DNA from: Bdellovibrionales bacterium
GTDB taxonomy: Bacteria; Bdellovibrionota; UBA1018
Length of the DNA: 64,000 nucleotides
Assembly (NCBI GenBank): GCA_947380295.1
Contig: CANCQK010000001.1
Location: forward strand, 210,144-274,143
Reading direction: 5' to 3'
The position numbers and the translations under genes were made by a program. Below are positions 1 through 64,000 of the stretch, piece by piece. The notes under the pieces were generated by a model. The model was not told the origin of the DNA. It saw only the letters and a list, made by a program, of their open reading frames with translations, and did no database searches. Position 1 is the stretch's first letter, and every line of letters starts with the position of its first letter.

Positions 1-1438
1 TAGGCGCCCTTAGTGAGTTGAGGGAACTGCGAAATTGTTTTTTGGCAAGTTTTTCTCTAGCCTGGGTATTAAAATAAAGTTGGGCAGAATGATTGAGATT
101 CAGAGTTGTTTCGTAGGCGCGATTAAATAAGGTCGCTTGGACTTCCTCTTTTTTGATTTTAAGTTCCTCGAGTTCTCCTTTGATTATTTTTGCCTGTGAG
201 AAAAGAGCCAATCCGAGAGCAGAACGGGAGTCGCCCGCCGGATCCATCCAGTTCAGGTAAAGCCAGGGCTTGCGCGTTTTCTGGGCCATGATGGTTAAGT
301 TCAATTGTGAAAGTTCAATTGATCTTCGGACTGCTTCTTGCCCTAGAAGTTTACCATCGAGTTCGAGCGCTGACTCTGGGAAAGTTGGGTTAGAAATGGT
401 GATGGATTGGATCGCCTCAGGGTTCAAAAATCCCAGAGCAAGCGAGAGTGCATAGCGAGTTTTTTCACGTGCCCAACTGACTTCTTCTTGGGTGTCTTGG
501 ATTGATTTGACGATCTGGTTGAGTCCCTTTGTGTCGACTTTTTCAGGTCTTAAATTGAACCGCATCTCTTGTGTGATTTTTAAGAAGCTTTGGCATTTTT
601 GAAGTATTCGCTCAGAGCGATTGTACTCATAAAACAGACTCTCGAGTGTGGCAATTAGATCGGCTTTGAAAATGGTCAAAGCCTTTTGTTGGACTTTAGC
701 CTCGAGTGATGACTGCCTCGCATTGAGCCACGAGGTGGGGAGCAAAAAAGGAGCTACATTCAGCATCAATAATGGAATCGAGGTAAAGCTCACTGAGGTG
801 TACCAAAGAATGTTGACATTAAGGTGGGGGAGTAAGTTGAGGTAGGCGGCAGTCGCTTGATGCCTCGCTTGCAGAGCCTTTTCAAAGTTTTCCCTCGAGT
901 CAAAGTTAAAGGCCATAGCACGCGCGATCGCGTCATCGAGGGAAATGGCAATGGGAGCTTCGAGCGGAGATGGGTCTTGGACTGCAAGGCTTCCGTAGAT
1001 ACTGTGCCTAGTTTGACTGGATTCAGACTGAGCCTCAAAATAGAAGCGATCATCTGTGAAGCAGAATAGAATGGCCCATGATCCCTCGTGATTGAAGCAA
1101 GCCTCTTGACTGAGTCTGTCGCGACTGGCTCGTTTTTTTAACAAAAAGGGCTGTGCTTGGATTTGAGGAACTTTAAGGGAGTAGGTCCAAATATCTACTT
1201 TTGAAACCTCAATGAGACTGATGAGGATTTGATTAGAGTCCTTAATGGAGATCGTCTTGAGGTGAGGCGAAGTGCGCTCGATTCTAATCCGCACGGGTTG
1301 AACCCGGCGTTCAGTGGGCGAGTCGGATTGTAAATTTCCCTCAAATTCTCCTCGGGGAACGTGACGGCAGGCGGTCGTAAAAATGACGAAAATAACGCAA
1401 CACGTTCGAATGAAAGTGATCCATTTTGTGTAGCTCAA
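1..1438 (-). CDS. Outer-membrane efflux protein, TolC/NodT family, probable lipoprotein. Partial: the 3' end lies beyond the left edge of the window. Not in the ORF track.
   Basis: Manual minus-strand translation gives a continuous frame from a TTG near 1436-1438 (preceded by an in-frame stop at 1445-1447) to position 1. The N-terminus LSYTKWITFIRTCCVIFVIFTTAC reads as a signal/lipobox-like sequence. Downstream text such as EVSWAREKTRYALSLALGFLNP..., LNLTIMAQKTRKPWLYLNWMDP... and KIKKEEVQATLFNRAYETTLNL is typical of the coiled-coil repeats of OMF/TolC proteins. The short + and - ORFs listed at 270-1069 fall inside it and are probably spurious. Confidence 0.6.
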   Translation of the reverse strand, partial: MSYTKWITFIRTCCVIFVIFTTACRHVPRGEFEGNLQSDSPTERRVQPVRIRIERTSPHLKTISIKDSNQILISLIEVSKVDIWTYSLKVPQIQAQPFLLKKRASRDRLSQEACFNHEGSWAILFCFTDDRFYFEAQSESSQTRHSIYGSLAVQDPSPLEAPIAISLDDAIARAMAFNFDSRENFEKALQARHQATAAYLNLLPHLNVNILWYTSVSFTSIPLLMLNVAPFLLPTSWLNARQSSLEAKVQQKALTIFKADLIATLESLFYEYNRSERILQKCQSFLKITQEMRFNLRPEKVDTKGLNQIVKSIQDTQEEVSWAREKTRYALSLALGFLNPEAIQSITISNPTFPESALELDGKLLGQEAVRRSIELSQLNLTIMAQKTRKPWLYLNWMDPAGDSRSALGLALFSQAKIIKGELEELKIKKEEVQATLFNRAYETTLNLNHSAQLYFNTQAREKLAKKQFRSSLNSLRAP

Positions 1439-1568
1439 AAGTAATTAGACGGGAAGTCTCCGTGGCGTTCACCGTGAGTTCCCATCCCCCCTTTATTGAG
1501 GTACTTGAATGGCAAGCGGCTGTCAAGGTGACCGTATAATCGAGAATAACGCAGAAGTAGAATTCAAA

Positions 1569-3005
1569 TTATTTGACCCGCTTCATTGGGACGAAGACTT
1601 TTTCATCTGGGCTTTTCTGAACATACAATACTGCAATTTCGTCTTTCTTCATTTGGTCAAATAATTCGGATAGTTCTTTGGCATTGTGGACTTCGCTTTG
1701 ATTCGCGCTGACGATGACATCCCCAACGGAGAGTCCCACATCAAAAGCAGGACTTCCGGGCTGAACCTCTGCGACGATAGCTCCTGTGTAGGGCGAGGCT
1801 TTGAGAAGTTTGGCCAGCTCAGGCGTCAAATCTTGCACTGCGATCCCCAGATTTCCGTGTGTTGCTGGACGCTGAGCGACATGAGCGGCTTGCCCGGCTT
1901 TTTGATTGCTGAGATCACTTTTGGCTTCGACTTGCTCTTGGACATAAATGGGGACTTGGAATGTCTTGCCATTTCGGCAGATGGAAACTCGAATTTCTTT
2001 TGAAACAGGCGCGTTTGCAACGAGTGATTTCAGTTGATTCGCAGAGTGAACCGCTTGATTGCCAAAGTGGGTAACTACATCGCCGCTTCTGAGTTTGGCT
2101 TTCGAGGCGGGCCCTCGGTTTTGAACCTGACTGATTAAAGCTCCGTCGGGACTTGGAGCTTTGAAATACTCAGCAAGCTGTGAGTCTAGATCTTGGGCAA
2201 TGACGCCGATCCACCCCCGAACTACATGGCCATGCTGCACGATTCCATCAAACACTTGTCTTGCGATTTGGGATGGAATCGCCAAACCCACACCTGTAAA
2301 TCCACCCGTTTGGGAAAAAATCGCAGTATTAATTCCGATAATTTCACCGTGAGAGTTCAGGAGAGGGCCACCCGAGTTGCCAGGGTTAATTGGGGCATCG
2401 GTTTGAATGAAATCTTCGATATCAAGCATCCCTAATTGCCCACGTCCCACTGCGCTAATAATGCCCGAAGTGACTGTGTGGTTCAGTCCAAATGGACTCC
2501 CGACTGCAATGATCCAATCGCCCACGTTGAGCTGGGCCGAGTTACCGAAGCTTAAAGTGGGAAGCGGGTTTTGGGGTGGATGGTCCAGTTGGAGAACGGC
2601 GAGATCCGTTTTTGAGTCACCTCCTCGAAGATGGGCCGCAGCCTTACGATTGTCATCAAAAACAATCGTGATTTTATCGGCATTCTGAACCACATGAAGG
2701 TTCGTGAGGATCAGTCCATCGGAGCGAATGATAACGCCTGATCCTAATCCTAGAGCGAATTGCTCTGCAAATTCGGGTGGGACTCCTCCTGGATTGCCTA
2801 GTGGGGCTGCGGGCATGAGTGGACTATGGACAGAAGTAATGCTGACAACAGCGGGAGTCGCATGCTTGGCGATCTGATTCAGCTCATGTGAAACCTGACT
2901 CAGAACTTCAACGCCATGAGTCGGTGCTGGAGTGGAGTGATTTGCAGCGCCCAAAGAAATTAAAGCAAGAGGCCAGATTAGGAGGCTTTTGAATTTCATC
3001 TGCAT
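1569..3005 (-). CDS. htrA: Periplasmic serine endoprotease, DegP/HtrA family (trypsin-like domain plus two PDZ domains)
   Basis: N-terminal signal peptide. Motifs GNSGGPL (catalytic Ser) and TNLHVV (His) are present, followed by two PDZ-like segments. Length 478 aa. Confidence 0.9.
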   Translation of the reverse strand: MQMKFKSLLIWPLALISLGAANHSTPAPTHGVEVLSQVSHELNQIAKHATPAVVSITSVHSPLMPAAPLGNPGGVPPEFAEQFALGLGSGVIIRSDGLILTNLHVVQNADKITIVFDDNRKAAAHLRGGDSKTDLAVLQLDHPPQNPLPTLSFGNSAQLNVGDWIIAVGSPFGLNHTVTSGIISAVGRGQLGMLDIEDFIQTDAPINPGNSGGPLLNSHGEIIGINTAIFSQTGGFTGVGLAIPSQIARQVFDGIVQHGHVVRGWIGVIAQDLDSQLAEYFKAPSPDGALISQVQNRGPASKAKLRSGDVVTHFGNQAVHSANQLKSLVANAPVSKEIRVSICRNGKTFQVPIYVQEQVEAKSDLSNQKAGQAAHVAQRPATHGNLGIAVQDLTPELAKLLKASPYTGAIVAEVQPGSPAFDVGLSVGDVIVSANQSEVHNAKELSELFDQMKKDEIAVLYVQKSPDEKVFVPMKRVK

Positions 3006-3155
3006 CTCCCTGCCGGTGGGTTCGTAAATGAGGTTAATCCAAATAGTGATGCAGGTGAGATGCCGAGAAAAAAGAACGGCCCATGATTTTAAAGAGACTG
3101 TTAGATTTTGGAAAGAGCTATAAAAGTTGCCAAAGTTGCTCTACTCTGAGGTCCT

Positions 3156-4865
3156 ATGATTTTATCGCCGAGCGATTCAAAGAGGATACGGTGCTGGTCA
3201 ATTCTTTTCGCATTGATTGTACTTTTAAGCGGGGTAGTTTTTCTGTTTTCTCCCCTGGGTTTTGTTCCCGTGCCATGGCCGGATGCTCCCCCGTTCTACC
3301 TTCCTTGGCGTGACTTAATTCAATGGCCACCGGTGTGGAGAATGGGCAATTACGCTGCTTTTGTTCCGAGTTTAGATCAGGTCAATTTTGGCACGATGCC
3401 TGGACTGACGATAGTTCTCGGGGGAATTTCCTCCCTGGGTCTCATGCATATTTTTAGTCCCACCGTGACTCTTAAACTCATCTGTTTGTTTGCTTTGATG
3501 AGCTGGGCATGGATGCTTTGGACATGGTTGATTCAATTGCCGTTATTTCGCGCAAGGCCCTACTTTGCGCTCATCATTTGCCTAGCTGCCTTATGGGATC
3601 CTACTTTGCGCTGGGTCACCTTAGCCGTAAGGCCTGAGGCATGGGTGGGGTTAATTTGGCTTTATATCCTCAAGGAACTCTGGAAAACTCACGTCAATTC
3701 GGAGCCACTCTCGAGTAAGACTCTCTGGATAGTCTCTGGAAGTCTAGCCCTTGCCGCTTACTTCCACTTTGATGCGATCGCTTTAGTGCCTGGAGTTGCG
3801 ATGATGCTGATGCCCAGCCCGGGCGAACGCTTTCTTCAGGTCTGGTTTCAGCGCCTTGTGGGGGTTGGTCTGCGGACGGTGTTGTTTCTGTCTCCGTGGC
3901 TGATCTATTGCCTTGTAAACTTTAAGCTTTTTTTGGAGCAAATTGGCGCTCAGTTCGGGCGACTTGCAATTCCTAATTGGGGATTTGAAGACGGACTTTT
4001 TTCTGCGCTTTTTATCGAGATGGGAAGTCCGGTTAATCTACCAAAGTTTTTTCGAATTTCGAGAGTTGCAATGTGGGTCATGATCTTTGTCATGACTGGT
4101 CGTATTCTCTATGAGGCAGTTAAAACCAAGATGCAGGGTGATCCACCCTGGGCGAGGCCGAAGTCCTTGTTTTTACTTTCGTTCGAACTCGGTGCAGGTC
4201 TTGTTTTTTGGTCAAGTTTCTATCAATGGTATTCGAAGCCAGAGGCTTGGTATGTGGGGCTTTGCCATTTTGTGTTTTGGCCCTGGCTCGTAGTTACGAT
4301 TGCCGCACTTCACGAAAAAACGCTAGAAAAATCAAGGCTCCCTAGCTTTCTGATCTTTTTTTCTGGGCTGTTTGCTCTAGGCGCGGTGAGTGCTTCAATA
4401 GTCCAGCTCAAGCAAATGCCTCCGAGCTATCGATGGCCTGTCTACGACGCGTGGGTAGATTGCATTGATCAAGAAATTCAATCCAAAGTTCGGAGTGAAA
4501 ACCCCAAGATTTGGCAAACCTTTCTTCCCGATGTTTTGGTTGACTTGGCTGTTAGGCATCCAAACTATGACGTCACCCGAGTCTTGGATTATCAAGATCT
4601 TGCAGAAAGAGCTTGGAGGTTTGCTCAAACGACTGATGCTATTATTCTCAGTAGTTACGTAGATGACTCACGACACGATGGTATGCAGGAGTTTACTCAA
4701 TACAGTGGGCCTTATCGGCCTGATTATTCCCACTTTTATGGTTATGTTCCTTTCGGCGATCGAGTCTTACGTGAACTTTTTCCTGAAAATTGGGATACAA
4801 AAATCTGCCACTTTGGCAATTTTTGGGCTTCCGTAGTGACTCGGCGATCGAGTAGTCGGCGCTAA
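3156..4865 (+). CDS. Polytopic integral membrane protein of unknown function (possibly a GT-C-type glycosyltransferase)
   Basis: 569 aa with at least 10 hydrophobic helices and Trp/Phe-rich loops. No soluble catalytic motif recognised. Confidence 0.45.
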   Translation: MILSPSDSKRIRCWSILFALIVLLSGVVFLFSPLGFVPVPWPDAPPFYLPWRDLIQWPPVWRMGNYAAFVPSLDQVNFGTMPGLTIVLGGISSLGLMHIFSPTVTLKLICLFALMSWAWMLWTWLIQLPLFRARPYFALIICLAALWDPTLRWVTLAVRPEAWVGLIWLYILKELWKTHVNSEPLSSKTLWIVSGSLALAAYFHFDAIALVPGVAMMLMPSPGERFLQVWFQRLVGVGLRTVLFLSPWLIYCLVNFKLFLEQIGAQFGRLAIPNWGFEDGLFSALFIEMGSPVNLPKFFRISRVAMWVMIFVMTGRILYEAVKTKMQGDPPWARPKSLFLLSFELGAGLVFWSSFYQWYSKPEAWYVGLCHFVFWPWLVVTIAALHEKTLEKSRLPSFLIFFSGLFALGAVSASIVQLKQMPPSYRWPVYDAWVDCIDQEIQSKVRSENPKIWQTFLPDVLVDLAVRHPNYDVTRVLDYQDLAERAWRFAQTTDAIILSSYVDDSRHDGMQEFTQYSGPYRPDYSHFYGYVPFGDRVLRELFPENWDTKICHFGNFWASVVTRRSSSRR

Positions 4866-4874
4866 GGAAATGTG

Positions 4875-7049
4875 TTAATGGGCTTGGTACCTGATCAAAA
4901 ACCAGTCTCCATTCTTCCATGTGCGCTCCGGTTGATAACCATTTTGTGTTAAAAGATTGTTCACTTGATGGTTCGGGAATTCTACATTTGAATAGAGTAA
5001 AAATCCCCCCTGAAATCTGAGATGATCGTGCCAGCGTTTAAAGTAGACTGCTTGTCGTTTCGGGGAGAGGATTTTAAATTGAACGAATGGGGCAAGCGGC
5101 AACCACAGGCGTGAAACTCGTGGGTCCTGAGAAGGTAAAATAAGAAGATGGTGGCCTAGGTATGCGATTGGGTCCGTCGATTTGACGCTCGCGATACGCA
5201 GGAGTTCTTCTGCCTCCTTGGGAAGTTCAGGATTTCTAACTGAACGGAGCTCACCCTTTAAGTTGAAGAAGTAAGAAATTTTTTCCTGTAAGACCTTGTT
5301 CAAAACTTTCGGTTTATTCAAGACTAGAAAAAGAGGGATGAGTAAGGCAGGGACAAAGGATGCCCATCTGAGGCTGTTCTTAATTTGAAAAGGCTGATCA
5401 AGAGCAGCTACATTGATGAGGAGACAAAAGAAGTGAATGGGTAATAAATTGAGGGCATTATTGTCATGAGTTCGTGTCGCGTAGTAACTGAGGGTCGACC
5501 AGAATAAACAGAGGGAAGCAGTTGCAATAGCCTTGCGCGATTTGGACTCATTTTCAATGAATGCTTTTACTAGGAATGTTGCGAGTGCGATGAATTCGAG
5601 TCCAACAAACCAAATTGTTCCTTTGCTGCTAGAAGGGTGGGCTCCAAAACCTTTGCTGTAGGCGAGCGCATATTCAAAAAAGCCTGACCAGTCTGGCCAA
5701 TGCCCAAGTGAGATCTGATAAAAAACCGAAATTCCAAGGAGCACTGTGAGAAATGCTAGAAATGGGGGAGCAAAAATTTTGGTGAATCGAGATAGGGTAA
5801 GAATTTTCTTTGAGTTCCAGGACAATAAAAAGTAGGCGGGGAACCATGTGATAGTGCAGTAAACAGCACTCTCTGCGGACCAGAGTACGCCGATCAACCA
5901 GACGGCGTGACCTAAGATGATCCATGGTTTCTGCTTCGAGTCGTTATCTTTTCCCTTTGTAGAAAAAAAGATTACTGCGACTAGGAGTTCGGCAAAAATG
6001 AAACGAAACGGCCCAACACTAGGGTAGGCCATGGGTCCGGTTAAATCCTGAAGCCATCCTGGGCAAAAATAAACTAATGCCAAAGTAGAAGGAACACCAA
6101 TAATTCTACCCAAAGTAGACTTAAATACGTTCCCCCACACTAAATAAAATAGACTAGCTGCAATCAGGTAAAAAATAATGAGGAGAAGATGAAGGTTTAA
6201 GTAGCTGTCGCCCCATGGCAACAGGGCCAGCAGAGTGATGTTCAGTAGTCCGTACTGGCTTGGAACGTCATAGAGCAGCCAGCCCCCTGCCCGGATGAGC
6301 TCAGCTGGGCCTGTGTAAAAACTCCAGTGATGGGCAGGGCTTTCGCCCCCTGGAATTTCTTTCATAAGGGCTAGTAATGACACGATCAAAGTAGACCAGA
6401 GGACCCCATGGACGAGGCGACTTTTGGAAATGGGATGATTGCTTAACCCAATTTCCATTCGCAGAGTTTGTGTGAGAATGAGTAAGAGTGGTATCGAGAT
6501 CAATAAGCTGCCGAGACTCAGCGGGAATTTACTCGAATCAAGTTCGAGCCAGAATGCAAGTCTTGCAGCGAATAGCCACATCGAAGAAAGAAAAATCAGT
6601 CCGTAAATCCGATTCTTGGTGCTGAATTGAACTTTTGGCAAAAGTGCGAGCTGGATCGAAGCAAAAAGCAGAGAAACTAAGTAGCTTTGCCATGAACCAA
6701 GTCGGAGCGCTAACTTCAGTAAAATGAGGCTCGACACTATAGAAACAGCTGAGTGTAGTGTCGGTCGTTTTACACGTAAGAGTGATGGGATTTTGGATTT
6801 TAAAAAAAACAATAGAGGAGGAATGGAAAGTAGGCTGAGGTAGATCATATGATCTCTCTGTTTGACTTCCAGTGAGCTCGTGGCTTTGCCCCATAGGACA
6901 ATCCATGCGAATAGTCCCGCTACTTGGATCAGATCATTTTGAATGCCGAAAGCCTCTTCTTTGTCTTTAGTCATAGATTTCATGAGTGCGAGTGGGTGGG
7001 TAGCTTTGCTCTTAAGAGACTGTTGCAGATATAAAAAGAGATTGTGCAA
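4875..7049 (-). CDS. Large polytopic integral membrane protein of unknown function (possibly a GT-C-type glycosyltransferase)
   Basis: 724 aa, many transmembrane helices in the N-terminal two thirds and a soluble C-terminal third. Its start overlaps the 3' end of the downstream methyltransferase gene by 38 nt. Confidence 0.45.
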   Translation of the reverse strand: MHNLFLYLQQSLKSKATHPLALMKSMTKDKEEAFGIQNDLIQVAGLFAWIVLWGKATSSLEVKQRDHMIYLSLLSIPPLLFFLKSKIPSLLRVKRPTLHSAVSIVSSLILLKLALRLGSWQSYLVSLLFASIQLALLPKVQFSTKNRIYGLIFLSSMWLFAARLAFWLELDSSKFPLSLGSLLISIPLLLILTQTLRMEIGLSNHPISKSRLVHGVLWSTLIVSLLALMKEIPGGESPAHHWSFYTGPAELIRAGGWLLYDVPSQYGLLNITLLALLPWGDSYLNLHLLLIIFYLIAASLFYLVWGNVFKSTLGRIIGVPSTLALVYFCPGWLQDLTGPMAYPSVGPFRFIFAELLVAVIFFSTKGKDNDSKQKPWIILGHAVWLIGVLWSAESAVYCTITWFPAYFLLSWNSKKILTLSRFTKIFAPPFLAFLTVLLGISVFYQISLGHWPDWSGFFEYALAYSKGFGAHPSSSKGTIWFVGLEFIALATFLVKAFIENESKSRKAIATASLCLFWSTLSYYATRTHDNNALNLLPIHFFCLLINVAALDQPFQIKNSLRWASFVPALLIPLFLVLNKPKVLNKVLQEKISYFFNLKGELRSVRNPELPKEAEELLRIASVKSTDPIAYLGHHLLILPSQDPRVSRLWLPLAPFVQFKILSPKRQAVYFKRWHDHLRFQGGFLLYSNVEFPNHQVNNLLTQNGYQPERTWKNGDWFLIRYQAH

Positions 7050-7731
7050 ATCGGTCGGGCCCAGGAAGCTTTTCTAGACAATCACCGGTTGCAATTACCG
7101 CGTTGATGAGCGAGGTCGGTGTATTCGGAAGCAGGAAGTCTCGATACTCCACGACAACATCAGAAAATCCATTATCTTTCAGTTTTTTGGCAATAAATCT
7201 ACGAGTAAATGCCATTTCGTCGGGCTCTAATTTTGCTCGCTTTCTTAAGGGAGCGAACGAGAAAATCAAAAAACAGTAAGGATTCAGAAGGTTGGGCTCA
7301 AGAAATACAATTCGGCCATTCGGTTTACATAATTGCTTAAAGCGTTGGAGCGATGCATCTAGATTGTAGTAGAGGTGGTGCAGTATTCCGTTCCCAACAA
7401 TCGAGTCAAATTTTCCGATCCTTGAGAACTCACTCTCATTCGTCGAGTTAAAATCAAAAACGTCGTAGGATAGTTTTGGGTGCTTAAACTGCTTTCGCGC
7501 TTCTTCTATAAAAGGTTTACAGATGTCTGTTCCCACGACTTCAACATTCCCTTTGGAGGCTAATAGTGCGGAGATTTCACCGGTTCCGCAGCCGATCTCA
7601 AGCACTCGGCCACCTTCTTTGAGGTTTGATTTGTCGAGGATATATTGGCACCTGCGCTCGGTTCGAACTTTGAGTGCCGGTGAGGGTTTAAAGCCCTGAT
7701 TGTATCCTCGATCATCTTGAATGCTTGCCAT
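7012..7731 (-). CDS. Class I SAM-dependent methyltransferase
   Basis: Motif I VLEIGCGTGEIS, followed by an acidic D and the rest of a Rossmann-like MTase core. 239 aa. Confidence 0.8.
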   Translation of the reverse strand: MASIQDDRGYNQGFKPSPALKVRTERRCQYILDKSNLKEGGRVLEIGCGTGEISALLASKGNVEVVGTDICKPFIEEARKQFKHPKLSYDVFDFNSTNESEFSRIGKFDSIVGNGILHHLYYNLDASLQRFKQLCKPNGRIVFLEPNLLNPYCFLIFSFAPLRKRAKLEPDEMAFTRRFIAKKLKDNGFSDVVVEYRDFLLPNTPTSLINAVIATGDCLEKLPGPDRFAQSLFISATVS

Positions 7732-7742
7732 TGCCTTGCTCC

Positions 7743-9761
7743 CTATTTTTTTGCGCTACTGCGGGTGATGTAGGTCTGAATGCCTTGCTCTCCCGTGTAC
7801 ACTTCTCCCGCTGCGAATAAGTGACTTCGAATGAAACGGGGTCGGTTTTTGACTTCGTCTAGGATTTTACCGATGTAGTCTCCTAATATACTGAGACTGA
7901 TGAGTTGTGCTCCGCCTAATACGAGAGTCAGTAGAATAATCGTAGTTGCTCCTCGGGCATTTTGTGGAGGTTGAATAAAGTAGGCAACCGCATAGAAGAC
8001 ACTGAGCAAACAACTGACTAGAAAAATAAGCACTCCGAATCTCTGAATATAATCGAGTGGCTTAGTGCTGTATGAAAAAATCCCTTTTTTAGCCCACCAG
8101 ATATTTTTCCAGAAATTATTTGTGGTTCGGCCGAACATTCGTTCTGGCCGGTGGTAAGGCACGCCTTCTTGTTTGAAACCCACCCAAGCTCGCAGACCCC
8201 TCAGGAAGATATCTTTCTCTGGAAATTTGAGCAGGTGGTTGACTACTTTGCGGTCAATGAGTGAGAAGTCCCCTGCATCAACTGGAATTTCGAAATCAGC
8301 CAGATGTTTAAAGACTCGATAAAAGAGCTTATAAAGAATCTGCATATGCAGATCCGCTTGGCGCCTGACTCTTTTTCCATAAACAATGTCTGCGCCGGCG
8401 ATCCACTTTTTGTAAAATTCTTCGATGAGTTCTGGCGGATCTTGGAGGTCACCATCGAGTAAAACGATCCCATCGCCCGAGGATACCTCCATTCCACTGA
8501 AGAAAGCGGATTGGGAGCCAAAATTTCTGGAATGAGAAATACCGATGACGTGAGAGTCCTTTTGGGCAATATCCCAGATAACTTTTTCGTCAGAGGTAGG
8601 GCTACAGTCGTTCACGAAGATGATTTCGTAGTTCACTCCGGTCTTCTGAAAGACTGTGCTAAGTCGCTCGTACATGATTGGGATGGCCTGGTGATCCCGA
8701 TAGCAAGCAATGATCGCTGAGATTTTTTTAGCAGGCTTTTGTGCAACCGCGAACTGAACCTTTTCTGCTGCGCTCCTCTCCCATTCAATGGTGTACTTAA
8801 GTCCAGTTTCAAGAGGCGTGCGTGCTTTCCACTGGAGTTTTTCGAACGCAAGCGAGGGGTTTCCATACCAATTACTAAGGTCCCATTTACGGTTGGTCAT
8901 TTCACCAAAATTTGGGTCGGTAGGGAGTTGAAAAAGTTCTTTCGATAAATATGCAATCTGTTCGAGAGATGTTTTTTTCCCTGTTGCAATGTTAATTGAA
9001 ATTCCTCGGTCTTCTGGATTCTGGCAGACAGTGAGTGCCGACTTGACGATCGCATGGGTGCAGTCGTCGACATAGACGAAGTCCCTTGAGATCGATCGGT
9101 CGGCAAAGGGAGGGTAGTGTCCTTGTAGTCCCTTTGAGATGAGGTTTGGAACGAGTCGATCTCGCTCTTCCCATGGACCATAAATGGAATAAAGCCTAAG
9201 ATTGACGCAAGGGAATTGATGAAACTTACCGTAATATTGAATCAGATGGGAGGCAGCCGCCTTAGAGACAGCGTAGTCACTGTTGGGAATGAGCTGATCC
9301 GTCTCCTTTGGGGCTGTGCAATTTAAACCGTATTCAGATGAACTGCCTGTTTGAACATAAGAATGACACCCAGTTTCCATGAGTGCTAAAATGAGATTAA
9401 GACTCCCTAAATAGTTGACCTGGTGGATCGTCTGAGCTGTCTTTTGTCGTTCGTAAGCACCGAAGGCAGAGAGATTGAAAACTGTCCTCGGGCGAAGTTT
9501 CGAAATTACGTTTTTGACCGCTGTTTCGTCTGTCACATCCAAGGAAATGAGCTTGGATGGATCGGCATAAGCGAGTCGCCAGCTCTTTTGAGGGGATCGC
9601 GAAACGGCAAAAACATCATCTCTTCGTGCCGAAAGGCTGTAAAAAAGCTTTGCTCCGATGAATCCAGAAGCTCCGACTACGAAAATGGGACCCTCAAGGG
9701 AGCGTGCTAGGGACTCTTCGTGGGGTGTCCAAGTATCAGAAAAAATAATCGAAGACTTCAT
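7743..9761 (-). CDS. Fusion protein: N-terminal NAD-dependent sugar epimerase/dehydratase (SDR) domain plus C-terminal GT2 polyprenyl-phosphate glycosyltransferase (ArnC/GtrB-like) with C-terminal TM helices
   Basis: N-terminal VVGASGFIGAKL Rossmann motif and a YAVSK catalytic Tyr-x3-Lys. C-terminal IIACYRD...NDCSPT...LLDGDLQDPPE is a GT2 DXD-type core with two C-terminal hydrophobic helices, as in ArnC/DPM synthases. The track ORF extends to 9881. The start at 9761 (MKSSII) is preferred because it lies 8 nt after the upstream stop. Confidence 0.7.
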   Translation of the reverse strand: MKSSIIFSDTWTPHEESLARSLEGPIFVVGASGFIGAKLFYSLSARRDDVFAVSRSPQKSWRLAYADPSKLISLDVTDETAVKNVISKLRPRTVFNLSAFGAYERQKTAQTIHQVNYLGSLNLILALMETGCHSYVQTGSSSEYGLNCTAPKETDQLIPNSDYAVSKAAASHLIQYYGKFHQFPCVNLRLYSIYGPWEERDRLVPNLISKGLQGHYPPFADRSISRDFVYVDDCTHAIVKSALTVCQNPEDRGISINIATGKKTSLEQIAYLSKELFQLPTDPNFGEMTNRKWDLSNWYGNPSLAFEKLQWKARTPLETGLKYTIEWERSAAEKVQFAVAQKPAKKISAIIACYRDHQAIPIMYERLSTVFQKTGVNYEIIFVNDCSPTSDEKVIWDIAQKDSHVIGISHSRNFGSQSAFFSGMEVSSGDGIVLLDGDLQDPPELIEEFYKKWIAGADIVYGKRVRRQADLHMQILYKLFYRVFKHLADFEIPVDAGDFSLIDRKVVNHLLKFPEKDIFLRGLRAWVGFKQEGVPYHRPERMFGRTTNNFWKNIWWAKKGIFSYSTKPLDYIQRFGVLIFLVSCLLSVFYAVAYFIQPPQNARGATTIILLTLVLGGAQLISLSILGDYIGKILDEVKNRPRFIRSHLFAAGEVYTGEQGIQTYITRSSAKK

Positions 9762-9769
9762 AGAGTCAC

Positions 9770-10687
9770 TCACAAGAAAAGTTCCGAAAGGGTGGTATGG
9801 ATTGAAGCGCTGTCGAGGTGACTGAGCTTTTGGTGGTAGGATTGACTTCCGTAGAGGCCATTGGGATACCCCTGAGCACATAGATTGCGAGTCTTAGCAT
9901 GAACTCCATTTTTCATGAGCAACAGTGCAAGGTGCTCGGCAAGTCCACCTCTTTGAACGTGCTCTTCAACAATCAGGAGGCGGCCAGTTCTTTTGACTTC
10001 ATCCACAAACTCTGAGGTGAGCTGAGCTAAAGGTAACTCTGAAACTCCGTAGACAGATGAGTGAGGTACGCCTTCTTGTGAGCGACGTTCGAGTTCTGCC
10101 TTTAAAACATTTTGAATCACAGGACCCAGGCCAAGTACGACGGCTTCGCCTCCTGATAAAATTTTTCTAAATCCACTCGGAGTGGGAGCTGGAATCGTAG
10201 GTGGCCAGGCTCCTGCTCCCAGTCTTAGGTACGAGGGCCCAGCGTAAGACATCATGGATTCAGCATTTGAAAAGAGATCTTCGTTGCAGAGAGGAACGAA
10301 ACACTTCATATTCGGCAGGCTCGATAAACAAGCAAGATCCTCAAGTGCGTGATGGGTTGCACCCATCACCCCGTACCCGTACCCGCCTCCATTACCGATA
10401 ATTTTGACATTCATGTTGTGAATGCAAACATCCAGGCGAATCTGCTCTAGTGGTCTAAAAACAGCAAACGGCGCGATACTATAGCAGATCGGAAGAAGGC
10501 CTTGCGATGCAAGTCCAGCTGCAAGTCCAATCATGTTTTGTTCACTCACGCCGACATTGACGAACCGCTTTCCTGCGGCTTTTGCCACACCCTCAAAGGC
10601 TTGGAAGCCCAGGTCGCCCGTTAAGAAAACGATCTGAGGATTTTCTGAGACTTTTTGTTCTAGCCACTGAGAAAATTCTTTACGCAT
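9770..10687 (-). CDS. Transketolase, C-terminal (pyrimidine-binding) subunit of a split two-gene transketolase
   Basis: 305 aa with transketolase Pyr/C-terminal domain patterns (GPSY, IGNGGGYGYGVMGATHH-like region). Its start overlaps the stop of the upstream subunit gene. Confidence 0.8.
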   Translation of the reverse strand: MRKEFSQWLEQKVSENPQIVFLTGDLGFQAFEGVAKAAGKRFVNVGVSEQNMIGLAAGLASQGLLPICYSIAPFAVFRPLEQIRLDVCIHNMNVKIIGNGGGYGYGVMGATHHALEDLACLSSLPNMKCFVPLCNEDLFSNAESMMSYAGPSYLRLGAGAWPPTIPAPTPSGFRKILSGGEAVVLGLGPVIQNVLKAELERRSQEGVPHSSVYGVSELPLAQLTSEFVDEVKRTGRLLIVEEHVQRGGLAEHLALLLMKNGVHAKTRNLCAQGYPNGLYGSQSYHQKLSHLDSASIHTTLSELFL

Positions 10688-11525
10688 CGCGCCCTCGGAT
10701 TTCTTTGAGAGCTGCTTCGTATTGCTGATCGTTCATGGGAAGGTAGTGCCACTGGAATTGATTTTCCATAAACGATACCCCCGCGCCTTTACACGTGCGG
10801 GCAATTAAACAGATGGGCTTGTTGCTGGAGCGTTCTTGAATCTGTAGGAATGCGTCAGCAATTTGTTGAAAATCATTTCCGTCTTGAATCACACAGGTTT
10901 CAAAATTAAAAGACTTCCACTTATCTTCAAAAGGTTCGAGGTCCAAAATATCATGTGTTGACCCGAGACCTTGGAGACCGTTCGCATCGACGATGACTAC
11001 TAAATTTTGAAGGCGATGGTGTCCGGCAAAAAGGGCTGCTTCCCAAGTTGACCCCTCATTACATTCCCCGTCCGAGAGGACGCAGAAAATCTTTTTTTCG
11101 CCAAGCGTTGGTTGAGACGACGAGCCAAATCGCTGGGCAAATGCCATTCCTGTGGCTAAGGAAAGCCCATGCCCTAAGCTGCCTGTGCCAAACGGAATGG
11201 CTGGTATTTTTCCGCTGCAAGGGGGGTGGGCAGCCAACTTGGTGCCATCTTTGTAAAAGGTGTCCAGATCTTCGTTCAGTAGGCCAAATTGAGACAAAGT
11301 GACATAGAGGGCCCCAGCAGCATGACCTTTGGAGAGCACGAGCTGGTCTCCTCGGCTTGAATCGATCTCTTTGCTGTAGAGGTAGAGGAGAATGTCAAGG
11401 CAGGACAAAGAGGATCCAATGTGACCCGCATTGGCCTTTTTATAAAGAGCCAAAAGGAGCTCAGTTGACCCACGTTTGAGCAGTTTAAAGTCTTGTTCTG
11501 TATGAACGGTTCGAACCTGATTCAT
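10680..11525 (-). CDS. Transketolase, N-terminal (thiamine-diphosphate-binding) subunit of the split transketolase
   Basis: 281 aa. GHIGSSLS and LSKGHAAGALY motifs, plus a GDG...NEGS ThDP-binding region. Confidence 0.8.
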   Translation of the reverse strand: MNQVRTVHTEQDFKLLKRGSTELLLALYKKANAGHIGSSLSCLDILLYLYSKEIDSSRGDQLVLSKGHAAGALYVTLSQFGLLNEDLDTFYKDGTKLAAHPPCSGKIPAIPFGTGSLGHGLSLATGMAFAQRFGSSSQPTLGEKKIFCVLSDGECNEGSTWEAALFAGHHRLQNLVVIVDANGLQGLGSTHDILDLEPFEDKWKSFNFETCVIQDGNDFQQIADAFLQIQERSSNKPICLIARTCKGAGVSFMENQFQWHYLPMNDQQYEAALKEIRGRDA

Positions 11526-11722
11526 AGTCTTTATTTCGATTTACCTAGAGTTAGAAATGTATGCTTCTTAGAAAAGTTATCTTGCTCCGACCGGGGTTTT
11601 GTCAAGAACTACTTGTCTGGCGTGCGTCTAAGCGGGCAGGTTCAGTTGACATAATGTAAAAGGCTACATAATGTTTGTGCTTAATCATCTTGTGAAAACA
11701 GTTTTGGTCTTCTGGCGCAGAA

Positions 11723-13453
11723 ATGGGAGAGTCAGTGCTTAATCGTGATGGACTTTGGAAAAAGGCGATTAGTGTGAGTGTTTTGATTGGGTTGAGCGCA
11801 CTGTGTGCCTTGATCTGGTGCTTTGGCTTTGATTTAAATTGGATTGAGCGCCTTCGATATCCTCTTACCTTGTCTGGTGACGGGCTTTTTACGGTGGCTT
11901 TCATTCAATCGATGATTGACGGGGACTGGTTACCTTTCTTTGGGATCAAAAGTTCTCGTTTAGCAGCACCGTTTGGGTTTAATCTGGCTGACTTCCCCTC
12001 TACTGATGGGGTCTTTCACTTTTTGTTTTGGCTCGTATCCCGATTTTCGAAGGATCCGATGTGGGTTTTGGACTTTACTTATCTTCTGTCGTTCCCACTC
12101 TGCGCATTAACAATGTACTGGCTGCTTCGTTGGAATTCTGTTAGCCGATTTTTGAGTGTTTTTTTGTCTTTACTCTTTGCTCTACTTCCATTTCATTTCA
12201 CACGACATGATCACATTTACTATGCTCTTTATTTTAATGTTCCGCTTGCATGTGGATACTTAATTCAACTCTGGAAGCGCGCAAGCGACAAAAGTCGCCC
12301 TGTTTTTAGCTGGCAGGATGTGCTTTTTTTGTTTTTCTTTGCGGGCTGCGGATTCTATCAAAGTTACTTTCTGATTTTCTCGTTGTTTCTTATTTTTATC
12401 TGCTGGTTTGAGCGAGGCAAAAACTCATCCGAGAGACTGATTCAAGTTTGTGGGTTTCCGTTGGTCTGTTTACTGGCGTTTCTGATCATTCACCTATTAC
12501 CGACTTGGCTTTTTTGGTTTAAATTTGGCGGCAATACGGGACTATCGAGTCGACATTCTGGGGATGTTGAAAGGTATGCACTTAAGTTGATTAACTTATT
12601 TCTTCCTCCTAACGATTCTTTCATTCGGCCCTTGGGGTGGGCGAGTAGTCGATACACGAGCGGCACAGAGATTGTTGAAGGATTCAAGGAGACGATGGGA
12701 CTTTTCGGTTTTGGGGGTCTCACTGTACTGATGGTGAAGTTTTTGAGAGGGGGGCAGAATAAGTCTCAGGTGACCTATTTTTTAGGCTTGATGGTGATTG
12801 GAATGGTACTCTTCACCACGATTGGGGGCTTTGGAAGTATTGTTGCTAAGTTTGGATTCAGTAGATTTAGATCTCTGAACCGGATTAGTGTTTGGATCAT
12901 TTGTCTCACTTATCTTTTTATCGGTCTTCATCTTGAGGAATTTTTAAGGAGGGGAAGAAGCTGGCGCACCCGCGTCTGTCTCAGTCTCCTCTTGGCTTTT
13001 GCGCTTCTTGAGTTGGCCCCAAGTCAGGGTAGATTTTCATCGCTTGCTGGTTTATCCAGTTTCACAAGTGATCAGGATTTTTTTGCCGCGGTCGAATCTA
13101 AGTTGCCTCGTGGGGCGAGCGTGCTTCAGCTCCCATTCGCACCATTTCCTGAAATTGGTCCGATTTATGGGATGTCAGACTATGAGCATCTCAGGGGCAT
13201 CGTATTTACGAAGGAGTTGAAATTTTCCTACGGTGTTTTTAAGGGGCGTCCTGAGCTTGATCAGATTCGTAGTCTGAGCGAGCCTTTGCTGAATATAGAA
13301 AAAGTCAAAGCGTTAGGTTTTAGTGCAATTTATATTGATGTAGCCGGGTTTCCTGATGGCGCGTTTGAATTGACGACCCAGATGAGCATTTCCAACATTT
13401 TTCGTGAGAAAATTCAGAGTAAAGACCTCCGGCGTGTAGCCTTTATATTTTAG
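11723..13453 (+). CDS. Polytopic integral membrane protein of unknown function (possibly a GT-C-type glycosyltransferase)
   Basis: 576 aa, about 12 TM helices then a soluble C-terminal domain. Transcribed divergently from the transketolase operon. Confidence 0.45.
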   Translation: MGESVLNRDGLWKKAISVSVLIGLSALCALIWCFGFDLNWIERLRYPLTLSGDGLFTVAFIQSMIDGDWLPFFGIKSSRLAAPFGFNLADFPSTDGVFHFLFWLVSRFSKDPMWVLDFTYLLSFPLCALTMYWLLRWNSVSRFLSVFLSLLFALLPFHFTRHDHIYYALYFNVPLACGYLIQLWKRASDKSRPVFSWQDVLFLFFFAGCGFYQSYFLIFSLFLIFICWFERGKNSSERLIQVCGFPLVCLLAFLIIHLLPTWLFWFKFGGNTGLSSRHSGDVERYALKLINLFLPPNDSFIRPLGWASSRYTSGTEIVEGFKETMGLFGFGGLTVLMVKFLRGGQNKSQVTYFLGLMVIGMVLFTTIGGFGSIVAKFGFSRFRSLNRISVWIICLTYLFIGLHLEEFLRRGRSWRTRVCLSLLLAFALLELAPSQGRFSSLAGLSSFTSDQDFFAAVESKLPRGASVLQLPFAPFPEIGPIYGMSDYEHLRGIVFTKELKFSYGVFKGRPELDQIRSLSEPLLNIEKVKALGFSAIYIDVAGFPDGAFELTTQMSISNIFREKIQSKDLRRVAFIF

Positions 13454-13473
13454 ACGAGATTGCGGTGGTGCGC

Positions 13474-14367
13474 CTACCAGCCTGAGCTAAGTCCAGAAAA
13501 GTTGAGGAGCGACCGGAGGTACTGGCCGTAACCCGATTTTGCAAGGGGTGCAGCCAGCTGGGCGAGTTTCTCGTCAGTAATCCAACGTTGCCGCCACGCG
13601 ATTTCCTCGGGGCACGAAATTTTGAACCCCTGACGGTGTTCGATGGTTGCAATAAAGTGGGAAGCTTCGAGCATGGATTCGTGGGTCCCGGTATCGAGCC
13701 AAGCAAAACCCCTGCTGAGGATTTGTACTTGAAGTTTTCCAGCGTGGAGGTAATGGCGATTAACATCTGTGATTTCGTATTCGCCGCGGCTAGATGGCTT
13801 GATCTCTTTAGCGAATTGGACGACATCACTGTCATAAAAGTAAAGGCCTGTGACGGCGTAGCGGGACTTTGGATGTGTCGGTTTTTCTTCGAGGGACACC
13901 GCTTTGCCATTCTTATCAAATTCGACGACGCCGTATCGCTCTGGGTCTTTCACTGGATAGGCAAAGACACAGGCATTTGCGCCGTCATTATGAGCATTCG
14001 CAAGAATTGCCTTGAAGTTATGACCATAAAAAATATTATCCCCAAGAACGAGTGCACTCGGGGAGTTTCCTAAAAATTTTTCACCAATCACGAACGCCTG
14101 GGCAAGGCCGTTGGGTTCCGCTTGAACCGCATAACTGAGGGAAATTCCCCATTGACTACCATCGCCCAAAAGTTGTTCGAAACGGGGAGTGTCCAAAGGG
14201 GTTGAGATGATCAAAATATCACGAATCCCCGCGAGCATGAGAGTGCTGAGAGGGTAGTAGATCATCGGTTTATCGTAAACTGGAAGCAATTGCTTCGAAA
14301 TGGCCAGCGTCGCTGGGTGTAGGCGGGTTCCAGAACCTCCTGCTAAAATAATGCCTTTGCGCTTCAT
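13474..14367 (-). CDS. rfbA: Glucose-1-phosphate thymidylyltransferase
   Basis: [20 protein letters not shown] signature. The start at 14367 forms an ATGA overlap with the rfbB stop. The track ORF extends 22 codons further upstream. Confidence 0.9.
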
Positions 14368-15428
14368 GATTGAGCCTCGTAGTGTTGGTTGATCCACTCG
14401 CGATAAGCACCGCTTTGGACATTTTTGACCCAATCGGGATGATCTAGATACCAGTGTACAGTCTTTCGTATTCCTGTCTCAAAAGTTTCTTTCGGTTTCC
14501 ACCCGAGGTCTCGTTCAATCTTACTTGCATCCATGGCATACCGTCGGTCGTGCCCTGGTCGGTCGGCAACATGGGTAATTTGTGCGGAGTAGCTGGTACC
14601 ATCACTCTTGGGCTTGAACTGATCTAAAAGAGAACAGATGGTCCGCACAATTTCTAGATTGGCTTTTTCGTTCCATCCGCCAATATTATAGGTTTCGCCA
14701 GGTTGCCCACTTTCAAGAACGCGACGGATGGCGGTGCAGTGATCATTTACGAAGAGCCAGTCTCTGATTTGCTGGCCATCGCCGTAGATCGGGAGTGGTT
14801 TGCCGGCGAGAGCATTGACAATCATCAAGGGGATGAGCTTTTCAGGGAAATGAAATGGGCCGTAATTATTGCTACAGTTGGTCGTGAGCACTGGCAGACC
14901 GAACGTGTGGTGCCAGGCCCGGACGAGATGATCGCTGGCTGCCTTGCTCGCGCTATAGGGGCTGTTAGGCTGGTAGGCAGTGGTTTCAGTGAAGGGTGGA
15001 TCAGTTTTGGAAAGCGTGCCGAAGACCTCATCCGTGCTGACGTGCAAAAATCGGAACTGAGACCGTTCTTCCTGCCCAAGAGAGCGCCAAAACGCGCAGG
15101 CTGACTCTAATAATCGGAACGTGCCGACAATGTTGGTTTGAATGAAATCTTCAGGACCATGAATGGACCGATCCACATGACTTTCTGCCGCAAAGTGTAG
15201 AATTGCACGAGGTCGGTATTGGCTCAAAAGTTGGCTGACCAGCTCTCGATTTCCCAGGTCCCCTTGGATAAAAATGTGTCTTGAGTCGTTCCGGAGCGAG
15301 GCAAGGTTTTCTAGGTTGCCTGCATAGGTGAGCTGATCGAGATTAACAATGGGTTCACTGGAGTTCTCCAGCCAATCCAATACAAAGTTGCTTCCAATAA
15401 ATCCCGCTCCACCCGTAACAAGCAGCAT
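14364..15428 (-). CDS. rfbB: dTDP-glucose 4,6-dehydratase
   Basis: [15 protein letters not shown]ossmann motif and a YSASKAASD catalytic motif. Start at the internal Met at 15428 is preferred; the track ORF starts at 15596. Confidence 0.9.
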
Positions 15429-15462
15429 TTTCGCTCCTTTGGTCTGTTTTGTGCGAGGACGG

Positions 15463-15960
15463 TTAAGCTCCGCAGCACTTTTTGAATTTCTTACCACTCC
15501 CACAGCTGCAAGGGTCGTTGCGGCCCGTTTTAGGCTCTGGGCGACGGTAGGTACCCGTTTGGACGCCCTGTGCATCCAGAAATTTCCACTGGCCATTTTC
15601 CTTTTCGAAAAAGCTCTTTTCCAGGTGTTCTTCTTTTTTTCCGTCCTGGGAATAGTAGGCGCCGAAGATAATCGTGCCCTGGGTGTCGTCTTTTTGTCCT
15701 GCCTCAGCTTGAAAAATCTTCAAGCCGAGCCATTTTGAGTTTTTAGACCAGTCGTCAATCTCGTCTCGTTTCACTTCAGCGAGCGTTTTCGAGTGATGAG
15801 TAGACAGAATGTAGTCGACATCTCCCCGGGTGAACGCTGTATATCGAGAGCGGAGGAGTTGCTCGGCAGTTTGAGCAGTCCCGTTTCCCTTGATCAGGGG
15901 AAGACAGCAATTTTCAAGTTGAATACCAGAACCACAGGCGCATAGATTTGTTTCGGACAT
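15463..15960 (-). CDS. ychJ: YchJ-family protein (UPF0225, SEC-C metal-binding motif)
   Basis: N-terminal CACGSG and C-terminal [18 protein letters not shown]-like motifs. 165 aa. Confidence 0.65.
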
Positions 15961-15997
15961 GGAGGTATGGTATCCAAAATAATTCTGAAGAGGTCAA

Positions 15998-16330
15998 GTG
16001 TTTATGGAAGCTGAATACCGAAAGAGAATTCAAACCGTTTTGAGTCGTATTGAGAAAGCATTTACCGATGTGGATCCTGACGTTGCAGAGTGCGAGCAGT
16101 CCTTGGGGTCGCTCACGATTACCTTGGCAGATGGCTCTCGTTGCATTTTAAGTTCACAACCCTCGGTACAGCAGCTTTGGTTGGCTTTGGCCGCTCGCGG
16201 AACCGCATACCATTTTAATTTTGACTCGACCCGGCAGGCCTGGATGGATGATAAGGGTCAAAATATTGAGGTTTTGTCGTTTTTAACCTCCTATTTACAA
16301 GAGACAACTGGATTGAGGATCGAGCTATGA
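15998..16330 (+). CDS. cyaY: Frataxin-like iron-binding protein CyaY
   Basis: 110 aa. The pattern EYRKRIQTVLSRIEKAF...LTITLADGSRCILSSQPSVQQLWLA...YHF matches the CyaY/frataxin fold. Confidence 0.7.
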   Translation: MFMEAEYRKRIQTVLSRIEKAFTDVDPDVAECEQSLGSLTITLADGSRCILSSQPSVQQLWLALAARGTAYHFNFDSTRQAWMDDKGQNIEVLSFLTSYLQETTGLRIEL

Positions 16331-16590
16331 GTCCAACTGAGAAAGTCATCGTTTATACTATGAACTATTGCCCCTATTGCCTGCGAGCTAAACAGCTTCT
16401 GACTCAACGCGGGGTTTCCTACACGGAAGTCCTAGTGCAGGAAGAAGACGATGCTCAGTGGGATGCTCTCTATCAGCGCTCAGGAATGAGGACGATGCCC
16501 CAGATTTTTAACGGGGACCAACTCATTGGAGGCTATACTGAGCTCGCTGCCCAAGACCAGAAAGATCAGCTCAAATCACTCTTGGGATAG
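16327..16590 (+). CDS. grxC: Glutaredoxin (Grx3-type)
   Basis: CPYC active site, TMPQIF and GGYTEL motifs. 87 aa. ATGA overlap with cyaY. Confidence 0.85.
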   Translation: MSPTEKVIVYTMNYCPYCLRAKQLLTQRGVSYTEVLVQEEDDAQWDALYQRSGMRTMPQIFNGDQLIGGYTELAAQDQKDQLKSLLG

Positions 16591-17913
16591 CATTCGACCG
16601 ATAGAATAGTGCTGAAACCCCAGGTCTCTCAGCGAGCGGTGATTGTAGAGGTTTCTCCCATCAAAAATGAGGGGTGATCTCATGAGCTTTTTGATCCGTT
16701 GAAAATCGGGCTCGCGGTAAGGTTTCCATTCAGTGCAAACGCAAAGAGCATCGGCGCCATCCACTGCATCGTAGTTACTTTCTACAAATTGAATCTTGCC
16801 TTGGGTATCACTCAGTTCTGCTCGGGCAGTTTCTGTGGCCACGGGGTCGTGAGCAATGACCTCGACTCCTCGTTTCAGAAGCTGCTTGATGAGATAGAGG
16901 GCCGGAGCTTCTCGGATATCGTCGGTGCCTGGTTTAAAAGCAAGGCCCCAGATGGCAATCCGCTTAGAGCTGAGCTGATCGCCTAAGGCCTTTGTGATTT
17001 GATGTAAAAAGCGGCTTCTCTGGGTTTGATTGACGGACTCGACCGCTTTTAAAATGCTCAGAGGCTCTGCCAGAAGGTCTCCTGTTTTAATGAGGGCCTT
17101 CACATCCTTTGGAAAACACGAGCCACCGTATCCCAAGCCTGGGTAAATAAATTGAAATCCGATGCGTGGGTCAGAGCCAATTCCCTGTCTCACGGCTTCA
17201 ATGTCTGCTCCTGTTTTTTCACAGACCCGGGACAGTTCGTTCATAAAAGAAATTTTAGTGGCCAGCATGGCATTGGCCGCATACTTAGTCATCTCTGATG
17301 ACATGGGGTCCATGTACAGAATGGGATGACCGTTTCGAACAAAAGCTTCATAGAGGCTTGTCATCGCTTCTCGAGCACGAGGGGTGTCCACTCCAACTAC
17401 GACTCGACTTGGCCTGAGGCAGTCTTCGACTGCGGTACCTTCCTTGAGAAACTCAGGATTAGATACGACATCAAATTCGAGCTTTAAGTTTCGTGCAGAC
17501 AGTTGCTCTGAAATGACCTGTTTGACTTTCGCAAAGGTGCCGAGCGGGACGGTGGACTTATTGATGATCACCTTGGGGCCGGTCATCGCTTGGCCGATGG
17601 TTTTTGCGACTTCCAGGACATAGCGGAGGTCTGCCGATCCGTCCTCATCCGAGGGAGTGCCAACGGCAATAAAAAGGAGTTCCGATGCGTCGACCGCATG
17701 CTGGAGGTCCGTAGTAAATTGAAGGCGCTTGGCCTTTGCGTTGGATTCGATCAGTTCTTCCAATCCAGGCTCATAGATTGGAGAGACTCCCTGTTTTAGC
17801 TTTTCAATTTTTCGAGTATCGATATCAGCGCAGATGACGTCATTGCCCATTTCGGCGAAACAGGTTCCTGTGACTAATCCAACATATCCGGTACCAAAAA
17901 CGGAAATTTTCAC
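16576..17913 (-). CDS. ugd: UDP-glucose 6-dehydrogenase
   Basis: KISVFGTGYVGLVTG NAD-binding motif and GGSCFPKD catalytic Cys motif. A GTG start at 17913 is proposed; the track ORF extends to 18027 and would overlap the upstream gene by 58 nt. Confidence 0.85.
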   Translation of the reverse strand: MKISVFGTGYVGLVTGTCFAEMGNDVICADIDTRKIEKLKQGVSPIYEPGLEELIESNAKAKRLQFTTDLQHAVDASELLFIAVGTPSDEDGSADLRYVLEVAKTIGQAMTGPKVIINKSTVPLGTFAKVKQVISEQLSARNLKLEFDVVSNPEFLKEGTAVEDCLRPSRVVVGVDTPRAREAMTSLYEAFVRNGHPILYMDPMSSEMTKYAANAMLATKISFMNELSRVCEKTGADIEAVRQGIGSDPRIGFQFIYPGLGYGGSCFPKDVKALIKTGDLLAEPLSILKAVESVNQTQRSRFLHQITKALGDQLSSKRIAIWGLAFKPGTDDIREAPALYLIKQLLKRGVEVIAHDPVATETARAELSDTQGKIQFVESNYDAVDGADALCVCTEWKPYREPDFQRIKKLMRSPLIFDGRNLYNHRSLRDLGFQHYSIGRMLSQE

Positions 17914-17969
17914 GTGTTCCCTCGATTCTTCAATTGAATGCTTTCCGGTGAGGGTATGCGATTCGCTTT

Positions 17970-18929
17970 TTAGAGGCAAGCGCGCATTTTGATTAGGCCC
18001 TCCCGGAGCTGAATCTGGGGTGTCCATGGACTGAGTAAGCGTTTGGCGAGAGTTAAATCTGGTTTTCTTTGCTTTGGATCATCTTGTGGAAGCGGGAGGT
18101 GTTTGATTTCCAGCTTTCTGTCAGTGTAAATGGTCTGAAGCGTTTCGGCCAATTGGCTGATGGTAAATTCGTGATCATTTCCTAAGTTGATGGGGCGCGT
18201 AAGGTTGGACCGAGCGTATTTCACGATCCCTGAGATGAGATCATCCACGTAGCAGAAACTGCGAGTTTGGTCGCCAGAACCGTAGAGAGTCATCGGCTCA
18301 TGCTTCTCAGCTTGGAGGAGGAGATTGATGATGACTCTACCATCGGCCGGGTTCATTCGAGGTCCATAGGTATTGAAAATTCGAACGAGTCCATGCTGGG
18401 TTTGATGCTTTTGATTATGAGTGTAGATCAAGGCTTCGCCAAATCGCTTAGCCTCGTCGTAGCACGAGCGGACTCCAAAGCTGTTGACGTTTCCCCAGTA
18501 GGTTTCAGGTTGCGGGTTGACGGATGGATCGCCATAAACTTCACTCGTCGATGCGAAAATCACTCGTGCTCCAAAGCGATCTGCAGTTTTGAGGGCATGA
18601 CCCAGGCCGATTGAGTTTACGGCAAGGGTTTCCAACCCCAGTCTTTGGTAGTGCGGGGGCGAGGCAGGAGAGGCAAAGTGAAAAACAAAACTCAAAGGAG
18701 GTAGGCTCTCAAGGACGCCCACCCAGGAGTCCCACGTTTGGCTCACGTCTGCCTCAATCGCTTTGAGCCTGCCTTGACTGATTTCTGCTTTGAAATGCTC
18801 CAAGTTGGAGCGGGAACCCGTGCAAAAGTTATCGACGGCGACGACTGCGAAGCCCTCTTTTAGGAAATGCTCAACGAGGTGGGAGCCTAAAAAACCAAAT
18901 CCTCCTGTGACTAATACGGTCTTTTTCAT
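17970..18929 (-). CDS. UDP-glucuronate decarboxylase-like (UDP-xylose synthase / ArnA C-terminal-type) SDR enzyme
   Basis: MKKTVLVTGGFGFLGSHL followed by DNFCTGSRSNLEHF, as in the UXS family, and a YDEAKR catalytic motif. The start at 18929 gives an ATGA overlap with the galE stop. Confidence 0.75.
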   Translation of the reverse strand: MKKTVLVTGGFGFLGSHLVEHFLKEGFAVVAVDNFCTGSRSNLEHFKAEISQGRLKAIEADVSQTWDSWVGVLESLPPLSFVFHFASPASPPHYQRLGLETLAVNSIGLGHALKTADRFGARVIFASTSEVYGDPSVNPQPETYWGNVNSFGVRSCYDEAKRFGEALIYTHNQKHQTQHGLVRIFNTYGPRMNPADGRVIINLLLQAEKHEPMTLYGSGDQTRSFCYVDDLISGIVKYARSNLTRPINLGNDHEFTISQLAETLQTIYTDRKLEIKHLPLPQDDPKQRKPDLTLAKRLLSPWTPQIQLREGLIKMRACL

Positions 18930-19927
18930 GAATGAACCTTCTCCATTTCTTTCTCCCATTCATAGCTAGTGCGGCAGATCAGCTCCAGATTGTCGTAAAG
19001 CGGGACCCATCCGAGTTTGGATCTGATTTTTGCAGAGTTGGCGTAGATGGCAATCGTATCGCCGGGGCGTCGCGAAGTTTCTTCGACTTTGAAGTCAACG
19101 CCGCTGACTTTTTTCATACACTGGAGGACTTCCTTGACTGAGTACCCTTTACCGTAACCGCAGTTGAAAAGATCAGAAGAACCCCCCTGACGAAGGTAGT
19201 CTAGTGCTAGGAGGTGGGCGCTTGCCAAGTCATCGACGTGGATGTAGTCGCGGATACAAGTCCCATCGGGGGTTGGGTAATCTGTCCCGAATACCTTTAA
19301 AAGCGATCTTTTGCCTCGAGCGGCTTCTGCGGCAACCTTGATGAGTTGAGTAGCGCGAGGCGTGGCTTGGCCTAATCCCCCGCCTACCTTGGCACCCGCG
19401 ACGTTGAAGTAGCGCAAAATGACGTGAGTCATCGAATGCTTTCCAGTGAGGTGAGCAGCTCGCTCCATTTCGGCTAGGATTTGTTCGGTAAGAAGTTTGC
19501 TTCGTCCATACGGACTCTCTGGATTCGAGGGAACGTCTTCGTCCACTTGGGTCTGCTTGGGAGTTCCGTAGGCCGCACAAGTGGATGAGAAAATAAAGTG
19601 CTTTACCCCAACTCGCTGACAAACCTCGATCAGGTTGATCGTGTTTACTACGTTGTTTCGGTAGTATTTGAGGGGATCGCGAGTGGATTCTTCGACTTCC
19701 AGATGAGCTGCAAAATGGATCACCGAGTCGATTTGCTTTTCGCAAATGAGCTGCTCAGTGAGTTCCTGATCGCCCATATTGCCCACGACGAGTTCGACGC
19801 CCTGAGGAACCGCCCATCGAAAACCCGAATAAAGATTATCGAGGGCGATGACTTTTTCTCCCTTTTTGACGAGCTGATGGAGCGTATGCGACCCAATGTA
19901 ACCGGCTCCGCCTGTGACGAGAATCAT
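18926..19927 (-). CDS. galE: UDP-glucose 4-epimerase
   Basis: MILVTGGAGYIGSH, YGRSKL catalytic motif, DYIHVDDL. The track ORF starts 7 codons earlier, at 19948. Confidence 0.85.
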   Translation of the reverse strand: MILVTGGAGYIGSHTLHQLVKKGEKVIALDNLYSGFRWAVPQGVELVVGNMGDQELTEQLICEKQIDSVIHFAAHLEVEESTRDPLKYYRNNVVNTINLIEVCQRVGVKHFIFSSTCAAYGTPKQTQVDEDVPSNPESPYGRSKLLTEQILAEMERAAHLTGKHSMTHVILRYFNVAGAKVGGGLGQATPRATQLIKVAAEAARGKRSLLKVFGTDYPTPDGTCIRDYIHVDDLASAHLLALDYLRQGGSSDLFNCGYGKGYSVKEVLQCMKKVSGVDFKVEETSRRPGDTIAIYANSAKIRSKLGWVPLYDNLELICRTSYEWEKEMEKVHS

Positions 19928-19997
19928 AGTGAATGCCCTCCGGGCCAATAAAGAACCATATTGGCGTTGGATTGGCTAGCGGTATTTGGTCAGGCTC

Positions 19998-21275
19998 CTA
20001 GGTCTCGTCCCAGTCAAAGGCTTGAACTTCAGAGATCGTTTCAGACTGGGTGAGCACCATCACGAGGCGGTCAATTCCTAGTGCCATTCCTGCCCCAGGG
20101 GGGATTCCTTGTTCAAGGGCCTGGATATAACGATGATCGAGTGTCACGTCGCGTTGACCGGAGTTCTTGCGGCGGTCGCGCTCGCGCTGGAAGAGATTTC
20201 GCTGCTGCTCTGCGTCCGTCAAAAACGGAAATCCGTCTGCAATTTCGATCCCACAAATATAAAGTTCACTGCGCTCAGAGACAGTCGGATCAGTCAAGCT
20301 CAGCTCGCCTGAGGAGACCATGAATGCGGGCCATTCCTGCAGAAATGTTGGGGTTGTGCGCCCGAGGTGGGGCTGGAGTTGATCGAGCAAAAACGAGAGC
20401 ACGAGGTGTTGATCCGTGAGGAAGTTCTCAGGAACTTGGATGTTGGCGTTCTTCGAGGATTGAAGGAGGGTTTCCAGTGAGAAGTCCTTGAGTCCTGTGA
20501 CTCCAAGGTATTTTTCAAATGCATCACGAACGGTGATTCGCTCCCAGGTGGATTGCATGATATCGATTCGCTCGCCTTGGTATTCAAGGTAGTTGTTGCG
20601 GGGGTAGAGGGCAACGAACGCTTTCTTAATAAAGCCTTCCGCGTCCTTTTCGATCTCATCCAGATTGCCATAGGCTCGAGCCCATTCGATCATAGTGAAT
20701 TCAGAGGCGTGGTAGCGGCCTCGATCATGGGCTCTAAAATTTTTGGTCAGTGTGAACACTTTTTCAAAGCCACCCACCATGAGGCGCTTGATCTGATACT
20801 CGGTCGAGGTGACGAGGTATCCTGCGCTGTCAGTAGAGGTTGAGCCGGTGGGGATGGACTCAATATGACTATCCGGGCATGTGCCTTTCACGAGGAGGGG
20901 TGTTTCGACTTCGAGATAGTCCATGTCATAAAGAAAGTTTCGAACCGCAGTGAGGATCTCTTGTCTCTGGCGCAGTTTGATCATGCGAGACTTTTTGCCG
21001 ACGGAGCGTCTCCAACGGAGCGTGTCTGAAAGGGGGTCCCAAGACTGAGTCTTTTTCCCGATGGGCTGCACGGAAATGACTTGGTCCTGATCGTCGGTTC
21101 GGATGGTGACGAGCTGGCCTTGACTGAGAGCCTGAGGTTCAATGGAAGGGGGGAGTGTGAAGATTTGGGAAACCGACTCTGAGAAAAGCTCAATCCAGGG
21201 GCCGTGCTTTTTGCTGGGGTGGTCCTGACCCGACTCGACGATTCTTCCTTTGTACGTGTTTTTCATGCGAAACAT
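19998..21275 (-). CDS. Class II lysyl-tRNA-synthetase-like protein (EpmA/PoxA/GenX family, elongation factor P lysyltransferase-like) with an N-terminal extension of about 100 aa
   Basis: Class II aaRS core with LEVETPLL motif 1, FRAHDRGRYHASEFTMIEWA motif 2 and GMALGIDRLVM motif 3. Too short for a full LysRS. Confidence 0.55.
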   Translation of the reverse strand: MFRMKNTYKGRIVESGQDHPSKKHGPWIELFSESVSQIFTLPPSIEPQALSQGQLVTIRTDDQDQVISVQPIGKKTQSWDPLSDTLRWRRSVGKKSRMIKLRQRQEILTAVRNFLYDMDYLEVETPLLVKGTCPDSHIESIPTGSTSTDSAGYLVTSTEYQIKRLMVGGFEKVFTLTKNFRAHDRGRYHASEFTMIEWARAYGNLDEIEKDAEGFIKKAFVALYPRNNYLEYQGERIDIMQSTWERITVRDAFEKYLGVTGLKDFSLETLLQSSKNANIQVPENFLTDQHLVLSFLLDQLQPHLGRTTPTFLQEWPAFMVSSGELSLTDPTVSERSELYICGIEIADGFPFLTDAEQQRNLFQRERDRRKNSGQRDVTLDHRYIQALEQGIPPGAGMALGIDRLVMVLTQSETISEVQAFDWDET

Positions 21276-21346
21276 CCTTTAGGCGCGGAGTGTAAAATTT
21301 CTCAACACCAATTGCAAATTTTATCGGAAAAAGCGATGGTTTCTCC

Positions 21347-22390
21347 ATGAGTTTGATTCCCCGAAACCCTGATCAGAAGCCGCAACTCTCTTTGTTTCGA
21401 TCCCACCTAGATTTTTTGAAGCATGGACGAGGCGAGCACTCAGAAAATCAAACTCGGCTGAATGAGATTCTAAAGATTTTCAAACAATCCTCAGATCTGG
21501 GCTGTGCTCTCGACCTTTCTGGTGAGCGGCTGGCGACTCGGGATGAGCTCATGAGAGTGCATACGGCAGACTATATTGATCGAGTTTTTGCAATGGAGGG
21601 CAAGCAGGGAGAGATCGATCATGAGACTCCTCTTTCGGAGGGTTCGGTGCGGGCGGCTCGGCTTGCCGCTGGCCTGGGGCTTGAGCTGGTGGATCAGGTT
21701 TTAGACGGGCCCGCGAAAAATGGGTTTTTGATGGCTCGTCCGCCAGGACACCATGCCAGACCTAGCCACGGCATGGGTTTTTGTATTTTCAATACCTTGG
21801 CACTGATGGCTCATCACGCCCTGTGTCGAGGCGTGCAGCGAATTTTAATCCTGGATTGGGACGTTCACCACGGCAATGGAACTCAGGAGTCCTTTTACGG
21901 CGAAGATCGAGTTTTATTCGTCGACCTCCATCAGGAGAGCTTGTTTCCTAAGGATACGGGGATGGCCCAAGAACGAGGCGAAGCCAAAGGTTTAGGCTTT
22001 ACCTTCAATATCCCGCTGCCGCATTCGTGTGGGGACGCAGATTATCTTGCGGTACTTAGAAAATGGGTGGCTCCGCGAGTCTCTGCCTTTCGACCCGAAC
22101 TCATTTTGGTTTCCGCAGGGTTTGATGCCCATATTTCAGACCCACTCGGGTCGATGAGTTTGAGTACGACTGGATACGGTCAAATGACTCTACTGGTGAA
22201 AGCTTGGGCTGAAGAGTTCTCTCAGGGGAAGGTGATCTTCAATCTCGAAGGGGGATATGATCCTGCAGCTCTAGCGAAAAATGTTTTCGAATGTGCGCGG
22301 GTTTTGGCGGGTTTTCAACCTCACCCTCTTTCAGGGGGTGGCGAAGTGAGAGACGACCTCGAAGACTGGATGGCGAAGGTGATTCCATGA
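21347..22390 (+). CDS. Histone deacetylase superfamily amidohydrolase (AcuC/acetylpolyamine amidohydrolase-like)
   Basis: PPGHHA...GFCIFN and LDWDVHHGNGTQ zinc-binding signature motifs. 347 aa. Confidence 0.8.
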   Translation: MSLIPRNPDQKPQLSLFRSHLDFLKHGRGEHSENQTRLNEILKIFKQSSDLGCALDLSGERLATRDELMRVHTADYIDRVFAMEGKQGEIDHETPLSEGSVRAARLAAGLGLELVDQVLDGPAKNGFLMARPPGHHARPSHGMGFCIFNTLALMAHHALCRGVQRILILDWDVHHGNGTQESFYGEDRVLFVDLHQESLFPKDTGMAQERGEAKGLGFTFNIPLPHSCGDADYLAVLRKWVAPRVSAFRPELILVSAGFDAHISDPLGSMSLSTTGYGQMTLLVKAWAEEFSQGKVIFNLEGGYDPAALAKNVFECARVLAGFQPHPLSGGGEVRDDLEDWMAKVIP

Positions 22391-23106
22391 ACTCCATTTT
22401 AAATCAGGTCCCCGACTGGGGGGGCGGCACTGGGTCCGACGCAGAAGCCTGGGTGAGTCGAGGGCTTCGGCGGGTTCGTCACCTACAAGTTGAGTCTGTG
22501 GAGTGGGAAACGTTGGTCTTGCAGAAAATCCCTAGTGTGCCTGACTGTTCATCTCACTTAAGATGCTATGCTGACCCTGTTTGGAGAAGATGGGTTTTGG
22601 CTTTATTTTTTGCAGACTTGGCATCTTATTCAGTGGCTTCAGACCAAGTTGAGTTTCATCGGCTTGCCTATTTAGTTGCCTCTTTTCCGCAGGGATTCAC
22701 CCTGGCCTGGGCTAAAATCGCGGGAGAGTATTGGCCTGTGGGTTACACCGGGTGGTACCCAATGTCTCGAACCACTTTTGAGACCTTTCAAAATCGACCA
22801 GAATCCCTCAAAACTCGGATGGTTGTCCCTGTTCCTGAGTCTCAGGGAGTGCACCCACTGGTTTATCTATTTAACTACAGCGTGGCGCCGTCTTTCAAAA
22901 AGACACCCTTCTCCAAAATGCTCATGAAAAACTACGCCCAGGAATTGGCTTCTCAAGATCCGGGAGGACTAGCCGCCATAACGGTTTCGGATGACGGGAG
23001 TCGAATTGCCCAACGATTTGGACTGAGCCTGGTGGGTGAATTTCGACTGGGCAACGAAACCGAGCGAGTATTTTTGACTGAGACTTGCGCTCTCCCCACG
23101 GTTTGA
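22387..23106 (+). CDS. Hypothetical protein
   Basis: The start MNSIL at 22387 forms an ATGA overlap with the stop of the HDAC-like gene. The track ORF starts at 22291 inside the upstream gene. No confident motif. Confidence 0.4.
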   Translation: MNSILNQVPDWGGGTGSDAEAWVSRGLRRVRHLQVESVEWETLVLQKIPSVPDCSSHLRCYADPVWRRWVLALFFADLASYSVASDQVEFHRLAYLVASFPQGFTLAWAKIAGEYWPVGYTGWYPMSRTTFETFQNRPESLKTRMVVPVPESQGVHPLVYLFNYSVAPSFKKTPFSKMLMKNYAQELASQDPGGLAAITVSDDGSRIAQRFGLSLVGEFRLGNETERVFLTETCALPTV

Positions 23107-23130
23107 GTATACCCAATTAGTCCCCCGTGC

Positions 23131-23206
23131 GCCGATGTAGCTCAGTTGGTAGAGCAACGCTTTCGTAAAGCGTAGGTCGTCCGTTCAATCCGGATCATCG
23201 GCTCCA
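23131..23206 (+). tRNA. tRNA-Thr (anticodon CGU)
   Basis: Manual cloverleaf. Acceptor GCCGATG/CATCGGC, D-arm GCTC-AGTTGGTA-GAGC, anticodon stem ACGCT/AGCGT with loop TTCGTAA (anticodon CGT), T-arm GTCCG-TTCAATC-CGGAT, discriminator T, encoded CCA. Confidence 0.9.
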
Positions 23207-23770
23207 TTCAATCACTTTAAAACTCTCCCGGAGATGAAAATCTGGCTTTTCCCCACAATGAGCAAGGGCCCAGTACGATTTACTGGTGTCGCGCATTTCT
23301 ACGATTACCGTCAGGCCTAAAAGTAGGTTTTGGGCTGCGTCATGGGTCATATTGGGCAGGTGCGCCAAGTCTAATTCAGCTTCAATCAGGTACGAGTCTG
23401 TAGTTTTAGGTTCTGGCCTGCTCACGTGAACCGCCTGTATTTTTCCCTCTTGAATTTGGCCCTGCCGATAATCGCTAAAACGGTAAAAATTCCAATCCCC
23501 GCTGGGTGCCAAATTGAGCTCCCAGTAGGTCGATGCGTCCGGAAGTGCGAGGAACGCCTCAAAGCAGGTGTGTTGCCATAAGAGATCTTTTCTCTTCGGT
23601 GAGTCTAGCCCCGGCGGTTGCGTTGGAAATAGGACTGATGAAACGTCAGGGCCTTGAATCTGGTAGCGTAACAGGAGGCGCTGCTGATTCACCTGTGCCT
23701 GAACTGAAATCTGAAGATCTGGGTGTTCCGCAAGTGAAAACGGAATCAGATTGAAAAGGGGAGAATTCAA
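23195..23770 (-). CDS. Hypothetical protein
   Basis: 191 aa, no recognised motif. Its stop codon lies inside the 3' end of the tRNA-Thr gene (12-nt overlap). Confidence 0.4.
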   Translation of the reverse strand: MNSPLFNLIPFSLAEHPDLQISVQAQVNQQRLLLRYQIQGPDVSSVLFPTQPPGLDSPKRKDLLWQHTCFEAFLALPDASTYWELNLAPSGDWNFYRFSDYRQGQIQEGKIQAVHVSRPEPKTTDSYLIEAELDLAHLPNMTHDAAQNLLLGLTVIVEMRDTSKSYWALAHCGEKPDFHLRESFKVIEWSR

Positions 23771-23783
23771 GTGCTTTTGGATC

Positions 23784-24056
23784 CTAGTTTGAGCTGGACT
23801 CGGTTTCAGTGCTGCCTGCTGGCTTCTGTTTTTTCTCTGAAAACCCAGGCATTCCAGTCATTTTGAGAAGGGTTTTGAATTGTTTGGTTTGCTGATCTAC
23901 GAACTCAGTCCCCTTTTTGAGTGAATCTGGGTAGCGGGACATCACTTCCTGTGTCAGCGGATTTTCGATAGCAAACTTCATCCACTCGGTGGAAGTGTCT
24001 TTAGCGGTGGAAATAAACTGTTCGACGGTTTCAGTCAGTACTTGGTTGAGTTTCAT
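23784..24056 (-). CDS. Small hypothetical protein (helical, Lys/Glu-rich)
   Basis: 90-aa ORF directly upstream of the 23195-23770 gene on the same strand. Confidence 0.3.
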   Translation of the reverse strand: MKLNQVLTETVEQFISTAKDTSTEWMKFAIENPLTQEVMSRYPDSLKKGTEFVDQQTKQFKTLLKMTGMPGFSEKKQKPAGSTETESSSN

Positions 24057-24174
24057 TCGTAGTCCCCTGCGTTAAAAATGCTCTGATTGGATCAATCTCA
24101 ATTTTAGACCACCCGTCCTGACGTCGTCTAGGCAAAACATGAAAAAAGCTCAAAAATGAGATAAAGCTAAAATC

Positions 24175-25146
24175 ATGAAACCAATTGATCCGCGCGCAAA
24201 AATTTATGTGGCTGGCCATCGAGGTATGGTGGGTTCGGCCATGGTTCGTCTCCTGAAAAACAAGGGTTTTGAAAATGTCATTACTCGAACTTCCTCTGAG
24301 CTCAATCTCACCCGACAGGCTGAGGTGGAAAGTTTTTTTCAGAGCGAAAAACCCGACTACGTTTTTGTTGCAGCTGCCAAAGTGGGCGGGATCATTGCCA
24401 ACCGAAACGACCCGACTGGATTTCTCTACGACAATCTGATGATCGCATCCAACGTGATCCGCGCCGCGGCTGAATCGGGCACCGAAAAACTGCTTTTTTT
24501 GGGGAGTTCCTGCATTTTTCCTAAGCACGCGGAACAGCCGATCCGTGAGTCTAGCATTTTAACTGGGGCGCTAGAGCCGACCAACGAGGCCTATGCCATC
24601 GCCAAAATTGCTGGCCTCAAGCTCACCGAATACTACAACCGCCAATACGGCAAACGATTCATCTCAGCGATGCCACCTAATTTATACGGGTATGGTGATA
24701 ATTTTCATTTGGAGAACTCCCATGTGATTCCCGGGCTGATGCGAAGGCTTCATGAGGCCAAGTTGGCCTCCTCTCCTGAGTTTATCGCTTGGGGAACTGG
24801 AACACCTTTGCGGGAGTTCATGTTTGTGGATGATCTAGCGGACGGGTGTTTTTTTCTACTCCAAAACTACGAGGAGCCTCTGTTTATCAATTTAGGGTCT
24901 GGCGAGGAAATATCCATTCATGCATTGGTGCATCAGCTTGCTGAGGTCGTGGGTTACCAGGGTAGAATAGCTTTTGATTCATCCAAACCGGATGGGACGC
25001 CTCGCAAATTGATGGATTCATCTCGAATTCATCAGCTAGGTTGGCACCATAACACTTCGCTCAGAGAGGGGTTGAAATTGACTTATGAGTGGTATTTAAG
25101 GGGTCAGGTGCTTAGACTAGCGAGTCCCGGAAAAACCTCAGTATAG
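24175..25146 (+). CDS. fcl: GDP-L-fucose synthase (GDP-4-keto-6-deoxy-D-mannose 3,5-epimerase/4-reductase)
   Basis: [15 protein letters not shown]-terminal motif, YAIAK catalytic motif. 323 aa. Confidence 0.85.
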
Positions 25147-25250
25147 AGTCCATTTTAGGCTGAACTAGACAAAGTAATAGGAATGCTCTAAAAAAATATT
25201 CTGAAAAGTGTCCGACTTCTGGGGAGCTCTCAAAATCTAAGAGGTATCGA

Positions 25251-26501
25251 ATGTTCAAGTTGTCCAAAAGTCACCTATTTAGGGGGCTTAGTTTGTCCGA
25301 GATTCTATGTGGCTCATTTCTACTGACCACAACTTATTTGACTTTTTTATATCACTTTCGAGGTCTAACTTTTACTGATGGTGTCAGTGTACCTATTATA
25401 AATCCTATTGGAATTGACTTCAGAGCTGTTCATGAGTGGTCGCAAAGTCTATTTAAAAATCCGACCAATTTTTTTAGTGCTCAGACGAATGTTTATCCTA
25501 TTTTTTCTGCGATCCTTTTCTGGCCTTTTACTTTATTGAGTCCTTTTTTGGGGTATCGGATAGCTGTCGTTCTATCTATTGTTAGTCTATTTTTAACTGT
25601 TTCAGTCTTATTTATCCAAGATCGAAGTCGGTCCTTAAAAGCTAATTTGACATGGATATTTCTTGTTTGTGTTTTTTTGTTTCAAACCTATCCGGTGCTC
25701 TTTTGTCTCGAAAGAGGAAATCTTGATATTATTATCGGGTTTCTGATGGCGCTTTCGATACGCTATTACTTACGCGATCGTTACGGGTTGTCGGCTTTAC
25801 TTTTAATGCTGGCTACCCAAATAAAAGTTTATCCAATCATGTTTAGTTTTTTGTTTCTTGCGGGTCGGAAATGGAAGGCTGTTGCTTATTATGGGTTATT
25901 TAACGTTTTGGCTTTGTTTGTTGTTGGGGTAAATGGTTTCAATTATACAGTGGCCGGGATTGTATTAGTCAAAAATCAACCTTATTTATGGGAGGGGAAT
26001 CATTCGATTTTTTCATTTTTTCATTTTTTGAACTCAAGTCGTTTTAATTGGATAACCCCAAATTTTTTGCCCTTATCGCAAGCTATTGTGGTCCTTTACT
26101 TATTGGGTGTTTTGTATTTGACAGCGCTCGGGTATTGGAATTCTAATGCAAAGAGGATAATTCCCAATATTCAGGTTTTTTTTCTAGGTCTCGTAGGTTA
26201 CTCATTCACTTTGATGTCTTTGGTGCCTAATTTGAGCCACGACTATAGGCTTGTTGTACAAATTATACCGTTTATAATGCTGTGTTCGTCGTGTCACTGT
26301 CATGAGTTTCTCAAGTCTGCGGAACGTCAGTCTTGGGGTGTTGTAGTCGGTGTTTCTCTCGGCTATTTGTTTGCGCCCAGAGTTACTCTGAATCACGTGC
26401 CAAAAACCCCAGCGCTCATCGTATTGAGTATTGCATATTTTTGGTTAGCTGCGAGGGCAATGAAACAGCCTTCTACTTTAAATACTCTCGCGGTGTCTTG
26501 A
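25251..26501 (+). CDS. Polytopic membrane protein, AT-rich gene. Candidate O-antigen polymerase or GT-C-like glycosyltransferase.
   Basis: 416 aa and about 10 TM helices. Local GC is clearly lower than in flanking genes. Confidence 0.4.
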   Translation: MFKLSKSHLFRGLSLSEILCGSFLLTTTYLTFLYHFRGLTFTDGVSVPIINPIGIDFRAVHEWSQSLFKNPTNFFSAQTNVYPIFSAILFWPFTLLSPFLGYRIAVVLSIVSLFLTVSVLFIQDRSRSLKANLTWIFLVCVFLFQTYPVLFCLERGNLDIIIGFLMALSIRYYLRDRYGLSALLLMLATQIKVYPIMFSFLFLAGRKWKAVAYYGLFNVLALFVVGVNGFNYTVAGIVLVKNQPYLWEGNHSIFSFFHFLNSSRFNWITPNFLPLSQAIVVLYLLGVLYLTALGYWNSNAKRIIPNIQVFFLGLVGYSFTLMSLVPNLSHDYRLVVQIIPFIMLCSSCHCHEFLKSAERQSWGVVVGVSLGYLFAPRVTLNHVPKTPALIVLSIAYFWLAARAMKQPSTLNTLAVS

Positions 26502-26593
26502 GTTAAGGGATTGATCCGGACACGACACAATGAGAAAACAAGATAAAAATGAACGAAAACGCAATACATATACCAAAATCTAGGGAATTCTAA

Positions 26594-27670
26594 ATGGGCA
26601 CCTTAAGGACTTTATTTGCTTTAGCTGTTGTGTTTGCTCATTCATATGGAAATTTGTTTGTTGGCGGGCGAAATGCAGTTCAACTTTTTTATATGATATC
26701 TGGTTTTCTTATTTCTTATGTGATTGTTGAGAGAAAAACGTATTCAAGCATAAAAAGTTTTTATATCAACAGATATTTGAGGCTTTATCCTATTTACTTT
26801 GTGGTAGCTAGTTCAACGCTAATTACATACTCAATTGCTGCTTTTGGATTAGGTAAAAAAGTAGAGTTCTTTAACGTCTATTGGAATGCACCATTGGTAG
26901 CCAATGCTTTACTTGGGTTTTCTAATATTTTCATATTTCTACAGGACTGGGTCATGTTTTCTGGAGTTGAACATAATCAACTCGTTTTTTTAAAAGACTT
27001 CTTCAAAAGCGACATTGTTCTGTACAAAGGGCTTCTTGTGCCACAAGCTTGGACTTTAGGTGTTGAGCTAAGCTTTTATTTAATAGCACCATTTATTCTG
27101 CCTAAAAAAAGAATAGTGCTGAACTTGCTAGCTCTGTCCATAGTATTGCGAATATATTTAATTTATATTGGGCTCGGTCGCCAAGACCCCTGGACCTATA
27201 GGTTTTTTCCAACTGAATTGTCGTTGTTTTTACTCGGTGCTATTTCACATCAAGTTATTTTGCCTTTTTACATAAAAATTTTTTCAAAAGAAAGAGTTGA
27301 AAAATATTCAACATTTTCAACCTACTTGCTCATTCTTATAACGCTCGTGTTTTGGCTTATTCCTGTAAATGAACTAATAAAAACTGTTGCGCTATTTACT
27401 ATTTTTTTATTCCAGATGCCTTTAGCATTTTTATTCCAATCTAAGAGGGATTGGGATAAGTGGGTTGGCGATTTAAGTTATCCCATATACATATGTCATA
27501 TGCTCGTCATTTATGTGACCGGTTTTTTTATGGGAAAACTGGGGATTGAAAATAATATCGTTATAAGTCTTACCGTCGTAGCTCTTTCGATATGCTTTTC
27601 TATAGCTTTGAATGCTTACATTGGAAAACCAGTTGAAGCTCTGCGTAGCAGGTTTAGAGTTGCACACTAA
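26594..27670 (+). CDS. Acyltransferase family 3 membrane protein (OafA/OatA-like O-acyltransferase)
   Basis: MGTLRTLFALAVVFAHS N-terminal signature of the acyltransferase-3 family. 10 TM helices. AT-rich. Confidence 0.75.
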   Translation: MGTLRTLFALAVVFAHSYGNLFVGGRNAVQLFYMISGFLISYVIVERKTYSSIKSFYINRYLRLYPIYFVVASSTLITYSIAAFGLGKKVEFFNVYWNAPLVANALLGFSNIFIFLQDWVMFSGVEHNQLVFLKDFFKSDIVLYKGLLVPQAWTLGVELSFYLIAPFILPKKRIVLNLLALSIVLRIYLIYIGLGRQDPWTYRFFPTELSLFLLGAISHQVILPFYIKIFSKERVEKYSTFSTYLLILITLVFWLIPVNELIKTVALFTIFLFQMPLAFLFQSKRDWDKWVGDLSYPIYICHMLVIYVTGFFMGKLGIENNIVISLTVVALSICFSIALNAYIGKPVEALRSRFRVAH

Positions 27671-27795
27671 ACAAGCTCTACAGCGTAAGCACTTCGTAAA
27701 TGGAGTTGCCCCTTCAAGACTGAACTGCTTAGCCGTTTAGTTTCTATTTTTGCTGTCATCTGAATTGCCCCGGTGATCGTTGCTTTGGCAAATGT

Positions 27796-29847
27796 CTATC
27801 TTACTGGGAACTTCAAAAGCGAGGTTGATATTCGCTCAAAAAGAAATTTAGATCCAGCTTCAGAAAGATGACCTTGGTCGATCGCACTTAATTCTTCGGG
27901 CAGGCGTCCAATTCTAGCAACGCACCGACCGGCATTACAAAGGGTTTGGTAGGCGGAAATATAGGTAGCGCCCAATTTTGGAACTTCCTTGGCTAAGAAT
28001 TGGTCAAATGTTTCTATTTCTTTATTTAGTCCGTCGTCAATGTATAGAGGCAAGACAGTCGAGTCTCCATTGCTTCGCAAATATTTAAAAACGGTTTTCG
28101 GCAGGCCATCACGCCAACCACCCCACTGGGGGACTGGTCCCAGAATAACAATTCGACTTGATTTAGATAGACGTATTATTTCTGGAATAGTTTTACGGAG
28201 TTTTTGAAGTAGCCAGGTCTTCTCTCCATATTCGCTCCAGAAGGCGTGCATCAGGACTATTTCCGGCTTTTTTGCAGAAATAAGGTTTAAAACGTCGTTA
28301 TTCCATCGATTCATTCTGGTGGATTCAGCACACCCATTGCTCCATTCAATATTAAGGAGTGGCGGAGTTCCGCAGGAAGTGGCCTGGCTAATTCCAAAAT
28401 GTAGCGAATCTTTTCGTGACTGCTGTAAGTGATGGAGTCCAGGGTACAAGCTCGCAGCGTACGAATCACCCCAAATGAGAATTAGAGGTCGTAAGTGATC
28501 AACGCACTGAGGTTCACCTACCTGGATGTTTCCCCCAGAGTTTGAGTCGTAATGGCAGGAACCGAAGCGAGCTAGTGACTCGAACTTGAATTCAATTGGC
28601 CTGGCAAAGTTACGAATGGTCTCTGGATATGAATTTGCAAAACCATCCGAACGGTATGCAATCCATCCAAACACTCCCAGTCCTGCCAGCAGTGTGGTCA
28701 AAATCAAAGTGCTAAGCCCCTCGTGAGAACGGCTTCGAATGGGCTTTTCAATGAGTTGATAACTTAGCCAAGCCAATAGGAAGCTTGCCGCAAGGATTGT
28801 TCCTTTATGCAAATGGTGCCAATGCGAGACTTCTGACAGCTGCGAGAAGAAAACGAAGAGTGGCCAGTGCCAGAGATAGAGTGGGTAACTGATCAAGCCT
28901 ATCCAGACCGTCGGATAGGCTGCTAGCAGATTACGATTAATCCAAGCTCTTGGACCAGAGGCTATTATGAGTGCCGTACCAATAACTGGGACAAGCATAT
29001 TCAATTCTAGAATTTTAGATGTTGGACCAAGTAAAGCGACCCCAGACAGGATTAAACTGATTCCGATCAAGGAGAGCATTTCACGCAAAAGCCTGGGTAT
29101 GTTCTGGCTTCGTTGCTGGATATTCGGCAGCGCAAGCAGTGAACCCACTCCGAGTTCCCAAATGCGAGATAAAGGCCAGTAAAAGGCGATTTTTGAGCTA
29201 TGCCGTAACTCCAAAAAGCTGAAAATAGCAGAGAAAAATACGACGGATGTACAAAACTTGAACTGGTTTAGCTTCTTTCTAAAAAGTAAAAACAGAAAGA
29301 GCGGCCAGCAGAGATAAAACTGTTCCTCCACGGCCAGTGACCATAGATGAAGCAATGCCTTTGAATCTGAACTAGTATCAAAATATCCCGCTTCATTGGA
29401 CAGAATGAAGTTAGAGGTAAATGCTGCTCCTCCCGCGATGTGCTTGCCCAATAGTCGATAATCCATTGGCATCAAAATGAACCAACCTGCAATGAGCACA
29501 AATAGTAGCACAACGATAAGGACTGGAAAGATTCGTCTTACCCTGCGGGAATAAAATTTTGAAAAAGTGAATTGATCTCGCTGAAGATCACCTAAAATAT
29601 TTTTACTAATTAAATAGCCTGAGATTACGAAAAAAATATCAACGCCGCTGAACCCGCCGCGAATCCAGCGAGGGAACAAATGGTATCCAACCACCGCTAG
29701 GACGGCAATGGCTCGAAGTCCGTCGATGTCGGGTCGATAAGTCTCCGATAGTGCCACTGGTTGAAGTAGTCTTCTCCAAAAACCAACTTTTCCGCATTTT
29801 TGGGTGCCGGTGCTTTCTTGATCTTCAGTAAAGCTAGGGTTCATCAT
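27796..29847 (-). CDS. Acyltransferase family 3 protein with a C-terminal SGNH hydrolase-like domain (OafA-type O-acetyltransferase)
   Basis: DGLRAIAVLAVVGYHLFP motif, about 10 TM helices, then a roughly 300-aa soluble domain (WGDSYA...). 683 aa. Confidence 0.8.
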   Translation of the reverse strand: MMNPSFTEDQESTGTQKCGKVGFWRRLLQPVALSETYRPDIDGLRAIAVLAVVGYHLFPRWIRGGFSGVDIFFVISGYLISKNILGDLQRDQFTFSKFYSRRVRRIFPVLIVVLLFVLIAGWFILMPMDYRLLGKHIAGGAAFTSNFILSNEAGYFDTSSDSKALLHLWSLAVEEQFYLCWPLFLFLLFRKKLNQFKFCTSVVFFSAIFSFLELRHSSKIAFYWPLSRIWELGVGSLLALPNIQQRSQNIPRLLREMLSLIGISLILSGVALLGPTSKILELNMLVPVIGTALIIASGPRAWINRNLLAAYPTVWIGLISYPLYLWHWPLFVFFSQLSEVSHWHHLHKGTILAASFLLAWLSYQLIEKPIRSRSHEGLSTLILTTLLAGLGVFGWIAYRSDGFANSYPETIRNFARPIEFKFESLARFGSCHYDSNSGGNIQVGEPQCVDHLRPLILIWGDSYAASLYPGLHHLQQSRKDSLHFGISQATSCGTPPLLNIEWSNGCAESTRMNRWNNDVLNLISAKKPEIVLMHAFWSEYGEKTWLLQKLRKTIPEIIRLSKSSRIVILGPVPQWGGWRDGLPKTVFKYLRSNGDSTVLPLYIDDGLNKEIETFDQFLAKEVPKLGATYISAYQTLCNAGRCVARIGRLPEELSAIDQGHLSEAGSKFLFERISTSLLKFPVR

Positions 29848-30008
29848 CTGAAGGTATTATCTGAACGAAAAACTTTTGCAACGGGCTATTGACTGATCTA
29901 TCAGATGGAAATCTGAGGAGAGTTCATGCATTGGGACTTCTCGTTGATTGCTTTTCTGCGGAAAGGAGACTTTGAAATGGTGTCGGGATTGTGCTAGCTT
30001 TCAGTTCT

Positions 30009-31094
30009 ATGAAAAAAGCTTTAATTACAGGGGTTACTGGCCAAGACGGAGCCTATCTTTCTGAATTATTGTTAGCAAAGGGTTATGAAGTCCACGGGAT
30101 TAAGAGACGGTCATCTCTTATTAATACTGATCGAATTGATCACCTTTATCAGGATCCCCATGAAAAGAACGTCCGCTTTAGGTTGCATTACGGTGATCTT
30201 ACGGACTCGACAAATATCATTCGAATTATACAAGAAGTTCAGCCTGACGAGATATACAACCTAGGCGCAATGTCCCATGTTCGTGTGAGTTTTGATACTC
30301 CTGAGTATACCGCAAATGTTGACGGTTTAGGTACATTGCGAATCCTAGAGGCAGTTCGGTTATTGAACCTGACTCATAAGACTCGGATCTATCAAGCATC
30401 TACCTCAGAACTTTACGGGCTTGTTCAACAGGTTCCTCAGTCTGAAAGTACACCTTTTTATCCTCGTTCGCCTTATGCTGTTGCGAAACTTTATGGTTAC
30501 TGGATTACAGTGAATTATCGAGAGGCCTACGGTATGTACGCCTGCAACGGGATTCTTTTCAATCACGAGTCCCCGATTCGAGGTGAGACGTTTGTCACTC
30601 GCAAGATTACCCGCGCAGCGGCTCGGATTTCACTCGGGCTTCAGCAGCGACTGTATCTTGGAAACCTGGATGCAAAGCGCGACTGGGGTCATGCCAAGGA
30701 CTACGTGGAAGCGATGTGGCTCATGCTTCAGCAAGAAAAGCCAGAGGATTTTGTCATTGCAACAGGTGAGACAACCACTGTGCGCGATTTCTGTAAAATG
30801 GCATTTCAAGAGGCAGGAATTCAGTTAGAGTTTCGTGGAACCGGAGTCGATGAGGTCGGATTTTGCACCCAATCTGGACGAGAGTTCGTTTCCGTTGATG
30901 CTAAATACTTTCGGCCCACAGAAGTGGACTTGCTCATCGGAGACCCGTCTCGGGCCCGTCAAAAATTAGGCTGGGAGCCTAAGCAGCGTCTAAGTTCGCT
31001 GGTCAAAGAGATGGTGGCCTCGGAGCTGAACGATTTTAAGGGTGAGCAGTTACTTGAAAAATCTGGATTCAGGGTTAAAAAGTATTTTGAATAG
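30009..31094 (+). CDS. gmd: GDP-mannose 4,6-dehydratase
   Basis: [22 protein letters not shown]... and [10 protein letters not shown] catalytic motif. The track ORF starts 6 codons earlier, at 29991. Confidence 0.9.
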
Positions 31095-31129
31095 TTGCAG
31101 TTGAGCCTTTCAAGCACATTAAGGAGTCT

Positions 31130-32167
31130 ATGACTAGAGTCTCAGTGCTGTTGCCAGTCTACAATGCCGAGAAGTATCTTCAACAGGCTCTGGACAGTCT
31201 CTACTCACAGACTTTGACTGATTTTGAAATTATCGCTGTGGATGATGCTTCAACAGATGGTTCGCTTGCTATCTTAAACAGAAATACTGACCCGAGACTC
31301 AAAGTTCTCCATAATCTTAAAAATAGCCGCATTTCCAATTCTTTAAATCGAGCTATTTCTTCAGCAAGCGGCAAATATTTGGCTCGAATGGATGCCGATG
31401 ATTTGTCTAGGCCTGAACGCTTTGCCAAACAAGTTCAGTTTCTTGATGAGCATCCTGAGGTTGATGTGGTGGGTAGCTGGTATCGGCTCTTTGGTGCGGT
31501 GATTTCACATGTTATGGAAAATCCGATACGAGATGAAGATATCAAGGCGGGGCTTCTGTTTAATTCAGCATTAGGTCATCCCACCGTTATGATGCGGGCT
31601 AGTTCAATCAGTGGTCTCCCCCTCGTCTATGATTCTGAATTTGACCGAGCAGAGGATTTTGAACTCTGGACCCGAGCGGCGAGCATCCTGAATTATTCAA
31701 ACATTCCAGAGGTGCTGCTTGACTACCGAATTCACAAATCTCAGACAGGCAGTCTAAGCGGAGTCTTGCAGCGGGAGATCGCGAATCGGGTAAGACTCCG
31801 TTATCTTCAAAAATTAGGAGTTTCATTGAGTCCGGCTTCGTTTGAAGTTCATCTGAAACTGGCTAATTTCAAGTTAGGTGAACTCAAAGGGACCGAGTTT
31901 TTATCAGTTGATCGCTATTTAGGTGAGATGACTTGGGGCTTGAATGAAAACCCCTCATTACGAACGACTGTTCGGAGGGCTCTGAACCGTCAACTAACCG
32001 ATCATTATTATCGGGATTTATTTAGTCTCCGAGTTCGCAAGTTTGTGAGAGAGCAAGGTCTGCTTGATACAGCTCAGTTTAGCGCTCGGGTAAAGTTGGC
32101 CTTAGCTTGGATCTCAGTAAAAGAATTGCTCAAACGGATTAAAAAAGGCCTGATGTTACATTTGTAA
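31130..32167 (+). CDS. Glycosyltransferase family 2
   Basis: VSVLLPVYNAEKYL...FEIIAVDDASTDGS and a DADD DXD motif. Confidence 0.8.
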   Translation: MTRVSVLLPVYNAEKYLQQALDSLYSQTLTDFEIIAVDDASTDGSLAILNRNTDPRLKVLHNLKNSRISNSLNRAISSASGKYLARMDADDLSRPERFAKQVQFLDEHPEVDVVGSWYRLFGAVISHVMENPIRDEDIKAGLLFNSALGHPTVMMRASSISGLPLVYDSEFDRAEDFELWTRAASILNYSNIPEVLLDYRIHKSQTGSLSGVLQREIANRVRLRYLQKLGVSLSPASFEVHLKLANFKLGELKGTEFLSVDRYLGEMTWGLNENPSLRTTVRRALNRQLTDHYYRDLFSLRVRKFVREQGLLDTAQFSARVKLALAWISVKELLKRIKKGLMLHL

Positions 32168-32174
32168 TGTCTGA

Positions 32175-33128
32175 TCAAATCCTAATCCAATCTGGCGGAA
32201 GTAGGTCTGCATAATCCGAGTGTGCCGCCACGGTCCATTGATTTGGGGCAACAACGGTCCTCGTGCCCTCTTGGGCAAGCCATGCTCCCCACCAACTAAA
32301 GCTACTGTTGGCAATGATGTGTGCCTTACACTTGCTCATCAACTGCAGATCCCAGAGCGCATCTTTTCCCTGGTTGTGTTGAATAAACTGGGTGTCCCAT
32401 GGCAAGCGGAGATTGGTCTGACACCATTCGGGATCATCAGAAAAAACTAAGGCCTTCTGGATTTTCTGTTTTGTGGCTATGATTTTGGCTGCATGGCGGT
32501 AGTAATCTAGGCTACAAACTCCGTGGAATTTTGCTGCATGGGAGTTGGTAATATAATCACTTCGCCTGACATGGATAGAGACGTAGTCCTCCCTGGCTAA
32601 TTCATCGAACAAGTTCTGATTGGCGAGCGAGGGTGCGCTTTTGGGCTTGAATTCTTCGGTGAGCGCCTGAGCAATCGGTTGTAGATAACGATAGGATTGC
32701 CAGTATCCGGTCAATATGACTGGACACTTGGCTGCTTCAAAAAATAGAGGATCGTAGCTAAAGGCTCTTTTCTCGAAGAAATTCTTAAATCGAGCGAAAT
32801 AGATTTGTCGAACTGCGCGATTCAAAAAATGATTTGGCGATACACATGTGAATTGAGGATTTTTGATCACTTGCGCTCTAATCTTTAAAAGATCTAGCTC
32901 GAAGCTCCTGGGAGTATCGGAAACAGATTGTGAAGAATAATAAGCCACATCCAGGCCCAAAGGCATGTCGCTTTGGGTGGAAAGTGCTCGACCGGCTGCG
33001 TACTGGAACATCTGGTTACCTAGGCCGCCACAAAGTTTAGAGATAATCACATTTGCCTCCGTGCGATACGAGTGAATGATTTTTTGACGTGCCGACTCGA
33101 CTTGCAGAGCCAATTGTAGATGCTCCAC
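32175..33128 (-). CDS. Alpha-1,2-fucosyltransferase (GT11 family)
   Basis: IISKLCGGLGNQMFQYAAGRAL N-terminal GT11 signature, HVRRSDY motif II and SSFSWWGAWL motif near the C-terminus. The true start is probably an internal GTG just after the stop of the upstream GT2 gene, not the track start. Confidence 0.8.
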   Translation of the reverse strand: MEHLQLALQVESARQKIIHSYRTEANVIISKLCGGLGNQMFQYAAGRALSTQSDMPLGLDVAYYSSQSVSDTPRSFELDLLKIRAQVIKNPQFTCVSPNHFLNRAVRQIYFARFKNFFEKRAFSYDPLFFEAAKCPVILTGYWQSYRYLQPIAQALTEEFKPKSAPSLANQNLFDELAREDYVSIHVRRSDYITNSHAAKFHGVCSLDYYRHAAKIIATKQKIQKALVFSDDPEWCQTNLRLPWDTQFIQHNQGKDALWDLQLMSKCKAHIIANSSFSWWGAWLAQEGTRTVVAPNQWTVAAHSDYADLLPPDWIRI

Positions 33129-33874
33129 TTATAGCAATTCAATCCTGCTTGCTGCCCGATAAAAAGTTCATAGATTTTTTCACTCACATCAAATTCTCGT
33201 TTGTCGTCATCCTTGCGAATAGAGGTTTGTGGATGGTCTAAGTACGCTAAAAGAGGCTCTGCCAAGAAGGCTACTTTTGTTTCCGAGGCGATCATGAGCC
33301 AAAGCGCGTAGTCTTCTATTGCCTTAAAACTTGAACTCTCCGGAAACTTAGCATCAAGGGCTCTGAGTTCTGAAGACAGCATCATGGAGCTACAAATCGC
33401 TGGATTATGAAAACGGAAGTGATGCCAGCTGAATGTACGATTCGCAGAAAGGTTGAAATAGTTTCCAAGAACGGTACCATTGGTATTAATCCTGAAAGCA
33501 TTAGTGCAAATCGCTTTGATGCCCGTATTGTTCTCCAAGAAATTCACTTGCTTCTCAAGCTTTTCCGGTAACCAATAGTCGTCGCTATCGAGGAAAGCAA
33601 TCCAGTTTCCACGAGAGTTTTTGATTCCAATATTTCTGACAATAGCAGGAAGTCTATTTCTACCACATCGCAGTATTCGGAGTTTCTTCTGTAAAATCTG
33701 CTCAGCAAAATTCGTCTCAAGTGCTTCAATCGAGTCATCCGTTGATCCATCATCACAAACAATGACTTCAAGCGGTTGGAATGTCTGGTTCAATGCTGAT
33801 TGTACTGCTTGCTCAAGTAATTTTCCCCGGTTCCAAGTGGGGATAATAACGGAAATCCGGTACTTTGTTTTCAT
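33047..33874 (-). CDS. Glycosyltransferase family 2
   Basis: ISVIIPTWNRGKLL...EVIVCDDGSTDDS and a DSDD DXD motif. 275 aa. Confidence 0.8.
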   Translation of the reverse strand: MKTKYRISVIIPTWNRGKLLEQAVQSALNQTFQPLEVIVCDDGSTDDSIEALETNFAEQILQKKLRILRCGRNRLPAIVRNIGIKNSRGNWIAFLDSDDYWLPEKLEKQVNFLENNTGIKAICTNAFRINTNGTVLGNYFNLSANRTFSWHHFRFHNPAICSSMMLSSELRALDAKFPESSSFKAIEDYALWLMIASETKVAFLAEPLLAYLDHPQTSIRKDDDKREFDVSEKIYELFIGQQAGLNCYKWSIYNWLCKSSRHVKKSFTRIARRQM

Positions 33875-35076
33875 ATCTTCTTTGATTCCATTAGCCTTAA
33901 GTAGAGGGTTTCATAATCCTGGGCGATCTTTTCCCAAGTAAACCGTTGTTTCCAAGCAATCCTTCCGCTTTGGGCAAGAGAGCTGAGCAGAGGGAGATCG
34001 TACCAAAGATCGGCAAGGATCGCTGCGCTCTCCTTGATTTGAGCGTAGGAGTACCCATCAGCTGAAAACTGAGTGGGCAAAATAACTCCAGCCTGGCTCC
34101 ATTCTACTAATTCTCTTGAATTGCCAACATCGGTCGCTAAAAATGGAGTTCCCGATGCCATTGCCTCGAACAAAACAATAGGTGAACATTCAATATTTGA
34201 CGGGAAAAGGAATAAATCGGCCATTTTGTAAAGATCTACAGTCTGTTTACGATCTAAAGACAAACTTAATACAGAATTCTTTCTTAAGCCAATGGTACGG
34301 AAAAGCGAACTCGAAGTCGCCTTGATTTGGCATAAAGATGCGCATTTTCGTGAAAATGTATTGCCAACAATAACTAATGTCGATTTTGCCAGGTTTGCCT
34401 TTTGGTAAATGTCGATTGCTTCCCGATGGCCTTTTACGCCTGTGTGAGATCCTACGAGTATAATGATTCGATCATGAGCAGGAATGCCCAGGCGCGACCT
34501 CAGTTCTAGTGCGCTTTCATCTGAAAGCGGATCTGCAAACTCAGACTCCGCACAGCCATTTGGTATGACGGAAAAATTCGAGATTCCATGTTGCTTTGCA
34601 AAATCAATATCTCGATAGTTATTAGAAAGGAAAATGAGTTGGTCGTACTTTGTCAGATAGGAAGGGAGTCTTTCAAAGTAATTTCTATAGTTAGATTTGA
34701 AAAGACCTGAGAATCCACACGGCACAAGGACTTTCTTTGACTTAACTTCGTTCAAAACATCAAGTGCAGCGTCGAATGTCCATTGTTGCGCTGCATAGTT
34801 CATCATAATATCAAAATTACCTTTGCGAAGAAAGTCTTGGTAATTTGCGACTTCTCCTTCCATCCCATTAACGAGATTACCAGTAATTTTAAACGGCTTA
34901 ATTTCGACGCCTGCTTCCTTGAGGGTACACCGTTCTGGCAAATAAGACGTAGCAACGGTCACTTCGTGACCTCGCTGAACAAGTTGTTCGGAAATGCGTT
35001 TAACGACCTCTTGGGCGCCTCCCAGGGAGGGGTGATAGTACTCAACGGTGTGAAGAATTTTAAGTTTTCGGTTCAT
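33871..35076 (-). CDS. Glycosyltransferase family 4 (GT-B fold)
   Basis: N-terminal ILHTVEYYHPSLGGAQEV and a C-terminal FLFPSNIECSPIVLFEAMASGTPFLATDVG motif. ATGA overlap with the upstream gene. Confidence 0.75.
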   Translation of the reverse strand: MNRKLKILHTVEYYHPSLGGAQEVVKRISEQLVQRGHEVTVATSYLPERCTLKEAGVEIKPFKITGNLVNGMEGEVANYQDFLRKGNFDIMMNYAAQQWTFDAALDVLNEVKSKKVLVPCGFSGLFKSNYRNYFERLPSYLTKYDQLIFLSNNYRDIDFAKQHGISNFSVIPNGCAESEFADPLSDESALELRSRLGIPAHDRIIILVGSHTGVKGHREAIDIYQKANLAKSTLVIVGNTFSRKCASLCQIKATSSSLFRTIGLRKNSVLSLSLDRKQTVDLYKMADLFLFPSNIECSPIVLFEAMASGTPFLATDVGNSRELVEWSQAGVILPTQFSADGYSYAQIKESAAILADLWYDLPLLSSLAQSGRIAWKQRFTWEKIAQDYETLYLRLMESKKI

Positions 35077-35084
35077 GGAAGCAT

Positions 35085-36896
35085 TTAATTGAGTCTGCGG
35101 TCCAGACTGTATCGGTTTTCGATATGTTTTACCAGGCCCTCTCGGTGAGAGACGATAATTATTGTAGTCTTTCCCTTGAGTTGTTGAATGGTCTGAGCAA
35201 TCTCTTGTTCTGTTTGAGTATCCAAATTTGCGGAGATTTCATCTAAAACGAGAAGGCGCGGTTTAAGTAGGAGTGCCCTTGCAAGTGAGAGTCTTTGCTT
35301 TTGTCCTGTAGAAAGTCCTTCACCATTTTCGCTGATGTTATAGTTTAAGCCGACAGTAGGCTGATCACACCAATCGAGTAGGTGTGCGGCTCGTAAAGCT
35401 TCTCGGATATCCATTTCGGAGAGTTGATGCGGGTTTCCGAAGCTAATATTTTCAAGAACTGTTCCTTCCATGAGGAAGGGTTCTGGGCCGACATATCCTA
35501 CACTAAATGGATTGGCAGAAAAGTAATCATTGGGAGCAAGTTGATTAATTGTGACTTCACCTGACGTAGGCTCGATGACCCCTAAAATGATGGAAAGCAG
35601 GGTTGACTTACCAGTGCCACTTTGGCCGATGACAGCCAAGGCATCGCCTGGGGCAACTGAAAAATTGATTTGTGAAACTACTGGGGTTCCGTTGATGTAC
35701 TCATAGCTTACGCCCTTGAGTCTGATCTCTGGTAGTTTCGCGGAACCCCATGGAACTACAGTCGTTTTTGCGGGAGCTTTCGAAATTTCACCCTCAATTT
35801 TCAAAAAATTACTGCCAGTAAATCCGAGTTTATTGATATCTTTCAATGATTCTCTAATTTCGTCCTGAGTGAATGACGAAAAATATTCGGTCGAATTGAG
35901 GAAGTGCGGAAAACTTTGCGCTAACGCGCCATAGTAGTTTGAAAGTGCTGATAGCGATTGAACGAATCTCAAAAAAATATACAAAAATCCAAGGAACTCT
36001 AGTCCTGAAAGTTGAGGATGCGATTTGTGAATCAAGATCATGCATGCAATGAGCACCGTTCCAAAAAGTGAAGGTAGTGCCGATGTAAGGCTTCCAGCTA
36101 GTCCGATCCGCACCATGAGTGCAGACCGAGCGAATAAATTTCCCTTCAATTTTTGCTGTTCGTATTGTTCAAGTCTTAAAGAGCGAATTAAGAACAAGTT
36201 TCGTAAAGTCCGAACAAGAATTCGATTCCAATTGGTCCACAGCTCTGGAAGTTTTAGGCTAAGCTTGGTCATTCTTTTTGAGGTGACTTGAATGACAATT
36301 GCTACAAAAAGAATGCCGCAGAAACCAAATGAAGTGAGTTTTATGTCTTTTTTAAGTAGCACCGCAAACATTGTAATGGATTGAACGGCAATAGGTACGC
36401 TAGCGCTTAAACTTCGGAAAAATTCTGCTGCCCTTTGAAAAATCTCGTTCGAATACGTATTGAATGAAGTAAGCGAGCCATTTGTCTTGCCTGGCCTTAG
36501 GTGAGCTGAAACCAAAACGAGTCTTAATCTAAGTCCAATGATTTCGTACGCAAAATTAGAACCTTGTTGAATGAGAAACTGAACTGTTGCGCGGGTTGCA
36601 GCCAAACCGATGAGTATAGAAATTAAGGTAATTGTGTTCGGTTGCCAATTTCCCAATTCGAAGGGCAATGAAATATCTTGGCTAGTAATGCCTAAAATTT
36701 TTACAGTCAGGGCGATTGCTACCGATACACCTAATTCAACTATCGCCAATAAAATTCCTGCGGTGCTACTAACGGTGAACCAAAAAAGACCTCGTCTGCC
36801 GATGACGTTGAAAATCTCTAAAAATCGCTTGCGTGCGGTCATGATGTTCCTTTGTTCCCTTAGTCTTATGAATACCGATGTGAAAATAGCCGGCAA
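35085..36896 (-). CDS. ABC transporter, fused permease/ATP-binding protein (type I exporter, MsbA-like). Candidate glycan or lipid-linked oligosaccharide exporter.
   Basis: Six N-terminal TM helices, then Walker A GQSGTGKST, ABC signature LSTGQKQRLSLARAL and Walker B LLVLDE. Confidence 0.85.
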   Translation of the reverse strand: MPAIFTSVFIRLREQRNIMTARKRFLEIFNVIGRRGLFWFTVSSTAGILLAIVELGVSVAIALTVKILGITSQDISLPFELGNWQPNTITLISILIGLAATRATVQFLIQQGSNFAYEIIGLRLRLVLVSAHLRPGKTNGSLTSFNTYSNEIFQRAAEFFRSLSASVPIAVQSITMFAVLLKKDIKLTSFGFCGILFVAIVIQVTSKRMTKLSLKLPELWTNWNRILVRTLRNLFLIRSLRLEQYEQQKLKGNLFARSALMVRIGLAGSLTSALPSLFGTVLIACMILIHKSHPQLSGLEFLGFLYIFLRFVQSLSALSNYYGALAQSFPHFLNSTEYFSSFTQDEIRESLKDINKLGFTGSNFLKIEGEISKAPAKTTVVPWGSAKLPEIRLKGVSYEYINGTPVVSQINFSVAPGDALAVIGQSGTGKSTLLSIILGVIEPTSGEVTINQLAPNDYFSANPFSVGYVGPEPFLMEGTVLENISFGNPHQLSEMDIREALRAAHLLDWCDQPTVGLNYNISENGEGLSTGQKQRLSLARALLLKPRLLVLDEISANLDTQTEQEIAQTIQQLKGKTTIIIVSHREGLVKHIENRYSLDRRLN

Positions 36897-36932
36897 GCAA
36901 AATCATTGAAAGACTGATTTTTATAGGAGTAT

Positions 36933-37679
36933 CTACAGGTGTCTTTTGCCCAGCCAAAATTGTGTCTTCTTCAGAAGTCTTTTCATATTAAAAATGACTC
37001 TCGCAAGCCAATTTTGTTCAATGTCTGCAATTTTTCGCCATTCTTCGCCTCGGTGATTGACCTCATCAATAACTTCACCAATGAATTCATAATTGTTCCT
37101 TTCCGTTGGAAAGGGGCGGCTCTCTGTTTCATATTGAAAAAAACTGTCGTGCACTAGGATGCCGTGCTTTGAAAGGCGTGGGTAGATGAACTCAGCGAGA
37201 AATTGTTGATCCTGGTCATAGGCATCGGCCGGGTTAAATTGAGAAATGGCCGTAGATATGTCACGCAAATGGGTGCTTTGAGCCCCCCACATTCCGCCCA
37301 TCATCAGGCGAGAATGGTAGGGGTGATCTCTCATGATATGCCCCTCTTTGCCGCTTTTAACCCATTCGCGAACTGCCGAGGCCTCTCGTTCAGAAAGTCT
37401 TGAGTCAGTATCGCGCATGATGGCCCTTTCTACGTCGGGGTCAGAAAAAACTTCGAATCTCCAAAACATCCCCCGAGCATCAGGCGGTCTGCTCATCTGT
37501 ATGATCTCAGCTGAATGATTTTCAAGGGCTGAAATAATCTCTTTTGGTACATCGAGAGCGCAATAGAACCTTGTTATCCAGCCTGGATAGAGGCTTTTGG
37601 CAAGTTGAGCATTGGCGATTGCGCCAACAGTGTATTTGGGGTTTTTACCCCAAAGAGCGAAAGAAATTACCTTTTTCAA
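36933..37679 (-). CDS. Hypothetical soluble protein, possible GT-A-type glycosyltransferase
   Basis: 248 aa with a possible DXD-like segment (RDTDSRL). Sits between glycosyltransferase genes and overlaps the upstream gene by 4 nt. Weak. Confidence 0.35.
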   Translation of the reverse strand: MKKVISFALWGKNPKYTVGAIANAQLAKSLYPGWITRFYCALDVPKEIISALENHSAEIIQMSRPPDARGMFWRFEVFSDPDVERAIMRDTDSRLSEREASAVREWVKSGKEGHIMRDHPYHSRLMMGGMWGAQSTHLRDISTAISQFNPADAYDQDQQFLAEFIYPRLSKHGILVHDSFFQYETESRPFPTERNNYEFIGEVIDEVNHRGEEWRKIADIEQNWLARVIFNMKRLLKKTQFWLGKRHL

Positions 37680-38707
37680 TTTGTCCTCAATTCAGATGCT
37701 GATAGGAAGGCCGTCGTCCAGCTGGGTTCATCCTGGGGGGGCAGAAATTCAATGTTGACTCCACAATGTTCGCCACCTTCCCGATGGGGAGGGATGTCGC
37801 TTGCACAAACCCGAGCGCCGGCAAGCGCTGCTTCAATGGGGGGGCGTCCAAAACCCTCATAAAGCGAAGGGAAGAAGAATCCCGCTGTAGACTGGTAGAG
37901 TGCTGTGATTGCATTGTCGGAGAGCTGGGTGAGAGAGATGATTCCTTCTCTATACGGTAGTGGAATATCCTCGAGTCGAACGGAAACGGCGAGAGGCAAA
38001 GGAGCCGACTGAGTTTGCTTACGATAAGCTTGGTAGCACCGTGCCAGGAAAACGATATTTTTATGGGGTTTTGAGTTGGAGATGCATAGAAAAAATTGCC
38101 TGAACTGGAGTCCAAATTTTTCGAGCTCCGATTTGCAGTCATTGGTAGAAAGGTGGATGGGAGGGGGGATTAAATTATAAATCACCTGAATCTGATTGGG
38201 GGGCAGTTTTACCCAATTCTCAAGTTCTGATTTGACAAAGTTGGAGACGGTCAGCAGTTTTTTTGCGCCTTTGATCGACTTTTTTAAAAGGAGTTTGTAA
38301 TAAATTTTCTGAAAGAAATTGCCGTAATGCAGGTGGTTCAGATCGTGAACGGTCTGAACATAGTCAACTCCCAGGTAAGGATAACTCGCAAAGGTTGGGT
38401 TAAAGAAAAGATCTGCTTTTAAGTGTCTTAAGAGGCGAGGTATTCTAAGCCATGACAAGGGGTGATAGCAGGACGTGTTTTCCTCGATGGTTTGAAATCG
38501 ACGTGCTGGTGAGTCGAGTGGACAATCTCGGTGAATGATGCACGTGAGTACTAAGTCTTGGATAGAGCTAATTTGCAGGGTTTTTAGGATGAATTGAGTG
38601 AACGAATTGGCTTCGCCCAATGAGTGGATGAGTCCCTCGGTGTATTTCGATATCCCATGTCCAGTTTTACCGATTGTCCGTGCGTCGATGACAAGTGATT
38701 TCTTCAT
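37676..38707 (-). CDS. Glycosyltransferase family 4 (GT-B fold)
   Basis: FFFPSLYEGFGRPPIEAALAGARVCASD is the E-x7-E region typical of GT4. Confidence 0.75.
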   Translation of the reverse strand: MKKSLVIDARTIGKTGHGISKYTEGLIHSLGEANSFTQFILKTLQISSIQDLVLTCIIHRDCPLDSPARRFQTIEENTSCYHPLSWLRIPRLLRHLKADLFFNPTFASYPYLGVDYVQTVHDLNHLHYGNFFQKIYYKLLLKKSIKGAKKLLTVSNFVKSELENWVKLPPNQIQVIYNLIPPPIHLSTNDCKSELEKFGLQFRQFFLCISNSKPHKNIVFLARCYQAYRKQTQSAPLPLAVSVRLEDIPLPYREGIISLTQLSDNAITALYQSTAGFFFPSLYEGFGRPPIEAALAGARVCASDIPPHREGGEHCGVNIEFLPPQDEPSWTTAFLSASELRTN

Positions 38708-39537
38708 AATGCAGGTGTCTTATTTTGGGGAGCTGGTTGGTTCTTTTTCCACTTCCATGCCCGCCAGAGTCGCACTAAAAAATGAATCTGCAATGGTCCT
38801 AGTAATGATTTCATCTGTACTCGAAATTTCCTGTTTTTTAGTGCGCGGTTGGCATCCTTGTTCCAAAGTTTCAGGCTCTTGAGTGCTCGTTCAACTTCAT
38901 TCAGGGCTCCAAGCTCGTGCTTCCAGGATGCACCGCCCGCGTACATAATTGCGAGGGGCTCTCCATGGATTTGAGCCCCATTAAGTCGGACCTCAGTCGG
39001 GCTTTGATACATTCGAGCAATCAGTTCAAAGTCCATGGCGTAACGGTAGGCTTCATCAAATAGTCCCAGCTTTTCATAGAAGGATTTCCTCACAAAAAAA
39101 GCTGGATGATTGTAGGGCATTGCTTCTGTGATCGAACAGAGGAGAGGTCTGCGGATATTTGTTCCGTAGTCCGGATCAATAAAAAGCATGTCTCCGAATA
39201 CGAATTCAAGAGTCGGGTCTTGCGTGAACGCATCATGAACTCGCGTTAAAGACTCCGGGGAGTAAAAGGCGTCGTCACTGTTTAAGATGGCGATGACGTC
39301 TCCGTTAGCTGCAAGAATTCCTTTATTGAAGGCGTCGCTAATTCCACGATCTTTCTCGGAGATGATTCTGTGTTCTCGCCTGGATTGGGACTTAATGAGA
39401 TCAAGTGTTCCATCCGTACTGAGATTATCGATAAAAATCTGCTCAATATCTCTATGCTTTTGTTCATTGACGCTTTTGAGATTTCTATCAATGTGGACAG
39501 CTGAATTGAAAGTGGTTGTAATGACTGAGATTTTCAT
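38704..39537 (-). CDS. Glycosyltransferase family 2
   Basis: MKISVITTTFNSAVHI...IFIDNLSTDGT and an NSDD DXD motif. Confidence 0.8.
   Translation of the reverse strand: MKISVITTTFNSAVHIDRNLKSVNEQKHRDIEQIFIDNLSTDGTLDLIKSQSRREHRIISEKDRGISDAFNKGILAANGDVIAILNSDDAFYSPESLTRVHDAFTQDPTLEFVFGDMLFIDPDYGTNIRRPLLCSITEAMPYNHPAFFVRKSFYEKLGLFDEAYRYAMDFELIARMYQSPTEVRLNGAQIHGEPLAIMYAGGASWKHELGALNEVERALKSLKLWNKDANRALKNRKFRVQMKSLLGPLQIHFLVRLWRAWKWKKNQPAPQNKTPAL

Positions 39538-64000: not shown

Follow-up and report, generated by a model that had tools for sequence, protein, structure and literature searches.

Which sugar might be prepared, and for which glycan, by a single polypeptide that joins an extended-SDR domain to a polyprenyl-phosphate glycosyltransferase is the question raised by this locus. 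The gene in question (7743..9761, minus strand; 672 aa) was regarded in the initial annotation as an unusual architecture belonging to an Arn-like route that ends on lipid A. Systems such as Gtr, Arn, Pgf and the pentofuranose type, which glycosylate in the periplasm via lipid-linked monosaccharides, are a main source of surface-antigen diversity and of resistance to antibiotics and phage. To our knowledge, the donor in every characterised system of this kind is a common or simply modified sugar. The gene was examined together with its neighbours in the window, by which is meant the whole 64-kb stretch of DNA that was analysed, and with related loci elsewhere.

The fusion gene and its distribution

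The reading frame is free of stops across 7743-9881 on the minus strand, and the ATG at 9761 is a sensible start, given that the preceding gene stops at 9770; on an identical contig, a separate gene call gives the same extent. In this uninterrupted frame, the N-terminal half matches the Pfam families Epimerase (PF01370; residues 26-244, E 1.6e-39) and GDP_Man_Dehyd (residues 27-322), the C-terminal half matches Glycos_transf_2 (PF00535; residues 348-510, E 4.4e-23), and a linker of approximately 12 residues separates the SDR and GT2 domains. The motifs GASGFIG (30-36) and YAVSK (163-167) are present as originally read, and the central claim of the initial annotation, that an SDR and a polyprenyl-phosphate GT2 share one polypeptide, is borne out.

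The supposed rarity of this arrangement is not. More than 120 full-length homologues, 59-79% identical, are found across several phyla, with representatives in Verrucomicrobiota, Kiritimatiellia, Bacteroidota, Lentisphaerota and one Moranbacteria MAG, and each of the best 120 matches is a two-domain protein of about 670 aa. In an alignment of 30 homologues (A2) the mean column identity is 70%. So many full-length homologues across phyla mean that the fusion is not rare, nor is it the product of a frameshift. The concern that an unnoticed frameshift or stop had led to two genes being joined through sequencing or assembly error can accordingly be given a negligible probability: the frame is continuous, an identical protein is present on independent assemblies, and the two-domain protein is encoded on hundreds of independent contigs. 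Among phage records none spans the whole fusion, matches being confined to the GT2 half and phage GtrB genes, and a scan for promoters and terminators found nothing above background.

The glycosyltransferase half

The GT2 half (residues ~346-650; 7812..8726, minus strand) scores 216 bits against the chain of Synechocystis GtrB (5EKP), aligning continuously with residues 27-330 of 341, and 131 bits against ArnC. A hydropathy scan finds two C-terminal TM helices (residues ~571-593 and ~604-630; 7872..8051, minus strand), which align with the TM region of GtrB. The key residues of GtrB are D94, D96, R122, D157 and R200, with D157 as putative catalytic acid and R122 and R200 as acceptor/donor arginines (PMC4728340). 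When these are mapped by hand on the alignment, with the 5EKP chain numbering assumed to be offset by +23, D94 and D96 are matched by the DXD motif D436-G-D438 of the fusion, and R122, D157 and R200 by R464, D498 and R541. All five equivalents are invariant in A2. The best NCBIfam model is that of PgfS (NF047588), at 236.5 bits against a cut-off of 500, and the ArnC equivalog (NF007986) gives 136 bits against a cut-off of 529; neither cut-off is reached. Judged by sequence, this half is a complete GtrB homologue of the GtrB/PgfS type, with a predicted role in loading sugar onto undecaprenyl phosphate (Und-P). The earlier description of an ArnC-like GT2 with C-terminal TM helices hence holds as regards a polyprenyl-phosphate GT2 with two such helices, but not as regards ArnC, given the difference in score between GtrB and ArnC.

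The SDR half

The SDR half (residues ~24-335; 8757..9692, minus strand) is an extended-SDR nucleotide-sugar oxidoreductase domain and contains the motifs GxxGxxG, S140/Y163/K167, SSxEYG, R226 within an RDF motif and R291-x-W-D (RxWD). Across 69 fusion homologues, little or no variation is seen at G30, G33, G36, S140, Y163, K167, R226 and R291, and these motifs are likewise conserved in A2. By analogy with GalE, the two arginines are presumably nucleotide-phosphate contacts, and their near-invariance, together with that of the S/Y/K triad, is consistent with an NDP-sugar substrate.

UDP-glucuronate decarboxylases of the ArnA C-terminal/UXS type have a catalytic T-S-E motif, and the 4,6-dehydratases of dTDP-glucose and GDP-mannose a T-D-E motif. 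The corresponding (S/T)-S-S-E-Y-G of the SDR half is one residue shorter than the decarboxylase motif and, in comparison with solved SDRs, has Ser at the Glu position; Ser141 and Ser142 sit at the Asp and Glu positions of dehydratases. The dTDP-glucose 4,6-dehydratase model TIGR01181 gives only 84 bits on this domain (cut-off 365), and no decarboxylase model is among the 25 best NCBIfam matches of the fusion. As far as these motifs can tell, the SDR half is without the acid residues of either enzyme class.

Among solved structures, the SDR half comes closest to the 4-epimerase MoeE5 (82 bits), GalE-type 4-epimerases (73 bits) and the 4-ketoreductase Rmd. This resemblance is consistent with a simpler scheme, considered unlikely here, in which an NAD+-retaining 4-epimerase feeds the GT2, as with PgfE/PgfS or GalE1/PpgS, and the transketolase and methyltransferase encoded alongside act elsewhere, for instance on some other precursor or on the glycan after its transfer. 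PgfS being the best model for the GT2 half (236 bits) points the same way, as does the Pgf operon, where a GtrB-like enzyme is encoded alongside an epimerase and a pair of membrane glycosyltransferases. However, NAD+-retaining epimerases carry an Asp after strand beta-2, where the SDR half has no conserved acidic residue, and the invariant Glu143 of the SDR half replaces the Val of epimerases, as happens in the reductase Rmd. The linkage to a transketolase described below, with the fusion sometimes lying between the two transketolase halves, also argues against an epimerase acting apart from it. In the SDR of the window, a Ser-Arg after strand beta-2 resembles the NADPH-dependent Rmd; assignment as an NADPH reductase was downgraded to a hint, as this pair is not kept across the wider family.

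A linked split transketolase and methyltransferase

The split transketolase reported beside the fusion is confirmed by Pfam in both halves. The N-terminal, ThDP/PP-domain subunit (TK-N; 10680..11525, minus strand; 281 aa) matches Transketolase_N and the C-terminal, Pyr-domain subunit (TK-C; 9770..10687, minus strand; 305 aa) matches Transket_pyr, the two genes overlapping by 8 nt. The nearest relatives in the PDB are themselves chains of a split transketolase (TK-N against 6YAK, 172 bits; TK-C against 6YAJ, 119 bits). Every cofactor and donor residue checked is kept: four active-site His residues of TK-N are invariant in 60/60 homologues, the ThDP motif reads SDG instead of GDG in 58/60 while retaining its Asp and Asn, and the cofactor Glu and one His of TK-C are invariant in 62/62. 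Beside this conserved His, residues present in 6YAK have been replaced, Ser by Gly (62/62), His by Gly (62/62) and Asp by Met (52/62). The replaced positions are taken here to correspond to S385, H461 and D469 of the E. coli enzyme, in the canonical sugar-phosphate/acceptor pocket; on this equation, the change to Gly, Gly and Met would indicate a non-canonical, bulky acceptor.

The association of the transketolase with the fusion is not peculiar to this genome. In a tblastn-based count of independent loci with at least 2.3 kb of upstream sequence, both halves are present in 51 of 53 and one half in the remaining two, with no locus lacking both. In some loci the fusion is placed between the two halves, and one locus (L081) contains an unfused version in the order SDR, TK-N, TK-C, GT2, the stand-alone SDR carrying the same WRL, SSSEYG and RxWD motifs. 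In most related loci the fusion is followed by a class I SAM methyltransferase, drawn from at least three diverged subfamilies. On gene content, then, the fusion is a member of a widespread four-gene set in which a split transketolase is always, and a SAM methyltransferase usually, present. The linkage in 53 of 53 loci and the position of the fusion between the transketolase halves argue for a transketolase step within one short pathway shared with the fusion. Transketolase and methyltransferase, which the initial annotation listed only as neighbours, are respectively the invariant and usual partners of the fusion, and any mechanism must be built around them. Full-text literature searches returned no paper describing the cassette or a characterised member of it, only analogies.

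In the window, the methyltransferase gene (7012..7731, minus strand; 239 aa) was correctly recognised from the outset, as shown by its matches to Pfam Methyltransf_12/31/23/25/11. The protein has no membrane segments predicted by a hydropathy scan, and the closest solved methyltransferases are generic and give no pointer to the site of methylation.

Membrane proteins

Of the three neighbouring membrane proteins originally described as GT-C-like, one can be assigned confidently from its predicted structure and another is probable, but the third (11723-13453) matched no family. The first is a 569-aa polytopic protein encoded convergently with the operon (3156..4865, plus strand), for which the AF2 model (pLDDT 72, pTM 0.78) has GT-C enzymes as its top nine Foldseek matches in the PDB, all at probability 1.00 (DPY19, AglB, ArnT, STT3 and Pmt4), with TM-scores of 0.49/0.52 to ArnT. 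An invariant PVPWPD follows TM1, in a loop of low pLDDT, and its D43 corresponds to the conserved acidic residue expected in the first periplasmic loop of GT-C enzymes; this protein, which confidently adopts a GT-C fold in the model, has only 8 homologue clusters. The second, a 702-aa polytopic protein, is the last gene of the operon (4875..6983, minus strand). Its model (pLDDT 78.5, pTM 0.84) matches only GT-C enzymes among high-probability membrane hits (ArnT 1.00, PglB 0.99, AftB 0.99, ALG3 0.98), at TM-scores of only ~0.3, and it is graded a probable GT-C glycosyltransferase. There are only 27 homologues, and the family has no match in Pfam (E<=10), NCBIfam or a PDB profile search. The third, a 576-aa polytopic protein divergent from the operon (11723..13453, plus strand), has 4358 representatives at E<=1e-3 and no sequence match in Pfam, NCBIfam or the PDB. 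Comparison with hhalign found no profile relationship among the three, and Pfam (E<=10) and NCBIfam placed none of these membrane proteins in a family.

Large membrane proteins are also frequent in related loci: 39 of 48 long loci encode a protein of at least 450 aa with at least 8 TM segments no more than 9 kb from the cassette. GtrA is present in 7 related loci. In the 64-kb window a hydropathy scan yielded no GtrA-like flippase: none of the ORFs between 80 and 200 aa has three or more hydrophobic segments.

Neighbouring sugar genes and the Arn analogy

Beyond the membrane proteins lie further nucleotide-sugar genes, among them UDP-glucose 6-dehydrogenase (Ugd, 16576-18027), approximately 7 kb from the fusion, an unassigned extended SDR (17970-18959) and GalE (18926-19948). 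The pair previously read as Ugd and a UDP-GlcA decarboxylase-like gene thus retains Ugd, but the second member scores just 74 bits against the ArnA C-terminal model, for which the cut-off is 777.

Ugd would supply the UDP-glucuronate in a strictly Arn-like route, in which the SDR decarboxylates this sugar oxidatively, the GT2 loads the resulting pentose like ArnC and a GT-C enzyme transfers it to lipid A like ArnT. This is very unlikely to be the case. The presence of Ugd within 7 kb is in its favour, as are the match of the GT2 half to ArnC (131-136 bits) and the appearance of ArnT as the top structural match of the 702-aa protein and a strong match of the 569-aa protein. GtrB and PgfS clearly outscore ArnC, however, and the ArnC cut-off of 529 is missed widely; the SDR has Ser at what is presumably the Glu position of decarboxylases, the solved proteins nearest to it being epimerases and Rmd; and neither Ugd nor the SDR beside it is conserved with the fusion, Ugd being missing from the flanks of related loci. 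None of the ArnB aminotransferase, ArnA formyltransferase or ArnD deformylase is found among the cluster genes scanned, and the transketolase and methyltransferase would be left without a role. What survives of the proposed Arn-like logic is its outline, common to ArnA/ArnC/ArnT in aminoarabinose addition: a nucleotide sugar altered by an SDR is placed on Und-P by a GT2, after which a GT-C enzyme transfers it in the periplasm. The specific analogy does not survive, and nothing tested indicates lipid A as the target.

Adjoining the cluster are also RmlA, glucose-1-phosphate thymidylyltransferase (13474..14367, minus strand; TIGR01207, 510 bits, cut-off 361), and RmlB, dTDP-glucose 4,6-dehydratase (14364..15503, minus strand; TIGR01181, 499 bits, cut-off 365), neither of which appeared in the initial annotation. 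An LPS/O-antigen region with a WaaL-like ligase is present in the same window.

A proposed pathway

The fusion would be the central enzyme of a five-gene operon encoding TK-N, TK-C, the SDR::PI-GT, the methyltransferase and a GT-C-like protein, with the second GT-C gene convergent to it. Its core (split transketolase, SDR, GtrB-type GT2 and SAM methyltransferase) may be envisaged as a donor-synthesis module for periplasmic glycosylation. We judge it an even chance that the cassette makes a transketolase-modified, methylated sugar, loaded on Und-P so that GT-C enzymes in the periplasm can pass it to a surface glycan. The substrate would be a nucleotide-activated keto sugar at the cytoplasmic face, arising through oxidation of a common NDP-sugar by the SDR or supplied ready-made. 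At this locus a ready-made supply may come from RmlA and RmlB as dTDP-4-keto-6-deoxyglucose: RmlA is a possible source of precursor, and the 4-keto-6-deoxy sugar formed by RmlB could serve as the transketolase acceptor. Of 86 related loci, however, only about 5 have RmlA/RmlB beside the cassette, which counts against the scheme and leaves these genes as no more than a candidate source of precursor.

The ThDP-dependent split transketolase would then place a two-carbon hydroxyacetyl (ketol) unit on the carbonyl carbon, with the SDR domain carrying out the accompanying redox step. The modification is probably a hydroxyacetyl branch, by analogy with miharamycin and amipurimycin, for which split-gene transketolases are proposed to add hydroxyacetyl to a keto sugar from a preceding oxidoreductase (PMC12247030). 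The methyltransferase would add a methyl group to the sugar, and the fused GtrB-type domain would pass the finished sugar from its nucleotide to Und-P. Once flipped, it would be transferred by the GT-C proteins to a surface glycan, probably LPS, the most plausible acceptor being the LPS/O-polysaccharide encoded 10-25 kb away.

A different order of events is also conceivable, with a low probability: the GT2 could load a common sugar onto Und-P, to be oxidised there by the SDR and acted on by transketolase and methyltransferase before flipping. DprE1/E2 oxidise a lipid-linked sugar in this manner. A GalE-like cytoplasmic SDR epimerase acts on Und-P-pentofuranose, converting Und-P-ribofuranose to Und-P-xylofuranose (PMC11127046). 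Fusion to a membrane enzyme would hold the SDR at the membrane, the transketolase replacements are small or hydrophobic, and there are minimal cassettes (L005 and L008) for which a 10-kb surrounding region contains no further nucleotide-sugar genes. On the other side, the Arg residues by which NDP-sugar enzymes bind the nucleotide diphosphate are retained in the SDR, transketolase and methyltransferase are without predicted membrane segments, and the stand-alone SDR of L081 is encoded apart from the GT2.

The cassette ties a ThDP-dependent C-C bond-forming enzyme to a lipid-loading step; it is strongly conserved, members from different phyla being ~60% identical, and metagenomes contain it in abundance. 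Proposals of keto-sugar branching by transketolase are confined to a few Streptomyces antibiotics, and the reaction has never been demonstrated in vitro, those precedents included (PMC12247030, a 2025 review). More doubtful is the proposal that the cassette represents the first transketolase-dependent sugar branching or chain extension for primary cell-envelope glycans, providing a new class of Und-P-linked, hydroxyacetyl-branched (or two-carbon-extended), methylated sugars that GT-C enzymes would add to surface glycans in many phyla. Were this true, an undescribed sugar would be widespread in the envelopes of environmental bacteria, ketone-accepting transketolase chemistry would have its first tractable system, and enzymes would be available for tertiary-alcohol synthesis and glycoengineering. 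The cell-envelope cassette in a cultured Methylobacterium would make keto-sugar transketolase chemistry testable.

Comparison with known systems

The closest likeness of the GT2 half is to GtrA/GtrB/GtrC O-antigen glucosylation. With GtrB it shares the GT-A domain, DXD motif, catalytic Asp, juxtamembrane region, two TM helices and C-terminal segment, and as in that system GT-C-type partners adjoin the gene, with GtrA in some related loci. The cassette differs in the N-terminal SDR, in the split transketolase that is always alongside and the methyltransferase that usually is, in the lack of GtrA in this window and in its sugar, which is probably not glucose. The Pgf system of Streptococcus mutans (PgfS, PgfE and PgfM1/PgfM2), to which the mycobacterial PpgS/GalE1/Rv3779 system is comparable, likewise has an extended SDR and a GtrB-like PI-GT in one operon with large membrane glycosyltransferases. 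In the cassette, by contrast, the two form a single polypeptide, the score falls short of the PgfS cut-off, transketolase and methyltransferase are partners and the SDR shares features of Rmd.

The pentofuranose systems of Citrobacter youngae O1/O2, and DprE1/DprE2, resemble the cassette in using a lipid-linked monosaccharide donor, an auxiliary SDR that changes the identity of the sugar and post-polymerisation glycosylation by GT-C enzymes. They start from PRPP and a polyprenyl phosphoribose synthase instead of a GtrB-type GT2, use a MATE flippase and involve no transketolase or methyltransferase.

As regards the transketolase, the split enzymes of the miharamycin and amipurimycin pathways are similarly encoded with an oxidoreductase that would make or handle a keto sugar (PMC12247030). 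The 13 putative sequences of a bioinformatic survey cited in that review all come from Streptomycetes, lie in antibiotic clusters and include none characterised in vitro (PMC12247030). The transketolase described here, by contrast, is associated with a lipid-carrier glycosyltransferase at cell-envelope loci across many phyla. A connection with the branched sugars of the Coxiella type (virenose and dihydrohydroxystreptose) was also considered and dropped, as a literature search yielded no paper joining a transketolase with these sugars.

A second route to branching is that of YerE and YerF in yersiniose, erwiniose and caryophyllose, where a ThDP enzyme also puts a carbon branch on an NDP-4-keto-deoxy sugar of an LPS glycan, and YerF, an NADPH reductase, then reduces the branch carbonyl. 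YerE differs from the transketolase of the cassette in belonging to the decarboxylase superfamily, and its product passes to cytoplasmic Leloir glycosyltransferases rather than to Und-P through a fused PI-GT.

Linkage of the fusion gene to a split transketolase

The main new result is the linkage of the gene for the 672-aa SDR::GT2 fusion (7743-9761, minus strand) to the two genes of a split transketolase, encoding its N-terminal (ThDP) and C-terminal (Pyr) subunits, TK-N and TK-C. In the window, TK-N (11525-10680) is the first gene of a tightly packed minus-strand operon, in which it is followed by TK-C (10687-9770), the fusion, a methyltransferase (7731-7012) and the gene for a 702-aa membrane protein (6983-4875), with gaps or overlaps of no more than 28 nt. 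The split transketolase and methyltransferase described as flanking the fusion in the initial annotation thus lie with it in one operon. Among 86 other loci used for comparison, 53 have at least 2.3 kb upstream; both transketolase halves are present in 51 of these and a single half in the remaining two, and none of the 53 is without any transketolase.

The arrangement is not entirely fixed. The fusion lies between the TK-N and TK-C genes in five loci (L015, L031, L038, L064 and L076), and in four others (L080, L081, L083 and L087) the module is unfused: the GT2 (about 313 aa; identity to the fusion's GT2 half 57-60%) has a gene of its own, placed immediately behind TK-N and a short, 166-aa TK-C. 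The gene order in L081 (1827-4938) is SDR, TK-N, TK-C, GT2, and its stand-alone SDR has the signatures WRL, SSSEYG and RxWD as in the fusion. Next after the fusion comes a class I SAM methyltransferase, for which three diverged subfamilies were seen (in 25, 32 and 19 loci), with a fourth kind in L005. In L008 a B12-binding radical SAM enzyme (12132-13544) is inserted between fusion and methyltransferase, which hints at an extra tailoring step in some variants, possibly C-methylation.

Structure and distribution of the fusion

The reading frame ending at 7743 contains no stop as far as 9881, and since the preceding gene stops at 9770, ATG 9761, the start originally chosen, is the natural one; an independent gene call on the identical public contig also predicts the 672-aa product. 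By Pfam, residues 26-244 match Epimerase (PF01370), 27-322 match GDP_Man_Dehyd and 348-510 match Glycos_transf_2 (PF00535). A linker of about 12 residues joins the two halves, and residues 571 and 604 each begin a hydrophobic segment. With an open frame and domains in both halves, the SDR::GT2 fusion on a single polypeptide is real, and the probability that it arose as an assembly artefact is negligible. The same fusion is found elsewhere: in a search of 5.8 billion proteins, all of the best 120 matches are full two-domain proteins (660-687 aa, 59-79% identity), their source names indicating Opitutaceae, Lacunisphaera, Kiritimatiellia, Victivallales, Bacteroidota and Candidatus Moranbacteria. 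Column identity averages 70% in the fusion alignment, and a metagenome scan detected at least 562 related stretches. The suggestion that the architecture is unusual does not hold as a statement of rarity; it is unstudied, not rare.

One cultured carrier of the cassette (TK-N, TK-C, SDR, GT2 and methyltransferase) is Methylobacterium aquaticum MA-22A, on plasmid pMaq22A_1p (808.9-814.9 kb), where the fusion is 46% identical and the neighbours, TK-N, TK-C and methyltransferase, are alike. This region bears no annotation in the table of the plasmid collection. The other plasmid matches (H2-H24), on megaplasmids of Roseibium, Labrenzia, Ensifer and Sinorhizobium, are to adjacent separate genes with 26-29% identity to the two halves of the fusion, labelled 'NAD(P)-dependent oxidoreductase' and 'glycosyltransferase family 2'; these pairs may represent the cassette system in an unfused and more distantly related form.

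Catalytic domains

The GT2 half aligns from end to end with Synechocystis GtrB (5EKP, chain residues 27-330), a polyisoprenyl-phosphate glucosyltransferase, at 216 bits, as against 131 bits for the solved ArnC and 52 bits for an archaeal DPMS. The top NCBIfam model, streptococcal PgfS, scores 236 bits against a cut-off of 500, and the ArnC model 136 against 529; the domain therefore falls outside both equivalogs, and its earlier assignment to the ArnC type gives way to a GtrB type. The key residues of GtrB are D94, D96, R122, D157 and R200 (PMC4728340). Their counterparts D436, D438, R464, D498 and R541, placed by hand from the 5EKP alignment with an assumed chain numbering offset of +23, are invariant among 30 diverse homologues. 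Phage GtrB genes match the fusion in the GT2 half only, at 37-40% identity.

The SDR half carries GxxGxxG and the triad S140/Y163/K167, while R226 (RDF) and R291 (RxWD) line up with RD(Y/F) and RxGD, two motifs of GalE-type enzymes; a nucleotide-sugar substrate would therefore fit this domain. Its solved relatives are distant: the UDP-GlcA 4-epimerase MoeE5 is nearest (82 bits), then come epimerases of the GalE type at 73 bits, and at 68 bits Rmd, a GDP-4-keto-6-deoxymannose reductase. A plain epimerase-plus-loader, which these epimerase relatives would suit and in which the linked transketolase and methyltransferase would act elsewhere, seems unlikely. Ahead of the conserved YG, where 4,6-dehydratases canonically have Asp-Glu and decarboxylases Glu, the motif is (S/T)-S-S-E, with Ser at the Asp-Glu positions of the former and at the Glu position of the latter; the Glu preceding YG is shared with Rmd. 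After strand beta-2 the window protein reads Ser-Arg, like Rmd, where NAD+-retaining epimerases have Asp, a site that varies among 69 fusion homologues, with only W61-R62 invariant there.

The missing decarboxylase Glu also bears on an Arn-like decarboxylation route, for which the initial annotation had drawn on Ugd and a UDP-GlcA decarboxylase-like gene at 16.6-18.9 kb. The first of these is indeed a UDP-glucose 6-dehydrogenase; the next gene encodes only an unassigned SDR, and GalE follows at 18926-19948. Ugd is essentially never near the cassette in related loci, so that its part in the fusion pathway is not borne out, and this route appears very improbable. RmlA and RmlB directly adjoin the cluster in the window, and are next to the cassette in only about 5 of the 86 loci.

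Among solved enzymes, both transketolase subunits come closest to the split-gene transketolase of Carboxydothermus hydrogenoformans, TK-N at 172 bits and TK-C at 119. The N-subunits (n=60) retain the four His of the active site as well as the Asp and Asn that bind Mg, and the cofactor-activating Glu and adjacent His are invariant in the C-subunits (n=62); we infer an enzyme that is competent for catalysis and has kept a ketol as its donor. The ThDP motif is SDG, not GDG, in 58 of the 60 N-subunits; a non-canonical CDG motif occurs in JanthE, another ketone-accepting ThDP enzyme (PMC12247030). Near the conserved His, the C-subunits differ from the solved enzyme by Ser to Gly (62/62), His to Gly (62/62) and Asp to Met (52/62). 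We take these positions to be S385, H461 and D469 of E. coli transketolase, where they bind the sugar phosphate and acceptor hydroxyl; the replacements suggest an acceptor site remodelled to be larger and less polar.

Membrane proteins

The initial annotation had three GT-C-like membrane proteins near the fusion, a description that suits the predicted fold of the 569-aa protein and probably that of the 702-aa protein; the 576-aa protein is left unassigned. The 569-aa protein (3156-4865) has just eight homologue clusters in a word-indexed search of 5.8 billion proteins, and in these the PVPWPD that follows TM1 is invariant; the best nine PDB matches of its AF2 model (pLDDT 72) are all GT-C, at probability 1.00, including DPY19, AglB, ArnT (TM 0.49/0.52), STT3 and Pmt4. 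It adjoins the 702-aa protein in L004, the closest related locus. The AF2 model of the latter (27 homologues, pLDDT 78.5) has high-probability membrane-protein matches only to ArnT, PglB, AftB and ALG3, together with short partial alignments to a few small soluble methyltransferases (0.8-0.94); at TM-scores no better than about 0.3, its assignment to GT-C is probable, not certain. The 576-aa protein (11723-13453) belongs to a large family (4358 representatives) with no match in Pfam, NCBIfam or PDB, and no profile similarity was found among the three families.

In 39 of 48 long-flank loci there is, within 9 kb, a protein with 8 or more TM segments and a length of 450 aa or more; some of these carry PMT_2. 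GtrA is found in 7 loci, and no GtrA-like ORF is present within the 64-kb window. In L005 (GCA_037025285.1) seven very large proteins of 697-1278 aa are encoded around the cassette (1-8152 and 13030-21352), with almost no Pfam assignment, one weak PMT_2 match excepted.

Proposed pathway and relation to known systems

From the observed domain identities, catalytic residues and gene linkage we infer a pathway, from its substrate and order of steps to the branch chemistry, methylation site, flippase and acceptor. It would start from a nucleotide-activated keto sugar, supplied by the SDR domain acting on a common NDP-sugar, or by RmlB or Gmd. Transketolase would add a two-carbon ketol unit, branching or extending the sugar, with a coupled redox step by the SDR domain and methylation by the methyltransferase; the fused GtrB-type domain would load the product onto undecaprenyl phosphate, and, after flipping, GT-C proteins would transfer it to a surface glycan. 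This general model has about an even chance of being correct, and any specific chemistry within it less. Modification after loading on the lipid would employ the same linked enzymes, and the nucleotide-sugar features of the SDR half can be set against it; we give it a small chance.

The overall plan, lipid-linked monosaccharide glycosylation, matches the Gtr, Arn, Pgf and pentofuranose three-component systems, but none of these has a counterpart of the cassette transketolase. A near chemical precedent is the ThDP-dependent branching of NDP-4-keto sugars in LPS sugars by YerE-type enzymes; split-gene transketolases proposed for hydroxyacetyl branching in miharamycin and amipurimycin biosynthesis are a second. 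According to a 2025 review, a bioinformatic survey gave 13 further putative sequences, all of them from Streptomycetes and none characterised in vitro (PMC12247030). The cassette is best described as of the lipid-linked periplasmic glycosylation type, with an unprecedented transketolase-containing donor-synthesis module that is widespread and uncharacterised. The fusion as first observed is confirmed, and its interpretation supported only in part.

Genomic surroundings

The likely acceptor pathway is an LPS/O-polysaccharide region at 24175-40754, which encodes the GDP-fucose synthase Fcl (24175-25146), a GT87-family GT-C protein (25251-26501), two AT3 acyltransferases (26594-27670 and, with an SGNH domain, 27796-29847), Gmd (29991-31094), an MsbA-like ABC protein (35085-36896), a WaaL-like O-antigen ligase (39534-40754) and several GT2, GT4 and GT11 enzymes. 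GC content, elsewhere about 0.50, is down to 0.38-0.43 at 24-28 kb, directly after a tRNA-Thr(CGU) gene (23131-23206), which looks like a horizontally acquired island with the GT87 and acyltransferase genes.

Amoeba-associated and intracellular bacteria often have ankyrin-repeat proteins, and one of 734 aa is encoded at 43061-45265. YchJ, CyaY, glutaredoxin and EpmA are also encoded in the window, and taken with the ankyrin protein they suggest a gammaproteobacterium similar to the Legionellales. The ORF for the EpmA-like EF-P lysine aminoacylase (19998-21275) is 425 aa long and the family model covers only residues 100-420 or so; translation probably begins at a codon inside the ORF.
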